Assembly (NCBI GenBank): GCA_002478945.1
Contig: DLKM01000020.1
Span: 16,335 to 80,334 of the forward strand
Length of the DNA: 64,000 nucleotides
DNA from: Christensenella sp. UBA7588
Lineage (GTDB): Bacteria > Bacillota > Clostridia > Christensenellales > CAG-917
Direction: 5' to 3'
The translations under genes and the position numbers were made by a program. Under the pieces are notes generated by a model. That model was not told the origin of the DNA. It was given only the letters and a program-made list of their open reading frames with translations, and ran no database searches. Below are positions 1 through 64,000 of this stretch, in pieces. Every line of letters begins with the position of its first letter. The first letter of the stretch is position 1.

Positions 1-205
1 CGATGAACATAAGCATAATGAACAGCGGTTCGAGGTGGAAAATATCCGTATAGAATTTCTGCAACAGAGACGTTACCAAACCGAAAACGAGACAGCACGC
101 CGTATCGCCCATAGCGTAGCCGATGTAGTCTTTGGTTTTGAGTCCGCTCGTACGCGAAATAAAACTTTGTTCTGTCGCTTGCGCGACGTTTTGAGTATCG
201 CTCAT
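1..205 (-). CDS. GPH-family sugar (hexuronide/glycoside):cation symporter, N-terminal fragment running off the left edge
   Basis: Not in the ORF track because it is truncated. The reverse strand from ATG at 205-203 reads MSDTQNVAQATEQSFISRTSGLKTKDYIGYAMGDTACCLVFGLVTSLLQKFYTDIFHLEPLF. The IGYxxGD...FYTD pattern is typical of MelB/UidB-type transporters. It is the last gene of the uronate operon. Confidence 0.6.
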   Translation of the reverse strand, partial: MSDTQNVAQATEQSFISRTSGLKTKDYIGYAMGDTACCLVFGLVTSLLQKFYTDIFHLEPLFIMLMFI

Positions 206-271
206 AATTTTTCCCTTTTCTATTTTGTTAATATTGTTTTTAATTCGGGTGCGGGTGTCCCGCCCATAACG

Positions 272-1429
272 TTATTTGTTGTTTTTTGCTTGTTCTTCGG
301 CTTTTCTCTTTTCGAGTTCTTCGATGTATAAATCTTCGTCGAACGGAATCTGCACTTCTTTATGCGTCCAGCTTGCAAGATGAATCGCATTCGAGAACGT
401 CAAGCCGATAATGCCCTGTTCTCCCGGAGCGGTAAATTTATCCGTCTTTTTGAGCAGATAATCGGTGTAATTCTTGATGATACCGATATGTTGCGGCGGA
501 TATTTCGTGAAGTTGAGATAATGGCAAATTCCGCGATATTTATACTTTTTGGTCTTGGGTTTGCCCATAAACACGGTGTTATGCTCTGAAAATACGGGTT
601 CCATTTCTTTATTTTCCGTAAATACGAGTTTGCCCTTTTCGATGACGATTTTGCCGCCTTCGCCCGTGATTTCCAATCTGTTTGTACCGGGGGCGTCGTG
701 CGTGGACGTGATAAACACGCCCGTTGCGCCGTTTGCGAACTTGCAATATGCGGTAACGTCGTTCTCAACGCTAATATCTCTGCCTACCGTCGACGCCGTT
801 GCGGTAACGCTGACGGGAAGTCCTGCGAGCCAAGTGAATAAGTCAAGTTGATGAGGACATTGATTGAGCAATACGCCGCCGCCTTCTCCCCACCAAGTGC
901 CTCTCCAACCGCCTTGCGCGTAATATGCGCGCGGACGATACCAATTTGTGATTATCCATACGATTCTCGTAATTTTGCCGAGACGACCGCTGTCGATAAT
1001 CTCTTTTGCCTTGATGTAAAGCGGATTCGTGCGCTGATTGAACATCATACCAAAGAGCAATTCGGGATGCTTTTTCGCTTCCTCATTCATCTCTTTGACT
1101 TGTTTTGTATAAACGCCTGCGGGCTTATCGCAAAGCACGTTAAGACCTGCTTTCATTGCGTCCGTTGCGATTTGCGGATGGAAATAATGCGGAGTTTCCA
1201 CCATAACTACGTCGATAAGTCCCGATTTGAACATATCCTGATAGTTGTCGAACACTTTTACGCCTTTCAGGTTTTCTTCGGCGTATTTGCGTCTGTCGGG
1301 AGCAATATCGCAAACGGCGGTAAGTTTCGCGCCTTTGACGAGACCTCCGAGTTTGGTAAAAATCTTGGTATAGAAAGTGCCTTGTTTTCCGATACCGACG
1401 ATACCGTATCTAACTTCTTTTTTATCCAT
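272..1429 (-). CDS. Gfo/Idh/MocA-family NAD(P)-dependent oxidoreductase
   Basis: N-terminal Rossmann motif YGIVGIGKQG, plus the EKP-like CDKPAG motif and length typical of the family. Its ATG overlaps the upstream stop by 1 nt (TAATG). Confidence 0.8.
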   Translation of the reverse strand: MDKKEVRYGIVGIGKQGTFYTKIFTKLGGLVKGAKLTAVCDIAPDRRKYAEENLKGVKVFDNYQDMFKSGLIDVVMVETPHYFHPQIATDAMKAGLNVLCDKPAGVYTKQVKEMNEEAKKHPELLFGMMFNQRTNPLYIKAKEIIDSGRLGKITRIVWIITNWYRPRAYYAQGGWRGTWWGEGGGVLLNQCPHQLDLFTWLAGLPVSVTATASTVGRDISVENDVTAYCKFANGATGVFITSTHDAPGTNRLEITGEGGKIVIEKGKLVFTENKEMEPVFSEHNTVFMGKPKTKKYKYRGICHYLNFTKYPPQHIGIIKNYTDYLLKKTDKFTAPGEQGIIGLTFSNAIHLASWTHKEVQIPFDEDLYIEELEKRKAEEQAKNNK

Positions 1430-2346
1430 TATTCCACCTCTGCAAGTAATTTTTTGAGATTGTTATATTGCCACAAGAACACGGTAATTCTCGATGCGCA
1501 AGCAAAGTAATTTCTGTTCATCTTCTTGTCGATGAGTCTGAAAGCGTTGTAATAGTCTTTCATTGCAAATTTGACGAACGGCACGAAATACACGATAGGT
1601 TTCAAAACCGCATATTTGAAGGTGTGCGGCTCGAGAGTCATAAAGCCCTTGTAATCGCGCGCTTTGAGCTGACCGAGGATATAAGGATAGCAACCCTCTC
1701 CCGTTCCGACAGGCACTTCCACTTTATACTTCGAGCAGTCTTTGATGTGATAATACACGACGTAATCTTTGAGCATATCGAACGCTTCTTTCGGATTGAC
1801 GTCGCATTGAACGTAGTTGCTCGCGTCAAAGCACAGCACAAAGTCCTCGTCGTTTATCGCATTGTAAATTTCAAGCACTCTTTCGGGAACGTCTCCGTAA
1901 ATCTTCTTTTCGTTTTCGTGCAAGAGTTTTACGCCGCTGCCCTTGACGATTGCAAGCATTTCTTTGAGCCTTGCAATTACTTTATCCGAGCATTCCTCGG
2001 GCTTTTTGTCTCCGTAGAAAAACGAGAATACGCGGATATATCCGCATTCCGTAAGTTGCGCGATTTTAACGAGTTCGACAAGTTGTTTCTTTTGCTTTTT
2101 CCAACCTTCTTCGTCGTCGATGCCAACCTTGCCGATAGGAGAACCTATAGACGAAAACTTGATTCCCTCTCTCGTGAGAATGGGATAAATCTTTTCTTTG
2201 AACTCCTCGAGAGTATAGTCCGCGATGTTCTTTCCGTTGAGATTTCTCGGACACATATACTTCTCGTGCAAAGAATGTAAAATGCCGATTTGCGTACTTA
2301 AACTACTGCTAATCTCGTCATAAAACCCCGATATTGTAACTTCCAT
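1429..2346 (-). CDS. sugar phosphate isomerase/epimerase (xylose-isomerase-like TIM barrel)
   Basis: ISGFYDEIS start, IRVFSFFY and LHENEKKIYGD motifs typical of the AP-endonuclease-2/IolE-like TIM-barrel family. Lies within the operon. Confidence 0.7.
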   Translation of the reverse strand: MEVTISGFYDEISSSLSTQIGILHSLHEKYMCPRNLNGKNIADYTLEEFKEKIYPILTREGIKFSSIGSPIGKVGIDDEEGWKKQKKQLVELVKIAQLTECGYIRVFSFFYGDKKPEECSDKVIARLKEMLAIVKGSGVKLLHENEKKIYGDVPERVLEIYNAINDEDFVLCFDASNYVQCDVNPKEAFDMLKDYVVYYHIKDCSKYKVEVPVGTGEGCYPYILGQLKARDYKGFMTLEPHTFKYAVLKPIVYFVPFVKFAMKDYYNAFRLIDKKMNRNYFACASRITVFLWQYNNLKKLLAEVE

Positions 2347-2385
2347 ATATATTTACCTCTTTTTGTTTTCAAAAATCGAAACGCG

Positions 2386-3405
2386 TTATCTCTGCACTCT
2401 GCCGCTGGCGTTACCCTTTGCCAAAGCGTTGACTTCGTCCACGGAGACCATATTGTAGTCTCCCTCCACCGAATGTTTGAGACAACTTGCCGCCGTTGCG
2501 AACTCGATGGCATCCTGCGCGTAATAATCGTGCAACATAGCGTAAATAAGTCCTGCGCCGAAGCTGTCGCCTCCGCCCACTCTGTCCACGATATGCATTG
2601 CGTATTTCTTGCTGAAAAACGCGTTGCCGCCTGCGTAAAGCATACCCGACCAATTATTGTCGTTGGCGTTTACGCTCTCTCTCAACGTGATTGCGACGGA
2701 CTTGAATCCGAACTTGTCCGTAAGTTGTTTTGCCACCGAAACGTATCCTTGCTTGTCGAGTTTTCCGCTCTCGATGTCGGAATTTTCCGCTTCGATGCCG
2801 AACACGTCCTTTGCGTCCTCCTCGTTTGCGATGCAGACGTCGACGTATTTGCAAATCTCGCTCATTACCTCGCAAGCCTTTTCTTTGCTCCAGAGTTTTT
2901 TGCGGAAATTGAGGTCGCAAGAAACGATTATTCCTTTATCTTTCGCACTCTTAACCGCTTGCAAAACCGCTTCTGCGAGATTGTCCGAAAGCGCGGGGGT
3001 AATGCCCGTAAAATGGAACCATTGCACGTCCCTGAAAATCACGTCCCAGTCAAAATCGTCCGTTTTAGCAGTCGCTACGGACGAGCCTGCTCTGTCGTAT
3101 ATAACCTTGCTCGGACGTTGACTTGCGCCTTTTTCGCAAAAGTATATACCCACTCTGTCTCCGCCTCTTTGCACGAGCGACGTATCCACGCCGAATTTAC
3201 GCAAAGAATTTATCGCGCATTGACCTATCTCGTGAGCGGGAAGTTTGCTTACGAAAGCCGCGTCCACTCCGAAATTCGCAAGCGACACGGCAACGTTTGC
3301 TTCCGCGCCGCCGAAAGTTGCTTCCAACCTGTCCGCTTGCACGAAACGCAAATAATTTTCAGGCTCCAGACGGAGCATCAATTCTCCGAAAGTTACGACT
3401 CGCAT
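2386..3405 (-). CDS. kdgK: 2-dehydro-3-deoxygluconokinase (PfkB family)
   Basis: MRVVTFGELMLRL start and the C-terminal DRVGGGDSFGAGL PfkB signature. The track ORF starts at a TTG (3426); the ATG at 3405 has an AAGGAGA RBS about 9 nt upstream, so I use 3405. Confidence 0.8.
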   Translation of the reverse strand: MRVVTFGELMLRLEPENYLRFVQADRLEATFGGAEANVAVSLANFGVDAAFVSKLPAHEIGQCAINSLRKFGVDTSLVQRGGDRVGIYFCEKGASQRPSKVIYDRAGSSVATAKTDDFDWDVIFRDVQWFHFTGITPALSDNLAEAVLQAVKSAKDKGIIVSCDLNFRKKLWSKEKACEVMSEICKYVDVCIANEEDAKDVFGIEAENSDIESGKLDKQGYVSVAKQLTDKFGFKSVAITLRESVNANDNNWSGMLYAGGNAFFSKKYAMHIVDRVGGGDSFGAGLIYAMLHDYYAQDAIEFATAASCLKHSVEGDYNMVSVDEVNALAKGNASGRVQR

Positions 3406-3968
3406 ATTCTTACTATCTCCTTGCAATTTTGCACGACGTCTCCCTTCATCATAAAGGAACCGCCGACTGCGTAAACTTTGTCAAAATCAAGATACTCTTT
3501 GAGGTTGCTCGAATCGACTCCGCCCGTCGGAATAAATCTGACTTGCGGGAACGGCGCGGAAAGTGCTTTCATCGCTTTCAAACCGCCGTAAACCCCTGCG
3601 GGGAAAAACTTGACTATATTCAATCCGTAAGAAAGAGCGCGCATAATCTCGGTAGGAGTTACGCACCCCGGATAATACGGAATATCGTTATCGACGCAAT
3701 AGCGAGCCACTTCGTCCGAAAAACCGGGAGAAACGATAAACTTTGCGCCTGCTTCCACCGCCTTTAACGCTTGCTCGAGATTGATAACCGTACCTGCGCC
3801 GACGTTCATATCTTCAAACGTACGAGTAGCGATTGCGATTGCCTCCGCCGCGCAAGGCGTACGGAAAGTTATCTCCGCGCAATTTATTCCGCCCTCTCTC
3901 AGTTTGGAAAGAATATCGACCGTATCTTTTGCGTCGTTAATGACGACGACGGGAATAACCTGTTTCAT
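3393..3968 (-). CDS. eda: KDPG/KHG aldolase
   Basis: 191 aa with GINCAEITFRTP, GAGTV, FIVSPG and KFFPA motifs of Eda-type class I aldolases. Overlaps kdgK by 13 nt. Confidence 0.8.
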   Translation of the reverse strand: MKQVIPVVVINDAKDTVDILSKLREGGINCAEITFRTPCAAEAIAIATRTFEDMNVGAGTVINLEQALKAVEAGAKFIVSPGFSDEVARYCVDNDIPYYPGCVTPTEIMRALSYGLNIVKFFPAGVYGGLKAMKALSAPFPQVRFIPTGGVDSSNLKEYLDFDKVYAVGGSFMMKGDVVQNCKEIVRICES

Positions 3969-3969
3969 A

Positions 3970-4800
3970 TCACACCCCGCTGTAAGCCGAGAATCCGCCG
4001 TCTACGGGAATGACCGTTCCCGTAACGAATCCGCTCGCTCCGTCGTCCGCAAGCCATAGCAGGCACCCCACGAGGTCCTTGATTTCTCCGAATTTTTTCA
4101 TCGGAGTCGCATTGAGAATCTTGCCCGTTCTCGGAGTGGGCGTGCCGTCCGCGGTAAAGAGCAACGCTCTGTTTTGATTGGTAACGAAAAATCCGGGAGC
4201 GATTGCGTTGCAACGGATATGGCAAGGCGCAAAATGCACCGCGAGCCATTGCGTAAAGTTGGATATACCTGCTTTTGCCGCGCTGTAGGCAGGTATCTTG
4301 GTAAGAGGAGTAAACGCGTTCATCGACGAAATGTTGATGATGTTTCCGCCCTTTACGACCATATCTTTCGCAAACACCTGCGTAACGAGAAACGCCGACG
4401 TGATATTGAGGTCGAACACAAATTTCAAGCCGCTTTCCTCGAGTGCGAAAAAGTCCTTGACGCCTTGCGTCGACGGAGTCATAACTTCGTTGTCGGTGGT
4501 GGCTTTGGGATTGTTTCCGCCTGCGCCGTTGATGAGGAAGTTTACGGTTCCCCACTTTGCGTTTATAGCGGCTTTCGCTTTGTAAATGTCGGCTTTATCG
4601 AGACAGTTGCACTTGAGTGCAAACGCATTGTCCCCGATTTGCTCCGCCACGGCGTTTGCCGCGTCGTAGTTAATATCGAGAAGCGCGACTTTCGCACCGC
4701 ATTCCGCAAGGGCTCTTGCAAATTCCGAGCAGATAACTCCGCCCGCTCCCGTGATTGCAACTACTTTGTCGCTCAAATCGACTTTGAATGGTACGCTCAT
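3970..4800 (-). CDS. SDR-family oxidoreductase, UxuB-like (fructuronate/D-mannonate reductase type)
   Basis: ITGAGGVICSEF glycine-rich motif, NGAGGN, and a YSAAK catalytic motif. Sits between uxuA and eda. Confidence 0.65.
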   Translation of the reverse strand: MSVPFKVDLSDKVVAITGAGGVICSEFARALAECGAKVALLDINYDAANAVAEQIGDNAFALKCNCLDKADIYKAKAAINAKWGTVNFLINGAGGNNPKATTDNEVMTPSTQGVKDFFALEESGLKFVFDLNITSAFLVTQVFAKDMVVKGGNIINISSMNAFTPLTKIPAYSAAKAGISNFTQWLAVHFAPCHIRCNAIAPGFFVTNQNRALLFTADGTPTPRTGKILNATPMKKFGEIKDLVGCLLWLADDGASGFVTGTVIPVDGGFSAYSGV

Positions 4801-5831
4801 TTTATCTCCTTTTCAACCGCTTCGAAAAGTCCGCAGAGGTAACACGCTCCCATTGCTCTGTCAAAGAGTCCGTATCCCGGTTTTGCGTCCTCTCCCCACA
4901 CGTTTCTGCCGTGGTCGGGGCGAACGTAGCCGTCGAATCCGTTCTCGACAAGAGCCTTGACTATCGCGTATACGTCAACGTCTCCGCAAGCGGTCTGATG
5001 TCCGTTTTCATAAAAATTTATATCTCCGTCGTACTTGAGTTGGCGGAGGTGTGCAAAATAAATACGCTTTGCGTATTTTCGAGCCATTTTCGGCAAATCG
5101 TTAAATCTTCCCGCGCCGAGACTACCCGTGCAGAAAGTTATGCCGTTGTGCATATCTGGTACAGCCTCGAACAGTCTGTCGTAATCTTCTTCTCTGCATA
5201 TAATGCGAGGAAGTCCGAACATATCCCACGGCGGGTCGTCGGGATGTATCGCCATATTTACGTCCGCTTCCGCGCAAGCAGGCATAATCGCGCGCAGAAA
5301 ATATACGAGATTGTCAAACAGTTTTTCGTGAGTCATTCCCTCGTATTCGGACAAAAGCGCGTTGAGTTCGCTCGACGAATAACTCTCGTCCCAACCCGGC
5401 AAATGCAGGTTTTTCGCATCGAGCGCAAGCAACTTTTCGTGGTCGTACGCAAGCGAAGTCGAGCCGTCGGAGTGTTTGAAGTATAAGTCCGTGCGCAACC
5501 AATCGAATACGGGCATAAAATTGTAGCAAATGCACTTTACGCCCACTTTTCCGCAGTTGAGAATGTTCTGTTTGTACGCCTCTATATATTTGTCTCTCGA
5601 GGGTTTTCCGAGTTTTATATCTTCGTGAACGGGTACAGATTCGATAACTTCCATTTCGAGTCCCGCCTCATCGGACAATTTTTTGAGTCTTTCGAGTTTC
5701 GCAATATCCCAAACCTCTCCGACGGGCGTGTCGTAAACGGCCGTAACCACTCCGCTCATACCTTGAATCTGCTTGATATAGTCAAGCGGAATGCAATCTT
5801 TTTCGCCGTACCAGCGAAACGTCATTTTCAT
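4797..5831 (-). CDS. uxuA: mannonate dehydratase
   Basis: MKMTFRWYGEKD...IPLDYIKQI N-terminus is characteristic of UxuA. ATGA overlaps on both sides. Confidence 0.9.
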   Translation of the reverse strand: MKMTFRWYGEKDCIPLDYIKQIQGMSGVVTAVYDTPVGEVWDIAKLERLKKLSDEAGLEMEVIESVPVHEDIKLGKPSRDKYIEAYKQNILNCGKVGVKCICYNFMPVFDWLRTDLYFKHSDGSTSLAYDHEKLLALDAKNLHLPGWDESYSSSELNALLSEYEGMTHEKLFDNLVYFLRAIMPACAEADVNMAIHPDDPPWDMFGLPRIICREEDYDRLFEAVPDMHNGITFCTGSLGAGRFNDLPKMARKYAKRIYFAHLRQLKYDGDINFYENGHQTACGDVDVYAIVKALVENGFDGYVRPDHGRNVWGEDAKPGYGLFDRAMGACYLCGLFEAVEKEIK

Positions 5832-7021
5832 AAAGCAAGAGTCTCCTTGATGTTGTAATACGCCAAGTCTTTGGCAAGCGCGACCGCAGACGAAGCGTCG
5901 TATTCGCCTTTGTCTACCTTGTCCGCGATGAAAGACGCAAGTATTCTGCGGTAAAAATCGAATCTAACGTACGAACTGAACGACCTGCTGTCCGTAAGCA
6001 TACCGAGATTTGTGCCTAAAACCGCGTATTCGGACACGGTTTCGAGCTGTCTCTTTATTCCGCAAACGGTGTCGTTAAACCACCACGCCGCGCCGACAAG
6101 CACGTTTCTGAACGCACCCGAAATCGCGCAAACGGCTCTCAGACAAGCGTCGTTGAGCGGATAAAGCACGATTGTGGGCAAACCGCCGAGTTTGGTGTTT
6201 TCCTCGTCGAGGAGTTTTGCAAGAGCGTCCGTTGCGATATTGTCTCTGAAAACGTCAAAACCGCTGTCTCTGCCGATTTGCTCGAAAGCGGAAGAATTGA
6301 TATTGCGGAAAGTGCCGAAATGAAGTTGCAATACGAGGTTTTTCTCGTAGCATTTTTCGATAAGCCATTTGAGATTGTCGGTATTTGAAAAATCGTCGAA
6401 GCCGTGGTCTGCGATTTTGCAGCCTTTGGACACGAAATAGTCGAGCCTGTCCGACAAAACTTTTTTGTCCGTACCCTCCGAAAAGCATCTGTCGGGACGG
6501 AAAGTCGGGCGGACTTTAACGCCGTCGAAATCTCCGTGATTGCTCAAATCGGAGAACGGGTCGTCCGTGGTCGCGATATACTCGACGTTGAATTTTTTGA
6601 GCAGTTTTCTCACGCTCAAGTTTTTCAAAACGGCGTTGGCTTTTTCGTAAATACGGCTTGCGCTGTCGGCGTTGAGAGGTTCGTTTACGCCGAAAACCTG
6701 CAAAAGTTCCATTTGCGTCCAGTAATACAGAGGATTGCCGATAAGTTTAGGCATAATCTCGGCGTACTTGAAAAACTTTTCTTTATAAGTGCGATTGCCC
6801 GTGATATAACTTTCGTCCACACCGCAAAGGCGCATCGCACGCCACTTATAGTGGTCGCCCGAAAGCCACAATTCTCCTATATCGGAAAAACGCTTGTCGT
6901 TTTTTATGTCCTCGTCGCTCAAATGACAGTGATAGTCGATAATCGGCAAAGCGGCTATGCTTTGATAAATACTTTTTGCCGTCTCTCCCGAAAGCAACAA
7001 ATTATCGTCGAAAAAACTCAT
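5828..7021 (-). CDS. uxaC: glucuronate isomerase (shorter than the ~470-aa classic form)
   Basis: FFDDNLLLSGETAKSIY...PIIDYHCHL and GDHYKWRAMR motifs of UxaC. Only 397 aa. Confidence 0.85.
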   Translation of the reverse strand: MSFFDDNLLLSGETAKSIYQSIAALPIIDYHCHLSDEDIKNDKRFSDIGELWLSGDHYKWRAMRLCGVDESYITGNRTYKEKFFKYAEIMPKLIGNPLYYWTQMELLQVFGVNEPLNADSASRIYEKANAVLKNLSVRKLLKKFNVEYIATTDDPFSDLSNHGDFDGVKVRPTFRPDRCFSEGTDKKVLSDRLDYFVSKGCKIADHGFDDFSNTDNLKWLIEKCYEKNLVLQLHFGTFRNINSSAFEQIGRDSGFDVFRDNIATDALAKLLDEENTKLGGLPTIVLYPLNDACLRAVCAISGAFRNVLVGAAWWFNDTVCGIKRQLETVSEYAVLGTNLGMLTDSRSFSSYVRFDFYRRILASFIADKVDKGEYDASSAVALAKDLAYYNIKETLAL

Positions 7022-7129
7022 TTTTTCACACTCCTATATGTATAATTTTACCACCCAACTTTTGCATAGTAAACCCCGATTATTGCTTTTTTACTTGCAA
7101 AAATTGCGGTATTGTTCTATATTTTATAT

Positions 7130-7981
7130 ATGAGCATAGATAAATACGAAAATCAACAGATGAGCCAACCCGATTTTGAGGCGCATCACAAAAAAGACAA
7201 AGACTTCAAGACGGTGGAAATGCACTCGCACGATTTTTGCGAAGTGTACTTTTTCCTGCAAGGTTCGGCAAGTTACATCGTCGAAGATTGCAAGTACGTT
7301 TTGCGCTCGGGCGACGTGCTTTTGATACCGCCGAGCAAACTGCATCAGTTGGACATCAAAGACTCTGCCGAAACCTACGAGCGCATAGTTCTGTGGCTCA
7401 ATCAACGTTATCTGAAACGCATTTCCACCCCGAAAACAGACTTGAACACCTGCTTTTTGCAAGCGTGCGAACGCAACGCTTTTTTGGTGCGAAACGCCGT
7501 TATTTCGGACAAAATTCGTCGCCTTTTTGACGGCGTTCTTCTCTCGAAAGACGACTCTTTCGGAGCCGACGTCGAAGGGGAAAATTATGTCAAATCGCTT
7601 CTCGTACTTTTGGGACGATACTTCTTGCAAAACTCGGATGATTTTGCCGTGAAAGGAAAGACCAACGCCTGCGTAACCAAAGCGATAGATTACATCGGCG
7701 AACATATATCGCAAGACCTGTCGCTCGACGCGATAGCCTCCGCTCTTTTCGTCGACAAATACTATTTTGCCCACGTTTTCAAAGAAAACACCAACACTTC
7801 TCCTCATAGGTATATTCTCAAAAAACGACTCGTTTTGTCCAAACAACTCATAGAACAAGGCTACCCCGTTACCGAAGTTTATTCAAAATGCGGCTTTTCC
7901 GATTACACGCACTTTTTCCGCGCTTTCAAAAACGAATACGGCATAACGCCAAAGCAATTCTACGCCTCGATAAACTCATAA
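7130..7981 (+). CDS. AraC-family transcriptional regulator (N-terminal cupin sensor plus C-terminal HTH)
   Basis: N-terminal cupin-like HSHDFCEVYFFLQG and C-terminal AraC HTH (YYFAHVFKENTNTSPHRYILKKR...GFSDYTHFFRAFKNEYGITP). The track start is a TTG at 7112; the first ATG is at 7130. Divergent from the uronate operon. Confidence 0.8.
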   Translation: MSIDKYENQQMSQPDFEAHHKKDKDFKTVEMHSHDFCEVYFFLQGSASYIVEDCKYVLRSGDVLLIPPSKLHQLDIKDSAETYERIVLWLNQRYLKRISTPKTDLNTCFLQACERNAFLVRNAVISDKIRRLFDGVLLSKDDSFGADVEGENYVKSLLVLLGRYFLQNSDDFAVKGKTNACVTKAIDYIGEHISQDLSLDAIASALFVDKYYFAHVFKENTNTSPHRYILKKRLVLSKQLIEQGYPVTEVYSKCGFSDYTHFFRAFKNEYGITPKQFYASINS

Positions 7982-8041
7982 TCCGATAAAAACAGACTAT
8001 TAGAATATCGAAATATTGTTTTTCCGGCTAAAAACGCAAAC

Positions 8042-8076
8042 AAAAAAACAGCCTCGACGGGCTGTTTCGTTTTTTT
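8042..8076. terminator. bidirectional rho-independent terminator
   Basis: AAACAGCC-tcgacg-GGCTGTTT hairpin with an A-run before and a T-run after, between convergent genes. Confidence 0.7.
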
Positions 8077-8094
8077 ATCGTATCGGTTGGTTTT

Positions 8095-9057
8095 TCAAAG
8101 AATTTTAACTTCTTTTCCGTTGCTTGCGTATGAGGCAAGTACTTCCCTTACGCACTTTGCGCCTTCGGACGCGTCTATCCAGAATTTTTCTCCTTTGTCA
8201 ACGCAATCGTAAAAATGCGCTATAAGTTTTTCGTGTCCGTTGCCGTAGGAAAGTTTTCCGTACCAATGTTCTCCTTTTCTTATGTCCGCAACTTCTCCGT
8301 CGATTAAAACCTCGTCGGGGTACAACGTGATTATTTTGCCTTCCGACATAAATCTTATTTCTATCGGCAAATCGCTCTTTGCCGTGTTTGTGGCAAAAAA
8401 TTCAAAATCAGTATTCCCTTTGAACAACGCTATTGCGGTGTCCTCGACCTCGATAACGTCTTTGAGCGAATAATTGTAAACGTTTGCGCACACGCTTTCG
8501 GGCGCGCCGCAAATCCATTGCATCAAATCAAGGGTGTGAATCGCTTGATTTATCATCACACCGCCGCCCTCCGTTGCTTTTTTACCGCGCCAGTCTGCGG
8601 TGGCGTAATACGCCGCGTCTCTATGCCACGAAACGTTGCCGAACGCAAAATCTATCTTTTTGCCTTGCAGATATTCCTTGACGAATCGGCTAGAACGATT
8701 GTATCTGTTCTGCAGACAAACGCCGAGCATTGCTTTTGACTTGCTCTCTGCCTCGACAATTCTGTCTATGTCCTCGGCCTTTATACAAAGAGGCTTTTCG
8801 CAAAGAACGTTTACGTCTCTTTCGAGCGCATAAATTGCCATATCGGCGTGCAAATAATGCGGAGTGCAAATATGCACGACGTCGAGTTTTTCGTTGTCGA
8901 GCATCGCTTTGTAATCGGTGTATTTTTTCACGCCGTCGTATTTCTCGAGTACGCTCTCGTCAATATCGCAAAGCGCGACAATATCGACGCCTTGTTTTCT
9001 CAACACGTCGTAATGCACCCTGCCTATAACGCCCAAACCGATGATTGCCGCTTTCAT
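8095..9057 (-). CDS. Gfo/Idh/MocA-family oxidoreductase
   Basis: MKAAIIGLGVIGRVH Rossmann start (ATG at 9057 with an AGAGG RBS; the track ORF extends to 9120) and the CEKPL motif. Confidence 0.75.
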   Translation of the reverse strand: MKAAIIGLGVIGRVHYDVLRKQGVDIVALCDIDESVLEKYDGVKKYTDYKAMLDNEKLDVVHICTPHYLHADMAIYALERDVNVLCEKPLCIKAEDIDRIVEAESKSKAMLGVCLQNRYNRSSRFVKEYLQGKKIDFAFGNVSWHRDAAYYATADWRGKKATEGGGVMINQAIHTLDLMQWICGAPESVCANVYNYSLKDVIEVEDTAIALFKGNTDFEFFATNTAKSDLPIEIRFMSEGKIITLYPDEVLIDGEVADIRKGEHWYGKLSYGNGHEKLIAHFYDCVDKGEKFWIDASEGAKCVREVLASYASNGKEVKIL

Positions 9058-9142
9058 ATATTGCCTCTTGCATTTGATATTATATACCTTATCATCGCTC
9101 CGATTCAAAGTCAATGACAAGATTTGAATTTATCTGCACCCA

Positions 9143-9949
9143 TTAAGCCGCAAGACCGTCTCTTTCCGCTTGATTTTCCTCTCTTTTATATGACGGTTCG
9201 ATTGCCGCAAACGTCTTGTCTACGCGCTTGTCGTTTATAAGTATCGTTAGCCTGCCGATGCCGATAAACAGCAACATTCCCGCTATAAGAACGAGTGACA
9301 TCAAAAAGTACGCAAGCGGATAATTGACGGTTTCGCTCTTTGAGAAAAACGACCATATAAACTCGGGACGGTAGAACGGATACGGATAAAAGCGCATTTT
9401 GCCAACCGCACCTCTGATTATCGAAAATATCGAATACGCAAGCGGATATATCGCGAAATACCAAACGTCGGTATGTTTGACCCTTGCGCTCGAGAGCGGA
9501 AAGAACCACAAAATCAGCATAAGCGGAGGAATTATCATATGGAAATACACTTGTATGAAACTGCTCATCGCGTGATAAGCGTCGTGCCACTTGAACGGCG
9601 GCGTGAAGCCCATAGGAATGCCTGCGGTATACACGATACCCGTGACGAGAATATACGTCGTAGCCATTGCGCCGACAAGCGGATTATACGCCACCTTACC
9701 TGCGCCCTTTACGCCGTACGAAGCAAGTCCTACGCATATCAGATAGACGTATACGAACACGTTGGATTGTATGGTAAAGAAAGATAAAATATTGAATTTT
9801 CCGTAATCTACGGGGCTGAATTTCTCGTCATACTCAAAAATGTAGTAACTCAATCTGTGTATGATAATCAAAAAGCCGAACACGCCGAGAATGATTGCGA
9901 GCGTACCGAAAATCTTGTTTTTTGCGAGTTTGCTTTGATGAATTTGCAT
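9143..9949 (-). CDS. polytopic integral membrane protein (possibly Pr6Pr-like; function unknown)
   Basis: About 7 hydrophobic segments and an FFTIQSN motif. The likely start is the ATG at 9949 (GAGGG RBS), not 10021. Confidence 0.5.
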   Translation of the reverse strand: MQIHQSKLAKNKIFGTLAIILGVFGFLIIIHRLSYYIFEYDEKFSPVDYGKFNILSFFTIQSNVFVYVYLICVGLASYGVKGAGKVAYNPLVGAMATTYILVTGIVYTAGIPMGFTPPFKWHDAYHAMSSFIQVYFHMIIPPLMLILWFFPLSSARVKHTDVWYFAIYPLAYSIFSIIRGAVGKMRFYPYPFYRPEFIWSFFSKSETVNYPLAYFLMSLVLIAGMLLFIGIGRLTILINDKRVDKTFAAIEPSYKREENQAERDGLAA

Positions 9950-10110
9950 AACTTTCCCTCTATACCGCGATACAACCATAATAAACCCTGTGTCGAGTTT
10001 TTTCAAGAGTGAAAAATGCAATCACGATTTTTTGTCGAAACGCTTGAAACATTCGTTATGCACGTCGCGTAAATATCCGACTTTTTCGAGCATCTAACCT
10101 ATCGTATTTG

Positions 10111-10824
10111 TTATTTATTTTCTGCGAGCGCGCGGATTTTCGCAACGTTTTTGTTCATAAGTTTTCTTCCCAAACGTTCGTAAGCATATTTTTTCAAACC
10201 TTTGATGGATTGCGAATGCTCTTTGAGAAGCGCGTCGGGATTGTCGTAAACGCCGAAATCCTGCGTTATGCCTTCGCTTTGAATATAAGTATCGCAACAA
10301 TCGAAATACACCGTCGGATTTGCGAAATTTTTGACAGCCACGCCGTAACCTATGAACGAACCGTCGGCGTTTGGCAAAAACTTCTTATGCAGTCCGTCAA
10401 GATAGGCTTTGTCGAGTATAAAACCCTCGAGATTGTACCACTTATCTTCGCATTCAACTTCCACCCAACTGTGGAAAATATCTTTGGGTGCTTTGTCGTA
10501 AACGAATCCCGTCATCGCGCCTTTTTGCAGAATCTTATCTATGGTAAAGCCGTGTACTCTGCACTCTATACCGAGAGCGCGCAAAAGTGCCATAAAAAGC
10601 GTGCCTTTTGTGTTGCATTGTCCGTAACCGTCTTTGAGAACCTCAGAAGCAGACACGTTGTCGGATACGTTGTAACCGAATAAAATCTCGTCTTTTACGA
10701 AATTGTATGCAGACGCGATTTTTTGTTTTTCGTCAAGATATTTCCACCCTCTTTGAGATATGAGGTTTTGAATCGACGAAGCGGAAAAATCCAACATTGC
10801 GGTTTCGTTCAGATAATCGTGCAT
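10111..10824 (-). CDS. transglutaminase-like (papain-fold) domain protein
   Basis: GYGQCNTKGTLFMALLRALGIECR (Cys) followed by HSWVEV (His), the typical transglutaminase-core arrangement. GGAGG RBS. Confidence 0.7.
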   Translation of the reverse strand: MHDYLNETAMLDFSASSIQNLISQRGWKYLDEKQKIASAYNFVKDEILFGYNVSDNVSASEVLKDGYGQCNTKGTLFMALLRALGIECRVHGFTIDKILQKGAMTGFVYDKAPKDIFHSWVEVECEDKWYNLEGFILDKAYLDGLHKKFLPNADGSFIGYGVAVKNFANPTVYFDCCDTYIQSEGITQDFGVYDNPDALLKEHSQSIKGLKKYAYERLGRKLMNKNVAKIRALAENK

Positions 10825-10975
10825 AGCGTGCCTCCGTGCGGTTTGAGTCGTGTTTCAACCGTATTTTACGATGAGCAAGCGGATATGTCAACGAATATGA
10901 AATTTTTTTCATATTTCTGTTTTCGTATCCGTTGCAAAATTCGTAAAAATATGTCGAAAAAATATATCAATATCG

Positions 10976-11004
10976 TTGACTTTAACGTGGCAAACATATA
11001 TAAT
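10976..11004 (+). promoter_or_regulatory. near-consensus sigma-70/SigA promoter
   Basis: TTGACT (10976-10981), 17-nt spacer, TATAAT (10999-11004), about 155 nt upstream of the XRE/cupin regulator gene. Confidence 0.7.
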
Positions 11005-11020
11005 CGATTTTGATAAATTT

Positions 11021-11117
11021 GTTTAGTTTTGCTAAACTTTTTGTTAAAAATTGCGAAACACGCTAAACGAATCGTAATTTTTGCCTAAACTAAGGCAAAA
11101 GTTTAGTCAGTCTAAAC
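11021..11117 (+). promoter_or_regulatory. operator-like array of GTTTAG/CTAAAC inverted repeats
   Basis: GTTTAG-N5-CTAAAC at 11021-11037 and again at 11101-11117. Extra CTAAAC half-sites at 11063-11068 and 11085-11090. All lie between the promoter and the regulator ATG. Confidence 0.55.
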
Positions 11118-11159
11118 GTAGCGCACTTTGCGTGTATCGTTAAAAGACAAGAGGCAAAT

Positions 11160-11693
11160 ATGGAACTTGGTATCAAAATCAAACGTCTGAGATTGCAAAA
11201 CAATCTTACTCAAGAAGAACTTGCCGACCGTTGCGAATTGACAAAAGGATATATTTCACAGCTTGAAAACGAGCTGACCTCCCCGTCAATTACGACGCTC
11301 GAAGACATTCTCAACGCTTTGGGAACAAATTTTGCGGATTTCTTCAAAGACGAAAAAGAAGAAAAAGTCGTTTTTACCGAAGCTGAGTTTATCGAAAAAG
11401 AAACCGACGACCACAAAATCGAGTGGCTTGTCCCCAACGCGCAGAAAAACGAAATGGAGCCTATAAGAGTGACCATTGCGCCGCATACCGCGCTCGAGGA
11501 GGACGTCCCCCACGAGGGAGAGGAATTCGGATACGTTCTTTCGGGCAGAATTTGGCTGCATCTCGGTCAAGCCGCATACAGCGTGAAAAAAGGCGAAGTC
11601 TTTTACTTCTCCGCAGACAAGGTGCATAGGCTCGAAAACAGAACCAACGAAAAAGCCGTCGTGCTTTGGGTTGCATCTCCTCCCACATTTTAA
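11160..11693 (+). CDS. XRE-family HTH plus cupin transcriptional regulator (PuuR-like)
   Basis: N-terminal LRLQNNLTQEELADRCELTKGYISQLE HTH_3 and a C-terminal cupin (GEEFGYVLSGRIWLHL...VHRLEN). Immediately upstream of potABCD. Confidence 0.8.
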   Translation: MELGIKIKRLRLQNNLTQEELADRCELTKGYISQLENELTSPSITTLEDILNALGTNFADFFKDEKEEKVVFTEAEFIEKETDDHKIEWLVPNAQKNEMEPIRVTIAPHTALEEDVPHEGEEFGYVLSGRIWLHLGQAAYSVKKGEVFYFSADKVHRLENRTNEKAVVLWVASPPTF

Positions 11694-11821
11694 TCAATTA
11701 ATAACTAACAAATTGGGAATATTCCATAACAACCTTTATTCCTAAGCAACTACCAAACTAAACACACACAATGCAAAGCGCGCGCGCTTTGCATACAAGT
11801 TATCATCCCTGCGAGGTTAAT

Positions 11822-13468
11822 ATGACAAACAAAACACCTGTCGACAACATTATCGAATTGCGCAACGTCTACAAAGAATACGACGGAAAGCAAGTTGTGA
11901 AAAACGCAAGTCTCACTATAAAAAGAGGCGAATTCGTTACGCTTTTAGGACCTTCCGGTTGCGGAAAAACCACCACTTTGCGTATGATTGCCGGTTTTGA
12001 AATGCCCACGAGCGGAAAAATCATTTTCAACGGCAAGGACATCACGGACACGCCTCCGCATCTTCGTCCCCTCAACACGGTGTTTCAACGCTACGCTTTG
12101 TTCCCGCATCTCAACGTATTCAACAATATTGCGTTCGGATTGAAACTCAAAGTCATTCCCAACGGCACCAAAACCAACAAAAAAGGCGAAACGGTGCAAC
12201 TTTTCAGAAAATACACCAAAGCAGAGATAAAAACGAAAGTCAACGACGCGCTTAAAATGGTCGACCTCGAAGATTACGGACACAGAAACGTATCTTCGCT
12301 CAGCGGCGGACAACAACAACGCGTCGCAATCGCTCGCGCGCTTGTCAACGAACCCGAAGTGTTGCTCCTCGACGAGCCTTTGGGCGCGCTCGACCTCAAA
12401 ATGAGAAAAGATATGCAGCTCGAGCTTATGGATATGCACAAACGCCTCGGCATTACGTTTATTTACGTCACGCACGACCAAGAAGAAGCACTTACGATGT
12501 CCGACAAAATCGTGGTTATGCGCCTTGGCGAAATTCAGCAAATTGCGTCTCCCGAAAAGGTATACGACGAGCCTGCAAACGCTTTCGTTGCCGACTTTAT
12601 CGGAGAAAGCACCATTCTTTCGGGCGTTATGCTCGAGGACTATAAAGTCGAGTTCTGCGACACGGTGTTCGAATGCGTGGATAAAGGCTTCAAGCACAAC
12701 GAGCCTATCGACGTTATCATCCGCCCCGAGGACGTAAAAATCAAAAAGGTCGACGACAAAAAGACTATCCTTACCGCCGAAGTGCTTTCATCGGTATTCA
12801 AGGGCGACCACTATCAGATTACCCTCCTCGCAAACGGAAACGAGATAGTCGCGCACGACACCGATACATACGACATCGGCGAAACGGTTGGAATCTATAT
12901 CAAGCCGTTTGATTTGCATATTATGCACAAAACTCGCATCATCAACGAAATCGACACGTTCATTACGGGCGAAAACCTCGTGGAAATCTGCGGTACCGAC
13001 TTTGAATTCAAGTCCGACATTCCGCAAGAGGAATTGCCTATCGACACGCCTGTCAAGGTCTCCGTCGACTTCGACGACGTGGAAATCCTCGACGACGAGG
13101 AGGACGGACAAATCGGCGCAACCGTGCTTTCGTCCATATATAAAGGCAGCTATTATCAAGCGATTCTTTCTACTGACGACCACTACATCTTCTTTGCCGA
13201 TACGGACGACGATTGGCTGAAAGGAGACAGAGTCGGCATCAGAATCGCACCCGAAAAGATTATCATCGAAAAACGTAATCAGGACGAAACCGTCCAAGAA
13301 AAAGTGGTCAAGGACGAAACTCTGACCGCCGAAGAACAAGCCGCAATCGAAGAAGCACGCACGCAGGAAGTCGAAAAATTCGACGCCGTGGAAGAAATTA
13401 TTACCGAAGCGGAAGAAAAAGACTTGCAAAACGACTCCGACAATGTCAAGGAGGATGACGCAGAGTGA
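11822..13468 (+). CDS. potA: spermidine/putrescine ABC transporter ATPase with duplicated C-terminal TOBE-like domain and acidic tail
   Basis: Walker A GPSGCGKTT, signature LSGGQQQR, Walker B LLLDEP. ATG at 11822 with a GAGG RBS (the track starts at 11771). 548 aa, against a typical length of about 350-380. Confidence 0.85.
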   Translation: MTNKTPVDNIIELRNVYKEYDGKQVVKNASLTIKRGEFVTLLGPSGCGKTTTLRMIAGFEMPTSGKIIFNGKDITDTPPHLRPLNTVFQRYALFPHLNVFNNIAFGLKLKVIPNGTKTNKKGETVQLFRKYTKAEIKTKVNDALKMVDLEDYGHRNVSSLSGGQQQRVAIARALVNEPEVLLLDEPLGALDLKMRKDMQLELMDMHKRLGITFIYVTHDQEEALTMSDKIVVMRLGEIQQIASPEKVYDEPANAFVADFIGESTILSGVMLEDYKVEFCDTVFECVDKGFKHNEPIDVIIRPEDVKIKKVDDKKTILTAEVLSSVFKGDHYQITLLANGNEIVAHDTDTYDIGETVGIYIKPFDLHIMHKTRIINEIDTFITGENLVEICGTDFEFKSDIPQEELPIDTPVKVSVDFDDVEILDDEEDGQIGATVLSSIYKGSYYQAILSTDDHYIFFADTDDDWLKGDRVGIRIAPEKIIIEKRNQDETVQEKVVKDETLTAEEQAAIEEARTQEVEKFDAVEEIITEAEEKDLQNDSDNVKEDDAE

Positions 13469-14265
13469 AAAAAATCGTTCGCAAAAAATTCAGATTGACG
13501 AAAAAGGCTTTCAGCGTTCCGTATATCCTTTTTCTCCTTCTGTTTGTCGTCGTTCCTCTCGTGCTTATTTTGGTAAACGCGTTTTTGGACTCCGACAACA
13601 ACCTCACGCTTGACAACTTCAAGGTGTTCTTCTCCTCGAAGTCAAGCCTCGTGGTTTTGGGCAATTCGTTGCTTGTGGGCGTGATAACGACCGCATTGTG
13701 CCTGATTATCGGCTATCCCGTCTCTTACATACTCTCAAAGTACTCGAGCGGCAGGATTCTCGTTTTGCTGTACGTCATTCCTATGGGCGTCAACTTCCTC
13801 ATCCGCACTCTCGCGACGAAAGCGATTTTCATTGCTTTGGGCGTTGAACTCGGTATGGGTACGGTTATATTCGGTATGGTATACAACTATCTGCCGTTTA
13901 TGATTCTTCCTCTGCACACCACGCTTGCAGGCATCGACAAAAGCTATATCGAAGCGGCGCAAGACCTCGGAGCGGACAAGATGACGGTTTTCCTCAAAAC
14001 CACGCTCCCGCTCTCGCTCAGCGGTATTTGCAGCGGAATCACGATGGTATTTATCCCCACCATTTCGACGTACGCAATATCCCAGTTGCTTTCAAACGGA
14101 AAGATTTTCTTGTTCGGCGACTCCATTCAGTTGAGCTTCGAGCAAGGTATGTACGGCGTAGGTTCGATTATGAGTATCGTTATGCTTATATTCGTGCTTT
14201 TGTCCAACTTCGTAATGAACAAATTCAATCGCAACAGCAACGCTGTGAGGAGGTCGTTATGGTAA
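13465..14265 (+). CDS. potB: polyamine ABC transporter permease
   Basis: GTG start overlaps the potA stop (GTGA), with an AAGGAGGA RBS. EAAQDLGADKMTVFLKTTLP is the EAA loop of ABC permeases. Confidence 0.85.
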   Translation: MKKIVRKKFRLTKKAFSVPYILFLLLFVVVPLVLILVNAFLDSDNNLTLDNFKVFFSSKSSLVVLGNSLLVGVITTALCLIIGYPVSYILSKYSSGRILVLLYVIPMGVNFLIRTLATKAIFIALGVELGMGTVIFGMVYNYLPFMILPLHTTLAGIDKSYIEAAQDLGADKMTVFLKTTLPLSLSGICSGITMVFIPTISTYAISQLLSNGKIFLFGDSIQLSFEQGMYGVGSIMSIVMLIFVLLSNFVMNKFNRNSNAVRRSLW

Positions 14266-15086
14266 AAGACAAAATCAGAGGCTTCTTTGAAAAGTTTTAT
14301 CTTTTAATCGTGCTTGCCATACTCTATGCGCCAATCGTGCTGTTGATAATCTACTCGTTTTCCAACAGTTCCAACTTCAACTTCGACAACGGATTCAGTT
14401 TCGAGGCATACGCTTCGATTTTCACGTCCGACAAGTCCCCCGAACTTTGGAAATCCGTTGCAAACACGTTTATCATAGCAAGCATCTCCTCCGTCGTCGC
14501 GACGATTATGGGTACTTTTGCTTCGATAGGAATATTCAACCTCGGCAAGCGTATGCGCAGAGTCGTGGAAAACGTCAACCAATTTCCCATCATCAACAGC
14601 GAAATCGTTATGGCTGTTTCAATGATGGTATTCTTCGTGACGTTCGCATTCCCCGAAGGTTATCTGCGCCTCATTATCGCGCACATAGCGTTCTGCACTC
14701 CGTACGTCGTACTCAGCGTTCTTCCCAAGCTCGAATCTATGGACCCCAACGTTTACGAAGCTGCGCTCGACCTCGGCGCAAATCCTTTCAAAGCGATGAC
14801 CAAGGTGCTTATCCCCATAATCACTCCCGGCATCGTGAGCGGATTCGTAATGGCGTTCGTAATGTCTATGGACGACTTTATCATCACTCAGATAAACAAA
14901 GGCGCGGCAACGGGCATCAACACCCTGTCGACGTTTATCTATTCCGACGCGCGCGTTCAAGGTCTCGAACCGTTCTGGTATGCGATATTCTCGATTATAT
15001 TCGTAATCGTACTTGCGGCGGTGCTTTCGGTAAATCTCGTGAAAATCTCGCGTGAAAAGAAAAAGGACAAGGAGGCGGCACAATGA
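14259..15086 (+). CDS. potC: polyamine ABC transporter permease
   Basis: The real start is the ATG at 14259 (MVKDKIRGFFEK), overlapping the potB end. EAALDLGANPFKAMTKVLIP EAA loop. The track ORF start at 14028 lies inside potB. Confidence 0.85.
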   Translation: MVKDKIRGFFEKFYLLIVLAILYAPIVLLIIYSFSNSSNFNFDNGFSFEAYASIFTSDKSPELWKSVANTFIIASISSVVATIMGTFASIGIFNLGKRMRRVVENVNQFPIINSEIVMAVSMMVFFVTFAFPEGYLRLIIAHIAFCTPYVVLSVLPKLESMDPNVYEAALDLGANPFKAMTKVLIPIITPGIVSGFVMAFVMSMDDFIITQINKGAATGINTLSTFIYSDARVQGLEPFWYAIFSIIFVIVLAAVLSVNLVKISREKKKDKEAAQ

Positions 15087-16567
15087 AACGTATCGTAAAA
15101 CTGATTCTGACGTTAGTCATTTTCTCCTGCGTGCTTTTGCCTACTCTCGTTGCCTGCGATAAGGAATCGTCAGGCGGCACGTCGAGCGGAGACCGTCTCG
15201 TGATTTACAACTGGGAGGACTATATCGACAGCGAGAGAAACGACGGCAAAACGCTTCTCGACGAATTTGCCGATTATTACAAGGACAAAACGGGTCGTTC
15301 GCTCGAAATCGTTTACACCACTTTCGATACCAACGAAACGATGATGACCAAAGTCCTCAAAGGCGACGCAAACGTGGATTTGATATGCCCGAGCGAGTAC
15401 GCGATTCAAAAACTTATGGTTGCGGGTTGTTTGCTCAATCACAAAGACATAAAAGCAGAAATTCAAGCCGATTTGACCAAATACGATATTTCACTTGACG
15501 CAATGAGCAGTTTAAGCGAAGAATCTGGCAAATGGGGCAATATAGACCCCGATATTATGAACGCGATTTCCGACAACTTCAGCCAAGTGCAGACAAAGAG
15601 CGGAAAGGTTTGCGATATGACCGAATATATGGTGCCGTATATGTGCGGTACGCTCGGAATTCTGTACAACACTTCCGTCGTAACGAGAGAAGAACTCGAA
15701 GAATACGGCTGGGGCGTGCTTTGGAACGTGCAACAAAACGAGCGTCTCGAAAATAAGATACTTATGAAGGACAGCGTGCGCGACACATACGCCGCCGCAA
15801 TCTTCTATATGTACGAATACGACACCAAACACGGCACGAATTTCTTGCCCGAAAAATACAAGAACTACACCGTTCAACAACTCATCGACTGCACGGACGA
15901 CGAAATGGTTGCGGCGGCAGAAAAAGTGCTTACCGCTCAAAGAGAACACATCTCGGGTTATGAAGTCGACTTCGGCAAAGACGATATGATAAACGAAATC
16001 GTTTACGCCGACTTCGCTTGGAGCGGAGACGCGCTTTGGGCAATCGAAGAAGGCGGACAGAACGATGACGGCGAGGATATGCTCGCCTATTACGTTCCCC
16101 CGATTGCAAGCAACATCTGGTACGACGGTTGGTGCATTCCAACGAGCGTAAACAACAAACTTGCCGCAATGATGTTTATAGACTATATGTGCAGTCCTAT
16201 GAGTTCTATTCGCAACTCCGTGGCAATCGGCTACACTTCAGCGGCGGACAAAAATTTGCTTAAAGCGGACCAAGACGTTCTTCAGTACCTCATCGACTGC
16301 GAGTATATCGATGATTTTGACGACGAAAGTTACTTCGAGAACGAAGGACGTTATCCCGTTATCGACGAATCGCTCGGCGTTATGAAAGACTTCGGCGACC
16401 GTAACGACGTGGTCGTCAATATGTGGCAAAGAGCAAAATCCGGCGCAACGGTAGACGTCAACCTCTGGTACGTCATACTTGCGATAGTCGGAGCAATCGG
16501 ACTCTGCCTCGGCGTGTACTTTACCGTGCAGGCACTCAAACGCAGACCGAGAAAACTCAAACAATAA
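15083..16567 (+). CDS. potD: polyamine-binding lipoprotein (PotD-like) with extra C-terminal TM helix
   Basis: ATGA overlap with potC. Lipobox LLPTLVAC and the LVIYNWEDYI motif of PotD/PotF SBPs. The C-terminus WYVILAIVGAIGLCLGVYFTV + KRRPRKLKQ is a predicted membrane anchor. Confidence 0.8.
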   Translation: MKRIVKLILTLVIFSCVLLPTLVACDKESSGGTSSGDRLVIYNWEDYIDSERNDGKTLLDEFADYYKDKTGRSLEIVYTTFDTNETMMTKVLKGDANVDLICPSEYAIQKLMVAGCLLNHKDIKAEIQADLTKYDISLDAMSSLSEESGKWGNIDPDIMNAISDNFSQVQTKSGKVCDMTEYMVPYMCGTLGILYNTSVVTREELEEYGWGVLWNVQQNERLENKILMKDSVRDTYAAAIFYMYEYDTKHGTNFLPEKYKNYTVQQLIDCTDDEMVAAAEKVLTAQREHISGYEVDFGKDDMINEIVYADFAWSGDALWAIEEGGQNDDGEDMLAYYVPPIASNIWYDGWCIPTSVNNKLAAMMFIDYMCSPMSSIRNSVAIGYTSAADKNLLKADQDVLQYLIDCEYIDDFDDESYFENEGRYPVIDESLGVMKDFGDRNDVVVNMWQRAKSGATVDVNLWYVILAIVGAIGLCLGVYFTVQALKRRPRKLKQ

Positions 16568-16595
16568 GCAAAACCGAAATAGAAAGGCGATAATT

Positions 16596-17777
16596 ATGAA
16601 ATTCGTACGAAAACTCTTTGTAAAAGACTATCAGGATACGAAAAATCCGAAAGTGCGCTTCCGCTACGGCTTGTCCGCGGGTATTTTCGGCATTATAACC
16701 AACGCCTTGCTATTCGCTTTCAAACTTGCCGTCGGACTTATCGGAAACAGTATAACGATTATCGCGGACGCAATCAACAACCTGTCGGACGCAGGCAGCA
16801 GCGTCGTTACGCTCGTCGGTTTCAAACTTTCGAGCGCACCGCCCGACAAGGACCACCCGTTCGGACACGCAAGGTACGAATATATCACTTCACTTCTCGT
16901 GTCCGTCGTCGTACTGCTTATCGGCGTGTTGCTTTTCAAATCTTCAATCGAAAAATGCATTACGCCCGAACAAGTTACCGTCAACGTCTACACATACGTC
17001 GTTTTGAGCGTCGCAATCGTACTGAAACTGGTGCAAATGCTCATATATCTCGATTTTGCGAAAGCAATCAACAGCGGCGCGCTCAAAGCGTCTGCGGCAG
17101 ACAGTCGCAACGACGTGTTGACCACCCTTGCCGTTTTGATTTCCACAATCGTCATCGACGTTGCGGGAGACAAAATCAGCCCGAAAGTAAGCGTGGACGG
17201 AATTATGGGTATCGCGGTTTCGGTGTTCATAATCGTGTCGAGCATTTTGTTGCTCAAAGAGTCGATGTCCCCCATTCTCGGCGAAAAACCGCCGAAAGAA
17301 CTTGTGGATAAACTCACGGCAAAGATTTTGTCCTACGACGGCGTTATCGGAGTTCACGACCTCGTCGTGCATAGTTACGGAGAAAATCATTGCTTCGTCG
17401 TTGCGCACGTCGAAGTGCCTGCCAACGTGGAAATAACCAAGAGTCACGACATCATCGACAACATCGAACACGACTTTTGGAATGAGATGCACATACGCCT
17501 CAATATCCATATGGACCCCGTCGATACGGAAAACGCAGACCTTGCCATATTGAAAATCCGTGCGGAAAAGGCTCTCGCCTCTCTTGACGAAAATCTGTCC
17601 TTGCACGATTTCAGACTGGTCAGCGGAGAAACGCACACCAACGTTCTTTTTGACGTTGTTATCCCCTTCGATTGCAAAATCACGCTTTCGGACGTGAAAG
17701 CCGCAATGGAAAAAGAATTTGAAAACGACGACACAAAGTATTTCTTTATAATCGACGTTGACAGAAAGATGTCCTAA
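16596..17777 (+). CDS. cation diffusion facilitator (CDF) family transporter
   Basis: IADAINNLSDAGSS and DHPFGHARYE motifs, 5-6 TM helices and a C-terminal cytoplasmic domain. Confidence 0.85.
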   Translation: MKFVRKLFVKDYQDTKNPKVRFRYGLSAGIFGIITNALLFAFKLAVGLIGNSITIIADAINNLSDAGSSVVTLVGFKLSSAPPDKDHPFGHARYEYITSLLVSVVVLLIGVLLFKSSIEKCITPEQVTVNVYTYVVLSVAIVLKLVQMLIYLDFAKAINSGALKASAADSRNDVLTTLAVLISTIVIDVAGDKISPKVSVDGIMGIAVSVFIIVSSILLLKESMSPILGEKPPKELVDKLTAKILSYDGVIGVHDLVVHSYGENHCFVVAHVEVPANVEITKSHDIIDNIEHDFWNEMHIRLNIHMDPVDTENADLAILKIRAEKALASLDENLSLHDFRLVSGETHTNVLFDVVIPFDCKITLSDVKAAMEKEFENDDTKYFFIIDVDRKMS

Positions 17778-17838
17778 AGGTTGCTCTTTTTCGCTTTCGG
17801 TGCTATTATACAAAAGCAATAACTCAAAGAGGTAAAAT

Positions 17839-18132
17839 ATGATTACGAGTTCACAACGCGCGCGCCTTCGCAGTATGGCGCAACAAATAAATCCAATCTT
17901 CCAAATCGGCAAAAACGGAATCGGAGACAATCAGATTCTCGACATATCCCTTGCGCTCGATTTGCACGAGCTTGTCAAAATATCCGTTCTCCGCAATGCG
18001 GAAACAGACGCAAAAACCGTTTTGAACGCAATTTGCGGACTGACGGGTGCGGAACCCGTAACCGCAATCGGCAATAAAGTGGTCATTTACAGACGTTCTC
18101 CGCGCGACGACATAGAACATATCGAGATTTAA
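17839..18132 (+). CDS. yhbY: YhbY-like CRM-domain RNA-binding (ribosome assembly) protein
   Basis: 97 aa. LTSSQRARLRSMAQ...PIFQIGKNGI...HELVKISVL matches the YhbY/CRS1 pattern. Confidence 0.8.
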   Translation: MITSSQRARLRSMAQQINPIFQIGKNGIGDNQILDISLALDLHELVKISVLRNAETDAKTVLNAICGLTGAEPVTAIGNKVVIYRRSPRDDIEHIEI

Positions 18133-18133
18133 T

Positions 18134-18316
18134 ATGGATTACGAAAAAGCAAAGCTCACGCCTATCAACGAAGTCGAGGACGACTCCCCCTCCTCCGAAG
18201 CGAAAAAAGCCGCGAGAGAGGAATTGAAACGTCATCGCAACGAAACTCAACGCTACAAACAAAAGTATTTCGAATTTTACGACGACGTAAAAATCAACCA
18301 CCGAGAAGATTGGTAA
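18134..18316 (+). CDS. small charged hypothetical protein
   Basis: 60-aa ORF starting 1 nt after the yhbY stop and followed by a terminator. No recognisable domain. Confidence 0.4.
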   Translation: MDYEKAKLTPINEVEDDSPSSEAKKAAREELKRHRNETQRYKQKYFEFYDDVKINHREDW

Positions 18317-18326
18317 AAACGGTATG

Positions 18327-18354
18327 AAAAAAGCACTCGAAAGAGTGCTTTTTG
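18327..18354. terminator. bidirectional rho-independent terminator
   Basis: AAAAAAGCACTC-gaaa-GAGTGCTTTTT between convergent genes. Confidence 0.8.
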
Positions 18355-18365
18355 TTTTGTGTTTT

Positions 18366-18923
18366 TCAAATATTCGCTTCCGCTACGGTTTTGTCGCCCT
18401 CGAGAGTTTTGATTGTGACGCCGTGTTCTTCGAGTATCGCATACGAACGGTCGACGCCCTCGGGAGAAAGCCCGATTGCGCCTACGCAAACGTAAATCAC
18501 ACCGTCTTTTTGCAATATCGACGGTCTGTGAAAATGTCCGTAAAACACGATGTCTCCCTCTTTTGCGTCAACGGGCGGCAAGTCGGGGTTGCATTTATGT
18601 CCGTGCGTAAAATACACCTTGCGACCGTACCACTCGATGCTGAAATCTCCGCCAATCGGAAAATCGCTTATCATTTGGTCTACTTCGCTGTCGCAGTTGC
18701 CCTTTATAACGGTTATAAACGACTTGGAAGCGTTGAGAAATTCCGCAACTTTCATCGGCGCGTATCCCTCGGGAAACGGATTGCGCGGACCGTGATTGTA
18801 AATATCTCCGAGCAACACGACTTTCGCATCGGAATGCTCTGCTCTGTAATCGTTGACTATATGCAAAAATCTTTCTATGTTCGCGCTTGAACCGTGAATA
18901 TCAGAACCTATAAATATACGCAT
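18366..18923 (-). CDS. YfcE/MJ0936-type metallophosphoesterase
   Basis: MRIFIGSDIHGS, LLGDIYNHGPRN, GNCD and THGH motifs of the calcineurin-like phosphodiesterase family. Confidence 0.8.
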   Translation of the reverse strand: MRIFIGSDIHGSSANIERFLHIVNDYRAEHSDAKVVLLGDIYNHGPRNPFPEGYAPMKVAEFLNASKSFITVIKGNCDSEVDQMISDFPIGGDFSIEWYGRKVYFTHGHKCNPDLPPVDAKEGDIVFYGHFHRPSILQKDGVIYVCVGAIGLSPEGVDRSYAILEEHGVTIKTLEGDKTVAEANI

Positions 18924-19009
18924 CGTTTGCCTCCTTAAGGTCTATAAGGAGTATATCACAGTCTCGGCGCATAAGTCAAAAGTTATATCGTTTTTTTGCG
19001 TATTAGCTA

Positions 19010-19038
19010 TTGTCGTGCGTTACTAATTGTGTTATACT
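19010..19038 (+). promoter_or_regulatory. candidate extended -10 promoter for the GH2 gene
   Basis: TTGTCG (19010-19015), 17 nt, TGtTATACT (19030-19038), followed by a GGAGG RBS at 19055-19059. Confidence 0.5.
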
Positions 19039-19063
19039 GTTATATATCTTTTTGGAGGAAAAT

Positions 19064-20824
19064 ATGAAAACTATCAGACTTCGCACACCATTTGAAGTAG
19101 GTTCCACTCCGCTTTCGGAGTATCCGCGTCCGCAATTTGCAAGAGACAGCTACGTCACGCTCAACGGCGAGTGGGATTACGCAATCTTGCGCAAAAGTGA
19201 AAAATTCGACGGCAAATATCAAGGCAAAATTCTCGTTCCGTTTTCTCCGGAATCCCTTCTTTCGGGACTTCCCGAAGGTACGAGAGTCACTCCGTCCGAC
19301 GTTCTTTACTATCATCGCACGTTCACGCTCGAACCTTCTTTCGTAAAAGCGCACACGGTCATTCATTTCGACGCTGTCGATATGATATGCGAGGTCAGAC
19401 TCAACGGCGTTTCCGTGGGCGAACATATCGGCGGTTACGTTCCGTTTTCTCTTGACGTTTCTTCCGTCGTAAAAGCAGGCGAAAACGTCGTAGAACTTGT
19501 CGTTACCGACCCTTGCGATACAAAGTATCACACTCACGCAAAACAATCGTCCAAACCGGGCGGAATCTGGTACACTCCGCAATCGGGCATCTGGCAAAGC
19601 GTATGGCTCGAGAGTATGGACGAAGTATATCTCAAAGACGTTACAATCGTCCCCGACATCGACCACGACACGATAAACTTCAAATTCGATAAATCCGCAA
19701 ACGAACCCGTCGACGTCATCATTATGGACGGCACGGAGGCAATCTACAGCGGCCGTTTCGACGGAGATACCGCGTCTATAAAACTCGACAAGTACGAGCT
19801 TTGGTCTCCCGAAAATCCGAAACTCTACGACGTCGCTTTCAAAATCGGAAACGACATCGTGAAATCTTACTTCGGTATGCGCAAATTCAGTTGGGTCATC
19901 GACTCGAAGGGCTACAAGCGTATGGGACTCAACAACAAGCCGTATTTCCACACGGGTTTGCTCGACCAAGGTTATTGGTCCGACGGTATGCTCACGCCTC
20001 CCTCCAACGCCGCGCTCGAATGGGACGTAAAAATGGTCAAATCGATGGGCTTCAATATGTTGCGTAAACATATCAAAATCGAGCCGCTCCGTTGGTACTA
20101 TCATTGCGACAAAGAGGGTATTCTCGTGTGGCAAGATATGGTCAGCGGCGGAAGCAAATACAATCTGTTCTACATAGGTTTGCTTGCAACCGTGTTCGAA
20201 TATCACATCAAAGACAACAACGAGTCCGGTTACAGAAAACTCGCACGCGCCGACAAAGAAGGCAGAGACGAATTTGAAAGAGAACTCAGAGTCACTATGA
20301 ATCATCTCAAAAACGTCGTTTCTCTCGCGGTATGGGTACCCTTCAACGAAGGTTGGGGACAATTCGATTCCGTTCGCATCACAAAAGAGATGAAAGCAAT
20401 CGACCCCACCCGCCTTATCGACAGCGTAAGCGGTTGGAACGACCAAGGCAAAGGCACTTCCGACACAAAGAGTTTGCACATCTACTTCAAGCCGATTTTC
20501 GTTCCCAAAAAAGACGACCGTTGCTATGTGCTTAGCGAGTTCGGCGGATACGCAATCAAGACCGAAGGACATATGTACAGCCCCAACAATCAATTCGGCT
20601 ATCGCATCTACAAAAAGCCCGAGACGATTGCGGCGGCAATCAAGAAGTTGTACGAAACCAAAATCGTTCCCAAAATCGACAAAGGTTTGTCCGCTTGCGT
20701 CTACACCGAAGTGAGCGACGTCGAACAAGAAATGAACGGTCTCGTTACCTATGACAGAAAAGTCATCAAGGTACCTGTCGATTTGATGCGCGACATCAAC
20801 AAACAACTCGTTATCAAAGATTAA
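19064..20824 (+). CDS. glycoside hydrolase family 2 (beta-galactosidase/glucuronidase-like)
   Basis: ATG at 19064 after GGAGG. EYPRPQFARDSYVTLNGEWDY start, sugar-binding/Ig/TIM-barrel order and the NEGWGQFD acid/base region. Confidence 0.8.
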   Translation: MKTIRLRTPFEVGSTPLSEYPRPQFARDSYVTLNGEWDYAILRKSEKFDGKYQGKILVPFSPESLLSGLPEGTRVTPSDVLYYHRTFTLEPSFVKAHTVIHFDAVDMICEVRLNGVSVGEHIGGYVPFSLDVSSVVKAGENVVELVVTDPCDTKYHTHAKQSSKPGGIWYTPQSGIWQSVWLESMDEVYLKDVTIVPDIDHDTINFKFDKSANEPVDVIIMDGTEAIYSGRFDGDTASIKLDKYELWSPENPKLYDVAFKIGNDIVKSYFGMRKFSWVIDSKGYKRMGLNNKPYFHTGLLDQGYWSDGMLTPPSNAALEWDVKMVKSMGFNMLRKHIKIEPLRWYYHCDKEGILVWQDMVSGGSKYNLFYIGLLATVFEYHIKDNNESGYRKLARADKEGRDEFERELRVTMNHLKNVVSLAVWVPFNEGWGQFDSVRITKEMKAIDPTRLIDSVSGWNDQGKGTSDTKSLHIYFKPIFVPKKDDRCYVLSEFGGYAIKTEGHMYSPNNQFGYRIYKKPETIAAAIKKLYETKIVPKIDKGLSACVYTEVSDVEQEMNGLVTYDRKVIKVPVDLMRDINKQLVIKD

Positions 20825-20898
20825 TATAACAAAACGACGCTTTACACTTGCATATCGCAGGTGTAAAGTGCCGATTATACACAAAAGGCGCAAAAACT

Positions 20899-21729
20899 AT
20901 GAGCATTGCTGATAAAATATTTATCGATACTTGCAGACAAATTCTTGACGAAGGCATAAGCGACGAAGGTCTCGACGTCCGCCCCAAATGGCTCGACGGA
21001 ACGCCTGCGCACACCATAAAAAAGTTTTGTATCGTCAACAGATACGACCTTTCCAAAGAATTCCCCATTATCACGCTTCGACGCACCGCTTTCAAATCCG
21101 CAATAGACGAAATTTTGTGGATTTGGCAAAAAAAGAGCAACAATGTCCACGACCTCAATTCGCATATTTGGGACAGTTGGGCTGACGAAACGGGTTCTAT
21201 CGGCAAGGCATACGGCTACCAACTCGGCATCAAAAGCGTATATCCCGAGGGCGAATTCGACCAAGTAGACAGGGTGCTTTACGACCTCAAACACAATCCG
21301 CAATCGAGACGCATTCTTACCAACATCTACAACTTCCAAGATTTGCACGAAATGCACCTCTACCCCTGCGCGTATTCGATGACGTTCAACGTCACGGGCA
21401 ACAAACTCAACGGAATACTCAATCAACGCAGTCAGGATACGCTTACGGCAAACAACTGGAACGTCGTGCAATACGCGGTACTCCTGCATATGTTTGCGCA
21501 AGTGAGCGGACTCAAAGTCGGCGAATTCGTACACGTCATAAGCGACGCGCATATCTACGACCGCCACGTCCCGATTGTAGAGGAAATTTTGAAAAACCCG
21601 CAGTACCCTGCGCCCACTTTCAAAATGAACAAAGACGTCAAAAACTTCTACGATTTTACTGTAGACGATTTCGAACTCGAAAACTATCAATACACCAAAC
21701 TCGACAAAAAAATCGAAGTCGCAATCTGA
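20899..21729 (+). CDS. thyA: thymidylate synthase
   Basis: ILWIWQKKSNNV, LYPCAYSMTFNV (catalytic Cys) and NQRSQD motifs. The likely start is the ATG at 20899. Confidence 0.9.
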   Translation: MSIADKIFIDTCRQILDEGISDEGLDVRPKWLDGTPAHTIKKFCIVNRYDLSKEFPIITLRRTAFKSAIDEILWIWQKKSNNVHDLNSHIWDSWADETGSIGKAYGYQLGIKSVYPEGEFDQVDRVLYDLKHNPQSRRILTNIYNFQDLHEMHLYPCAYSMTFNVTGNKLNGILNQRSQDTLTANNWNVVQYAVLLHMFAQVSGLKVGEFVHVISDAHIYDRHVPIVEEILKNPQYPAPTFKMNKDVKNFYDFTVDDFELENYQYTKLDKKIEVAI

Positions 21730-21742
21730 TTGAAAAGATAAT

Positions 21743-22255
21743 ATGAAAACTATATTTGCAGTCGATAAAAAATGGGGATTGGGCAAAAACAACGATTTAC
21801 TGTTCAATCTAAAAGCCGATATGCGCCACTTCGTCGAAAATACGCGCGGTAAGGTCGTCGTAATGGGTAGCAATACCCTCTTGTCTTTCCCGGGCGGTAT
21901 GCCCCTCAAGAACCGCGTAAACATCGTTCTCAACCCAAACGGCGAGCAATCCGACGCCGACGCGAAAGGTTATGTGCTTGTCAAATCTCTCGACGAGCTG
22001 TTTAACGAGATAAAAAAATACGACGGCGACAACGTTTACGTAATCGGCGGAGCAATGATGTATCGCACGATGCTTCCCTACTGTGACACCGCAATCGTAA
22101 CGAAAGTCGACGCCGACGGCGACGCGCAAGTTTTCCACCAAAACCTCGACGAACTTCCCGACTGGCATCTGACTTCGCAAAGCGACCCCATCGACGACAA
22201 CGGCTACTCCATTCGTTTTTGCACCTACAAAAACGACAACGTAAAACCGTATTGA
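21743..22255 (+). CDS. folA: dihydrofolate reductase
   Basis: IFAVDKKWGLGKNNDLLFNLKADMRHF and VVVMGSNT motifs. thyA-folA pairing. Confidence 0.9.
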   Translation: MKTIFAVDKKWGLGKNNDLLFNLKADMRHFVENTRGKVVVMGSNTLLSFPGGMPLKNRVNIVLNPNGEQSDADAKGYVLVKSLDELFNEIKKYDGDNVYVIGGAMMYRTMLPYCDTAIVTKVDADGDAQVFHQNLDELPDWHLTSQSDPIDDNGYSIRFCTYKNDNVKPY

Positions 22256-22293
22256 CATCTTTCCCTTACCGATTTTTAATTCATCTTATAAAT

Positions 22294-22321
22294 AAAAGGC
22301 ACTCGAACAAGTGCCTTTTTA
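22294..22321 (+). terminator. rho-independent terminator after folA
   Basis: AAAAGGCAC-tcgaacaa-GTGCCTTTTT. Confidence 0.8.
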
Positions 22322-22579
22322 AATATTAAATATTGACATACCAAGGCATTATATGTTATCGTAAAAATAAAAGAACCCTCTAAGAGAGCTCATTTACTAG
22401 CGAACATATCGCCTAATCTTTTGCTGTGACTCAAGAATGTCACATACGATGACACTTACTTACAAAGCAAGGTGGTCATCGTCACAATGAGAACCTGATA
22501 ATTGTCGCCTCAGCCTCAATGCTATAACAAGTTTTTCATATACTTACAAAGTTTATATGTTACTTGCTTATATAGTATA

Positions 22580-24163
22580 TTATTTTCTTGTTATTTTGTC
22601 AAACGTTTTTTCACAAGAATTTGTATTTTTAAAAAGAAGTCTATTTTTAGCCATTTTAATACTCAGACATGTCCAAAGAATAACACCGATATTTACTGCA
22701 AGTAGTAACGGAAAAACTATAGCGTTTACCACCTTGTCGTTTTTGCTCAACTCTTCAAATCTTATCATATGATTTAAATAACCGACAATAATGTTTATTG
22801 CCGTTGTAACAGAAAAAGCAAAGAGTATTTTGTTTCTGTTTTTTTCTCTTGAAGTACGAGCATAATTTTGTAACGGAGTAATCGAATCCACATATTCGTT
22901 GAGCAGCTTATTGATTTCAAATCTTTCTCTTAAGTAGTCATATATAGTCTCGACATCTGTTTTATTAGAAATGCTTTCAAAAACATACCTGCGTCTAAAG
23001 TTGGTATAATTAATCTCCTCTTGCCTCAATCTACACCTCAAGAACCGAGAACGAGAGAACGAATGTGCGCTATCGATTTTCATCAACTCGTTAGATAAAG
23101 AACTAAGCGCGTATTTTTGATGTAATACAAAGATGAGACAAAACCACGCAGCTTGGTCATTAATCTCCCATCTGTATGAACCGACTCTAATTAATGAATT
23201 AGACTCCGCAAATATGTATTTTGTCGCCTTTTTGCTATTGTTATATATCAAAAACTTGTCTCCGCAATATAAAGGTTGTCCATCCGTTACGGTTGCTTGG
23301 CGTATACTTTTCCCAAAATAAAATTTACTACTGTTTGCAAGTTTTATCGTAATGTAAGAAAATGGTTTTTTATCAAAAAAATCACAAAACTCGTCCTCAT
23401 TTTCATAAATTCCTTCGCTGCATCGCAAGAAAATCTTCTTTGTTACATCACATAACCATTCAAAATTCATTCTTGAGCGTATTCCGTCACAGAATTTAAC
23501 GATAAGGTCGTCGGCAACGTTAATTGTATGCCAATTAAATCTATACTTCCATTCAAAAAAACCTATTCCGGATTCAAACAGGTACAAATGCGCTTCTTCA
23601 AATTCTATTTCTAAAAACTCTTTGGCAGTTCCTTTAGGCACTTTTTCCAAAAGCATTTTATTGAGCGCATTCACCGATTCTTCATCTAACATTGATAAGT
23701 CAAATCTAAACAAACCGAACATAATAGTATTCGGCGTCTTATTCGTATTATCAAATATATCTACGATTTCAGTATGCATACGGGCATTGAGATTTATGAA
23801 AACCTCTTCGTTTTTAACATTGTTACTACGCGCACCTACGGTATTCTGTTGTTTGATAATACCATCAATATTCGAAAAATTACTGTAAATATTGTTGAAT
23901 TTTTGAGGCTCGACGTAGAATTTGAAAGGGAACACTAGCCTAACGTGATGATATTGAGCATCTACACGCCTGCAATCTAAATCGTTATTTTTTGTTCCTT
24001 CGCCGTTTGCCTCTTGAGATTGCTTAGCATCCTGACTTTCTTGTTCTTCGTTGAGTATTTGAATAATGTCAGCCGATATTACTTTTGATAGATTTTCCTT
24101 AGGACATTCTTTTGTAATTTTGACTTGCTTTGTTGATTCTTTGATTTTAGTTTTATTTCGCAT
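22580..24163 (-). CDS. CorA-like two-TM membrane protein with large unknown N-terminal cytoplasmic domain
   Basis: C-terminus NRNKILFAFSVTTAINIIVGYLNHMIRFEEL ... VVNAIVFPLLLAVNIGVILWTCL parallels the CorA TM1-(Y)GMN-loop-TM2 layout, with GMN degenerated to LNHM. It is preceded by long helical segments. Confidence 0.4.
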   Translation of the reverse strand: MRNKTKIKESTKQVKITKECPKENLSKVISADIIQILNEEQESQDAKQSQEANGEGTKNNDLDCRRVDAQYHHVRLVFPFKFYVEPQKFNNIYSNFSNIDGIIKQQNTVGARSNNVKNEEVFINLNARMHTEIVDIFDNTNKTPNTIMFGLFRFDLSMLDEESVNALNKMLLEKVPKGTAKEFLEIEFEEAHLYLFESGIGFFEWKYRFNWHTINVADDLIVKFCDGIRSRMNFEWLCDVTKKIFLRCSEGIYENEDEFCDFFDKKPFSYITIKLANSSKFYFGKSIRQATVTDGQPLYCGDKFLIYNNSKKATKYIFAESNSLIRVGSYRWEINDQAAWFCLIFVLHQKYALSSLSNELMKIDSAHSFSRSRFLRCRLRQEEINYTNFRRRYVFESISNKTDVETIYDYLRERFEINKLLNEYVDSITPLQNYARTSREKNRNKILFAFSVTTAINIIVGYLNHMIRFEELSKNDKVVNAIVFPLLLAVNIGVILWTCLSIKMAKNRLLFKNTNSCEKTFDKITRK

Positions 24164-24324
24164 ATGTAATTTTCCTTCGTTTTATCGATATTAATAGTTT
24201 GTCCGTGTCTTTTCGGCCTTATATTATTTGCAGTTCTTCCGTCATTCTTTTTCTCCCCGTTTCAATTTCTAACGATACTTCTATATATAGATACAAAAAG
24301 CACCCCGAAATGTGACAAAAAAAT

Positions 24325-24354
24325 AAAAAAACCGACATTTTTATGTCGGTTTTT
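24325..24354. terminator. bidirectional rho-independent terminator
   Basis: AAAAAACCGACAT-tttt-ATGTCGGTTTTT downstream of the 24372..25049 gene. Confidence 0.8.
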
Positions 24355-24371
24355 AATTGACATTGCATTGT

Positions 24372-25049
24372 TCAGCTAATAACGTTACTTAGATATGCCA
24401 AAAAGTTGTTTTTTCTTTCGAAATCGACCCCGCTATATTCAACATAAACTCGTTCTTTTTCGGTAAATATTTCTCCTTCCGTATCCACATAAAACAAGTT
24501 ATCGTCTTCCGTATACCTTTCGGTATATGAAACGGAATAATCGGCCACCGTTTCGTTTATTCTCGTTCCTACAATGGGGAAAGGAAGCGTATAATCATCA
24601 TTCACTACAACAAATATCGTAATAGACTCCATTGTTGAATCGTCATTATAAATAATAACGTAATAAAGCGTTTCATTATAGTACGCGTCTACAACTTTAC
24701 TTATCATAATACCATTCAAATTATTTATGGTAATATGTTCGACGGCATCGTTGACTTCCTCGACCGAGGACGAAACCGTTTTTTGATTCTCTTGTGCATA
24801 ATACTTAGAATCGCCTTGTTCGTGAGTTCCGTTATTTGCACTCGGATTGATTAAAAACACACATAAAAGTACTATAACCATCGTTGCCGCGCATACTGCC
24901 GCCGACAATACGATTATAGATTTTTTATGCATTTTCTGATTTTTAGCATTCTGCTTTCTTTTACTTTTCAAAGATTCAAGGAACGCATCATCCCGTAACA
25001 AAGATAATTGCTCGTCCGCATATTTTTCAAGTTCTTTGTCTCTTTTCAT
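24372..25049 (-). CDS. single-pass membrane protein (possible anti-sigma/partner of the upstream ECF sigma)
   Basis: About 44-aa charged cytoplasmic N-terminus, then TM IIVLSAAVCAATMVIVLLCVFLI, then a ~155-aa extracytoplasmic domain. No zf-HC2 motif. Last gene of the sigma operon. Confidence 0.4.
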   Translation of the reverse strand: MKRDKELEKYADEQLSLLRDDAFLESLKSKRKQNAKNQKMHKKSIIVLSAAVCAATMVIVLLCVFLINPSANNGTHEQGDSKYYAQENQKTVSSSVEEVNDAVEHITINNLNGIMISKVVDAYYNETLYYVIIYNDDSTMESITIFVVVNDDYTLPFPIVGTRINETVADYSVSYTERYTEDDNLFYVDTEGEIFTEKERVYVEYSGVDFERKNNFLAYLSNVIS

Positions 25050-25057
25050 TATTCTCC

Positions 25058-26248
25058 TTACGAGATGCTAATAGAAAAAGCATCGTCTATTTGAGTGTTA
25101 TAATTAATATTGAAATATCCGCGTTTGCATACGCTTAATCCCGAGCCGACAGCAATATATCTGTCTGTTCTGTTTATATTTCCGTTCAAAACATAACTTA
25201 TTTCTTTGTACCCGTAGCCCGTCATAGCGTGACATCCCGTACCGTTGATATACGAGATATCGTCAACGCCATCGCTACTTGAAATGGTAGCTATATTGAA
25301 TGTGTCAAGGAACAATACTATCGGCATTCCCGATTCGAGATATTCTTTAGTTTTTATGTAATCGAATTTATTGTTTGACATACAGGAACTATATGAAATA
25401 GTATAACCTTGTCTTGAACAAAACGTATTCATGCCGTTTATAAATTGATTAACCGACGTCCCCGGTTTTATAGTGTTTGTACCCATATCTTGGTACAACT
25501 GAACAACGACAGAGTTTAGCGTATCGCTTACCTCTTTGTATAAATATGAATTTCCGATTTTTGCATATGGCGTATAGTTCGGTATAAGTTCTGTGCAAAA
25601 CCTGTCCCAATACTGGATAATGCCACCGCCCGCAATCGGACCGCACGCATTAGGATAATTCGCGACCTCAGATAAAGCGGGATATTTTACCGCTAAATCC
25701 TTTTTATTCTCCTGTTTGCTCACAAACGATATAGATTCGCTTGCTGTCGTAATTGTAATTTCGGAAGATGCATAATATGCGTTATCCCTTATTCTGTTTA
25801 ATGTAATCTCGTCCAAACATTTGTTTGATTGAACCATATAATGCTTTCCGTTTGCATAACGCAAATACAGCATATTATTGGCATATACTCTATACTCGTC
25901 TTGAGCAATATCGCGATATGGATTGTCCGCGTCGAAAAACACTTCTGCGATTTCGTACATACCGTTTGAATTTATCAATATCGCATAACCTTTTTCATCG
26001 TTCACGGTAAAATCGTAAACAAAACCAAATTGCACGAGTTCGATGTCATACAACGGTTCTTTTGTTGCAGAAACTCTTATATCGTTTTGATAGTTTTCAT
26101 ATGCCAATTTTTCAATATTCTCTATAAAAATTGCATCGAACTCATCGCCGTTAATTTCCATTGCGGAAGCAATCTGAATATCTTGATTAAAAAATCCGAC
26201 ACACAAAGCAATCATTATAATAGCGAGTAAAATAAAAAGTTTTTTCAT
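25058..26248 (-). CDS. secreted papain-fold (C39-like) cysteine peptidase candidate with N-terminal pro-like domain
   Basis: Signal peptide MKKLFILLAIIMIALCVGF...ASA. YPNACGPIAGGGIIQYW (Cys) and GCHAMTGYGY (His) resemble the NxCGP...H..GY arrangement of C39-like peptidases. Confidence 0.45.
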   Translation of the reverse strand: MKKLFILLAIIMIALCVGFFNQDIQIASAMEINGDEFDAIFIENIEKLAYENYQNDIRVSATKEPLYDIELVQFGFVYDFTVNDEKGYAILINSNGMYEIAEVFFDADNPYRDIAQDEYRVYANNMLYLRYANGKHYMVQSNKCLDEITLNRIRDNAYYASSEITITTASESISFVSKQENKKDLAVKYPALSEVANYPNACGPIAGGGIIQYWDRFCTELIPNYTPYAKIGNSYLYKEVSDTLNSVVVQLYQDMGTNTIKPGTSVNQFINGMNTFCSRQGYTISYSSCMSNNKFDYIKTKEYLESGMPIVLFLDTFNIATISSSDGVDDISYINGTGCHAMTGYGYKEISYVLNGNINRTDRYIAVGSGLSVCKRGYFNINYNTQIDDAFSISIS

Positions 26249-26286
26249 ATAGCTTTTCTCCTATGCGTTTCTATTTAATAGATACA

Positions 26287-26844
26287 TTACGATTGAGTTT
26301 TTGTGACATCGTTTAATAACTTTTTAATTTTTTTTATTGCTCGACTATGCTTCTTCCTTATTGTAGCAGGATTGATTCCTATTATTCGAGATATTTCGAC
26401 TTGATTATAACCCTCCCAATAAAAAAGTTTCAAAATGCGTTGAGAAACATCATCCAGTTGTCTAATCGCATAAAGTATATCCCCCGTCCATACCTCTTCG
26501 ATTTCACATTTCGCATCAAACGAATCCACATCTGAAAGGACATATTTAGATTCACAACTAATCTTTCTTTTAGCGATATTTTCACAACAAGCATAAACCC
26601 AAGCGGTAGGATACGAAACGAACCCCTGCTTTTCGGAAACAGTAATTAGTTTTATAAAAAACTCTTGCGCAATATCCCTCGATAGTTCGTACCCGTATAA
26701 ATTCTCAAAGTGATGAATAATTCTGCTATAATAAAAATCATATAGTTTTTCGATTGATTCATCACTTTCTTTTATATTGCGAAGATGGTAGTTAAATTCT
26801 ACAGGGTTCATAAACTTTCCTAACACACTTATATGGCTTTTCAT
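26287..26844 (-). CDS. ECF-type sigma-70 family RNA polymerase sigma factor
   Basis: Region 2 (DIAQEFFIKL...PTAWVYACCENIAKRK) and region 4 HTH (LFYWEGYNQVEISRIIGINPATIRKKHSRAIKKIK). The start could instead be Met12. Confidence 0.75.
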   Translation of the reverse strand: MKSHISVLGKFMNPVEFNYHLRNIKESDESIEKLYDFYYSRIIHHFENLYGYELSRDIAQEFFIKLITVSEKQGFVSYPTAWVYACCENIAKRKISCESKYVLSDVDSFDAKCEIEEVWTGDILYAIRQLDDVSQRILKLFYWEGYNQVEISRIIGINPATIRKKHSRAIKKIKKLLNDVTKTQS

Positions 26845-26928
26845 TTGCGGGGTACAAATTAAAACGTAATTATTTTAACACAGACATCGAAAATAGTAAA
26901 TGGGAGATTATTTATTTGTAAAATTTTA

Positions 26929-27069
26929 CGCGGTCTACGCTTCGCAAACGGCGTTTCACGCCTTTATGCTGCGCGCTTGCGACTCTCTTCACTTGCGGTC
27001 AGTCGGACTATGCAGTCCGAACAATGCAACGCATTGTTGTGCGCAATGCTTGCGCACAAATTCAAGTAT
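26929..27069. repeat. GC-rich hairpin repeat, copy A (short form)
   Basis: The 89-nt block 26981-27069 matches 29071-29159 with 8 mismatches by hand alignment. It contains three adjacent hairpins (27003-27020, 27021-27037, 27038-27058). Relative to copy B it lacks about 57 nt. Confidence 0.8.
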
Positions 27070-27089
27070 CGGGAACCGAACGGCAAAAT

Positions 27090-27121
27090 AAAAAGCACGG
27101 ATAAATCCGTGCTTATTTTTG
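27090..27121. terminator. bidirectional rho-independent terminator (ends the RNase III/peptide operon on the minus strand)
   Basis: AAGCACGG-ataaat-CCGTGCTT with A-rich 5' and T-rich 3' flanks. Confidence 0.75.
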
Positions 27122-27258
27122 TGTGTGCCAATACCTATTTGATACATTTTGCGTACATCTCTTAAAAAGCGCGTACAGTTTGTTCAAAATACGTACAGCA
27201 GAACTATTATGTTTTATTGTTATTATTCTCTGTTATTGCAAGTGTTATTTGCTATCAA

Positions 27259-27423
27259 CTACTTCTTGTGTCCTTGATAGTTCTTATTGTTTGGATTGCA
27301 TTGGTTAGAGCGGTTATTTTGATTAGCTCTATATGCCGAATTGTTAGGATTGTTTTGATTCGAATAATTGTTTATCTGCTGTTGCGTATGTGTTTTGCCG
27401 CTAACGCCATTTTGTTTACTCAT
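27259..27423 (-). CDS. 54-aa Asn/Gln-rich peptide with tandem SNQxNPNNxxY motif, translationally coupled to RNase III
   Basis: The ATG at 27423 overlaps the RNase III stop (ATGAGTAA), with a GGAGG 7 nt upstream. MSKQNGVSGKTHTQQQINNYSNQNNPNNSAYRANQNNRSNQCNPNNKNYQGHKK has 16 N and 8 Q of 54 residues. Confidence 0.6.
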   Translation of the reverse strand: MSKQNGVSGKTHTQQQINNYSNQNNPNNSAYRANQNNRSNQCNPNNKNYQGHKK

Positions 27424-28246
27424 TGACGTCTTCCTCCTTGAATTCATCAGGTATCCCGTAGTAATCGCAAAGGACTAAGTAGGCGGCATACCTTTTGGCT
27501 TCCTTCTTTGAAGTAGCGAGCCCAGTGTGGTACATAGACCAGCTTCTGATGTGGCATGTGCAAGACCACCAATATTTGCCATTTTGATACACCTGTTCCT
27601 CAGGAATATCATATTCAGGTACCGAGCATCTTCCGTGTTCCGCCAGCTCCTTTAGTGTGGTGACCGCATTTTCAAGTTTGAATTTATCTGGTCTTTCTTC
27701 TTCGGTGTCTACATCTTGTAAGAAATCTTCGATTTGTAGCATAAATTCAACAGAGTTTTGCAACTCATCAGGGTTCCAGTCGCTATCGATTGCAATCGCG
27801 CCTAGTATCGCCTCAAATAAATCAGCTTTGACTTTTTCTTGCTTTTCAACATGGTTATCGATATCGCTATCGCCCATATACATGTATTTTGCAAAGCCAA
27901 GTCTGTCTATTCTTTTAGCCAATGTCTTATTGGATACAATTTCTTTTTTCAGTTCGGTAAAATCCGCTTCATCCTTATGAGCTACAATGCAATATTCATC
28001 GTTGTCGTTCTCTTCGTCGTAATAATCTGATTGAGATTTTACGAAGCCGAATCTATCAGAGATAACTTTTACAACATAAAAATCCAAAACCTTATCGCCT
28101 AGAAATTCTAAAACCTCGTTATTCTCTCCACCGTATTGCGTAGAATAAGAGCTTCTTGTGAACGCTTGAAGCAATAGGTCGGTATTATTGAACCAGTAGC
28201 CAATTTTCTTTTGCACTTCGTCTAAATGATCGTTTAAGTTTTGCAT
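27416..28246 (-). CDS. ribonuclease III family protein (island-encoded, non-housekeeping context)
   Basis: RNase III signature NEVLEFLGDKVLD and second catalytic segment KADLFEAILGAIAIDS. C-terminal dsRBD-like ...LATSKKEAKRYAAYLVL. AGGAGGA RBS. Confidence 0.8.
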   Translation of the reverse strand: MQNLNDHLDEVQKKIGYWFNNTDLLLQAFTRSSYSTQYGGENNEVLEFLGDKVLDFYVVKVISDRFGFVKSQSDYYDEENDNDEYCIVAHKDEADFTELKKEIVSNKTLAKRIDRLGFAKYMYMGDSDIDNHVEKQEKVKADLFEAILGAIAIDSDWNPDELQNSVEFMLQIEDFLQDVDTEEERPDKFKLENAVTTLKELAEHGRCSVPEYDIPEEQVYQNGKYWWSCTCHIRSWSMYHTGLATSKKEAKRYAAYLVLCDYYGIPDEFKEEDVNE

Positions 28247-28269
28247 TTGTGTTTCCTCCTAAATGTATA

Positions 28270-28472
28270 TTTCTGTCCTAAGGAAACAAAAAAGACCTTC
28301 TACCGACAGGGTAAACTCCTCCTAACCAGAGTCCTCCCATGCAAAGGTCTAATTTAATCAAAACAATTTTTGTAAGATTTTCTACTTGATGCCTCCCGCT
28401 TGCAAAAGGCATTAAACAGATCACATTACTCAACTCCTTTGAGGAAACTAATCCTTCCTTTTCGGACAGAAA
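28270..28472 (-). promoter_or_regulatory. ~200-nt structured 5' leader of the RNase III gene with an internal terminator-like hairpin
   Basis: Closing helix TTTCTGTCC (28472-28464) / GGACAGAAA (28278-28270), extended by AAGGAA/TTCCTT. Internal hairpins CTCAA-AGGAG-TTGAG and ATGCCT-N12-AGGCAT. AGACCTT...AAGGTCT+TTTTTTG at 28350-28286. Four SD-like GGAG(G) copies. Confidence 0.5.
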
Positions 28473-28473
28473 A

Positions 28474-28502
28474 AGTATACCACAAATCTCCTATAAAATC
28501 AA
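28474..28502 (-). promoter_or_regulatory. candidate extended -10 promoter for the RNase III leader
   Basis: On the minus strand: TTGATT (28502-28497), 17 nt, TGgTATACT (28482-28474). It abuts the leader closing helix, so the true 5' end is uncertain. Confidence 0.4.
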
Positions 28503-28513
28503 TCGCTTGGCAA

Positions 28514-28558
28514 TAAAAAAACAGCCCACTACTCATCATTTCTGACTTTCATGGGCTC
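28514..28558 (-). terminator. candidate terminator (large-loop hairpin plus U7)
   Basis: On the minus strand: GAGCCCAT...GTGGGCT followed by GTTTTTTTATTG. The loop is about 21 nt, so this is only moderate quality. Confidence 0.4.
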
Positions 28559-28561
28559 ATA

Positions 28562-28771
28562 TTATTTTTCCTTCATCTTTATCTTTATTATTTCTTCCCG
28601 AGTATTTTCCCACATTTTTTCAAAATCAAAAACTGCAATATAATTTAATAAGTAATAGTTTTTTCTAAAAAATGAAAACAGCGCCAATCGTTCCGTAGCA
28701 CTATCTATCGTCCCGATGATAAGGCTTTCGTTCCGTAGCAATATACAAAAAGAGCCTCGTAAAAATGCCAT
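28562..28771 (-). CDS. hypothetical 69-aa ORF (doubtful)
   Basis: ATG start but no convincing RBS and no recognisable domain. The only support is the hairpin/U-run downstream. Confidence 0.2.
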   Translation of the reverse strand: MAFLRGSFCILLRNESLIIGTIDSATERLALFSFFRKNYYLLNYIAVFDFEKMWENTREEIIKIKMKEK

Positions 28772-28879
28772 TTGACACTTCTACAAGGCTCTGTAATTTG
28801 CTGGCGGAAAGGATAAATGCTCCTATCCGCAAAGAAAAAAGGCTTGATAACATTTGTATCAAACCTATGCTTTTCTTAT

Positions 28880-29159
28880 GGTGCGGTCACCGAGACTTGT
28901 AGCGAACAAAGTGAGCGTAATAGCGAGCGGCGTAAGTTTACTGACCGTAGCGAGCGTCTCCATAAGATAAACGGTGTTTCACGCCTTTATGCTACGCAAT
29001 AAAACACTTCGTATTAAGTTTGTCTTATTATGTCCACTGCGCTCGATTTCCGCAAATGATACGCGTTTGCGGCTCGCTTCACTTGCGGTCAGTCGGACGG
29101 TGCCGTCCGAACAATGCAATGCATTGTTGTGCGCAATTCTTGCGCACAAGTTCAAGTAT
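28880..29159. repeat. GC-rich hairpin repeat, copy B (long form)
   Basis: Shares ACGG(C/T)GTTTCACGCCTTTATGCT(G/A)CGC and the 89-nt triple-hairpin block with copy A. Its middle part (29000-29083) matches copy C (29258-29341) at about 80% by eye. Confidence 0.8.
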
Positions 29160-29206
29160 TAGAGCTTAATTCTTTAACAGAAAATACAAATATTCGGACT
29201 TAATGT

Positions 29207-29372
29207 GGTGCGGTCTATGCTGCGCAAATGGCGCATCCGCGCCTGCGTGCAGTCGCACGCAACACTTCGTTTTTTATTTGCTTGCTATGTCCACTACGCT
29301 CGATGGCCGCAAATGCTACGCGCTTGCGTCTCTCTTCGCTTGTGGTCACCGAAGTCTCGGCACCCTGCACAC
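29207..29372. repeat. GC-rich hairpin repeat, copy C (divergent)
   Basis: Starts GGTGCGGTCTATGCTGCGCAAATGGCGCA (compare copy A 26929-26958) and carries its own short GC hairpins, e.g. GCGTGC-agtc-GCACGC. It is directly tandem to copy B. Confidence 0.7.
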
Positions 29373-29412
29373 AAAAAAAGTGAGCACAGACAATTCTGTA
29401 CTCACTTTTTTG
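29373..29412. terminator. bidirectional rho-independent terminator (ends fic on the minus strand)
   Basis: AAAAAAAGTGAGCACAG-acaatt-CTGTACTCACTTTTTTG. Confidence 0.8.
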
Positions 29413-29547
29413 TTGGTGCGCAGAAAACAACCGCAGTTGAACATATCATTTTACTATCAAATTATGCAGTTCATGTTTTTGGACTACACAACTACCGAGC
29501 ATTAGTCCCGCAACCGTATGTTGTAACAATGAGAATATAAGAGAATA

Positions 29548-30405
29548 TCACTCATCTACTTGCTCGTAATAATAAGAGTAGTCGATTCCTTTCATGAAGA
29601 TTTCGCGATTGTTTATATCGTTGGTCAATGCACCTTTTATAAGTTCGTAAATATGCGATGAATCCACAGGACTTTCCTGCATTGCCGTAAGGTAAGCCTT
29701 TTTGTCGATTTTGCTCCAATCAACGCACTTTTTTAGATGCTTTTTCAAAATCAAATCAAGCCAAATACGCGTACTTCTGCCATTACCTTCCATAAACGGA
29801 TGCGCAACGTTCATCTCGACGTATTTGTCTACGATTTGTTCAAGCGTATCGTCGGGCATATTCTCAATTTGGCGCAAATTTTCTTGCAAATACATTGCCG
29901 GCGCAAACGCAAAACCGCCCTTTGCTATATTCATTGTGCGGATTTGTCCTGCAAAATCATACAGTCCACCGAAAATATACGCGTGTATTTGTTGCAAGCC
30001 TTTTACTGTGCCGACTTCGATTTCGTTTATCATACCCGACTCGAACAATTCGTACGCTTTTTTCTTGCTTTTATCATCAATTGACGATCCCATTCCCTTC
30101 AACCACTTCTCGAACACGAGTGATTTTTTGCTAGGAATAAGTGCAATAATGGTATTTACACCCTCTTCATCAACGACGTCAGTCATATATTTTTTGCCGT
30201 CGGAAGCGGTCAATTTCAGTTGTCGACAAATTGTCGACAACTCGCCTTTTCTACGTTTGAGAGCGTTCCAATATGAGCGCGGATTTGTGCTTTTTGTGAG
30301 TGCTTCCGCAATATCCGTAGCGCAAAACCACCATTTGGAAGTATCTTCATCCCAAACGGCTCTTACGGGTATATCTTCAAAAAAACGAATCGACGTTTTG
30401 ATCAC
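29548..30405 (-). CDS. BRO-N domain / Fic (AMPylase-type) fusion protein
   Basis: N-terminus [29 protein letters not shown] is BRO-N/antirepressor-like. The canonical Fic motif [12 protein letters not shown] lies at 29802-29767. The C-terminal [10 protein letters not shown] resembles a class III inhibitory helix. GTG start with an AAGGA RBS. Confidence 0.75.
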
Positions 30406-30996
30406 GCAAGCACATCCTTAATCATATTATTTGAAATTATTATATCATTTGCAAATAAACTTATCAATACTTGATCGCAATCTTATATCTTTTTACTACT
30501 AAAAAACAAGATAAACATCTAACTGCGATTTTTCTTAACCAGAAAGCACATTTGTTGATATCTGCAATTGTTTGTTGCCTTATGCTATTATACCGAACGC
30601 CGTAAACATAAGACATTAACCTTATTCATTTTTTCGTACTCCTTAAACGCTCTAAAAGCCGTTTGTAAAGCTAAAAAATGTCTAGGGGTAAACATTATTT
30701 TTGTTCGCACACCCTTAAGGGTAATATAGATTTCTATATACTCGTTTTTTCGATTTTCAATTTGAGTATTTTTCCAAGTCGCTTAGATCTTTTGCACAAT
30801 ATCTATATTCAGCGGCACAATTTGGGCAAAGACATAAAATAGCGGCACAATTTATGTACACATATACCTACTTTATACTATGAAAAACAAAACAAACACA
30901 AACCGAAACTTAGGGATTCGACTTGTGTTCTCGATGACTCTCAAATGCTGAATAATAATATGCAACCCTTTATTTCAACATTCTCATTCTGTAAAG

Positions 30997-31425
30997 TTAT
31001 GATCGCCCATAATGTTTCATCATTTCAATTCTGACATTTTCAAGTTGTGTGGCCAATGGAATTAATCGATTAACATCATTAGACAACTTTCCGTACTGTT
31101 TATCAATATTTCTTTGATAGCTATCAACTGTTCCATATAAAAAATCTATGTAGCCTTTATGCACCCAATAATTTCTAATTTCTTTTATCCCATTAAGTAA
31201 AGTATAATCATCTCGGCTCAAATATGGTGATTCATCACTAAAATCCAACTCTTCAAGTTTTTTCAACACGGAGCCAAGAGGTTTATTGATTACGGTATCA
31301 AGATTATTAGAAAAATCACCTCGCAACATACCTGCATACATAATTTTTATGTCATGCTCAATGCATTGACACTTTTTTATTAGAATCCCCATCATTTCAT
31401 CAAACAATTCTTTTGTAACAAACAT
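30997..31425 (-). CDS. HEPN-like protein (candidate RNase; Rx4H motif)
   Basis: EIRNYWVH (R..H codons at 31176-31159) fits the HEPN phi-RNxxxH motif in a predicted all-helical ~140-aa protein. The likely start is the ATG at 31425 after GAGGAG (the track start is 31452). Confidence 0.45.
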   Translation of the reverse strand: MFVTKELFDEMMGILIKKCQCIEHDIKIMYAGMLRGDFSNNLDTVINKPLGSVLKKLEELDFSDESPYLSRDDYTLLNGIKEIRNYWVHKGYIDFLYGTVDSYQRNIDKQYGKLSNDVNRLIPLATQLENVRIEMMKHYGRS

Positions 31426-31524
31426 TTTATATATCTCCTCAACCAATAACATTATATATTTAATTCAAATATTATCGGCATACTTAAACCAGTCCGCTTT
31501 CATCACATAAAATACTAGACACTA

Positions 31525-31752
31525 CTAAAAAGATACATCCTTCGTGTTGTTTAATCCATTTTTTATTAAATCACATATTTTTTTTGAAACAGGAGAAATA
31601 TTAGGTCCTTCTTCAAAAGATAATTCGTCTTCAAATCTAATACATAGCCCTAACAATTCTACTATTTTTTCCGCATTTAAATCATTAATTTGATACACTT
31701 TTTCATATCCTTGCGATAATTCAATTTGTTCATTATTAAACGTTATTTTCAT
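31525..31752 (-). CDS. small acidic hypothetical protein (75 aa)
   Basis: Clean ATG ORF upstream of, and on the same strand as, the HEPN-like gene. An upstream ORF remnant's stop overlaps its ATG (TGATG). No domain recognised. Confidence 0.4.
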   Translation of the reverse strand: MKITFNNEQIELSQGYEKVYQINDLNAEKIVELLGLCIRFEDELSFEEGPNISPVSKKICDLIKNGLNNTKDVSF

Positions 31753-32230
31753 CAGAACTCTCCTTGTAAAATATGTCTTTGTAGCCTATTTTTCTCACTC
31801 TTTTTCTGATAGCTTCTTTTCCGCCATCCAATATTTCTGCGGCAATTAAAAGAATTTTTCGATTGTCTAAATTCGAATTGATAGATTTATAAGAATATAG
31901 CTCCTTCGACTCAACACCATCACAATAACAATTAAAATGCTCATTATCATTTTGACAAACAATTTGTAGCTATCAACACTCTTGCAATAATTATTCCAAT
32001 TAAATCAATTAAAGACAAGTTTTTTAGCAAAGCATTCGCCATAATGACAGTCAAAATGAATATATCCCTATTGACAAACTGTGTAAATATGCAAACCATT
32101 TTCATTTGCCCTTCGTGGTGGTTATCGTCGCATAAGTCAGCGAATATATCAACGGCACGGAAAAATAGTGATGGATATTGTGAGAGCCATTTTATAGAGT
32201 CAGACTCATAGCAGTTTGGCTTTTTTTTAC
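31753..32230 (-). pseudogene. possible frameshifted remnant of a minus-strand gene
   Basis: Two adjacent stop-to-stop reading frames with protein-like sequence: ...IKWLSQYPSLFFRAVDIFADLCDDNHHEGQMKMVCIFTQF...ATNCLSK*, then in another frame ...QNDNEHFNCYCDGVESKELYSYKSINSNLDNRKILLIAAEILDGGKEAIRKRVRKIGYKD.... The second frame has no start codon. Confidence 0.3.
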
Positions 32231-32360
32231 ACTATTTTTCGCTCAAACAGCTTTGGCCGTTGACATATTCCATTGCAACAGTATTCGCATTTGAAACGTT
32301 TCGACTTATGCTCCTTTCCCACTGCCGAACGGCAATCTCAAATAAAAAGGAGTTAGAAAA

Positions 32361-32597
32361 ATGATTGAACTCAACAAAATTGCATTCATTGATGAAGATG
32401 GTTTCGATTTCAATGACGGTGAAAGCATTATCAGATTTGATACCGTTGCTTATTACCCTGAAAGAAACGAAATCATCTATGCAATTACCAACAACGGAAA
32501 GATTTCCGTTATCACTTATGACGTGTTTGAAGATGACAAAGGTCATTATATCGAATACGGAAATACGCTTATCAAGATTTACATATCGGAGGACTGA
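32361..32597 (+). CDS. small acidic hypothetical protein (78 aa), first gene of the plus-strand operon
   Basis: AAAGGAG RBS 8 nt upstream. The stop is 2 nt before the ardA ATG. Confidence 0.55.
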   Translation: MIELNKIAFIDEDGFDFNDGESIIRFDTVAYYPERNEIIYAITNNGKISVITYDVFEDDKGHYIEYGNTLIKIYISED

Positions 32598-32599
32598 CA

Positions 32600-33145
32600 A
32601 TGGGAAATATCAGTATAGTTATCGGTTCTTGGGGTTCATACAACGAATGCAACGAAAGAGCCTTAGGCTCTAATTGGCTTGACTTATCGGACTACAACGA
32701 TTGGGAAGAAATCGTTGAAGAGCTCAAACGCGAAGGTTTTGAATTGGACGGTATAGACGAAGAATTGTTTATACAAGACATCGAAGGCATATCAGACCGT
32801 TCTGTCAATTGGGATTATATGAATCCCGAAAACCTATTCAACACGCTTTACGAATCGGGCGTCCTTACCAACGATTATAAATATAAAGAACTTTGCGCTT
32901 TCCTTGAAGTTAAAAACTATGACGATTTTGAAGAACTTGTAAAAAACCGCGGTGAGAATTGGGACGATAACGTCAACCTTTGGAGTGGTTTTACTTGGGA
33001 AGATTACGGAAAAGAAATGCTGGACTGTTGCGGATATAACATCCCCGAACACCTATTAGACTTTTTTGACCTTGAACGCTATGGCAAATACTGTGGCGAT
33101 TACAACGTTTACGAATGCGAAAACGGCTTAATTGAAATTTATTAA
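32600..33145 (+). CDS. ardA: ArdA-family antirestriction protein
   Basis: Very acidic. IGSWGSYNECNERALGSNWLDLS, EELFIQDIEG and C-terminal ERYGKYCGDYNVYECENGLIEIY parallel the Tn916 ArdA segments LGKYNEGELVGAWF / EEYAIHDYE / AYGRDL...NHGIFEIVY. Confidence 0.7.
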   Translation: MGNISIVIGSWGSYNECNERALGSNWLDLSDYNDWEEIVEELKREGFELDGIDEELFIQDIEGISDRSVNWDYMNPENLFNTLYESGVLTNDYKYKELCAFLEVKNYDDFEELVKNRGENWDDNVNLWSGFTWEDYGKEMLDCCGYNIPEHLLDFFDLERYGKYCGDYNVYECENGLIEIY

Positions 33146-33159
33146 AAGGAGAATTACCT

Positions 33160-33573
33160 ATGAATATAACCATTGAACAAAAGAAACAAAAAGCGATTGA
33201 ACTTATGAACACACTTAACCTTTACAAGCCATATATCAAAGACTTTGAGCAGCACAACGACGTTTGCTATTACGAAGGCTTTGGCGGATTTTGGACATAC
33301 CAAGAACCCGAATTACAAGAGAAAATAGAAACGTTCGAGAAAGAACATAACTGTCTTGTATATGCTGTTACACACGAATACACGGAAATTGGCGAGTTGT
33401 ATGATTTCCTTATTGTTACTGATTATGAGGAAGAATGGAACACTCTTTTGGAAAAGACGGACAGATACTATTACGCTCTCGCTTACGTTTGGAACAAAGA
33501 CTGTGAATGGTGTTCGGAATTTGGAACAATAGTTATCCGTTCATTCGGTGGAGGTATTTCAAGAATTGCGTGA
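33160..33573 (+). CDS. hypothetical protein (137 aa)
   Basis: Co-directional operon ORF with a GGAG RBS. No recognised domain. Confidence 0.5.
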   Translation: MNITIEQKKQKAIELMNTLNLYKPYIKDFEQHNDVCYYEGFGGFWTYQEPELQEKIETFEKEHNCLVYAVTHEYTEIGELYDFLIVTDYEEEWNTLLEKTDRYYYALAYVWNKDCEWCSEFGTIVIRSFGGGISRIA

Positions 33574-33583
33574 GGTGAAAACG

Positions 33584-33901
33584 ATGAAGATTTATCTTGT
33601 TTTATTTCAGTATTCAACCGATGATTGTTTTGGAATCGATACGCAAGCATTCTCAACATACGAGAAAGCCGTTGAACGCTTTAACGCGATAATTGGCGAT
33701 GAAATGAAAGCCGAAATAAGTTGGGCTGCAGATGCATTTGAAAACGGCGTTTTACAGGACGAATACGAGTTGGACTGTAACGAGCCTTTTACCGACGGCG
33801 AAGAACACGAACTTTGGTGGAATTTGCAATGTAAAAACGATTGGTATCTTCAAGACAATTTGGAATTGCGAATTATAGAAATAGATAAGGAGGAAAAATA
33901 A
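33584..33901 (+). CDS. acidic hypothetical protein (105 aa)
   Basis: ATG at 33584 after a GAGGTG RBS. The track ORF starts earlier (33548), inside the previous gene. Confidence 0.5.
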   Translation: MKIYLVLFQYSTDDCFGIDTQAFSTYEKAVERFNAIIGDEMKAEISWAADAFENGVLQDEYELDCNEPFTDGEEHELWWNLQCKNDWYLQDNLELRIIEIDKEEK

Positions 33902-34149
33902 TGAAACCGATAGAAGTAAACGCACATCTTAATTCAATGGACGGAAAGACGGGCCGAGCAATATTGCTCGGTCCTAATTATTTATTTGCAAGACCTATAA
34001 CCAACTCTTACGTTTTCAAGGTTGGCAATCAACTTTGCACGGGCGTTATGAACTGGTTTGTAGGCGAATACTACGTTGACGACAAATACGGAATCGTGGA
34101 CGAGAGAAACGAAAACTACGACATCTACAAGAAATACATAAAGGAGTGA
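33901..34149 (+). CDS. hypothetical protein (82 aa)
   Basis: ATG overlaps the previous stop (TAATG), with a preceding AAGGAGG RBS. Confidence 0.5.
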   Translation: MKPIEVNAHLNSMDGKTGRAILLGPNYLFARPITNSYVFKVGNQLCTGVMNWFVGEYYVDDKYGIVDERNENYDIYKKYIKE

Positions 34150-34153
34150 GAAT

Positions 34154-34528
34154 ATGGCACAAATCAAAGACTTGGAAAAATACATAGACTACGAGTTTTC
34201 TTCCGGCTGTTATACGGGAGATGACTACAAAAGTTTTCAAACGAAATACATCAACTATTTGCGTTCTATATGCAAACAAAATCATTGGCATCTTGTGAAC
34301 GTCGGAAGAAATCATTATTGCTTTTCGGCGTTTATTAAGAGCGCAGAAAACAAATGCGTTTACGTTTCCATAAGCGACGTTAGGTTTTTTACCAACGAAT
34401 GGTACAACAACATTTTGATACGCAAAGCAAAGAACGAGCAAGATTATTACGGTGGTTTCAACCACAGAACGACGCTCAAAGAACTCGAAATGAAAGCAAT
34501 GGAACTACTCGAAGATTTTCCGTTTTAG
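34154..34528 (+). CDS. hypothetical protein (124 aa)
   Basis: AAGGAG RBS, operon context. No recognised domain. Confidence 0.5.
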   Translation: MAQIKDLEKYIDYEFSSGCYTGDDYKSFQTKYINYLRSICKQNHWHLVNVGRNHYCFSAFIKSAENKCVYVSISDVRFFTNEWYNNILIRKAKNEQDYYGGFNHRTTLKELEMKAMELLEDFPF

Positions 34529-34537
34529 GAGGCAATA

Positions 34538-35473
34538 ATGGAACTCAATTTAATCGCTCAAAATAAGCAAGAAGAACTTGTCTTGAAATACCTTCAAGAT
34601 AATGCGAGCGACGTCCTTGTGAACAAGATAAACAATGGTACTCCGTTTGAAAAAGACGGCAAGAAACTTACAAACAAAAAGACGCTTTCGAGCTTTATAA
34701 AATATGCATTTAATAATGCACAGGAACTTTCCGAAAAAGGCGCGATTGCTGCTTGTATAGATAGCGATACCGTCTTTGGTTGGGCAATCCATTTCTTTGA
34801 AGAAGATAACATCGTAGGAACACTTTATAACGATGACGGAACGGAATATAAGCCCGTTATTAAACACGTTCAAAACACCACTATTAAACCAAAACCACAA
34901 CCGCAAAAACCGAATGATATTCAGTTCTCTATATTTGATGATTTGACCGAACAAGAAGTTAAAGATACCGAAATAGAAGAATTAAATACTATTACGGAAA
35001 AACATAGCAATATGGAAAAATCCGAAACACAAATTGAAAAACCTTCTAAAAGCAAATCTCCAAACTCTACATTTTACGATAAATATCTTGTTTTGCAACA
35101 GCAAAATCCAAAGAGCGCAGTTGCATATAGGCTTGGTGATTTCTATGAGATTTTAGGTGAAAATGCCGTTGAGATTGCAAGAGAAATAGACCTTACTTTG
35201 ACAAGCCGAGATTGCGGATTGGAAGAACGTATGCCTATGATTGGATTCCCTTATCACGCAGCGGAAATCTATTTTGCGAAGATTGCAAAAACACATAATT
35301 TGCTTGTTGTAGAAACTGATGGAACGACAAGACGAATTGAACAAATCCCCAACAAAAATGAACGCATCGTGGATGCTGAAACGGGCGAGATTTTAGGCGA
35401 AGTTTTAGAGCCAAACGATAGTGTTATTTCAAAGTTGTTTGAGATATTTGGAAACACGTTGGAGGTGCAATAA
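34538..35473 (+). CDS. PcfK-like (AcrIIA9-family-like) N-domain fused to an orphan MutS domain-I-like mismatch-binding domain
   Basis: aa 1-100: ...SSFIKYAFNNAQELSEKGAIAACIDSDTVFGWAIHFFEED, PcfK-like from memory. aa ~178-262: YLVLQQQNPKSAVAYRLGDFYEILGENAVEIAREIDLTLTSR...MPMIGFPYHAAEIYFAKI closely parallels the E. coli MutS N-terminus ([24 protein letters not shown]...LTKR...PMAGIPYHAVENYLAKL). Confidence 0.65.
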   Translation: MELNLIAQNKQEELVLKYLQDNASDVLVNKINNGTPFEKDGKKLTNKKTLSSFIKYAFNNAQELSEKGAIAACIDSDTVFGWAIHFFEEDNIVGTLYNDDGTEYKPVIKHVQNTTIKPKPQPQKPNDIQFSIFDDLTEQEVKDTEIEELNTITEKHSNMEKSETQIEKPSKSKSPNSTFYDKYLVLQQQNPKSAVAYRLGDFYEILGENAVEIAREIDLTLTSRDCGLEERMPMIGFPYHAAEIYFAKIAKTHNLLVVETDGTTRRIEQIPNKNERIVDAETGEILGEVLEPNDSVISKLFEIFGNTLEVQ

Positions 35474-35474
35474 A

Positions 35475-36785
35475 ATGAAAATCGAAAAGATAAAACCTAT
35501 CCCGAAATATATCGAAAAGAAAATCAAAGCGATTGATAAGGCATATCCCGTTCGTGGTAGGACTCGTTTTTACGCTTACCTCACAAGGAATGACGGCGAA
35601 CTTGTCAAAGTTACAGTTGCCGTAAAAGAGAAAAAGAACAAATGGTGTTGCAAACAAGTTGCTGTGCACGGTGTCCATTCTGATAAATGCTATGTAAAAG
35701 ATATGGAATTTACATATGTTGGCGGATACATTGTCGGTTGGTATGCAGAAGGTTTTGTAAAACGCCGACCTTGGTACGAGGACGGCTGTTGGGGATGGAC
35801 TGATGACAAATTGTTTGACCCTTACGCCCCGATAGTAAACAGAGATTATATTTTGCAACATTTTCCCGAATACAAGTACAGCGCAGTTGATAGTTATACC
35901 GGCATAGACGTTTTCAAATATTTACGGCTTTACGAACAATACCCACAAATCGAGTATTTAACAAAACTCGGATTGCATAATCTCGCAATGTCAAAACAAA
36001 TATTGAAATTGTGCGGAAAAGACAAGCGTTTTAGAAAATGGCTTGCACAAAACAAAAACACATTAAACAAATCATCGTTATATATTCCGGTTGTCTTGCA
36101 AGCATATAAAAAGAACTTAAACGTGTTGGAATTGCAAACATATTATTCCGCAAAACTCAAATTGAGCAAGGACTGGTTGCTTGAACCTTTACGGATTGCG
36201 TTTAAGAACGACTTTGAAACGCTTATTCGGTATCTCACAAATAAGGAAACAAACGCTTACACATATTGGGATTATTGGACTGCTTGCACGAATCTCGGCT
36301 TGGATATGAACGAGGGAAAGAATCGTTATCCTCACGATTTTAAACGTTGGCACGATATACGAATAGACGAATATCATACCTTGCAGGCAAAGGAAGATGA
36401 GCAGAAGCGTAAAGACCTCTATGAAAAATTCGCAAAGGTTGCCGAAAAGTATCTCGCACTTCAATACGAAAAGAAGGCGAATTACGTCGTCATTATTGCG
36501 CATAACCCAAATGAACTTGTTGTCGAAGGACGAGCCCTTGAACATTGTGTAGGGCGGATGAATTACGACCAAAAGTTTGCAAGAGAAGAATCCCTTATTT
36601 TCTTTATCCGTACAAAAGAACATCCCGACGTTCCGCTTGTGACGCTTGAATACTCGCCATCCAAAAAACGAGTTCTTCAATGTTATGGGAAGAAAGACAA
36701 CAAACCAAATGACAGCATTTTGAATTTTGTAAACAAAAAATGGCTGCCGTTTGCAAACAGACAAATCAAAAAACTTGCTGCATAA
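35475..36785 (+). CDS. PcfJ-like protein
   Basis: ATG at 35475 after GGAGGTG. The C-terminal EGRALEHCVGRMNYDQKFAREESLIFFIR...PLVTLEYS...VLQCYGKKDNKP matches the PcfJ-domain pattern. Confidence 0.65.
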   Translation: MKIEKIKPIPKYIEKKIKAIDKAYPVRGRTRFYAYLTRNDGELVKVTVAVKEKKNKWCCKQVAVHGVHSDKCYVKDMEFTYVGGYIVGWYAEGFVKRRPWYEDGCWGWTDDKLFDPYAPIVNRDYILQHFPEYKYSAVDSYTGIDVFKYLRLYEQYPQIEYLTKLGLHNLAMSKQILKLCGKDKRFRKWLAQNKNTLNKSSLYIPVVLQAYKKNLNVLELQTYYSAKLKLSKDWLLEPLRIAFKNDFETLIRYLTNKETNAYTYWDYWTACTNLGLDMNEGKNRYPHDFKRWHDIRIDEYHTLQAKEDEQKRKDLYEKFAKVAEKYLALQYEKKANYVVIIAHNPNELVVEGRALEHCVGRMNYDQKFAREESLIFFIRTKEHPDVPLVTLEYSPSKKRVLQCYGKKDNKPNDSILNFVNKKWLPFANRQIKKLAA

Positions 36786-36798
36786 AGGAGAAAACACT

Positions 36799-37113
36799 AT
36801 GGCAAATTATTATAGAATTACCGCATATCACAAAGAAAAAGACATCTCAATTATTATGGACTCATACGGACATTTTGAAAAGAAGTGGCAGTTTTCTGCC
36901 GACCTTATTCGTAGGGGCTTTGACATTATCGAAGTATCCGACGATACGCAATTCCTTGACGGAAACATAGAGCGATTGACCATGCCCAAACAAGACAAAC
37001 TTACTCTTAGGGCTTGTTCAATGGGAAAACCTTCAAGAATTACTCAATCGGTAGGAAACGAACAACGCAACGCAATACAAGTAAACGACAAAATTTATGT
37101 GCCATACACATAA
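36799..37113 (+). CDS. conserved-looking hypothetical protein (104 aa), last gene of the plus-strand operon
   Basis: ATG at 36799 after AAAGGAG. MANYYRITAYHKEKDISIIMDSYGHFEKKWQF... has no assignable domain. Confidence 0.5.
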   Translation: MANYYRITAYHKEKDISIIMDSYGHFEKKWQFSADLIRRGFDIIEVSDDTQFLDGNIERLTMPKQDKLTLRACSMGKPSRITQSVGNEQRNAIQVNDKIYVPYT

Positions 37114-37281
37114 GAATAGCCGTGCATAGAGAAAACGAAGATAAAGGAAAAAGTCTTACTGCTTTAATTACGATACAGATTTTGGTTGCACTTCCGCATA
37201 TTATCAGTTCTTAAAGCGTGAAAATAACATTTAATTTTAACACACAAAGTAATCATAAAGATACATATATGCTGTCAACCT

Positions 37282-37317
37282 AAAAAGAGAGAAACGGACT
37301 TCGCTTCTCTCTTTTTT
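37282..37317. terminator. strong bidirectional rho-independent terminator at the right island edge
   Basis: AAGAGAGAA-acggacttcgc-TTCTCTCTT followed by TTTT. Lies between the convergent island operon and rhaD. Confidence 0.8.
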
Positions 37318-37405
37318 GATTTTATAAAATGCACTTATAAAGGTAATTCTATTATTTTTCCCAAACTATATTTAGGCAATACGCCGTTGCTTTGGATATG
37401 TTCGC

Positions 37406-38218
37406 TTATTTTCCCAAGATTCCGTCAAGCGGTGTAAGATGCCACAAATCAACGAGTCCTTGCAATACGTCATCGCCGATTTCGTTGACGACGTGTCCCA
37501 ATGTGAGAATATATAGTTGTGCCGTTTTCTCAACAGTTTCAATAAGTCCGAAGGCTTCGTCAATGTCTTTGCCAACGCCGTAAATGCCGTGATTCGTCCA
37601 TACGACAAGACGATATTTCTTCATCTTCTCTGCCGTCGCCTCACCGATTTCGTTCGTTCCGCAAACCATACAAGGCAACACGCCTACACCGTCCGGGAAC
37701 ACCACGATTGCTTCGGTGTTGTTGCGCCACAACTTTTCGGTAAACACTCTGTCGTCTGTTTTTACGACTGCCGACATACAAATCGTATAAGTCGGGTGTG
37801 TGTGCATAACGACTCTGTGATTGGGATCTATTTTCAAACGAGTTGCGTGCGTCATAAGGTGCGCGGGAAGTTCACTCGTGAATTTTCCGCCGTCCTTATA
37901 TCCCCACAAAAGTTCTGCCGTTTTGCCGTCTGCGCCGATACGGATTATACCGAGATTGGTTTCGGGATCGCCTTCAACATTCTTGAAATACTTGCCCGTT
38001 CCCGTCACGATAAAATATCTGCCGACCAACTCTTTTGCATCGAATCCGGTCGGGATAACGCGCAATACCTTGTCAGTATCGAGATACTCTTTCACTTGTT
38101 CTTCGTCGAGCAATACGGAAACATTTCCGCCGTTTCTCTCGTCCCAGCCTTGACGATACATATTGCTCGTAATTTTGCAAAGTTCTTTTACAAACGGTGC
38201 TTCAAGTATGTTTTTCAT
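37406..38218 (-). CDS. rhaD: rhamnulose-1-phosphate aldolase
   Basis: Class II aldolase motifs (GWDERNGGNVS, HTHPT). ATGA overlap with rhaA. Confidence 0.85.
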   Translation of the reverse strand: MKNILEAPFVKELCKITSNMYRQGWDERNGGNVSVLLDEEQVKEYLDTDKVLRVIPTGFDAKELVGRYFIVTGTGKYFKNVEGDPETNLGIIRIGADGKTAELLWGYKDGGKFTSELPAHLMTHATRLKIDPNHRVVMHTHPTYTICMSAVVKTDDRVFTEKLWRNNTEAIVVFPDGVGVLPCMVCGTNEIGEATAEKMKKYRLVVWTNHGIYGVGKDIDEAFGLIETVEKTAQLYILTLGHVVNEIGDDVLQGLVDLWHLTPLDGILGK

Positions 38219-39450
38219 CTTTTGCTAAGCACTCCTTTTTCGTAGTCTTTTATTTCGTCAAACCAATCGTCTTTCATACCTTGTCTGTCGAGATACTCTT
38301 TCCAAACTTCGCCGAAAGGATAGGTTTTGAGTTGTTCTTGTCTGTACATAAGTTCGGTAAACTCGCCGTTGTCCTGCAACTTTTTGAGCGCGTCGTTTGG
38401 CGTGAGCAATGCGTAAAGCAACGCCTTTTGCATATTGCGCTCACCAGTAACCCACGCAGATATACGGTTTATGGACGCATCGAAATAGTCAAGACCGATA
38501 AGCACCTTGTCAAGCGCGTCGTTTCTTACAATCTCTTTTGCAATCTCTTTGAGTTCGTCTTCAAACAAAACGACGTGGTCACTGTCCCATCTCACTCCGC
38601 GCGTTACGTGAAGTGCAACTTTATCGTAGAACGCAAGCAACGCAGGGATTTTGTCGCTGACGTATTCGAGCGGATGATAATGTCCGTTGTCAAGCAAACA
38701 GCAAATATCGTTCTTTGCCGCATAGTTCTGATAAAACTCGTTGCTACCCACCGTATAACTTTCAACGCCTATACCGAACACCTTGCTTTCCACCGCAACG
38801 ACAACCTTTTTCTTGTCATAAGGTTCTTTCAAAATCTCGTCAAGGCTTTCTTTAAGACGAAGTCTTGGGGTAAGTCTGTCCGCGGGAACGTCCTTAAAAC
38901 CGTCGGGAATCCAAATATTCATAAGACAATGGCTGTTCATTTCATTTGCGAAATACTCGGAAATGCGAATACACGCCTTGCAATGCTCAATCCAGAATTT
39001 GCGCACGTTTTCATCGGGTGACGAAAGCGTAAGTCCGCCCTTTACCATCGGGTGCGAGAACATCGTGGGATTGAAATCGATTCCGTCAAGTCCTATCTCT
39101 TTTGCAAACTCAACCCACGGCGCAAAATGTTCGGGACGATATGCGTTTCTGTCCACTTTCTCGCCGTTAAGAATTGCATAACTTGCGTGCAAGTTGAGCC
39201 TTTTCTTGCCCGGCATAAGCGAAAACGCTTTTGTCAAATCTTCTTTGAGTTCTTCAAAGTTTCTTGCACGCCCCGGGTAATTGCCCGTCGTTTGAATACC
39301 GCCCGACGCAGCACCTCCGCCGTCAAGACCTACAACGTCGTCGCCTTGCCAACAATGCACCGAGATTGCGGTATTTTTAAGTTTTTCAATCGCTTGCTCC
39401 GTGTCCACGCCTATCTTTGCGTAAACTTCTTTCGCTTCTTGATAACTCAT
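38215..39450 (-). CDS. rhaA: L-rhamnose isomerase
   Basis: SVHCWQGDDVVG, LNLHASYA and WDSDHVV motifs characteristic of RhaA. Confidence 0.9.
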   Translation of the reverse strand: MSYQEAKEVYAKIGVDTEQAIEKLKNTAISVHCWQGDDVVGLDGGGAASGGIQTTGNYPGRARNFEELKEDLTKAFSLMPGKKRLNLHASYAILNGEKVDRNAYRPEHFAPWVEFAKEIGLDGIDFNPTMFSHPMVKGGLTLSSPDENVRKFWIEHCKACIRISEYFANEMNSHCLMNIWIPDGFKDVPADRLTPRLRLKESLDEILKEPYDKKKVVVAVESKVFGIGVESYTVGSNEFYQNYAAKNDICCLLDNGHYHPLEYVSDKIPALLAFYDKVALHVTRGVRWDSDHVVLFEDELKEIAKEIVRNDALDKVLIGLDYFDASINRISAWVTGERNMQKALLYALLTPNDALKKLQDNGEFTELMYRQEQLKTYPFGEVWKEYLDRQGMKDDWFDEIKDYEKGVLSKR

Positions 39451-39453
39451 AGT

Positions 39454-40761
39454 TTATAACTCCATTTGGCTTTTCAAATTGCCTATCGCCGTTGCCTCTA
39501 TGGGCATTGCGACGACTTCTTTGTTTGTAAATTCTCTTGTAAATTCGTTGACCAACTTGTTGTTTGCGCCACCGCCTACGATATAGATTTTATCGAACGT
39601 ACGATTTTCGCATTTTTCCAAATCGTCAACTGCTTTTTTATATCCCATTGCCATAGACCTATACGCACTGCGATACAAGTCCCCTTCCGTTTTAGGCGCA
39701 TTGAGATTGCGACTTTCAAACCAATTCCTGATTTTCTTGTCCATATTTTCGGGCAAAGAAAACTCTTTTGCGTTGACGTCGAACGTACCGTCAAACGTGC
39801 TTTCGCTTGCAAGGCGCGTCATCTCGTCAAAACTTCTGCCGAACACGTTTTTAAGGCACACGTTTATCCACATACCCGTGATATTCTTCAAGAAACGGAA
39901 ATTTCCCACTCCGCCTTCGTTTGCGAAATTGTATCTCAAAGCATCTCTCGACACGTTTGCTTCTTTTATCTTTGCGCCGAGAATTGCCCAAGTTCCGCTC
40001 GAAATAAGCGCGCTATTTTCGGGGTTGTCAACGGCATAAAACGCACTTGCCGTGTCGTGCGACGGACAGAGTTTAACCGTCGTTTGTCCGCCTACTTCTT
40101 TTGCAACGTCGTCTTTAAGTTTTCCGACAACCGTTCCCGGCATATTGAGCGACGGAAACATTTGAAGCGGTAAACCGAGAGTCCCTATAAGGTCTATGTC
40201 AAACTTTCTCGTTTTGCAGTTCACAAGTCCCGTTGTCGTTGCGTTCGTATATTCCTTCACCATATTGCCCGTAAGCAAATAGCCAAAGTATTCGGGCATC
40301 ATAAGGAACGTCGAAACGCCGTCCAAACGACCGCTCTTTTTATCCGCATAAAGTTGATACACTGTGTTGAAAGACTGAAATTGTATGCCCGTGCGCATAT
40401 AGAACGTTTCAAACGAAATCTTTGTGTTTATCTCTTCGATTGCACTCTCCGTTCTCGAATCTCTATACGCATAGCAAGGCAACACAGGTTTGCCGTCTTT
40501 TATGAGAACGTAGTCCACGCCCCACGTATCTATTGCAAGGCTCTCAATACTCTCATATTGCGAAAAAGCAACTTTAAGTCCTTTTTTAATCTCGTTAAAC
40601 AGTCTTTTCGTATCCCAAACGAGATGTCCGCCTTTATTGTCCATATGATTTTCAAAGCGGTATATCTCTTTGGTTTTTATCTCTCCGTCTTCTTTCCAAC
40701 CGACGATATGTCGTCCGCTGGATGCTCCGAGATCTATTGCAAGATAATACTTGTTGTCCAT
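39454..40761 (-). CDS. rhaB: rhamnulokinase (FGGY family)
   Basis: YLAIDLGASSGR and IYIVGGGANN FGGY motifs. The ATG at 40761 is preferred over the track's TTG at 40773. Confidence 0.85.
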   Translation of the reverse strand: MDNKYYLAIDLGASSGRHIVGWKEDGEIKTKEIYRFENHMDNKGGHLVWDTKRLFNEIKKGLKVAFSQYESIESLAIDTWGVDYVLIKDGKPVLPCYAYRDSRTESAIEEINTKISFETFYMRTGIQFQSFNTVYQLYADKKSGRLDGVSTFLMMPEYFGYLLTGNMVKEYTNATTTGLVNCKTRKFDIDLIGTLGLPLQMFPSLNMPGTVVGKLKDDVAKEVGGQTTVKLCPSHDTASAFYAVDNPENSALISSGTWAILGAKIKEANVSRDALRYNFANEGGVGNFRFLKNITGMWINVCLKNVFGRSFDEMTRLASESTFDGTFDVNAKEFSLPENMDKKIRNWFESRNLNAPKTEGDLYRSAYRSMAMGYKKAVDDLEKCENRTFDKIYIVGGGANNKLVNEFTREFTNKEVVAMPIEATAIGNLKSQMEL

Positions 40762-40776
40762 ATACTTCCCCAAGTT

Positions 40777-42996
40777 TTACATTTCGTCTATTGCAAACGA
40801 ACGCTTGCCTTGAACCGTTTCGATTTTACCGTTAGGAAAAACGAGAACGCACTCAAAGCCTTGAACGTCCACATTCAGACTGATATGTTTATTGACTCTT
40901 TCCCAGTCAATCGATATGCTTTTGCCACCGCGTGCATAAGCAATGTTTGCGCTGTTTACGCCATCGATAAGTATCGGTTTTATTCTTATCGAATTGCTAT
41001 CTACCACGTCGAGCCAACCGATGTTCTTATAGAACCACGCAAGAATTGCGCCCCAAAAATGGTGGTTGAAAGACGGAATTCGTTTCATACCGTCTTTTCT
41101 CATTTTTTTGCCGTCAATGACTTCGTACTCCTCAAAACTTTCCCACAAAGTCGTTGCGCCCTGTTCTATCCAATAGCCGTATGACGGGAAACTCTTTTGC
41201 GTAATAAGTTTGAAACACAAATCGATGTCGCCGTGTTTTACAAGCGTATCGAACAAATACTTATATCCCACAACGCCGACTCTGAAATGGTCGTCTTGTC
41301 CGTGAATAAGGTCAATCAAGTCACGGTATGCGTTGATGCTCTCGTCATTTGTCAATACACCAGTTTGAAGAGCCATTGCAAGCACCGTTTGTGTTTTCAC
41401 GACAAGTCTATCGTCTCTCACGTATTTCTTGCGGAAATCGCGTTTAAGACGTTTTGCAAAGTTTTCTATTTTATCGGTAGGCAATTCGACTGCATCAAAC
41501 ATTTTTATCGTCTTTGTCGCGATGTCAATCATCGTCAAAGAGTCGGTGATTTCCACAGGCGTTTCAAAATCGCCTTCGTTTTTCGTGTATGTTTGAACCC
41601 AATCACCCAAGCCGAAATTTGCCAAGCCGTCTGCGTTCAAACGTGTCGTGACATAATCGAAATATTTGCTTATCGCTTCGGCATTGTCTTTTACAACCTT
41701 TTCATCGCCGTAAAAACGATAAAGTTGATACGGCAATTCAACAATCACACTATCCCAAGCAGGTCCGTTTCCGAAATCGAAGCCCCAACCTGCCGTCGGA
41801 ATAATTCCAGGCAAAGCGCCGTTTGCTTTTTGAACGTTGCGAATTTGAAGCAACCATTGTTCAAGACTTGCCTTTGCATCGAACGTGTAAAGCATTTGCT
41901 CTGCACTAATCGAAGCATCCGCCGTCCAACCGTTCTTCTCTCTTTGCGGGCAATCGTATGGATAGTAAACGAAATTGCTTATATCACTTTGAAGCGTCAT
42001 TTGGACAAGTTTATTTACAGTTTCGTTGTCGCATTTGAAATCACAAACCTTAGGCAAATCACTGTGGGTAGAAACAAACTCAACTGTGTCGAGCGTTGCT
42101 TGTTCGTCTTTTAATCCGCAAACTTCGCAATATCTGAAACCGTGCCAAGTGAAACTCGGCAAATAACTTTGTTCACCGCTTCTACAAACGTACACGTCGT
42201 GTTGATTGTAACCGTCAACGGTTTTATCAAAAGAAATACTGCGATAATCGATGCTACCGTCTTCGCAAATCTCTTCCGCAAAGTACATATCGATACGTTG
42301 TCCTTCTTCTGCATTTTGCAAATGAAGCAAGCAAAGTCCCGTATCGTTTGCGCCGAAGTCATACAAATATCCGTTCGGCGTTTTCTTCAAACATACGGCT
42401 TTTTTAGGCTTACCTTCGACAATCGGTTGAACTTTATTCTCTACAATTTTACCTTTTGGGGCATCTGCCAAAATCGCTTTTTCAAAACCGCTTAAATCGG
42501 TATCGGTCAAAACGCCTTTTCTTTCCAAACGTGCGTCATAACGCTCTCCGCAACGGAAATCGTCAAAAGTAATCGGGCTGTCTATCGCAACAAACGTTTC
42601 GTCCGTTTCAAGCAATACTTTGCCGTTTGCACTTATATTCAATGCAAATTTAGGTGCGCTACGATAAGGCGCGGACTCATTGAGCCAAATATCCGAATCG
42701 TTGGTGTTGACAAATCCGTTTCCAAGCAACACACAAAGAACGTTGTTTTCTTTTTTGAGTTTATTTTCAATATCGTAAACGTCGTAAACAACAACTTGGT
42801 CGGGGTTGCTCATATAAGGCGCAAACAAACTCTTATTGAGTTCTTCCCCGTTCAAAAACAATCTATAAAGACCGACTGCTACAATCGTCAGTTTTGCGTT
42901 TTTAGAATTATCACAATCAAATACACGCTTAAAAAGCGGCGCATTTACGTGCCTTTCTATAGTGTTGTATTCCTTTGATCGTGCAATAAATTTCAT
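40777..42996 (-). CDS. alpha-L-rhamnosidase (GH78)
   Basis: About 740 aa with a six-hairpin region (YPYDCPQREKNGWTADA) typical of GH78. Leads the rha operon. Confidence 0.8.
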   Translation of the reverse strand: MKFIARSKEYNTIERHVNAPLFKRVFDCDNSKNAKLTIVAVGLYRLFLNGEELNKSLFAPYMSNPDQVVVYDVYDIENKLKKENNVLCVLLGNGFVNTNDSDIWLNESAPYRSAPKFALNISANGKVLLETDETFVAIDSPITFDDFRCGERYDARLERKGVLTDTDLSGFEKAILADAPKGKIVENKVQPIVEGKPKKAVCLKKTPNGYLYDFGANDTGLCLLHLQNAEEGQRIDMYFAEEICEDGSIDYRSISFDKTVDGYNQHDVYVCRSGEQSYLPSFTWHGFRYCEVCGLKDEQATLDTVEFVSTHSDLPKVCDFKCDNETVNKLVQMTLQSDISNFVYYPYDCPQREKNGWTADASISAEQMLYTFDAKASLEQWLLQIRNVQKANGALPGIIPTAGWGFDFGNGPAWDSVIVELPYQLYRFYGDEKVVKDNAEAISKYFDYVTTRLNADGLANFGLGDWVQTYTKNEGDFETPVEITDSLTMIDIATKTIKMFDAVELPTDKIENFAKRLKRDFRKKYVRDDRLVVKTQTVLAMALQTGVLTNDESINAYRDLIDLIHGQDDHFRVGVVGYKYLFDTLVKHGDIDLCFKLITQKSFPSYGYWIEQGATTLWESFEEYEVIDGKKMRKDGMKRIPSFNHHFWGAILAWFYKNIGWLDVVDSNSIRIKPILIDGVNSANIAYARGGKSISIDWERVNKHISLNVDVQGFECVLVFPNGKIETVQGKRSFAIDEM

Positions 42997-43083
42997 ATCC
43001 TACGCCGCTTATTACTTTGTACTATCTTGTTTTAACAGCAAGTGTCTGCGTTTGCGCATTTTGCTCAATCGTGAGTATACTCT

Positions 43084-43545
43084 TTAACGCAAACTCTTTT
43101 CATACATACACACATTATTCCCTTTTGAGTTGACAAACGGTATTCCAACCATTTCAAAACCTAATGATGTATGCAGTGCTATGCTTGCTTCATTATCTAC
43201 TCTTATTTGTTGGGAAATCATTGAATATCCCTTTTCTTTTGCTATACCAATAGCCTTAATCATTGCTGCTTTTGCAAAACATTTCCCCCTGTATTCGGGG
43301 AAAACTTCAGGGCCTATCGATATTGTTTTGTCTTTGTATGAATACAAAGACAGTCTGCCAACGACTTTACCGCTTGCAACTATCGCAAACATTTCAAAAT
43401 ATTTTCCGTCGTGTTGTTTTGTATTCCACAAGCAAATCATATCTTCGATTTGCGCAGTCGTTAGTTCTTGATAAATTCTCTCTGACAAAACCAACGCATC
43501 TTTCTTTTCAAAGTTTCTCAATTGTACAATAACTTTTTTCTTCAT
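43084..43545 (-). CDS. GNAT-family N-acetyltransferase
   Basis: The FPEYRGKCFAKAAMIKAIGIAKEKGY (R/Q-x-x-G-x-A-like) acetyl-CoA site. The start is uncertain (ATG at 43545 or GTG at 43593). Confidence 0.7.
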   Translation of the reverse strand: MKKKVIVQLRNFEKKDALVLSERIYQELTTAQIEDMICLWNTKQHDGKYFEMFAIVASGKVVGRLSLYSYKDKTISIGPEVFPEYRGKCFAKAAMIKAIGIAKEKGYSMISQQIRVDNEASIALHTSLGFEMVGIPFVNSKGNNVCMYEKSLR

Positions 43546-43592
43546 ATTGATGCTGTTGATGCCGCCTTTCTTGTATTGATAACATTCTAACA

Positions 43593-44297
43593 CTAATTAT
43601 TTTTTACAATCTCGTGTTTGCATCTATTGATTTCGGCAACCAATTCTCTCTCGTTTTTGATTGCGTTTTCGAGAATAATTCCCGCTCCGCCGTCTTGCGG
43701 TTCGTGAAAATCGCTTCCTGCAAGCGGAATAAGTCCGTTGTCCTTTGCAAATCGTTCCGCTTGGTCGTTGTGACTATCATGCCTTGCGTATCCGTTGAAA
43801 ACTTCTACCGCATTAAGCAACGACGGATTTCTATAAGTTATTATCGTTCTGAACGGATGAGATTGAGAAAAAATCCACCCGTTTTCTCTGCACAAAAGGC
43901 TTGTTTCTTCAACACTGTTTCGGAACATACGCTCACCGCCGTCAAGCACGAATTCGGGAGTTATTCCGTAAATCAAGAATTCCGCTTTATATGGCGTGTC
44001 TGCGTTGTAATACGAAGTGCAATCAGGCATAAACTCCATACCAAAGAACACGTCGATCCCCACCTTTTGGCACTCTTGTTTCAATCGATTGTAATGCTCG
44101 ACAAAGTTTTGATTGTACTCTTTTGCCGTCATTCCGTAGAAATCGATTAAATAAGAGTTGTAGTGAGAAGTATAAACTATGCCGTCATAACCTTTGCCTT
44201 TGTATATTTCCGCAATGGTTTTCTCATCCGTTTGCGCGCAAGGCGAAGTGCCTTTTACGTGAAGGTGAGTTTCTAATTTATACCGCTTATTTTCCAT
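43593..44297 (-). CDS. PHP-domain metal-dependent phosphoesterase
   Basis: LETHLHVKGTSPC N-terminal His motif and a C-terminal GSDFHEP motif. Confidence 0.7.
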   Translation of the reverse strand: MENKRYKLETHLHVKGTSPCAQTDEKTIAEIYKGKGYDGIVYTSHYNSYLIDFYGMTAKEYNQNFVEHYNRLKQECQKVGIDVFFGMEFMPDCTSYYNADTPYKAEFLIYGITPEFVLDGGERMFRNSVEETSLLCRENGWIFSQSHPFRTIITYRNPSLLNAVEVFNGYARHDSHNDQAERFAKDNGLIPLAGSDFHEPQDGGAGIILENAIKNERELVAEINRCKHEIVKNN

Positions 44298-44310
44298 TTT
44301 GCAAACAATA

Positions 44311-45939
44311 TCAATACCCTGTTGTCATACAATCGCGATAAACGTTTGCGACAACGGTTTTTCCTTTGTACTTATCATCGCAACCACGACCGTACACGTC
44401 AAGATTGATTTCTTCTTCGAGTTCATCTATTTTGTCGACTGTACCATTTGTCCAATCTTGCAACATTTCTCTGCAATCTTTGACTCTTCTAATAAGTCCG
44501 CCTATTCTTGCCGCTTGCACTTCAAATCCAAAGCCTTTGTTTTCCGTATACCATTGTTTCTTGAAACTTTGATAAAACGACTCCAAATATTTGATTTGTT
44601 TCGTATAGTCGGCAACGATTTTTGTCATTGCGTCTTTGTCGGCACTCTTATAGGCATTGCGCGTTCTTACACCTATCTCGTATTTTAGGCTCAATACTTT
44701 GCATAGTTTTGCGGCGGTATCAAATACATACCCAAATCTTTCGTTGTTTGCCAAAGCGCCGAGTTTTTTGCTATAAGCAGAATACTTCTTTCTTGCTTGT
44801 GCTTTTTCGTCAACGGTATAGTCGTAAATACCCAAGAAACAGTCATTGTAGATCATATACTTCGACGGATTGTAAACGTCAGGCTCTTGTTCGTCTATCA
44901 TATTCGGCAAATCTATTGACAAAAACTCGTCAAAACCTACGCCGAATTTATCCTTGAACTTGCGTGCAATATCTTCTTCGTCGCAATTGCCCTTTGCCAT
45001 TTCTGCAAAATGGAATATTGTCGGCAACAACGCCAGTTTTGAACATTCTTCACCATCATCTCCCCAAAATGTCAGCATATAATTCTTGACACCGTTTTGT
45101 TTCATAACAGGGAACGCCGCCTTTTGTCCCAACAGACTATAATCGTTTCTCGGAATAAATCCTAACCAAGACCAACACGCCCCTGCCCAAGTCACGTCTT
45201 TTTCACCCAGAAGGTTATGCGCGTCGAGCATACTTTGATAGATTTCTCTATCTCTTTGGTTGTAATCCCAATAGATCAAGTTTACATTTTCGGGAACAAG
45301 ATTCTTTGCATCGTCCGAAACCTTTGGATTAAGAACGGGATACTGACCGTCGTTGTCGAATTTTATAAACATATCCGACCACATACGCGCCTTAAATCCG
45401 TATTTTTCGGCAATTTCAAGAACCTTATTCAGATGGCGAAAGAAAATATCTTTGGGATTTTCATATCCAAAGTCTTTGAGATGTCTGCCAAGTCCAAGGC
45501 AATGTGCTTCGTCCATTCCCAAATTGACTTTTCTTGACGTAAAGCATTGCGCAATTTCGCAAAACTCTTTCTCGATAAACTTATACGTTTCTTCGTTGTC
45601 CGCAAGCAAAACGTTGCCGCAATCGAGAACGGTAGAATTGAATCTTTGCCAACGGAAAATCCTATCAAGGTGTGCAAGCGTTTGAATACAAGGGACAAGT
45701 TCCATTCCCTTTTCAATGCAATACTTGTCTATTTCCTTGATTTCATCTCTCGAAAAACCACCGCGTAAGTAACCGAAATACGGTTCGCTTTCGATTTTAT
45801 AAGTGTCTTCGGTATAGAGTTGCAATTCGGTGTATCCTATATCCGCCAATATATCGATGAACCGTTTAAGGAACGCCATATTAGGCACGGCGTTTCTTGA
45901 ACAATCAAGCATAAATGAAAGCGTCTTGTATTCAGCCAT
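44311..45939 (-). CDS. glycoside hydrolase family 20-like beta-N-acetylhexosaminidase
   Basis: FMLDCSRNAV...GYTELQLYTEDTY...VPCIQTLAHL follows the GH20 TIM-barrel pattern. ATG at 45939 with an AAGGAG RBS (the track's GTG is at 45945). Confidence 0.65.
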   Translation of the reverse strand: MAEYKTLSFMLDCSRNAVPNMAFLKRFIDILADIGYTELQLYTEDTYKIESEPYFGYLRGGFSRDEIKEIDKYCIEKGMELVPCIQTLAHLDRIFRWQRFNSTVLDCGNVLLADNEETYKFIEKEFCEIAQCFTSRKVNLGMDEAHCLGLGRHLKDFGYENPKDIFFRHLNKVLEIAEKYGFKARMWSDMFIKFDNDGQYPVLNPKVSDDAKNLVPENVNLIYWDYNQRDREIYQSMLDAHNLLGEKDVTWAGACWSWLGFIPRNDYSLLGQKAAFPVMKQNGVKNYMLTFWGDDGEECSKLALLPTIFHFAEMAKGNCDEEDIARKFKDKFGVGFDEFLSIDLPNMIDEQEPDVYNPSKYMIYNDCFLGIYDYTVDEKAQARKKYSAYSKKLGALANNERFGYVFDTAAKLCKVLSLKYEIGVRTRNAYKSADKDAMTKIVADYTKQIKYLESFYQSFKKQWYTENKGFGFEVQAARIGGLIRRVKDCREMLQDWTNGTVDKIDELEEEINLDVYGRGCDDKYKGKTVVANVYRDCMTTGY

Positions 45940-45974
45940 AAACACTCCTTGTGATTACAGTTTTTATCTTAATT

Positions 45975-46739
45975 CTACACTGCCGATGCGCTTATGCTAT
46001 CCATCACGGATGCGCTTGAAAGCAATTGCGCCGCCGCTTTATCGACAACGAGAACTGCGTTCGGATGCTTTTGAAGTATGCTTGCAGGGCAACTCTCGCC
46101 AATCTTCTTTTCGACGGTCTTGTACACGGCAAGCGCCTTGTTGCTTCCCGACGCAAGTATAACGATTTTCTTTGCTTGCATAATGTCCGCAATGCCCATA
46201 GAAATCGCACGAGTAGGCACTTGCGAGATGTCGTCGAAAAGTCTTGAATTGTCCTTTATCGTATTTTCTGTCAAGTTGACGATATGAGTGTGACTGTCGA
46301 ACGGCGTTCCCGGCTCATTGAAAGCAATATGTCCGTTGCTTCCAAGTCCCAAAAGTTGAACGTCTTGGCGCAACTCTTTTACGAGATTGGTGTATCTTTC
46401 GCACTCTTTGTCAAAATCCGTTGCTTTTCCGTCGGGAAGATGCGTGTTGTTTTTGTCAATATCGATTTTATCAAAGAGATTGTGGTTCATAAACCAAACG
46501 TAACTTTGGTCACTCTCTTCACCGAGTCCGACGTATTCGTCCAAATTGACCGTTTTAACGTCTTTGAACGACAACTCGCCCTTATGGCAAGCATCTGCAA
46601 GTCTTGCGTATGTACCGAGCGGAGTTGTTCCAGTTGCGAGTCCCAAAACCGCATTAGGTTTGTTCTTCACCACTTCGGCAAGCAACTCTGCGCCGACTTT
46701 GCTCATTTCTTCATAATTTTCAACAACAATAATTTCCAT
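45975..46739 (-). CDS. nagB: glucosamine-6-phosphate deaminase
   Basis: LGLATGTTP, LDEYVGL and LGLGSNGHIAFNEPG motifs. Confidence 0.9.
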   Translation of the reverse strand: MEIIVVENYEEMSKVGAELLAEVVKNKPNAVLGLATGTTPLGTYARLADACHKGELSFKDVKTVNLDEYVGLGEESDQSYVWFMNHNLFDKIDIDKNNTHLPDGKATDFDKECERYTNLVKELRQDVQLLGLGSNGHIAFNEPGTPFDSHTHIVNLTENTIKDNSRLFDDISQVPTRAISMGIADIMQAKKIVILASGSNKALAVYKTVEKKIGESCPASILQKHPNAVLVVDKAAAQLLSSASVMDSISASAV

Positions 46740-46790
46740 TTGTTTCTCTTTCCGTTTGTCTTGTCGACCAACCTATCGGTTGTGGGATTG

Positions 46791-47864
46791 TCAGTCTTGT
46801 TTGCTCGGCAAGCACTCAACAAGCACTGCTTTCGTATCGGATACGATGCTATATTTGCCTTCCGCAACATAAGGAAGATAAAAATAATCACCGCGTTTTA
46901 TATCTCTCTTGTAATTTTCGCCGACGATTTGCGCATTGCCTTCAAGGCAGATATACACTGCCGGCGCGTAACTCATAACGAAACTTCCGCCGTCCTGAAC
47001 GGTATGGCGCACTTCCGCAAAGCAAGGCGTATCGTCATAGCCGATAAGCACTTCTTTTTTGTATTTGTCCGTATCGACGACGGTCTTCGGCGATACTTTT
47101 GCGTATGCCTTTGCCGCGTCGCCGTATATGTCGTAATTGATTGCGTCGAGTGCGACGTCCTTATCGAGTCCGATGTATTCTTCGTTGTAACTGATGTGAT
47201 AATCACCGCACCAACGTTCGGGTTGAATGGTGAAATCCGTCGGCTCTTGCACTTCTATAATCGTGCAACCTGCGCCTATTGCGTGGATAAGTCCCGCGCG
47301 GATAAGCCACAAATCGCCCACTTGCACTTCTACACCCGCAAGAAGGTTGCCCATTATGTCTTTTTCCACTTCACTGCGTTCTTCGAGCGCGGACAATTCT
47401 TCTTTCGTGATTTTGTCTTTGAATCCGAAATAGAGTTTCGCGCCCGGACGAGTTGCAATCACGAGCCACGCTTCCGTCTTTCCATATTCCGAGTTGAAAT
47501 ATTTTCTCGAAAAGTCTTTCGTCGGGTGTACTTGGAACGGCAATCTCGTTGCGCTGTCCAAAAACTTGACGAGACAATCGTATTTACGGTCGCCCAAAAG
47601 TTCTTCTTTATGTTCGTTGAGCAAATCGTCAAAGAACAAATCCGTGCCTTTTACGACGGATACGCCGTCACGCTTTCCAAAATACTTTGGATTGATTGCT
47701 CTTACCTTGCTTGCAACCCATTCTTCGGGGAACATATTGTCCGTTCCATCATCGAAACCGTCCGCAAAAATCTCTTTGAACGGTTTGCCCCCGTGATAGA
47801 TACGATACACTCTGTTGCGTTCAAAAAATATAGGTTGCGACACTATGCTTTTAATATCGTTCAT
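46791..47864 (-). CDS. class I mannose-6-phosphate isomerase-like cupin
   Basis: LPFQVHP and GKTEAWLV metal-site motifs. ATGA overlap with the upstream kinase gene. Confidence 0.7.
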   Translation of the reverse strand: MNDIKSIVSQPIFFERNRVYRIYHGGKPFKEIFADGFDDGTDNMFPEEWVASKVRAINPKYFGKRDGVSVVKGTDLFFDDLLNEHKEELLGDRKYDCLVKFLDSATRLPFQVHPTKDFSRKYFNSEYGKTEAWLVIATRPGAKLYFGFKDKITKEELSALEERSEVEKDIMGNLLAGVEVQVGDLWLIRAGLIHAIGAGCTIIEVQEPTDFTIQPERWCGDYHISYNEEYIGLDKDVALDAINYDIYGDAAKAYAKVSPKTVVDTDKYKKEVLIGYDDTPCFAEVRHTVQDGGSFVMSYAPAVYICLEGNAQIVGENYKRDIKRGDYFYLPYVAEGKYSIVSDTKAVLVECLPSKQD

Positions 47865-48745
47865 AATTGTATTGCTCCGTAAAATTCTGTGGCTTTTGCG
47901 CCCTTGACATTGCCTTTCATTGCAGCATTATCAAGATTTTCTTTTGTCATTTCTTTGCCTTCTATTGCCGCAAGGAATGCGCCGAAAAACGCGTCCCCTG
48001 CACCTGTTGTATCCACGCATTTGCAACCGCTTATGCTCGGCACAACGCCTTTGATACCGTTGTAATAATACGCGCTACCGTCTTTTCCGAGAGTTACGAG
48101 CAACAATCTGTCTTTAACGTACAACGATTCTGCCGCCTTGTCCATATCTTGTATGCCCGTGTAATCGGCAAGTTCGTCTTCGGAAAACTTGATTATGTCC
48201 GCACACTCGACAAACGGCGCATACGCCTTTTTAGCGTCCTCGAAATCGCGATAAATATCTTTGCGGAAATTCATATCAAAACTGAGTTTTGCGTCTAAAT
48301 CTTTGGCTTTTTTCGCAACCTTTTTGGCAAACTTTCTGCCCGTTTCTTCCGAAAGCATAAGCGAGCCGAGATGCAAAATACTCAAATCTTCGTATTTATC
48401 GAAGTCTATTTCGTCCAAGTCGATATTGAAGTCTGCCGTATCGTGACGATTGAACGCAAAATCGCGCTCGCCGTCCGTAAGCGTAACGAAAGCAATCGTC
48501 GTATTGCGCTCATCGTCCGTTTGAATGTCAAGATAATCCAAATTCGCCTTTTGTGCTTCCGCAGTAACGAAACGCCCGATAACGTCGTTTCCCACGCGTC
48601 CGACAAAACCGACTTTTGCCCCGCTTTGCTTTGCGTTGACTGCGAGATTGAACGGCGCACCGCCACAAAACGCTTTGAATGTGGTTACACCGTCCGTTTT
48701 TTCGCCAATCATATCGGCAAGTATTTCTCCGATAGACAAAATCAT
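47861..48745 (-). CDS. PfkB-family carbohydrate kinase (fructokinase-like)
   Basis: MILSIGEILADMIG start (ATG at 48745, AAGGAG RBS) and the DTTGAGDAFFGAFL motif. Confidence 0.8.
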   Translation of the reverse strand: MILSIGEILADMIGEKTDGVTTFKAFCGGAPFNLAVNAKQSGAKVGFVGRVGNDVIGRFVTAEAQKANLDYLDIQTDDERNTTIAFVTLTDGERDFAFNRHDTADFNIDLDEIDFDKYEDLSILHLGSLMLSEETGRKFAKKVAKKAKDLDAKLSFDMNFRKDIYRDFEDAKKAYAPFVECADIIKFSEDELADYTGIQDMDKAAESLYVKDRLLLVTLGKDGSAYYYNGIKGVVPSISGCKCVDTTGAGDAFFGAFLAAIEGKEMTKENLDNAAMKGNVKGAKATEFYGAIQL

Positions 48746-48755
48746 AAGCCGCTCC

Positions 48756-50726
48756 TTAGAACAATTTGATTTGTTCCTTGGTGTTGATAACACCACACTC
48801 GTCGGTATCGAGTTGTAATTTTACGTTTTCTGCATCGAAATCCTTGTCCACGCAGACAATAACTCTTTCGACTTTCTCTTCTTTTGCTTCTTTCGCTTTC
48901 TTTTTGCCGACAACTTCTTCCGTTTCGGTTTTTTCTTCACCGATTTCACATTCGATGAACTTTTCATTGCCGTAATCGAAGCGACCTACGACCTTTGCGA
49001 AAATTCCTTCGTCAGCAACGTGAATTTGATACGGATTGAACGTGAATGACAAGTGTTTGCCGAAAATTGATCTGCTTGCGGTCGTGATAATACGAATTGC
49101 TTCTTCTTTCTTGCAGATATAACTGACACCTGCAATGACGAACTCGCAATAGATTTCTTTTCTCTTCTTCGTAACGCCCTTATCGTCGGTGTACTCTTTC
49201 TGAATGTCGTGTTTGACCATTTTACCCGAAAGAGAATTTTCCATATCGAGCGGTTTGACTATTTCGTTTTCGCCTTGATAGAACGAGCAGTATTTCAAAT
49301 CAACGGATACGTTTAATTTCGCACCGTCTTCATACTCGTTTTCTCCGCAAGAAACGAACAATGGGAATCCGACGGAATTCAATTGTGCAATATGTTTGCC
49401 GTCTATGTTTTCCGTCTTAACGACAGTTGCTTCGATGTCACCTTCAAAGCCGATTGCTTCGGAAGGTATGCGCATTGCATATTCACCGTCTTCAAGAGAA
49501 ATTGCGGGCGGCAATTCTCTCGTCGTTCCAAGGAAACCGACTTTGCCGTTTTCGACTTTTGCATCGACGAACATATATGTCGGCACTCTCGGTGAAACGG
49601 TTCCTTCCGTTTCTGCGTCGAACAAATGAATGTGGCGCATATCGAGCGATACGTCAATGACTTCGTCAACACTCCATTGATATTGAGTCGGGGCTTTGAT
49701 GATAACCTTTGTTGCACTATCTGAAATCGTATCTTCGGAATTGAGATTGAAATCCGCATAAACTTGGCTGTCAACGCCGAGTTCTTCAACGTGCGAGATA
49801 CGGCACTTTGCTTGATACGGATATTTGTTCGGATCTACGGAAATATGCTCCGCACGAATACCGAGAACGACTTTCTTTTCGCCCGTAAGGTAAGTTCTGT
49901 CCGCTTTTGCAAAGAGAGAATACGGAACATCGAATACGCAGTCAGTTCCCGTAATAGCAACCTTGACCGTATCGCCTTCGAGTTTGAGCGTCGATTCAAA
50001 GAAGTTCATTTGCGGTGTGCCGATAAATCCTGCGACAAACTTGTTGCACGGATAATTGTAAAGGTTTCTCGGAGTGTCGATTTGTTGTACGAAACCGTCT
50101 TTCATAACGACGATTCTCGTACCCATAGTCATTGCTTCGACTTGGTCGTGCGTGACGTAAATAAACGTCGTTTGCAATTTATGATGCAATTTGGAGATCT
50201 CGGAACGCATAGTCGCTCTGAGTTTCGCGTCAAGGTTTGAAAGCGGTTCGTCAAGAAGGAACACTTTCGGTTCACGTACGATTGCGCGTCCGAGTGCGAC
50301 ACGTTGACGTTGACCGCCCGACATTGCTTTCGGCTTTCTGTTGAGATATTCTGTGATGCCGAGAATATTTGCAGCTTCTCTAACTCTGCGGTCAATCTCG
50401 TCTTTGGGCATCTTGCGAAGTTTCAAACCGAATGCCATATTGTTGTAAACCGTCATGTGCGGATAAAGTGCATAGTTTTGGAAAACCATAGCAATATCTC
50501 TGTCTTTCGGCTCCATATCGTTCACGACGATATCCCCGATTTTGAGTTCGCCGGAAGTTATCTCTTCAAGACCTGCAATCATTCTCAAAGTCGTTGATTT
50601 TCCGCAGCCGGAAGGGCCGACGAAAACGATAAACTCTTTGTCCTTGATTTCCATAGTGAAATCGTTGACTGCTTTTACGCCGTTCGGATAAACCTTATAA
50701 ATGTGATTTAATGTAAGACTTGCCAT
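48756..50726 (-). CDS. MsmK/UgpC-type sugar ABC transporter ATPase with ~290-aa C-terminal extension
   Basis: [23 protein letters not shown] and [15 protein letters not shown] motifs. 656 aa, against a usual length of about 370. No adjacent permease genes. Confidence 0.8.
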
Positions 50727-50773
50727 AATTCTCCTTTGTTGCTATATGGTGCTAACTTTTGTGTTTTTTTATT

Positions 50774-53700
50774 TTACCACACGAAATCGCTTATCGTGTT
50801 GCCTTCATTGATATATACTCCGCCCAAAGAACCAAACAACGTTGTAAACTCCGTGCGATAGTTCGAGTTTTGTTTTGCCAACATAAACAGCGGAATGAGT
50901 TTCAATTGTGATACTCTGTTTGCACAATCTTGCGATGACGCGCTTGCCGCTTGTTCAAGCAACTCTATTTGCGCAAGATAGAAACTATCTGAAATCTTAT
51001 TCTTCTCATACACGTTGACAAAGCCGTTGCTGCCGGTACCCGAAGTCGAGTATCTTCTCGCATACTCTGCGTCGAAGTTATCGTAATACCGTTTGACGTT
51101 TTCGTATGCGTTTTCGCCGTAATAATACTTCAAAAACTCGTTGCGCAGTTTCGTAACGTCCGCATCGGGATTCCAACAAAGTTTCGAGAAAACGTACGCT
51201 TCGAGATACTGGTCTACGTGGATTTTCTCATTGAACACGCCTTGTATGAACGCATAATCCACACCGCTGTTATTCAATAGCGTAAGGTTGCGCTTCATAT
51301 TCGTCAAAGCACCCGTATAAGCAAAGTAGTTGCCGAAATCGGGCGAATAAGTCCACGAGAAAAGATTTGACGTCACTTTTGCCCAATCGGAGTATATCGT
51401 TGATGCCGAAACGTGTCCGAGCGTTGTGTTGCTATCATAAGTTCTTCCGTTTTCGCGTTGCAAAAGCGGTTGATTTTCGTCATCGAGCGCAAGATAGCGG
51501 TCAACTACGATAGGTGCTATTCTCACCCACAAATGCTCACTGTTTGGTATGCACGTCGAATCGATTTTGCCGTCGATAACCGGAGCAATCAGGTTGTACT
51601 GATATGCAAACATAACGAGTCTGTAATTCTTGTTTTGCACCTTTGCGTTTCCGCAGTTTTCCAACTCGTTGATGATTGCGTTCCAGAAACGGATTGTTAT
51701 TCCGCTTCTATTATACAACTTCGTTGCCGCAGTGCAATCAGCACACTGACAACGCTCGTTCGTGTCCGCTTGTCCGACAGAAAGCCAAAAATCATCCTTA
51801 TCGGTGTTTGCAAGCAAGTCATACAACGCTTTATACATTGCTTCCGCAGCAGTATCGATTGCGCTTGTCGACCGGTCGATAGTTCCTTCCGACGTAATGC
51901 CGTCCGTATAGCAAACGTCTATAATATTGCCGTTGAACTTAAAGAACATCGTATCTTCGTATGTCGAATAGTCCGACGGATTGACAAAGGCGAGCGTATT
52001 GTGTGCCGTGCCAATGCCTTTTTCGGAATCGGTGTACCACTCGAAACCGCCAATGTTGTTGTTTCCGCTCGTAACGTAATCGCCGTTGAAACGCATATGT
52101 TGGGAATATTTGATATTCGCGCTTGTGGACGGATAGAAAGTAGACGTGTTGAGATATTGTCTGTATTCAAATTGCGGTGCAAACGTATTGCATTGCGCCG
52201 TCATATTTGCGGAAGATATTTGCGGAACGTACGTGTAATCTGCCGTAAGGAAACGCACGCCGAGATTGTCTTCGACAAACTGGTCTGCCGCATACAAAAT
52301 TCCGTTTGGGTTGTTTGCAATAAGACAAATAACATATCTGTCGGACGCTATCGCAAACGAGTCAGAAACGACAACCGCACTTGAAATAAGTTGTTCGGAA
52401 TTGACGGTGTTTCCGTTCCATTTGAAGTGTTCAAGACCGTTGAATACGGAAGTTTTGCCGACAGAGATGATTTTTGACGTTGCGTAATCGAATCCCGTAT
52501 AGTTGACTTCGCAAACCGCGCTTATATTTACACCAACCGTTTGCTTGATATATGTTTTGATAGATTCCGCAGCACTCTTTGCATACTCGTCGTTTTGATA
52601 GACGATTGTGTATCCGCCGCTTGCCAAATCGAACAAATTTGCACCTATTTCAAAGTTGCCGAGCCATTGCGCCTTAAATTCAACGTCTTTCGTCACGACG
52701 TAAGAATCGCCGGGTTGATAAACGTTTTTGCCGTCAGACCAACCGGCAAAGAAACCTTCCACGTTTGTAAAAGTGTTTTCGGGCAAAGTAATCCTTCCGT
52801 TTTTGCTTTGACTGATTGTCGAAGGTGCTTGCCCTTCACCGCCGTTTGCATCAAACGTCACGTCGAACAAAAGGCTGAACTTTGCATACACTTCAATATT
52901 TTGCGCTTTGGTCGTATCGATTGTTTCAATCGGATAGTAGAACGTAGCGTCCGAATACCAACCTGCGAAATTGTATCCGCTCTTTGTCGCGGCGAGAAGC
53001 GTGATGTTGTCGTCCGTTATTTTGTAACTCGCGGGATTGCCTTGATTGTTTACACCACCGTCAAGATGATAAGTTATCGTATAATCCACGGCTTGCCATT
53101 GTGCCGTAAAAGTTGTCGATGACGTGAGAGTGTAACTTGCACCCGCTTGATAAGTATCTGAACCGTCGTACCAACCGACGAAATTGTATCCTTTTTTAGT
53201 AAAACCGTTTTCGGGCAACGTGATTTGCGTTCCGTTTTCCAAAACGATGTCGCTCATCGAGCCTGTTGCGCCTTGACCGCCGTCAAACGATGCAATCGGA
53301 TAGTCGATGAACTTTGCGTATAAAGTGATGTTGCCAACCGAGCCTTTGGCAATAAGCGCGATTCTTTCGGTAAAATCCGCGTCCTTATACCAACCGTCGA
53401 ATTTGGCGTTGGCTTTGCTCGGATAATTCAATATAATCGCATTGCTGTCCACATAGTAAGTATCGGGATTTGAAGAATCGTTTGTTCCACTATTCAACAC
53501 GTATATGATTGAGTAAGCGATTTTTGTCCAAGTTGCCGTAAACGTGACGTCGTTTTGCGGTGCGGATATACTCTCCCCCGCTTTTTTCACGCCGTTTGGC
53601 GTCTGCCAACCGTCAAACGAATAACCTTTTCTTTCCGAAATAGAAGGCAAAATCACGGTGTTTCCGCTGACTTTTCTCGTAAATGACGGGATTTCGCAAC

Positions 53701-54103
53701 CCGACTCGAATGTTATCGTAATATCTTGTTTAGTCTGTGCGTTGACGTTTACAACAAGAACTGCCGTTGCGTTCTGATATTTTGCAACGAGCGTCGTTGT
53801 GCCTTGCTTGAGTGCAACAAGTTTTCCTTCACTATTGAGTATCACAACGTCTTCTTCGGATATGGAATAGGTACATTGCGCATCGATTGCGGACGACACT
53901 CCGTCAACGGACTTGAAAACGTATATGGCAGGAAGGTCTATTCTGTCCCCCACCGTAAATGTAATCTCGGTTTCTGCAAACTGAACGGAATAAGACACGA
54001 CGGGTTGCGGTTTCGTGTTCCCTGAAAAATCGCAAGCGACAAAAGCCGCACAAATTGCAACCAAAATCAGAGTTATAAGTAATGTTTTCGTCAGTTTTTT
54101 CAT
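50774..54103 (-). CDS. large surface lipoprotein: Ig-like plus Listeria-Bacteroides repeats plus DUF4838-like C-terminal domain
   Basis: Lipobox AAFVAC. At least 4 repeats of the GY.F.GW...FTA.W type (e.g. KGYSFDGWQTPNG...FTATW, KGYNFVGWYDG...FTAQW). The C-terminal half has CQCADC and is DUF4838-like from memory. Confidence 0.65.
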   Translation of the reverse strand: MKKLTKTLLITLILVAICAAFVACDFSGNTKPQPVVSYSVQFAETEITFTVGDRIDLPAIYVFKSVDGVSSAIDAQCTYSISEEDVVILNSEGKLVALKQGTTTLVAKYQNATAVLVVNVNAQTKQDITITFESGCEIPSFTRKVSGNTVILPSISERKGYSFDGWQTPNGVKKAGESISAPQNDVTFTATWTKIAYSIIYVLNSGTNDSSNPDTYYVDSNAIILNYPSKANAKFDGWYKDADFTERIALIAKGSVGNITLYAKFIDYPIASFDGGQGATGSMSDIVLENGTQITLPENGFTKKGYNFVGWYDGSDTYQAGASYTLTSSTTFTAQWQAVDYTITYHLDGGVNNQGNPASYKITDDNITLLAATKSGYNFAGWYSDATFYYPIETIDTTKAQNIEVYAKFSLLFDVTFDANGGEGQAPSTISQSKNGRITLPENTFTNVEGFFAGWSDGKNVYQPGDSYVVTKDVEFKAQWLGNFEIGANLFDLASGGYTIVYQNDEYAKSAAESIKTYIKQTVGVNISAVCEVNYTGFDYATSKIISVGKTSVFNGLEHFKWNGNTVNSEQLISSAVVVSDSFAIASDRYVICLIANNPNGILYAADQFVEDNLGVRFLTADYTYVPQISSANMTAQCNTFAPQFEYRQYLNTSTFYPSTSANIKYSQHMRFNGDYVTSGNNNIGGFEWYTDSEKGIGTAHNTLAFVNPSDYSTYEDTMFFKFNGNIIDVCYTDGITSEGTIDRSTSAIDTAAEAMYKALYDLLANTDKDDFWLSVGQADTNERCQCADCTAATKLYNRSGITIRFWNAIINELENCGNAKVQNKNYRLVMFAYQYNLIAPVIDGKIDSTCIPNSEHLWVRIAPIVVDRYLALDDENQPLLQRENGRTYDSNTTLGHVSASTIYSDWAKVTSNLFSWTYSPDFGNYFAYTGALTNMKRNLTLLNNSGVDYAFIQGVFNEKIHVDQYLEAYVFSKLCWNPDADVTKLRNEFLKYYYGENAYENVKRYYDNFDAEYARRYSTSGTGSNGFVNVYEKNKISDSFYLAQIELLEQAASASSQDCANRVSQLKLIPLFMLAKQNSNYRTEFTTLFGSLGGVYINEGNTISDFVW

Positions 54104-54239
54104 TTTGCTACCGAGTGTAGATTTGCTTGCTTATTAAAGCAAAGCAACCATATTTATTTAAGGTTTTTCCCGTCGGCAATTAAGCCGACGGGAAATTAAT
54201 GCCACCTTATAGCATTATAATTTTTTCAGGAGATAATTA

Positions 54240-57200
54240 TTAGATTTCCGTAAGGAATTCGTAAGTGATTGTTATATTTGTTTCTGCCGCTGTGAATTGA
54301 AGGAACAGACTCGGGCAATTGCTGAGATCAACCAAGAATGGTCCACCGCTATCGGATGCAGAACCGAAGATTTGTTTGTTTGCTTCATCCCAGTTGCCAC
54401 CGATCCAAATCGGAGCAGTCAAAGACTCATAATTTTCAACTGCGATTCTTACGTATTTGTACTTTGCTTTGATTGCTTCAAGTTCATTGAAATACAATAT
54501 CAAACCTTCAACGCTTGTAACCGTGATGGAATTTTCACCTTGCGTGTAAGAGAATCCACCCCAAGAGTTTCTGTTTGCGTGGAAGTCTGCAAACTTGATA
54601 CTTGCAACACCTTCGTTGTCGAATCCAAGGCAAAGCGTCGAACCATTATTCATATTGTTTATATACTTAATAGTTCCGCTGTTCTCGTCAGACTCTAACG
54701 GACTTTGATCAGGTGCAGTGTAACCCCAAAGCATATTTCTGTTGTTTCCGCCTTGAACAATCCAAGTCAAATCAGAATACATCAAAGTTCTTTGAGATGC
54801 TTCGTTTCCTGTTGCATACTTTGCAAACCACGCTTCGTCGGAAGTTGCATATGCACCGTTTCCTGCGCTTACAGTGTCTAGAACATAGATTCCGTTTTCG
54901 TTTGCGATATAAACGTTGCTTGCGGATTTTGTCCAAGTGGTCGTTTCTTCGCTCTTGAAGAATTCGATTGCAGACACTGCAATATTAGACGACAAATTCG
55001 TGTTATTGATACTTACCGTCAAATAATCCGACGTATGTCCTTCCTTTTCAAATATCGAAAGGTCGATACGAATGTCCGCTTCATTTCCATTATATGTTTT
55101 CCAATAATAATTCCACGGATCGCCATTTGTTACCATTGTTATATTTCCGACTGTAGAACCGTCTTCAGCAACCGCAACGAGATGGAACTTCATATGCGTA
55201 TAACCTGCGAGCAATGCGTCGTCAATAAGGTTTCTTGCAATAGTGAAATTGCCGCCCTTGAAGTTTACAACGGCATTATTTTCACCCCAAGTATTTGTGC
55301 CGAATGCACCGATCTTGAAATAGTTGTAGAAACCGCCTTCGGATTTCATAATTGCTGCGAGTCTTGCTTCTGCTTCTGCAACAAGTTGTGCAAGGTTGGT
55401 CGTTGCAACTGTAACTTCGGTATCTTGTGTGATGTTGCTAATTGTGTAAACGTTGCCGTTTGCTTCAACCAATGCGCCGTTGTTTGCGGTTACGCTGTCA
55501 ATGCGATAGCCGTCTGCTGCAATGATAGTAAGGACTACGCTTGCGCCGTTAAGACTTTTTACGGGAAGATCTTCATCAACGGTAAAGCCTTCACCCTCAA
55601 CGGTAACGTTGTACTCAACGTCAGTAGTTGCGGTAGAGTGTACGCTTACGGTGATTGTAACGTCTTTTGTAACACCTGAAATCGTGTAGACGTCACCTTC
55701 GCGTGTGATTGTGACATTTTCATCGTCAGCCGTTACGTTATCGATTGCCCAATCGGTGTTTGCCGTGATTGTGAAGGAAACAGTGCTTCCCTCGTCAACT
55801 TGTTTGACGTATGCGTCTGCGGTATAAGAACCGGATTCGGTAAGCGTAACGTTGTGACGTGATTTGTGCGTCGTGACTTCCAATGCACCGTCCGTTGTAA
55901 CGTTGGAAACAGTGTAAACGTCGCCGTTTTTGGTTGCTTCCACTCCGCCGAACTTCACGGAATCGATTGTGTATCCGTCAATTGCTTTGATGGTGAAAGA
56001 TGCGCTTTCGCCTGCACCGATTTCAGTATATGCGTCGCCGGTAACCATGTAATCCCATCTGCTACCGATTGACACAAAGTGTTTGTCGTTTGCTTCTTCA
56101 AAACCTATGATTTCAATGTCAAGCGTGCAGTTTCTATTTTCATTATCACCGGTTCTGCCGACAATCGTCATAAAGTTGCCGTCTTCATTGAAGGTATAAT
56201 CTCCATAGTATTTGCTAAGGTCAAGTCTGAATGCAACGTCGTATCCGTTGTATGAGTTCCAATAGAAACTCCACTCAGGGGAAGACGTAAAGCAGATGTT
56301 ATCAATAATATTTTCTTCAACCGTGCTGTTTGCTCTGACGCGTATAACCATATACTTATAATCTGCTACCTTTGCGTCTTCAATGAGCGCCTTTTGGACA
56401 GTCACATTGCTTGACGTAAGTTTAACTACTTTATTGTCTGCGCCCCAAGTCGTCGCGCCCCAACCGCCGTGATTAAAATAATTCCAGAAGTTGCCTTCCG
56501 ATTGAGTAATGGCTGCAAGTTTTGCTCTTGCCTCTTTCTTTGCGATTTCTGCTTGTGCAGCGTCGTATTCTTCTTGTGTGTAATAGGTAAACGCTACGTT
56601 GATAGTGTCGTCAGCAGTTTTACCTAGTCCACCTTCTGTATCAACTTTGGAGAGCGCAACTTGTTTTTCATCGGTAAGTGCAAACAAGACTGTTTGACCT
56701 GAGCCGAGATTGGTAAATTCAACGTTTTTCTCTTGTGCAGCATCGTAGTATTGATATATAAACGCCTCGCCGTCCTTCGTTGTGAACGTGGGAGCAATCT
56801 CGATATATCTTACGCCGTCTGCATAAAGTTTTGATACATATACTGTGGAGAGCGCAGGAGTGTTTGTCCACCAGTTATTGCCTGCGGGAACAACGACTTT
56901 TGCATTTGTGATGCGGGTTTGTTCGTCGTTGTAGGTCAATTCGACCGATTCGGCATAACCTTTTGTGAAGTTGGGATCTTCAACGTATTCTTCGTGATAT
57001 TCAAAACCAACCGACGTCACTTCGACTTTACCGTCAAAGTTTCTAAGAATAAACGTCGCCGTGCCGTTTTCTTCGATACGGAGTTTCATCGTATATTCTT
57101 TGCCGGTTTCCGGTGTAACACCAGCATAGTTTACGGGATGCGTTGCTTCCGTAATGTAATCAATGCCCTTCACGTACCAGATGCCTCTGCCGTATCCTTC

Positions 57201-59255
57201 GGCGGTAGCATTGTTTGTGCCTTGATCCAAAACTTTAAGGGTTACGACAACGATGTTGTTTTCACCTTTGTTTGCGGAAATGTAGTCTGCGGAAAGAACC
57301 GGGTTTGCATCTTTATATGATTCACCTTCTACATACACACCACTCAAAGCGATTTTGCCGTCTTTGGTTGCGCTGACAGTTGCACCGCTCCAACCATAGT
57401 TGTTGACAAGAACGAGAGAATACTCTTTTGTGTATTCGGTCAATTCTTCATTATTACGGTAGAATTTGATTGTGTAGGTGTAAGAACCTGCCACAGTCGG
57501 GTTTGCCGTGAATTCATCATTGCCAAGGAAACACTTGACCGTGATTGCTTGTGCGCTGTTTGCACTCTTCACTGCCGTGGGAAGAACGAATTCATCACCG
57601 ACAAGATATGCGAGTTCGGTCACGTCGGAAGTCGTGAACGCAGGTGCTTGATTGTCCGTAAGCGTGAGAGTCACGACTTTGAAAGTATCTTCAAACACGA
57701 GAACGAATGTGTGTTCGCCAAGTTCAAGACTTGCAAGGTAAGATGCCGCAAAGAAAGTGCCTTCTTTGTCAGAATTCCAAGACGCTTGTGCGGTTGTAAC
57801 TGCAATAAGACCATTTTCGGAATCATATTTGAAAAGGTCGAAGTCAACGCCTGCTTCATATGCTGCGAGCATAACGGAAGTGTTTGCAAGGTCGATATTC
57901 ATTGTCGGTGCAACTTCAATTGACGTTGAACCTGTAATTATGATTTGGACAGTTTCTTCTGCAACGTTGCCCATCTTGTCCGTTGCCGTGAAGGTCACGT
58001 CGTAGGATTGAATGTCATAGAAGCCGTAAGCGTTCTTTGCAGGAACTGTTGCCGCTTTGACGTTGACATCCAGTGCCTTGTTCAAGGAGTCAACTGCGCT
58101 GATTTTGCCAACCAACGTATTGATAAATGCGTTAATGTCAAGATTTTCAGACCAAGCAACCGCCTTGATTGCATTGCTTGCAACCGTAATCGTGGGTTCG
58201 CCGTAGATGTTCACCGTTGCGGTTTCAGTTACGGTTTCGTGTCCGACAAGTTTGTAAGTGATTGTGTAAGAGCCTGCTCTTGTGAAGTCAACTGCGCTCA
58301 AATCTGCACTTACTTCGCAAGTTGCATTTTGATAAACGCCCGAAACGCCAGTCATATAATATGCAGCCGCTTTTTGTGCGTCGGTGATGTCTGCCAATTT
58401 AAGGTCGTAAACTCTCGTGGTTACGGAAACGTAATCTTGAAGTTTGACAACGTTTTCAACCGTGATAACGACGTTTGCAGTAACGTTTGCAACGGTGTAT
58501 GTTCCGTTGACGCCAGTCAAAGTAACGTCGCCGTTCTTCACCACTGCGTCTTTAACGGAGTAGCCTGCCGCAGCATAAACGGTGAACGTGTAATCTTCGC
58601 CGTAAACTGCTTCGCTTTCACCTTCAACAGCATAACCTTCACCTGTGGGAAGCGTAACGCTGAATTTGATTTTTGCAATCGTTGCGGTCAAAGTGATATT
58701 GCTTTGAACGTTGTTGATTGTATAAGAAACGACGTTGCCGTCAGTTGACGTTGCCGTCAAAGTTGCTTCTCCGTTTTTCACAACCAACGTGCTTACGTCA
58801 TAACCCGTTGCAACCGTAACGGTGAAAGTATAATTGCTTCCTGCCGTAACCGTCGTTTCGCCCGATGCCGTAAAGCCGTTTCCGCTCGGCAAAGTCACCG
58901 TGTAAGTGTCCGGTGCGTTTTTCTTCACTCCCGTAACGGTAATAACGAGATTGCCGCTTACAGAGTTCACAACGTACGCATTGCCGGTCTTAACAACCGT
59001 GTTGCCGTTTACTTTTACCACCATATCGGTTCCGTTATAGCCGTTTGCGATGTTGACTTGGAAGGAATAATCTTCTCCTTCTTTTACACTCGCCGCACCA
59101 ACTACGGTATAGCCTTCACCACCGGATGGAATCGATACAGAATACGTGGCTTTCTCGTCTTGCGGCGGAACATCGTTGTTGTTGCACGCTGCCAAACCGA
59201 GAGTGAGAACCAACACTATTGCTATAACGATCAAAAGTGCGCTGTTCCTTTTCAT
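54240..59255 (-). CDS. giant (~1670 aa) surface lipoprotein with many Ig-like/beta-sandwich repeats
   Basis: ATG at 59255 after AAGGAGA. Lipobox LGLAAC. About 80-aa repeats (TYTVTLPSGNGFTASGETTVTAGSNYTFTVTVATGY...) occur in two clusters, plus a duplicated ~250-aa module (KEARAKLAAITQSEGNFWNYF... / AEARLAAIMKSEGGFYNYF...). Confidence 0.7.
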   Translation of the reverse strand: MKRNSALLIVIAIVLVLTLGLAACNNNDVPPQDEKATYSVSIPSGGEGYTVVGAASVKEGEDYSFQVNIANGYNGTDMVVKVNGNTVVKTGNAYVVNSVSGNLVITVTGVKKNAPDTYTVTLPSGNGFTASGETTVTAGSNYTFTVTVATGYDVSTLVVKNGEATLTATSTDGNVVSYTINNVQSNITLTATIAKIKFSVTLPTGEGYAVEGESEAVYGEDYTFTVYAAAGYSVKDAVVKNGDVTLTGVNGTYTVANVTANVVITVENVVKLQDYVSVTTRVYDLKLADITDAQKAAAYYMTGVSGVYQNATCEVSADLSAVDFTRAGSYTITYKLVGHETVTETATVNIYGEPTITVASNAIKAVAWSENLDINAFINTLVGKISAVDSLNKALDVNVKAATVPAKNAYGFYDIQSYDVTFTATDKMGNVAEETVQIIITGSTSIEVAPTMNIDLANTSVMLAAYEAGVDFDLFKYDSENGLIAVTTAQASWNSDKEGTFFAASYLASLELGEHTFVLVFEDTFKVVTLTLTDNQAPAFTTSDVTELAYLVGDEFVLPTAVKSANSAQAITVKCFLGNDEFTANPTVAGSYTYTIKFYRNNEELTEYTKEYSLVLVNNYGWSGATVSATKDGKIALSGVYVEGESYKDANPVLSADYISANKGENNIVVVTLKVLDQGTNNATAEGYGRGIWYVKGIDYITEATHPVNYAGVTPETGKEYTMKLRIEENGTATFILRNFDGKVEVTSVGFEYHEEYVEDPNFTKGYAESVELTYNDEQTRITNAKVVVPAGNNWWTNTPALSTVYVSKLYADGVRYIEIAPTFTTKDGEAFIYQYYDAAQEKNVEFTNLGSGQTVLFALTDEKQVALSKVDTEGGLGKTADDTINVAFTYYTQEEYDAAQAEIAKKEARAKLAAITQSEGNFWNYFNHGGWGATTWGADNKVVKLTSSNVTVQKALIEDAKVADYKYMVIRVRANSTVEENIIDNICFTSSPEWSFYWNSYNGYDVAFRLDLSKYYGDYTFNEDGNFMTIVGRTGDNENRNCTLDIEIIGFEEANDKHFVSIGSRWDYMVTGDAYTEIGAGESASFTIKAIDGYTIDSVKFGGVEATKNGDVYTVSNVTTDGALEVTTHKSRHNVTLTESGSYTADAYVKQVDEGSTVSFTITANTDWAIDNVTADDENVTITREGDVYTISGVTKDVTITVSVHSTATTDVEYNVTVEGEGFTVDEDLPVKSLNGASVVLTIIAADGYRIDSVTANNGALVEANGNVYTISNITQDTEVTVATTNLAQLVAEAEARLAAIMKSEGGFYNYFKIGAFGTNTWGENNAVVNFKGGNFTIARNLIDDALLAGYTHMKFHLVAVAEDGSTVGNITMVTNGDPWNYYWKTYNGNEADIRIDLSIFEKEGHTSDYLTVSINNTNLSSNIAVSAIEFFKSEETTTWTKSASNVYIANENGIYVLDTVSAGNGAYATSDEAWFAKYATGNEASQRTLMYSDLTWIVQGGNNRNMLWGYTAPDQSPLESDENSGTIKYINNMNNGSTLCLGFDNEGVASIKFADFHANRNSWGGFSYTQGENSITVTSVEGLILYFNELEAIKAKYKYVRIAVENYESLTAPIWIGGNWDEANKQIFGSASDSGGPFLVDLSNCPSLFLQFTAAETNITITYEFLTEI

Positions 59256-59596
59256 AATAATCTCCTTTATCTGGATTTTTTTGTTTTCTATATAGTATCT
59301 CAAAACAAGAGATTTATATATTATTATACAGTAATATCATAATTCATTTCTGGCAAGAGTTAAATAATAAATCGTGCCAAAACAATGACAAATACTGCAT
59401 ATAGAATAAAAATTTGACACTTGATTTATAAATTTGCAAAAACTTGCAAAAATCGGAGTTGTCGGACACACTGAATAATAAAACTAATAAGTCTTTTTAC
59501 AAAAACGCGCATTATTGATTATCAATCAGGATGAATAGATACTTGAAAACGTCTGTTTTTAGTGATAATATTATAAAAAAAACAGGTGGTCAAAAT

Positions 59597-59953
59597 ATGA
59601 GCAAAAACGAAATACAAATTTTTGAATACAACGGCGAAGATTATCGCCCCGTTATGAACTTTGAACAATGGCGCGTTGCATTTCTCAATTACAGCGAAAA
59701 ACAAGCGGAAAGCAACGTATTTCAAATCGAAAGACATCTCAAAACCGACGAAGTTTTCGTTCTTTTGCAAGGCACGGCAACGCTCATCATCGGTGAAGAT
59801 TTGGCACGCGTTCATATGGAATATAACAAGGTTTACAACGTCCCGAAAGGAGTTTGGCATTGTGTGTTTATGAGCAAAGACGCAAAAATCCTAATTATCG
59901 AGAATGACGATACTTCCGTCGAAAACGGAGAATACAAAACTATCGTTCGCTGA
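59597..59953 (+). CDS. small cupin-domain protein
   Basis: ATG at 59597 after AGGTGG. ERHLKTDEVFVLLQGTATLII...VPKGVWHCV is cupin-like. Confidence 0.55.
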   Translation: MSKNEIQIFEYNGEDYRPVMNFEQWRVAFLNYSEKQAESNVFQIERHLKTDEVFVLLQGTATLIIGEDLARVHMEYNKVYNVPKGVWHCVFMSKDAKILIIENDDTSVENGEYKTIVR

Positions 59954-59982
59954 CAATCAACATTTATCAAAAAGGGATTATT

Positions 59983-60642
59983 ATGACCGAAAACGAAAAG
60001 ATGCTTGCAGGCAAAATTTATGACCCGTTCGGCGGTGATATGGTCGAAAGACGCAGAAAAGCCCACGACCTATGCTCGAAATATAATCAAACTTTGGAAA
60101 GCGACGAATCTGCTCGCAATGAAATTCTTGACGAACTCATACCCAACCGTGCAGAAGGCGTTTATCTTCAAGGCCCGATTTATTTCGATTTCGGCACGAA
60201 TACGACTTTTGGAGAACGCAGTTATGCAAACTTCAACTTCACCGTTCTCGACATCTGCCCCGTAACAATCGGACACGACGTGTTTTTCGGTCCGAACGTT
60301 TCGCTGCTCACTCCCCTTCATCCGCTTTGCCATCAAGACAGAAATCCATATTTCGACAAAGCGAAAGGTTATCAAACCGAAAGAGAGTACGGCGCACCGA
60401 TTACAATAGGTGATAATTGCTGGATTTGCGGAAATGTTACGATTTGTGCAGGCGTAACAATCGGAGAAGGTTGCGTAATAGGCGCAGGAAGCGTCGTTAC
60501 GAGAGATATTCCCAAAAACAGTTTGGCAGTAGGAAATCCGTGCAGAGTTTTGAGAACTATCACCGATGCCGACAGACTTAAAAATCATCCCGAACTTTTC
60601 GCCGACAACGATTACGACGAGATGTTAAAAGAAACGAATTAA
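59983..60642 (+). CDS. maa: maltose/galactoside O-acetyltransferase (hexapeptide-repeat)
   Basis: MLAGKIYDP start (Mac domain) and left-handed beta-helix repeats (IGDNCWICGNVTICAGVTIGEGCVIGAGSVV). Confidence 0.8.
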   Translation: MTENEKMLAGKIYDPFGGDMVERRRKAHDLCSKYNQTLESDESARNEILDELIPNRAEGVYLQGPIYFDFGTNTTFGERSYANFNFTVLDICPVTIGHDVFFGPNVSLLTPLHPLCHQDRNPYFDKAKGYQTEREYGAPITIGDNCWICGNVTICAGVTIGEGCVIGAGSVVTRDIPKNSLAVGNPCRVLRTITDADRLKNHPELFADNDYDEMLKETN

Positions 60643-60682
60643 AGTTTTGAGTTTTAACTCAGCCTCATAATTTCTTCCTAAG

Positions 60683-60715
60683 AAAAAGCGCAAACCAAAT
60701 CGGCTTGCGCTTTTT
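60683..60715. terminator. bidirectional rho-independent terminator
   Basis: AAGCGCAA-accaaatcggc-TTGCGCTT with A/T-run flanks, between convergent maa and nagA. Confidence 0.75.
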
Positions 60716-60739
60716 CCAAAGAATATGATAAGGGGAAAA

Positions 60740-61960
60740 TTATGAGCGATTATTTATATTTTTGCGTTGTCCGAAAAGCGTTGCAAGTACGTTGCCCTTT
60801 TCGTCTATAACGTTGTAGTCCGCCTGCTCTCCTATGTCAAATTTAGGCACATAATAGTCCACATATTTGCGTGGAGATTCCGCCGCCATATAGACTGCTT
60901 GTTCCAGTTCAACGCCATAAGACAATACGTTACGCACCATTTGGTCAATGCTTGTCACGCTTCCTGCCAAAGCCGACATGTCCGCAAGATAGCACACTTT
61001 TCCGTCCGTCACAACGTCTTCTTCACCGAGTTTGTATTTGCCGTTTGGCATACCCGCGCACGACAAACTATCGGAAATCAAACATATTCGTCTGTACGTC
61101 TTGCATTTGAGAATAAATTCAAATAACAACTGCGAAATATGCTTATTGTCGGCAATCACTTCAACGGTCAAGTCGTCAAACGACAAACCGCATTCCGTCA
61201 TCCCGAGAACTCTGTCAAAATTCTCATCGCGACGAGAAGTCGAGCAAGCGCAGAATATATGAGTTACGCCGTCAAGACCTTCTTTCATACATTCTCTTAT
61301 TTGTTTATCGTTGCTGTCATCGTGACCGCCCTGCACTTTCACTCCGTTTTCTTTCAGATACTGCACAAGCGGTAACACGTTGCGAGTTGCGGGACAAAGC
61401 GTGACTATTTCGAGTTTATCTTTTATCCAATCCAAAACATTCAAATCTGCCTCTGCAAATTCGGTGCGTATGTTTTCAAGCGGTTGCGCGCCTTTCTTTT
61501 TAGGACTGATATACGGCCCTTCGATATGTGCGCCCAAGAACACCGCGCCCGACGGATTGAACGAATACAGCGAATCAATTTGTTTTTCAAGCACTTCGAG
61601 CGGAGTCGCGACAAACGTCGGACACACGTGGGTAATGCCGTGAGAAAAATAGTATTGACTTACCTTATCGACTTTTTCTTGATCGACAGACGAAAAATCA
61701 ACTCCCATCGCGCCGTGCGTATGAATATCGACATACGCTGGACAAACGTAAAGTCCCGTGTCAACTATTGACTTCGTGATAGATTTCAAACGTCCCGATT
61801 CAATTACGACATCGTAACTATCTTTCGATATTTTTCCGTTTGAGATAGTTTTTACGCCGTAAAGTTTTGACGTCTTTTCGTCTTGTTGTATTACCTTTTC
61901 CACTTTTCTCTCCGTAACCAAATGCGTATTTTTAGATATACATTTGCTCTGTTTCGACAA
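60740..61960 (-). CDS. nagA: N-acetylglucosamine-6-phosphate deacetylase
   Basis: VDIHTHGAMG, GAHIEGPYIS and amidohydrolase-fold motifs. The N-terminal ~30 aa are atypical, and the true start may be the internal GTG near 61903. Confidence 0.8.
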   Translation of the reverse strand: MSKQSKCISKNTHLVTERKVEKVIQQDEKTSKLYGVKTISNGKISKDSYDVVIESGRLKSITKSIVDTGLYVCPAYVDIHTHGAMGVDFSSVDQEKVDKVSQYYFSHGITHVCPTFVATPLEVLEKQIDSLYSFNPSGAVFLGAHIEGPYISPKKKGAQPLENIRTEFAEADLNVLDWIKDKLEIVTLCPATRNVLPLVQYLKENGVKVQGGHDDSNDKQIRECMKEGLDGVTHIFCACSTSRRDENFDRVLGMTECGLSFDDLTVEVIADNKHISQLLFEFILKCKTYRRICLISDSLSCAGMPNGKYKLGEEDVVTDGKVCYLADMSALAGSVTSIDQMVRNVLSYGVELEQAVYMAAESPRKYVDYYVPKFDIGEQADYNVIDEKGNVLATLFGQRKNINNRS

Positions 61961-64000
61961 GCGTGTCGTTGTTGTAGATGAGAGTTTTTACTTCGCATTT
62001 GCCAAACTTAACGTCTATCGTTGCGCCACCGCATTTGATAGTTGCACATTCACTGTCTTCACTGTTGTTGAACAGTCTGAAAATATAGCCGTCTTTTTGC
62101 ACCGACTTTCTTATTGTTTCGGTGGAAATACGTTCATTCGAGCATTCGATTGTCAAACCGTTGTCGCACTTGGTATCGATTGTCGGGAAGATATTGAGCG
62201 CATACGGCACTTCGACGAATTCGTTTGCGTTGTGTTTGAGTGTGTTCTTTTCGACAACGTCAAGTCTGAACGAGAAATCTCTTTGACCTTGATCGACTTT
62301 GCCGATAAAGATACCTTCACGCAACAGCGGTCTGTTCGGAACGGGGTGAGCGCAATAAGTTGCCGTCTTTACGAGCGTCAATCTAATTTCACCGTCTTTG
62401 TAAGACGAACCGTAAGTTGACGGTGTAATGATTTGCAAGCACTTTCCGTCATCCTCGTTGAGCCACACGTAATCGTGTGCAATGCACTCTCTTCCGTCTT
62501 CAAACAGTTTTTCAGCACCAAACATTTGCTCGCCCGAATAATCTTTGCCGACAACGGGAACGTGAAGTTTGATTGCCTTGCTTGCTTCGTTCGGGAACAG
62601 AGTGACGTCAACGTCAACCTTCGTTCCTTTCTTGTAAATCTTATAGCCTATGCGAAGTCTTGTAAGACCTTTCCCGAAAAATGCTTCCGCTTCGAGATAC
62701 ATATCGCCGTCTTCAATAACTTCAAACGATTTCAAGCCATCGAAAACGCCGTCCGGATTTGCAAGCAATTCAAATGCTTCGGGATCATCTCCGACCCAAG
62801 GTTGATTCATACCCCACGGATCAGGCGTGTCTTCATACATAAACGGTTGGAACATCTTGCCCGTGGCGTATTCTTTTCCGTTCACGACATAACTTTCGAT
62901 AAGTCCCGTTTTTGCACTGATAACGACTTTCTTTTCGCCGTTGTCAAAGACAATGTCTTTGTTCGCTTCGTACACAGGTTTCTTTCTAACTACGGTTTTT
63001 GCCGTAAATCTATTGATTGAAAGCGGTTTCAAGTCTGCCTCGAATACGACGCGTTTGCGCCAGTCGATGCTGATATTGCTCGACTCTTTCACGTTTTGCG
63101 AAGAAAGCAAATTGCCGTCTTCATCGTATATTTCGAGATAAGACAGTTCTTCTTCGTAATAATCGGTCGGAATTATAGACAAATCGCAAGTAACGAGTTG
63201 TTTTCCGCCGTAAGTTTTCGGATTGAAAACCATAATCGGATACGTGTCAGGCTCTGCGACTTTTTGTCCTTTGCACAATGCGAAAAATGCGTTTGCGCGC
63301 ACTTGATTGAGAAGATGCAAGCCGTGATTGATATAGGTAAATCCGTTATCTTCGCCTGCTTTTATCATATCGCCGGGAAGAATGTCGTGGAACTGCACGT
63401 TGAGCATATCTTCCGTAACCTCTTCAAATATCTTCGTCGGATATTCCATTGCGCCTTTAAGGGACGCAATACTTGCGATTTTCTCAGTGAAATAGATTTG
63501 TCTTTCAAGTTCGCGATATTTTTGTTTAAGTCCCGCCATAGACGTATAGCAACCGACCATACAAGGAATGATAGACTCCGCAAACACTTCCGTAGGATTG
63601 ACGTCAGCAAAGAATCCTTCGGGCGTTGAATATTTGATTTCGATATCGCTCGAATCTATAAGTTTTTGCACGTCTTCCAAGTCTTTTGCAGACGGACCGC
63701 CGCCGTGATTGCCTACGCCCCACGGAGAAATGCTGACATCTTCTTCTTTGCGACGAGAAATATCCGTTTCGATTTTCTCTCTTGCGTGTCCGAGCGGAGA
63801 GTTATATTCTGTTACGCGAACGCCTTTAACCTTGCTGCCGTCGTATCCTTCCCATACGAAACACTCGCTCGGCAAATCAAGTTGCGGATACGGCATATGT
63901 TTTCCGTAAGGACGCATAAACATATAACTGTCTTGTCCGCATTTTGTGAGAATTTGCACGAGTCCGCGAGAATGTCCGAACGGATCGAAGTTGACCGCAG
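61932..64000 (-). CDS. GH38 alpha-mannosidase, C-terminal ~690 aa (gene runs off the right edge)
   Basis: The reading frame continues upstream of the track Met: ...AVNFDPFGHSRGLVQILTKCGQDSYMFMRP contains the GH38 DPFGHS motif. Long C-terminal beta-rich domains follow. Confidence 0.8.
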   Translation of the reverse strand, partial: AVNFDPFGHSRGLVQILTKCGQDSYMFMRPYGKHMPYPQLDLPSECFVWEGYDGSKVKGVRVTEYNSPLGHAREKIETDISRRKEEDVSISPWGVGNHGGGPSAKDLEDVQKLIDSSDIEIKYSTPEGFFADVNPTEVFAESIIPCMVGCYTSMAGLKQKYRELERQIYFTEKIASIASLKGAMEYPTKIFEEVTEDMLNVQFHDILPGDMIKAGEDNGFTYINHGLHLLNQVRANAFFALCKGQKVAEPDTYPIMVFNPKTYGGKQLVTCDLSIIPTDYYEEELSYLEIYDEDGNLLSSQNVKESSNISIDWRKRVVFEADLKPLSINRFTAKTVVRKKPVYEANKDIVFDNGEKKVVISAKTGLIESYVVNGKEYATGKMFQPFMYEDTPDPWGMNQPWVGDDPEAFELLANPDGVFDGLKSFEVIEDGDMYLEAEAFFGKGLTRLRIGYKIYKKGTKVDVDVTLFPNEASKAIKLHVPVVGKDYSGEQMFGAEKLFEDGRECIAHDYVWLNEDDGKCLQIITPSTYGSSYKDGEIRLTLVKTATYCAHPVPNRPLLREGIFIGKVDQGQRDFSFRLDVVEKNTLKHNANEFVEVPYALNIFPTIDTKCDNGLTIECSNERISTETIRKSVQKDGYIFRLFNNSEDSECATIKCGGATIDVKFGKCEVKTLIYNNDTLVETEQMYI

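Follow-up and report, generated by a model that had tools for sequence, protein, structure and literature searches.

GC-rich hairpin repeats beside an RNase III gene of Christensenella resemble gene-less units found 3' of tRNA genes in gut Clostridia

What are the GC-rich, hairpin-forming repeats that lie on either side of an RNase III-like gene in Christensenella sp. UBA7588, and do they belong to that gene? The window, by which we mean the whole 64-kb stretch of DNA that was analysed, carries one such repeat (copy A) on one side of the gene and a tandem pair (copies B and C) on the other. A first-pass annotation, made from the sequence alone, had proposed that the three form a family, and all three are present where it placed them. 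A repeat search of the window aligned 26966-27069 with 29056-29159 (104 nt, 89%) and 29024-29091 with 29281-29348 (68 nt, 84%), and blastn and a covariance model of the hairpin block agreed on these three copies only. The repeats are GC-richer (0.43-0.47) than the DNA around them (0.30-0.37), as had been noted. The 89-nt block shared by A and B indeed differs at exactly 8 positions, of the kinds originally listed; its three abutting hairpins are all present and perfect, and the compensated change, G:C to T:A, is found at the loop-closing pair of hairpin 1. The segment that A lacks relative to B is likewise real, but it measures ~67 nt by MAFFT alignment rather than the ~57 nt first estimated. 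We observed that the predicted folding energy of copy A was well below that of shuffles on both strands (z = -4.3 and -5.2), and that of B+C was far below it on either strand (z = -7.8 and -8.2).

Table 1. Features of the repeats and their neighbours (positions are those of the window; L numbers denote loci compared)
Feature	Position	Strand	Remarks
Copy A distal end, CGCGGTC	26929..26935	-	decayed tRNA acceptor 3' strand relic (GACCGCg on minus strand)
hpA', small perfect hairpin GGCGT-ttc-ACGCC	26950..26962	.	also in B, 28973-28985
Copy A hairpin block	27003..27058	.	hairpin 1 27003-27020, hairpin 2 27021-27037, hairpin 3 27038-27058
Decayed sense copy of tRNA T-loop, T-stem 3' strand and acceptor 3' strand	27059..27081	+	AATTCAAGTATCGGGAACCGAAC versus tRNA GTTCAAGTCTCGGTGACCGCAC
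T1, bidirectional intrinsic terminator	27084..27123	.	called at 27093-27114 on both strands
RNase III module	27202..28468	-	RNase III-like gene, small ORF and leader; Pfam; homology limits in L023-L025
RNase III-like gene	27416-28246	-	Pfam
Small Asn/Gln-rich ORF of RNase III module	27259-27447	-	
Old terminator after displaced tRNA 3' end	28840..28866	-	called on minus strand (28866 to 28840)
Copy B start TGGTGCGGTCACCGAGACTTG, displaced tRNA 3' end	28879..28899	-	last 21 nt (C56 to CCA) of tRNA-Leu(GAG)
Module X, TAGCGAAC...GAGCGTAATAGCGAGCGG...GTAGCGAGCG	28900..28958	.	internal hairpin and conserved motif CGCTATTACG (minus strand)
Modules Ystart (hairpin 28973-28985) and Y	28966..29088	.	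also in copy C and in L002/L004/L009/L006
Copy B hairpin block	29093..29148	.	hairpin 1 29093-29110, hairpin 2 29111-29127, hairpin 3 29128-29148
Copy C start TGGTGCGGTC	29206..29215	-	tRNA last 10 nt; displaced 3' end, type-2 junction
Copy C body	29216..29373	.	hairpins GGCGC-atcc-GCGCC (29230-29243; counterpart of hpA') and TGCGTGC-agtc-GCACGCA (29244-29261)
Y copy within copy C body	29261-29348		
Decayed inverted tRNA-end copy in copy C, GGTCACCGAAGTCTCGGCACCCTGCAC	29344-29371		
T2, bidirectional terminator	29374..29411	.	17-bp inverted repeat flanked by A- and T-runs
Junction J TGGTGCGCAGAAAACAACCGCAGTTGAACATA	29412..29445	-	occupies expected place of tRNA body

Relatives of the copies exist elsewhere, which bears out the suggestion of a true repeat family, and they are found next to tRNA genes. 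In gut Clostridia, 1-4 units of about 200 nt, built of the same modules, lie immediately 3' of tRNA-Leu(GAG), with module maps that read tRNA-Leu(GAG) followed by T1-H-X or T2-Y-Cstart units, H being the hairpin block (L001, L002, L004, L005, L008, L009 and L026-L029). Such units are gene-less and 170-420 nt long. Each has a terminator, the tRNA's T-arm and acceptor 3' strand in inverted copy and split by two perfect hairpins, the CGCTATTACG motif, and a displaced tRNA 3' end. Intact tRNAs were called by ARAGORN beside the units in L001, L002, L004-L009 and L026-L029, and no tRNA gene was found in the window itself (64 kb). The window nevertheless retains the distal tRNA-end copy, at the start of copy B, identical at 21 of 21 positions to the tRNA-Leu(GAG) 3' end in L001 and L005 and followed by a terminator of its own. 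Since fragments of tRNA-Leu account for about 21+18+20 nt of each unit, the caveat of the first-pass annotation that the repeats might be fragments of a known gene holds in part. Hairpin 1 and the bases past hairpin 3 are also tRNA-derived; hairpin 1 of copy A, TCGGACT-atgc-AGTCCGA, is a piece of the tRNA variable arm and T-stem joined to its own inverse.

Other elements of the window have counterparts beside the tRNA genes of the relatives as well. The GGTC|TACGCT junction at the distal end of copy A is the same as that at the start of copy C, and the corresponding TGGTGCGGTC|TACGCT junction adjoins intact tRNA-Leu(GAG) units in L002/L004/L026. T1, which in relatives is the terminator immediately 3' of tRNA-Leu(GAG), ends the RNase III-peptide operon in the window, and next to it comes GTGTGTGCC, in which a tRNA 3' end survives in decayed form; T2, located immediately 3' of tRNA-Leu(GAG) in L002/L004, ends the Bro-N/Fic gene here. 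Both of these and the old terminator have the GC-rich stem and T-run of an intrinsic terminator, and a mismatch in T2, C.A on the plus strand, reads as G.U on the opposite strand. The hairpin block of copy B is followed by a decayed T-loop copy (GTTCAAGTAT), the sequence GTAGCGA occurs 3 times in module X, and the same 33 nt found in junction J come after T1 in L002, L003 and L004, with differing cargo beyond.

The architecture recurs at four to five tRNAs. There are homologous units after tRNA-Leu(CAG) (L007/L018), Lys(CTT) (L002) and Arg(ACG) (L006/L017), and in each case the arms match the unit's own tRNA, with inverted copies of 8-23 nt of its 3' half at +41..57 and +85..103 and an exact 21-nt direct copy from C56 at +168..+382. 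In Leu-GAG arrays the direct repeat of the tRNA end is 10-12 nt plus decayed remainders; Leu-TAG has weaker inverted copies only, and lacks the direct repeat; and no inverted or direct tRNA-end copies of this layout were seen at tRNA-Gly-GCC or Arg-CCT. In every case compared, the X motif GCGTAATAGC adjoins the T-loop break and the hairpin pair interrupts the inverted T-loop. Folding predicted that inverted copy, terminator and tRNA end form one long hairpin in all four contexts. Perfect stems amount to 27-45 bp per unit versus about 1 bp in shuffles.

The stems of the hairpin block are conserved. Variable columns made up 2 of 46 in stems versus 8 of 10 in loops (Fisher p = 1.3e-6), every stem pair in the 13 distinct copies is Watson-Crick, with no G.T or G.U, and units at other tRNAs have hairpins that differ in sequence yet remain perfect. 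It had been proposed that the changes between A and B reflect selection on structure. With invariant stems and hypervariable loops, this stands as regards maintenance of the stems; the single compensated pair on which the proposal drew is not statistically meaningful. Covariation, a test of which had been recommended at the time, was not significant by itself: 22 of 23 pairs are invariant across the 13 copies, and 75 of 500 shuffles do equally well.

Units are gained and lost between near-identical strains. Comparison of L026/L028 with L027/L029 revealed, at the tRNA end of the array, a difference of one complete 210-nt unit, bounded by a 16-nt direct repeat, TTTTGGTGGTGCGGTC, and with a tRNA side 99.8% identical; unit number also varies by assembly, being 3.5 in L001 and 1.5 in L008. 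Homologous recombination between direct repeats could be an alternative source of both the 210-nt indel and the change in copy number. Among the loci examined, none of the units enclosed a gene, and we did not find the 21-nt junction as a pair of empty and filled sites.

With moderate confidence, we regard the repeats as remnants of insertion units that carry no genes and are sited at tRNA 3' ends; their main function now would be to supply terminators. Copies A, B and C would represent two stranded fragments, read on the minus strand from 27128 to 26929 and from 29445 to 28835, both derived from a non-coding array that normally lies immediately 3' of tRNA-Leu(GAG) in these gut Clostridia. Read in the direction of the tRNA, such a unit opens with a 3' end that replaces that of the tRNA and with an intrinsic terminator. 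Next come the tRNA's T-stem 3' strand and acceptor strand in inverted copy and, beyond two perfect GC-rich hairpins, the T-stem 5' strand, likewise inverted. A further hairpin and the motif CGCTATTACG precede the displaced original tRNA 3' end, which starts exactly at T-loop position 56 (21 nt) or, in a second unit type, at the acceptor stem (10 nt). The units may be CIME-like miniature integrative elements without genes, which would insert and excise through recombination at the 3' end of the tRNA under the action of a putative recombinase supplied in trans, the palindromes and tRNA-derived arms providing a putative DNA recognition structure. In the window, the tRNA body would have been lost and cargo (Fic; RNase III and peptide) would have taken its place. 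We infer from these comparisons that the units act on DNA, through site-specific recombination, and that the window copies are inactive; the latter are decayed and most probably inert, and their sole present role is likely to be that of bidirectional terminators, T1 and T2, between neighbouring modules. An origin as recombination site or mobile element, one of several options offered by the first-pass annotation, fits better than chance. Two observations sit less well with such an origin. By inspection, the unit sequence to the left of the T-loop break is unlike the tRNA's own half-site; and the simplest model leaves the inverted copies unexplained, because a classical double-stranded attP has no need of inverted copies of its target.

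The search for a recombinase gave no consistent linkage to the units across the loci compared, and there was none among the scanned island ORFs of the window. One tyrosine recombinase, of 309 aa, is encoded 230 nt away from a unit in L003 and L010-13, and close relatives of it, 85%-identical ones among them, occur without units (L014-16, L019-22); members of this family normally follow a rolling-circle Rep gene or a serine recombinase, with neither units nor tRNAs nearby. In viral contigs, patterns for the hairpin block and for module X had no match, nor was there a match in the plasmid collection; the phage collection yielded only two 'UNVERIFIED Bacteriophage sp.' faecal scaffolds, which carry tRNA genes and appear bacterial. 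The island ends (22240-22600 and 37080-37420) contained no tRNA relics.

What the inverted copies are for is addressed directly by a second explanation, in which the unit is a folded single-strand recombination site like integron attC or the attP of CTX phage. On one DNA strand, the antisense tRNA end would pair with the inverted copy, and hairpin 1 with itself, to produce a duplex mimic of the T-arm region, with module X and the hairpin pair bulging out where crossover takes place. A tyrosine recombinase of the Xer/IntI type would then swap a single strand at the border R1|X, the insertion being completed by replication. This would account for inverted copies that match each unit's own tRNA, for a junction placed exactly at the border between antisense tRNA end and X, for the uniformly Watson-Crick stems, and for the continued mobility of a gene-less 200-nt unit. 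The whole unit is also predicted to fold as one closed, branched rod, and the recombinase of L003 and L010 is short and gave no match to an arm-binding domain. Yet the units at tRNA-Arg and tRNA-Lys have a weak hairpin 1 or none, although it would have to supply the second 'box', the bulges are much bigger than those of attC or CTX attP, and no recombinase is consistently linked. That the units are new gene-less mobile elements of this kind, whose folded strand rebuilds the T-arm duplex of the target and whose arms are re-templated at each new tRNA, seems to us unlikely.

It is also conceivable, though we consider it distinctly unlikely, that no dedicated enzyme is involved and that the arrays arise as a side effect of palindromic DNA at the terminators of tRNA genes. 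In that case, template switching at the hairpin of the terminator would generate inverted tRNA-end copies and keep the arms perfect, unequal crossing-over at direct repeats would alter the number of units, and ordinary recombination would spread the modules. The near-perfect palindrome (~45 bp per arm) that is made up of inverted copy, terminator and tRNA end is of the kind required; the stems are perfect, and the lone 'compensatory' change is at a loop-closing pair, as palindrome correction predicts. Moreover, L001 and L005 share old, diverged internal junctions between identical unit bodies, which fits amplification by crossing-over. It is hard to see, however, how independent replication errors would place the X motif and the hairpin pair at the same T-loop break in four tRNAs of different sequence, or would split the inverted T-loop with two hairpins in all cases.

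The stable folds (z of -4 to -8) and the combination of variable loops with invariant stems would suit a structured RNA, and the plus strands of A (~190 nt, to T1) and of B+C (~530 nt, to T2) each end in an intrinsic terminator that is usable on that strand, with a promoter-like site at 28844-28871 and a predicted start at ~28879. They might then encode sRNAs, perhaps decoys that resemble a tRNA or substrates of RNase III. Rfam gave no match at the gathering threshold in the whole window, and a permissive scan of 26500-29800 gave no match covering the hairpin blocks, its other matches being on T1, T2 or between the repeats; two weak ones (19-23 bits, E about 1, far below gathering) ran from hairpin 2 or 3 of copy A into T1. 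Both strands fold equally well, G.U pairs are missing from the hairpin-block copies, promoter-like sites are no commoner than in shuffles, terminators are destroyed in internal array units, the window copies have lost their partner arms for pairing, and minus-strand genes use the same terminators. The sRNA option, which had been raised earlier, is thus unsupported, and we think it very improbable.

Finally, although A and B/C flank the RNase III gene in the same orientation, it is scarcely credible that they are recombination or processing sites bounding a mobile RNase III cassette, because three other, unrelated contexts carry the module at 79-97% nucleotide identity and none of the repeats, and because unrelated DNA (80 nt and 410 nt) separates its homology-defined ends in the window, at about 27202/27234 and 28468, from A and B. 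As judged by these alignments, the RNase III module is independent of the repeat family, and the earlier assignment of the repeats to an RNase III cassette has to be abandoned. We also discarded a coding reading: the ORFs across the units are spurious, with protein identity (65-87%) not above DNA identity and matches to only 3 database 'proteins'. On inspection, a group II intron start (GTGCG), a retron, a hammerhead-type guide, an IS110 bridge RNA and IS200/IS605 ends gained no support, for want of the defining protein or motifs.

If the repeats are tRNA-less leftovers of units sited after tRNA genes, they would be neither RNA genes nor boundary sites belonging to the RNase III gene, and a false lead for this window is removed; the island would be a patchwork that acquired pieces from downstream of tRNA-Leu, which now serve as terminators. 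The units would also account for the breaks of metagenome assemblies at these tRNA genes. Were they actively mobile, they would offer a minimal system in which to study target change by site-specific elements, and if the single-strand explanation were true, the arrays that follow tRNA genes in gut Clostridia would amount to arrays of cassettes, with growth at the tRNA.

The closest known counterparts are the att-site relics and CIMEs that arise from tandem accretion of ICEs and IMEs at tRNA genes (reviewed by Guedon and co-workers, PMC5704250). As outlined in the respective reports, related cases are the tandem islands of Dehalococcoides, in which ssrA 3' ends are repeated (PMC3146451), and the tycheposon arrays (bioRxiv 10.1101/2020.12.28.424599). 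As in CIMEs, direct repeats of the tRNA-gene 3' end bracket each of our units and the inner copy restores the tRNA, integrases are absent, older and decayed copies lie farther out in the arrays, and the window island is a mosaic of such pieces. The present units differ in being cargo-free and ~200 nt in size, yet conserved, in carrying the T-arm of the target in inverted copies that two hairpins interrupt, and in that one unit family fits at least 4 different tRNAs. Among T-loop class sites, ICEBs1 reportedly uses a 17-bp T-arm attB in a tRNA-Leu gene. Our units resemble that case in targeting a tRNA-Leu gene of a Firmicute and in their 21-nt identity block, which extends from T-loop to CCA end, whereas they have no adjacent integrase or excisionase and no matching half-site on the unit side.

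The units share with integron attC and the folded attP of CTX phage imperfect palindromes of which one strand can rebuild a duplex recombination site, growth of arrays at one fixed end, and structure that is kept more than sequence; but their bulged arms are very large and their target is a tRNA gene. Unlike attC, the block has no flanking RYYYAAC/GTTRRRY cores (inspection), IntI was not found in the scanned island ORFs, the ends of the RNase III module do not coincide with repeats, and neighbouring gene modules are not bounded by units. The BIME/REP elements of enterobacteria and the BOX and SPRITE elements of pneumococci are likewise non-coding, strain-variable assemblies of mix-and-match hairpin modules, some of them terminator-like (SPRITE), but the present units are tied to tRNA 3' ends and partly tRNA-templated, and amount to 3 copies in the 64-kb window. 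Tiny, hairpin-rich and strain-variable units that carry inverted copies of their target at several tRNA 3' ends in human-gut Clostridia are, apparently, an undescribed family.

We observed by a repeat search of the window that the 3 hairpin copies described in the first-pass annotation, A on one side of the RNase III gene and B and C on the other, are indeed related: positions 26966-27069 align with 29056-29159 (104 nt, 89%), 29024-29091 with 29281-29348 (68 nt, 84%) and 26946-26974 with 28969-28997 (93%). Searches of the whole window by blastn with A and with B plus C, and with a covariance model built from the hairpin block, added no further copy. The blocks are GC-rich, as had been claimed (GC 0.43-0.47 vs 0.30-0.37 in flanking sequence), and the 89-nt block shared by A and B contains exactly the 8 differences, of the kinds originally listed. 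Compared with B, copy A is short of about 67 nt, where the first-pass annotation had put about 57 nt. Relative to shuffled sequences, both copy A (z -4.3/-5.2 for the 2 strands) and copies B and C (z -7.8/-8.2) were predicted to be strongly folded. No Rfam family reached its gathering score, and a permissive scan gave only two matches touching the repeats, both weak (19-23 bits, E ~1) and extending from copy A hairpins 2-3 into terminator T1.

A genome collection and metagenomes were each scanned once with the hairpin 2/3 core as query, which yielded five loci, and more loci were added through protein look-ups. In L001, L002, L004, L005, L008, L009 and L026-L029, the block directly adjoins the 3' end of tRNA-Leu(GAG), on the opposite strand. 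By comparison with this tRNA, much of the hairpin "repeat" is tRNA sequence, as detailed in the table. Remnants of a tRNA 3' end also lie behind T1 (GTGTGTGCC) and behind T2 (TGGTGCG); ARAGORN found no tRNA gene in the window.

Features of the repeat region and their relation to tRNA-Leu(GAG)
Feature	Coordinates	Sequence	Orientation to tRNA	Description
Copy A	26929-27069			GC-rich hairpin repeat
Copies B and C	28880-29372			GC-rich hairpin repeats
T1	27084-27123			bidirectional terminator
T2	29374-29411			bidirectional terminator
Start of copy B	28879-28899		antisense	21/21 identity to last 21 nt of tRNA-Leu(GAG), T-loop position 56 to CCA
Hairpin 1		TCGGACGGTGCCGTCCGA		tRNA variable-arm/T-stem piece fused to its own inverse
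Bases 3' of hairpin 3		GTTCAAGTnTCGGTGACCGCAC in best-preserved copies	sense	T-loop, T-stem 3' strand, acceptor 3' strand
Start of copy C		TGGTGCGGTC		shorter tRNA relic
Start of copy A		CGCGGTC		shorter tRNA relic
Junction J	window 29412-29445 (-); L002 2890-2919; L003 5629-5658; L004 609-638	TGGTGCGCAGAAAGCAACCGCAGTTGAACACATC		33 nt

Module mapping resolved two types of unit, which are given here in the direction of the tRNA. Type 1 consists of tRNA-CCA, T1, an inverted copy of the tRNA end, hairpins 3, 2 and 1, module X' and a displaced tRNA end beginning at C56; type 2 consists of tRNA-CCA, T2 or another terminator, a decayed inverted copy, module Y, two hairpins, ...AGCGTA and the displaced GACCGCACCA. 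Window copy B is a type-1 unit with Y inside and its terminator lost, and copy C is a type-2 unit; a complete "tRNA-downstream array" can therefore be read on the minus strand, from 29445 to 28835, and it takes in an old terminator (28866 to 28840) behind the displaced tRNA end. Copy A is a hybrid, type 2 at its distal end and type 1 at its proximal end. The tRNA body of the window array is replaced by J and a Bro-N/Fic gene. The C.A mismatch that T2 has on the plus strand reads as G.U on the minus strand; T2 should therefore be the better terminator in the minus-strand (Fic/tRNA) direction. The old minus-strand terminator is overlapped by a plus-strand promoter-like site (TTGATA-16-TATGCT, 28844-28871), whose predicted transcription start is the first base of copy B; such sites were no commoner in the repeat region than in shuffled sequences.

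Contrary to the suggestion that they bound an RNase III cassette, A and B/C are not the ends of the RNase III module, because its DNA (window ~27202/27234-28468) recurs in unrelated contexts that lack the repeats: at 97% in L023, beside two serine recombinases, and at 79% in L024/L025, between crtO-like and groES genes, upstream of groES-groEL. The RNase III-like protein (Pfam) has >1,300 relatives, many ~80% identical and including some from Bacilli MAGs, and its gene, a small Asn/Gln-rich ORF and a leader form a widely spread module (27202-28468). The island itself is flanked by thyA-folA and a class II aldolase gene, with no recombinase among the ORFs scanned, and the right part of the island, with ArdA, PcfK/MutS-I and PcfJ, has a homologue in L003. 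In that locus, a type-1 unit and J separate the homologous ArdA/PcfK/PcfJ segment from a tyrosine recombinase-SNF2-DUF4391-methylase block. This block, conserved in L003 (144-5203) and L010-L016, encodes a 309-aa tyrosine recombinase, an SNF2 helicase, DUF4391 and an N6/N4 methyltransferase, and resembles a defence island. Elsewhere among the relatives, the 309-aa recombinase lies behind a rolling-circle Rep (REP_ORF2-G2P) and ahead of HIRAN-UvrD genes.

In the window, L002, L003 and L004, J was always found behind the unit terminator, at the expected place of the tRNA, while the cargo past it varied (Fic, GNAT/PfkB genes, or a 355-aa ORF). Its start resembles a tRNA 3' end and it finishes in TTGAAC, which is like a T-loop, but a tRNA end would be 5 nt shorter. 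The window also carries a PfkB-family kinase gene (47849-48745) whose DNA is 92-93% identical to L004 771-1667 and L002 1861-2757, where it is placed between two convergent tRNA-Leu genes with units; by this identity, these relatives are close to the window organism, probably within a genus.

Comparison of strains revealed turnover of units. The 66-aa neighbour gene of L026/L028 is identical in L027/L029, and on the tRNA side the identity is 99.8%, yet the two pairs are set apart by a single complete type-2 unit of 210 nt, inserted precisely between the tRNA and T1 and with the 16-nt repeat TTTTGGTGGTGCGGTC at its borders. In two assemblies under the name Butyrivibrio crossotus, the type-1 units number 3.5 and 1.5. 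Several short-read contigs terminate at tRNA-Leu(GAG), as a repeat would predict; many such contigs (L030-L035) stop in, or just past, the gene, which suggests that unit arrays break metagenome assemblies.

A systematic scan of every tRNA in the collected loci extended the pattern beyond Leu-GAG, to few independent cases, one for each tRNA, with that of Leu-TAG weak. Parts of the tRNA's own 3' half recur inverted, as stretches of 8-23 nt, at +41..57 and +85..103 of Leu-GAG, Leu-CAG, Lys-CTT and Arg-ACG; the last three also have an exact direct copy of 21 nt from C56, at +168..+382, and the Leu-GAG direct copies are of 10-12 nt. Leu-TAG had weaker inverted copies and no direct copy, and the scan detected neither kind at Arg-CCT or at tRNA-Gly-GCC, which lies inside an operon. 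Two perfect hairpins sit between the two inverted arms in each case, with sequences that vary by tRNA (ACAATGC/TGTGCGCAA; GACAATGC/GCACAC; TTGCAAC/CCACGC; GTTGC/GCGTGC), and each unit ends in a homologous motif (CGCTCGCTATTACGC, CGCTCTCTATTACGG, TTCGCTATTACGC) and ...CTA immediately before the displaced C56. Stems that are perfect over 6 bp or more add up to 27-45 bp per unit vs ~1 bp in shuffled sequences, and the inverted copy, terminator and tRNA end were predicted to form one long hairpin in 4/4 contexts. Since this layout recurs while the arms match their own tRNA, the conserved modules are, as judged from their sequences, homologous across tRNAs and the arms specific to the adjoining one. 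The longer Arg-ACG unit of L006/L017 (MT835493.1) holds a separate repeat of ~110 nt (1572-1681), with 6 copies in that record and others in six further faecal "Bacteriophage sp." scaffolds; the UNVERIFIED records of this name that bear tRNA genes and units look bacterial.

When 13 distinct copies were compared across the Leu-GAG hairpin block, 22/23 base pairs were invariant. At the pair that closes the loop of hairpin 1, 11 copies have G:C, window copy A has T:A and L002b has a broken pair (T.C). The compensatory T-A/G-C change noted previously is the only one and is not statistically significant, being matched by 75/500 shuffles. Loops of all three hairpins are hypervariable (hairpins 2 and 3 with 7 loop alleles apiece), and variable columns are concentrated there (8/10 in loops vs 2/46 in stems; Fisher p = 1.3e-6). 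Because no G.T pair occurs in the stems of the 13 copies and the block folds equally well on either strand, the stem data fit DNA palindromes at least as well as RNA.

The unit break coincides with the T-loop position used by T-loop-class integrases. Taken together, the evidence best supports reading the units as gene-less insertion units located at tRNA 3' ends, such as are left behind, like CIMEs, when integrative elements accrete in tandem and decay (PMC5704250). The window copies would then be decayed relics that a mosaic island has taken up; in that island, T1 and T2 would now terminate the RNase III-peptide and Fic transcription units. However, insertion units of this kind leave the inverted, tRNA-matched arms unexplained. 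Those arms may be made and maintained with no dedicated enzyme, by palindrome-driven template switching and crossing-over. Alternatively, the arms may let a single DNA strand fold into a duplex mimic of the target, in the manner of integron attC and CTX attP.

Follow-up and report, generated by a model that had tools for sequence, protein, structure and literature searches.

An accessory RNase III gene coupled to an Asn/Gln-rich peptide: a candidate moron-type cassette on mobile elements of anaerobic Firmicutes

On the reverse strand of a 64,000-nucleotide window from Christensenella sp. UBA7588 (the window is the whole stretch of DNA that was analyzed), a gene for an RNase III-like nuclease of 276 aa is followed by a small ORF of 54 codons. 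On balance, we favor the reading that the two genes belong to a moron-type cargo cassette of approximately 1.3 kb that is transcriptionally autonomous and is carried on mobile genetic elements (MGEs) of anaerobic gut and digester Firmicutes. It would then be neither a housekeeping rnc locus nor an obligate two-protein system. Phage morons are autonomous promoter-gene-terminator units that lie between phage genes. The cassette resembles them in that it is a discrete unit of 1.3 kb with its own predicted promoter and terminator, with sharp homology breakpoints and with flanks that differ from element to element; in relatives, it is located between the prophage lysis genes and the integrase module. 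It differs from them in that it is also found beyond prophages.

The nuclease and its locus

The nuclease gene occupies positions 27416..28246 (-). The initial annotation had seen both RNase III catalytic segments and a dsRBD-like tail in this 276-aa ORF, and both hold up. The motifs EVLEFLGDKVLD and KADLFEAILGAI start at residues 44 and 140, respectively, and the catalytic residues E44, E47, D51, D142 and E145 are all present. In the family alignment A2, four of these (E44, E47, D51 and E145) show a conservation of 90% or more, and D142 is the consensus residue. The Pfam search proposed with that annotation returned Ribonuclease_3 (PF00636) at 58.7 bits and Ribonucleas_3_3 (PF14622) at 63.8 bits, both of which exceed the cut-off.

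Besides the RNase III catalytic domain, the protein has a dsRBD at its C-terminus and an acidic stretch of about 24 aa inserted at residues ~67-90. Pfam dsrm itself stayed below threshold: it was not reported for the window nuclease at E<=0.01, and a relative (L049) scored 21.9 against a cut-off of 23. The dsRBD is nevertheless indicated by the TIGR02191 alignment, which covers model positions 59-213 of 219, and by the profile of the nuclease family, which matches Thermotoga RNase III (1o0w) over its full length with E=1e-25 and also matches the dsRBDs of RNase III, TARBP2 and Loqs. In the AlphaFold2 model (pLDDT 90.4), the C-terminal domain has an alpha-beta-beta-beta-alpha topology, with helices at residues 191-203 and 247-263 and three strands between them. 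The best Foldseek matches of this model were full-length E. coli and Aquifex RNase III. Mini-III, which consists of the RNase III domain only (~140 aa, no dsRBD), was ruled out because the nuclease has 276 aa and a dsRBD. The signature, the catalytic carboxylates and the dsRBD place the protein in the class-1 RNase III superfamily, and we infer that it would be an active dsRNA endonuclease.

The nuclease shares with Rnc of E. coli, Aquifex aeolicus and Thermotoga maritima (1o0w) the NExLEFLGD catalytic domain, the second Asp/Glu pair and the dsRBD, and the predicted fold superposes. It differs from them in its identity of approximately 25%, in a TIGR02191 score of 109.7 bits, which is below the equivalog cut-off of 166.25, in the acidic insertion, which follows the signature helix, and in an acidic C-terminal tail; the protein as a whole is very acidic. 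It also differs in being encoded on mobile elements behind its own conserved leader, with no rnc-era or smc-ftsY synteny. The identity value comes from tblastn against PLSDB plasmids and INPHARED phages, where the search found canonical rnc only and no close relatives of the nuclease; the INPHARED phage rnc genes were 24-31% identical to it. PADLOC-DB v2 gave only a spurious match at 0.027.

The gene lies in an island with a GC content of 0.33-0.40 (at ~22-37 kb of the 64-kb window), compared with 0.44-0.48 in the flanks. The island is bordered by a GH2 gene and rhamnose-catabolism genes, with sugar-catabolism genes on its flanks, and it contains ArdA, PcfK and PcfJ. A Fic/Bro-N protein (PADLOC candidate PDC-S04) and a CorA-like protein are further neighbors. 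No recombinase or phage structural genes were found within 10 kb of this copy, and no second rnc was found within the 64-kb window, Pfam scans included. An AT-rich accessory island and an RNase III gene outside the housekeeping rnc context had been claimed at the outset; the base composition, the lack of rnc-type synteny and the score below the equivalog cut-off bear out both. The data support the nuclease as an accessory, island- or MGE-borne RNase III paralog and not the housekeeping rnc locus.

Leader, boundaries and distribution of the cassette

A consensus scan predicted a promoter-like site (TTGATT, 17 nt, TG-n-TATACT) at 28474..28502 (-). The conserved leader begins approximately 7 nt downstream of the -10 element, and in two divergent clades the -35/-10 pair is equally distant from the first conserved leader base (GUCCG). 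The leader itself is 221 nt long (28247..28467, (-)) and was defined by covariation, folding and nhmmer. It contains a long imperfect hairpin of roughly 30 bp (~28356-28443) and a predicted terminator hairpin with a U-run (28288-28350). A closing helix is formed between the 5' GUCC(G) (28463-28467) and (A)GGAC (28275-28279), the latter just past the U-run. The Shine-Dalgarno (SD) sequence of the nuclease, AGGAGG, is also part of the leader (28255-28260). The minimum free energy of the leader is -64.6 kcal/mol (z=-3.43), and none of 200 shuffled sequences folded as well. In an alignment of 16 leaders, 46 pairs were predicted, and 11 of these show compensatory changes, among them pairs in the terminator stem and the inner hairpin. 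A mixed set of near and distant leaders was too divergent to yield a consensus fold.

Each of the 75 nhmmer matches of the leader immediately precedes an RNase III-like gene, at protein identities as low as 44%, and none was found elsewhere. Rfam gave no match at the gathering score and only chance-level matches at E<=10. E. coli rnc is autoregulated through the rnc leader hairpin. That leader is likewise long and structured, with an extended imperfect hairpin ahead of the RNase III gene. The cassette leader, which is exclusive to its nuclease family, is unrelated to it in sequence and adds the intrinsic terminator and the 5'/3' closing helix; its cleavage is suggested by analogy. The imperfect hairpin of ~30 bp resembles an RNase III substrate, and the nuclease probably feeds back on its leader.

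At the other end, blastn breakpoints and a listing of the flanks delimit a conserved 3' end at 27202..27258 (-), which carries the motif AATAACACTTGCAA (27236-27249). Relatives in other contexts are homologous only as far as 27234 or 27202. In relatives, a different terminator immediately follows the motif. In the window, an intrinsic-terminator-like hairpin of 9 bp followed by UUUAUUUU is predicted at 27093..27114 (-), approximately 145 nt past the peptide stop, where transcription of the unit probably ends. The DNA common to the related loci spans window positions 27202/27234 to 28468/28590 with 79-97% identity, and the flanks differ between loci (blastn). This unit of ~1.3 kb consists of the promoter, the ~220-nt leader with its intrinsic terminator, the nuclease and the peptide. 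The early description of a self-contained cassette thus stands as regards the promoter-like site and the conserved structured leader; the flanking GC-rich hairpin repeats, which had been counted as part of it, lie outside the conserved unit and are absent from 248/248 related loci.

The RNase III-like family comprises 186 clusters at 50% identity (E<1e-30), and 37 of its loci are in IMG/VR viral contigs. Copies with 96-97% DNA identity were found in a prophage (holin/serine integrases), in an ArdA/PcfJ/PcfK island (the window copy) and with tet(M)-like genes. Among loci of 96-99% identity, the neighbors vary between those of a prophage, an ICE-like island, a tet(M) region and groES/EL. One locus with 99% protein identity (L098) has a tail protein and a holin on one side and an HTH protein and large serine integrases on the other. 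A widespread member, P0086, occurs as an identical protein in four contexts and adjoins a tet(M)-like gene and Tn916-like int/xis. Outside prophages, the cassette also occupies an ICE-like island and regions of the tet(M)/erm/lnu type. Serine recombinases (family F0) are present at 42/72 surveyed loci. In more than 20 loci the same order recurs: HTH, a small ORF, serine recombinases of ~436 aa and ~526 aa, leader and RNase III. This order is kept in a single orientation at nuclease identities of 44-80%, and in one case (L217) only ~75 nt separate the recombinase stop from the leader. Other relatives have the recombinases downstream of the cassette. A neighboring 151-aa protein with an Rx4H-like motif occurs alongside the RNase III in three loci and in a fourth locus without it. 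Its association with the nuclease is accordingly weak. Its assignment as HEPN was dropped, as it had the motif only and neither PDB nor Pfam gave support.

In the cargo-cassette reading, the carriers would be temperate phages, serine-recombinase elements and ICE-derived islands. Transcription of the leader would start at the cassette's own promoter-like site, and the nuclease would probably autoregulate through its own leader, as E. coli rnc does, with the leader terminator adding attenuation. Here, the peptide would be co-translated with the nuclease. To the element, the nuclease is probably of use because it cuts sense/antisense or structured RNAs, which could come from the element itself (for example, adjacent recombinase transcripts), from the host or from competing phages.

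The peptide and its family

The second gene (27259..27423, (-)) was characterized by profile searches, pN/pS and AlphaFold2 and encodes a small, basic, Asn/Gln-rich protein. The composition and repeats were confirmed as first described: 16 of the 54 residues are Asn and 8 are Gln, and there are two copies of SNQxNPNNxxY (SNQNNPNNSAY at residues 21-31 and SNQCNPNNKNY at residues 39-49). Asp and Glu are absent. The family pattern is an invariant T-H followed by two NQxNPNN-x-x-Y units. The AlphaFold2 model (pLDDT 75) has three short helices. A codon-usage test of the idea of an NAY-codon sensor found no bias.

The peptide ATG overlaps the nuclease stop in ATGAGTAA (27416-27423), as had been reported. 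Its SD sequence (AAGGAGGAA, 27431..27439 (-)) lies within the final nuclease codons, and 9 nt, rather than the 7 nt given initially, separate the GGAGG at 27433-27437 from the ATG. Where the peptide follows, 13 of 14 distinct nuclease 3' ends have kept a GGAGG-type SD, compared with 2 of 11 ends scored as peptide-less; one of these two (L113) has an H12L variant of the peptide that the motif search overlooked. Most peptide-less relatives have GAA-type Glu codons in place of the SD. The pN/pS of the peptide ORF is 0.05-0.3 at a pS of 0.45-0.9, where synonymous sites are near saturation. By these sequence measures, the ORF is truly coding and under purifying selection, and its SD is likewise selected.

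Among 35 close relatives of the nuclease, 22 are immediately followed by the peptide, the two genes overlapping by 8 nt at stop and start or being 3 nt apart. About 12 lack it and keep the catalytic motifs, and the peptide-less nucleases, including P0086, retain the acidic tail and the insertion. One locus (L099) has a peptide nonsense allele beside an intact nuclease; in two others (L139 and L131), the nuclease is IS-disrupted or 5'-deleted and the peptide is intact.

A search with the single peptide sequence yielded 90 clusters and a profile at least 2,662, all unnamed or "hypothetical". The peptide has no match in Pfam, NCBIfam, PHROGs or PADLOC, and 29 diverse members of its family likewise gave nothing in Pfam at permissive settings. 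Nothing was found in the PDB by sequence profile, or by Foldseek with the peptide model. A 605-aa "member" of the clusters (P0363) proved to be a clustering artefact. At least 10 unrelated kinds of gene precede the peptide homologs, and many copies stand alone. The upstream partners include HNH, an HsdS specificity subunit, Thg1-like, AAA_15, radical SAM, HTH (among them HTH_VI/CapH-like proteins), TdeIII-like and NTase-like proteins. The last of these, a partner of 210-230 aa, had no PDB match; a GS...DxD motif and weak PADLOC matches hint that it may be NTase-like. Stand-alone copies were found beside TerL and a ParB-methyltransferase, in the gap between tail chaperone and tape measure, and adjoining a serine integrase; 70 peptide loci are in IMG/VR viral contigs. 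The peptide ORF was also considered as a mobile mini-cassette, and this was rejected, as only the SD and the ORF are conserved across contexts and there are no conserved DNA ends.

A preset check of the initial annotation asked whether peptide homologs are always adjacent to an RNase III paralog, and mostly they are not. That annotation had argued that the peptide is really made and is stoichiometrically tied to the nuclease. The selection on the ORF and its SD upholds a real gene, but the tie does not survive, the homologs being mostly elsewhere. Because the family follows many unrelated nucleic-acid-related genes and is also solitary in phage modules, the role of the peptide is most likely autonomous and generic, and not that of a dedicated RNase III subunit or antitoxin. 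A small basic MGE protein that binds nucleic acids or has a modulatory function is plausible.

Alternative explanations and significance

A role in defense or anti-defense is possible. As an explanation of the whole locus, however, we hold it to be rather improbable that the prophage- or ICE-borne RNase III destroys incoming phage dsRNA, or the RNA parts of host defenses, with the peptide as a sensor, safety catch or accessory. The cassette does occupy a prophage moron slot beside integrases, its neighbors in the window include the Fic/Bro-N, CorA-like and ArdA proteins, and several partners of the peptide are of the defense-island type (HsdS, AAA_15, HNH, HTH_VI/CapH-like). There is also a precedent in the HEPN-RNase III-dsRBD fusions, which have been proposed as an RNA-based defense and which, like the phage rnc genes, place RNase III in viruses or conflict systems (PMC3710099). 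The nuclease of the cassette has no HEPN fusion, however, and PADLOC models match neither of the two proteins. A literature search with the peptide motif strings and for RNase III in defense, prophage or MGE contexts gave nothing on the nuclease-peptide pair, the paper on the fusions being the sole relevant item. Guilt by association is also weak where genes merely accumulate beside integrases.

That the peptide is a specific RNase III subunit (an inhibitor, activator or RNA-binding adaptor), held at a fixed ratio by translational coupling, appears unlikely. The 22 adjacent pairs, the distribution of the SD between tails with and without the peptide and the strong purifying selection would all fit such a dedicated pair. 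Electrostatic binding is plausible between this nuclease, which is very acidic (tail and insertion included), and a peptide without a single Asp or Glu. Coupling and SD are both kept at nuclease identities of 71-99%, which leaves room for a functional interaction in this clade. Most members of the peptide family have other upstream partners or none, however, the peptide-less nucleases keep their catalytic motifs, acidic tail and insertion, and the leader follows the nuclease and not the peptide.

It is similarly a long shot that the T-H...NQxNPNN family, with its >=2,662 clusters, is a new hyper-promiscuous, generic small basic modulator of mobile-element conflict systems. It would act, for example, as a labile safety catch or a nucleic-acid-targeting adaptor behind RNase III, HNH, Thg1-like, NTase-like, AAA_15 and HsdS operons, and with the leader-autoregulated RNase III it would form a dsRNA-directed defense or counter-defense module. 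PanA is a hyperpromiscuous antitoxin domain. By analogy, the peptide may be compared with it as a small conserved product joined by short overlaps to many unrelated upstream enzymes; it is non-homologous to PanA and often solitary, its partners include non-toxins (HsdS, HTH regulators), and the nucleases survive without it.

We consider it doubtful that the element's RNase III cuts hairpins in read-through recombinase transcripts and so controls integration and excision, in the manner of lambda sib retroregulation. The recurrent order of recombinases, leader and RNase III, with the short gap in L217, would suit this, but a promoter-like site of its own precedes the leader, other relatives carry the cassette on the upstream side of these genes, and no recombinase is near it in the window.

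An addiction module had been raised in the initial annotation. Such a toxin-antitoxin system, in which the RNase III would be the toxin and the peptide its labile antitoxin, or the other way round, is very unlikely. The two genes overlap at stop and start and travel on mobile elements, the second product is small and, like labile antitoxins, probably partly disordered, and PanA offers a precedent for promiscuous antitoxin domains. The co-occurrence is not obligate, however: because each gene occurs without the other, as in the widespread peptide-less nucleases with intact active sites, and each has been inactivated singly (L099, L131 and L139), addiction is not what the loci suggest, and HMM searches found no match to toxin-antitoxin or defense families.

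An ordinary housekeeping rnc in an AT-rich stretch can be dismissed as most improbable, for all its complete RNase III architecture, given the score below the equivalog cut-off, the ~25% identity to canonical rnc, the absence of rnc-type synteny and the near-identical copies in unrelated contexts and in viral contigs.

RNase III is usually regarded as a single housekeeping enzyme. In gut and digester Firmicutes, the family described here travels as cargo with prophages, serine-recombinase elements and resistance-gene regions, each member behind a structured leader that is specific to the family. The implication is that mobile elements bring in a dsRNA-processing capacity of their own. Such import would touch antisense-RNA control, phage-host RNA conflict and possibly the control of integration. 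The leader is a candidate new cis-regulatory RNA. The peptide family, which is very large and unannotated and rides, translationally coupled, at the 3' end of unrelated nucleic-acid enzymes as well as occurring alone, is a candidate new class of small phage and MGE proteins.

RNase III-like gene and its leader

The initial annotation read the 276-aa ORF at window 27416–28246 (−) as an RNase III with a dsRBD-like tail, and both assignments held. Pfam Ribonuclease_3 and Ribonucleas_3_3 both score above their cut-offs, and the catalytic residues are E44, E47, D51, D142, and E145. A profile of the nuclease family aligns with the full-length RNase III of Thermotoga, Campylobacter, E. coli, and Aquifex (E down to 1e-25) across the nuclease domain and the dsRBD. 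The AlphaFold2 model (pLDDT 90.4) has a C-terminal alpha-beta-beta-beta-alpha domain, and its top Foldseek matches are full-length bacterial RNase III structures. Two acidic features set the protein apart from canonical RNase III: an insertion of approximately 24 residues following the signature helix, and its C-terminal tail.

The nuclease is an accessory, mobile paralog. Against the rnc equivalog model it reaches 109.7 bits, below the cut-off of 166.25, and its identity with annotated rnc genes is no more than about 25%. This score and the unrelated flanks of its copies agree with the earlier placement in an accessory island rather than a housekeeping rnc context. A word-indexed search gives 3,526 matches for the family, whose proteins are 260 to approximately 400 aa long; at E<1e-30 it includes 186 clusters formed at 50% identity. 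DNA comparison revealed a discrete common unit, from window 27202/27234 to 28468/28590, with 79–97% identity and unrelated flanks. In one related locus (L098; related loci carry the prefix L), the nuclease is 99% identical at the protein level and lies on a 249-kb human-gut contig, where the cassette is placed between a tail protein and holin and an HTH protein with large serine integrases. Serine recombinases are present in 42 of the 72 surveyed loci. The fixed order HTH, small ORF, recombinase, recombinase, leader, nuclease recurs in more than 20 loci with nuclease identities of 44%–80%. One identical protein sequence (P0086) occurs in four genomic contexts; in two of these it adjoins a tet(M)-type gene of 639 aa, accompanied by either Tn916-like int/xis or an erm-type methylase. 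IMG/VR viral contigs contain 37 nuclease loci and 70 loci of the small Asn/Gln-rich peptide encoded 3′ of the nuclease here, and no close nuclease relatives were found in PLSDB and INPHARED.

In L002 (3306–5225), L004 (680–5226), and L114 (3788–4336), RNase III-like genes with the leader have neighbours of resistance type, namely a ribosomal-protection gene of the tet(M) type (639 aa), an RrnaAD methylase of the erm type, and an ORF of 182 aa. The 167–182-aa ORF found 3′ of the cassette in other relatives (182 aa in L114) is read from its sequence as a lnu-like nucleotidyltransferase.

The structured leader claimed ahead of the nuclease was confirmed. This 221-nt region folds better than 200 of 200 shuffles (z=−3.43), and compensatory changes occur in 11 of the 46 predicted pairs, including the terminator stem and the inner hairpin. 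The predicted fold consists of a long imperfect hairpin (~28356–28443, −), a hairpin with a U-run that forms a putative intrinsic terminator (28288–28350, −), and a closing pairing of the 5′ GUCC(G) with (A)GGAC directly after the U-run. In distant relatives AGACCUU/AAGGUCU is replaced by AGCCUAU/AUAGGCU, and the stem is kept. A promoter-like site is predicted at 28502–28474 (−), and its −10 is followed after approximately 7 nt by the first conserved leader base (GUCCG, 28467). In a second clade, another −35/−10 pair lies at an equal distance from the first conserved leader base. The leader HMM identified 75 copies in all the sequence collected for the analysis, each immediately 5′ of an RNase III-like gene, with or without the peptide; none of the 75 precedes another peptide partner. 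An Rfam search with the leader gave no match. By analogy with E. coli rnc, we infer that the nuclease is autoregulated through this leader, together with attenuation.

Asn/Gln-rich peptide and its partners

The 54-aa peptide (27259–27423, −) contains 16 Asn, 8 Gln, no Asp, no Glu, and two copies of SNQxNPNNxxY. Its ORF overlaps that of the nuclease at 27416–27423 (−) in ATGAGTAA, the peptide ATG preceding the nuclease TAA. The overlap and the upstream GGAGG (27433–27437, −) were as first described; the distance from GGAGG to the ATG measured 9 nt rather than 7 nt.

The peptide is a real gene, as had been argued. Its homologues align end to end, with invariant T11, H12, and Q16 and the NQxNPNN units, and the nuclease-linked copies show pN of 0.03–0.18 against a near-saturated pS of 0.45–0.9. 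A strong SD lies 6–10 nt ahead of nearly all copies. The acidic tail is encoded with GAG-GAG-type codons, which yield GGAGG, in 13 of 14 distinct peptide-followed nuclease 3′ ends, and mostly with GAA codons in peptide-less ones. This codon choice is direct evidence of selection on the SD. The AlphaFold2 model of the peptide is of moderate confidence (pLDDT 75) and has three short helices with NPNN turns between them.

The nuclease–peptide pair is frequent, not obligate. The peptide lies directly 3′ of the nuclease in 22 of 35 relatives (71–99% identity), with an 8-nt stop/start overlap in the clade of ≥85% identity and a 3-nt gap in the clade of 76–80%. It is missing in approximately 12 of the 35, where NEVLEFLGD and KVKADLFEA are kept. 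Each gene is also damaged singly, each time in a single contig: L099 has a nonsense codon in the peptide and an intact nuclease, and the peptide is intact where the nuclease is split by an IS66-like insertion (L139) or lacks promoter, leader, and its first 102 codons (L131). These loci argue against a toxin–antitoxin module and against strict co-dependence.

The peptide is also not an RNase III-specific partner, contrary to the earlier suggestion of a dedicated pair; its homologues follow many unrelated genes or stand alone. A single-sequence search found 90 clusters and a profile search 2,662, none with a name or Pfam domain. We surveyed 80 genome loci from Clostridia, Bacilli, Acholeplasmatales/Tenericutes, and also Treponema MAGs. 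For at least 33 of 78 copies, an upstream ORF on the same strand ends within −29 to +40 nt, and these ORFs are of many unrelated kinds. Partners above Pfam cut-offs are RNase III-like proteins (L019, L049), HNH proteins of ~104–148 aa (PF01844; L009, L026, L046), HsdS specificity subunits (L021, L034), Thg1-like proteins (L045, L069), AAA_15/AAA_21 (L059), Radical SAM (L025), and HTH_3 proteins of 330–420 aa (L022, L055). TdeIII-like partners (L012, L013) fall below the cut-off.

The commonest non-nuclease partner is an unannotated 210–230-aa protein with an invariant G-S...D-x-D motif of the Pol-beta nucleotidyltransferase type (L033, L035, L036, L044, L048, L053, L067, L162, L174); beyond the motif, it has only weak PADLOC matches, to oligonucleotide cyclases. 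An otherwise similar element in L174 carries it in the slot of the RNase III.

Stand-alone copies include a syntenic gene in Christensenellaceae, one copy 3′ of a repressor-like gene and adjoining a serine integrase, and a 62-aa form whose tail is acidic and whose gene is flanked by TerL and a ParB-methyltransferase. Forms of 66–82 aa with an acidic-aromatic C-terminus lie between the tail chaperone and tape-measure genes of siphophage-like prophages. These (L166–L182, L164, L178, L184; IMG/VR) share the N-terminal module of the peptide, end in GWCDD or PYDFD, and are encoded between major-tail/tail-chaperone genes and the tape-measure gene; one is in a [Ruminococcus] torques ATCC 27756 prophage (L095). 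Across contexts no DNA outside the ORF and SD is conserved, which rules out a mini-transposon.

Queuosine-modified tRNAs read four amino acids, Asn, Asp, His, and Tyr, and together these account for 37% of peptide-family residues (127 distinct genes in the collected loci). Thg1-like enzymes are tRNA-His-related, and the partners include these and a 264-aa radical-SAM protein. No codon bias was seen, so the pattern may be a coincidence. An asparagine synthetase gene lies approximately 390 nt 3′ of the peptide gene in L009–L011 (5568–7148), and groES-groEL lies 3′ of it in L005–L008 (7262–9172). Chance probably accounts for both adjacencies, but the position of an Asn-rich ORF ahead of asnB merits attention.

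Surrounding island

The nuclease gene lies in an AT-rich stretch at window positions of approximately 22 to 37 kb, flanked by a GH2 gene (19010–20824) and rhamnose-catabolism genes (37406–42996). This is an ICE-derived island. It encodes ArdA antirestriction (32600–33145, +), PcfK-like/MutS_I (34538–35473, +), and PcfJ-like (35421–36785, +) proteins, all characteristic of conjugative-element leading regions. It also encodes a Bro-N and Fic protein (29548–30405, −; PADLOC candidate PDC-S04, E=1.5e-136), a 527-aa protein with a CorA-like C-terminus (22580–24163, −; PADLOC CorA, 2.6e-9), and an ECF-type sigma factor (26287–26844, −). No integrase was found within the island. Two uncharacterised proteins of 396 and 225 aa encoded 3′ of the sigma factor may be secreted or membrane-bound.

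GC-rich direct repeats of approximately 125–190 nt bracket the cassette (26946–27069 and 28969–29159, with a partial third copy at 29261–29348), and each contains internal palindromes, for example TTGTGCGCAAT(G/T)CTTGCGCACAA. They are absent from the rest of the window and from all 248 related loci, and thus belong to the genome context and not, as first thought, to a self-contained cassette. Three TGTACG motifs with 20-nt spacing (27152–27197) lie between the peptide and the terminator. The 76–80% clade has instead 5–6 direct repeats of approximately 21 nt after or before the cassette, of the form (A/G)GGGTGCGT... and ending in AATTGTATTAAAATAGGT (L001 ~1500–1640; 3′ of the peptide in L110; 5′ of the nuclease in L125), at which contigs often break. 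These look like iterons or transposase-binding end repeats.

A 151-aa protein (30997–31452, −) has no family match and an invariant E-x-R-N-x-W-x-H-K (HEPN-like Rx4H). Its homologues lie 6 nt past an RNase III–peptide pair (L049 3856–4275) and near an RNase III-like gene (L234 5323–5748); no RNase III lies within 3 kb of a fourth homologue, in L249. HEPN-RNase III fusions have been described (PMC3710099).

Possible role of the cassette

Functional readings of the cassette draw on sequence, structure prediction, and genomic context. The best-supported is a moron-type cargo cassette, an autonomous transcription unit with predicted promoter and terminators. Candidate targets of the nuclease are the element's own transcripts, antisense/sense duplexes of host or competitor, and RNA parts of defence systems. 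A defence or counter-defence role is plausible from the genomic neighbourhoods. Retroregulation of the recombinase genes, similar to lambda sib, is an idea suggested by the nuclease being fixed directly 3′ of these genes in many relatives. For the peptide, an autonomous nucleic-acid-binding or modulatory function is favoured because of its charge, its almost exclusively nucleic-acid-related partners, and the phage copies that stand alone; it may also interact with the acidic nuclease in a clade-specific manner. As a moron-type cargo, the cassette would supply its mobile element with an extra, probably self-regulated dsRNA endonuclease, and a generic small basic MGE protein would be co-translated from the 3′ end of this unit.
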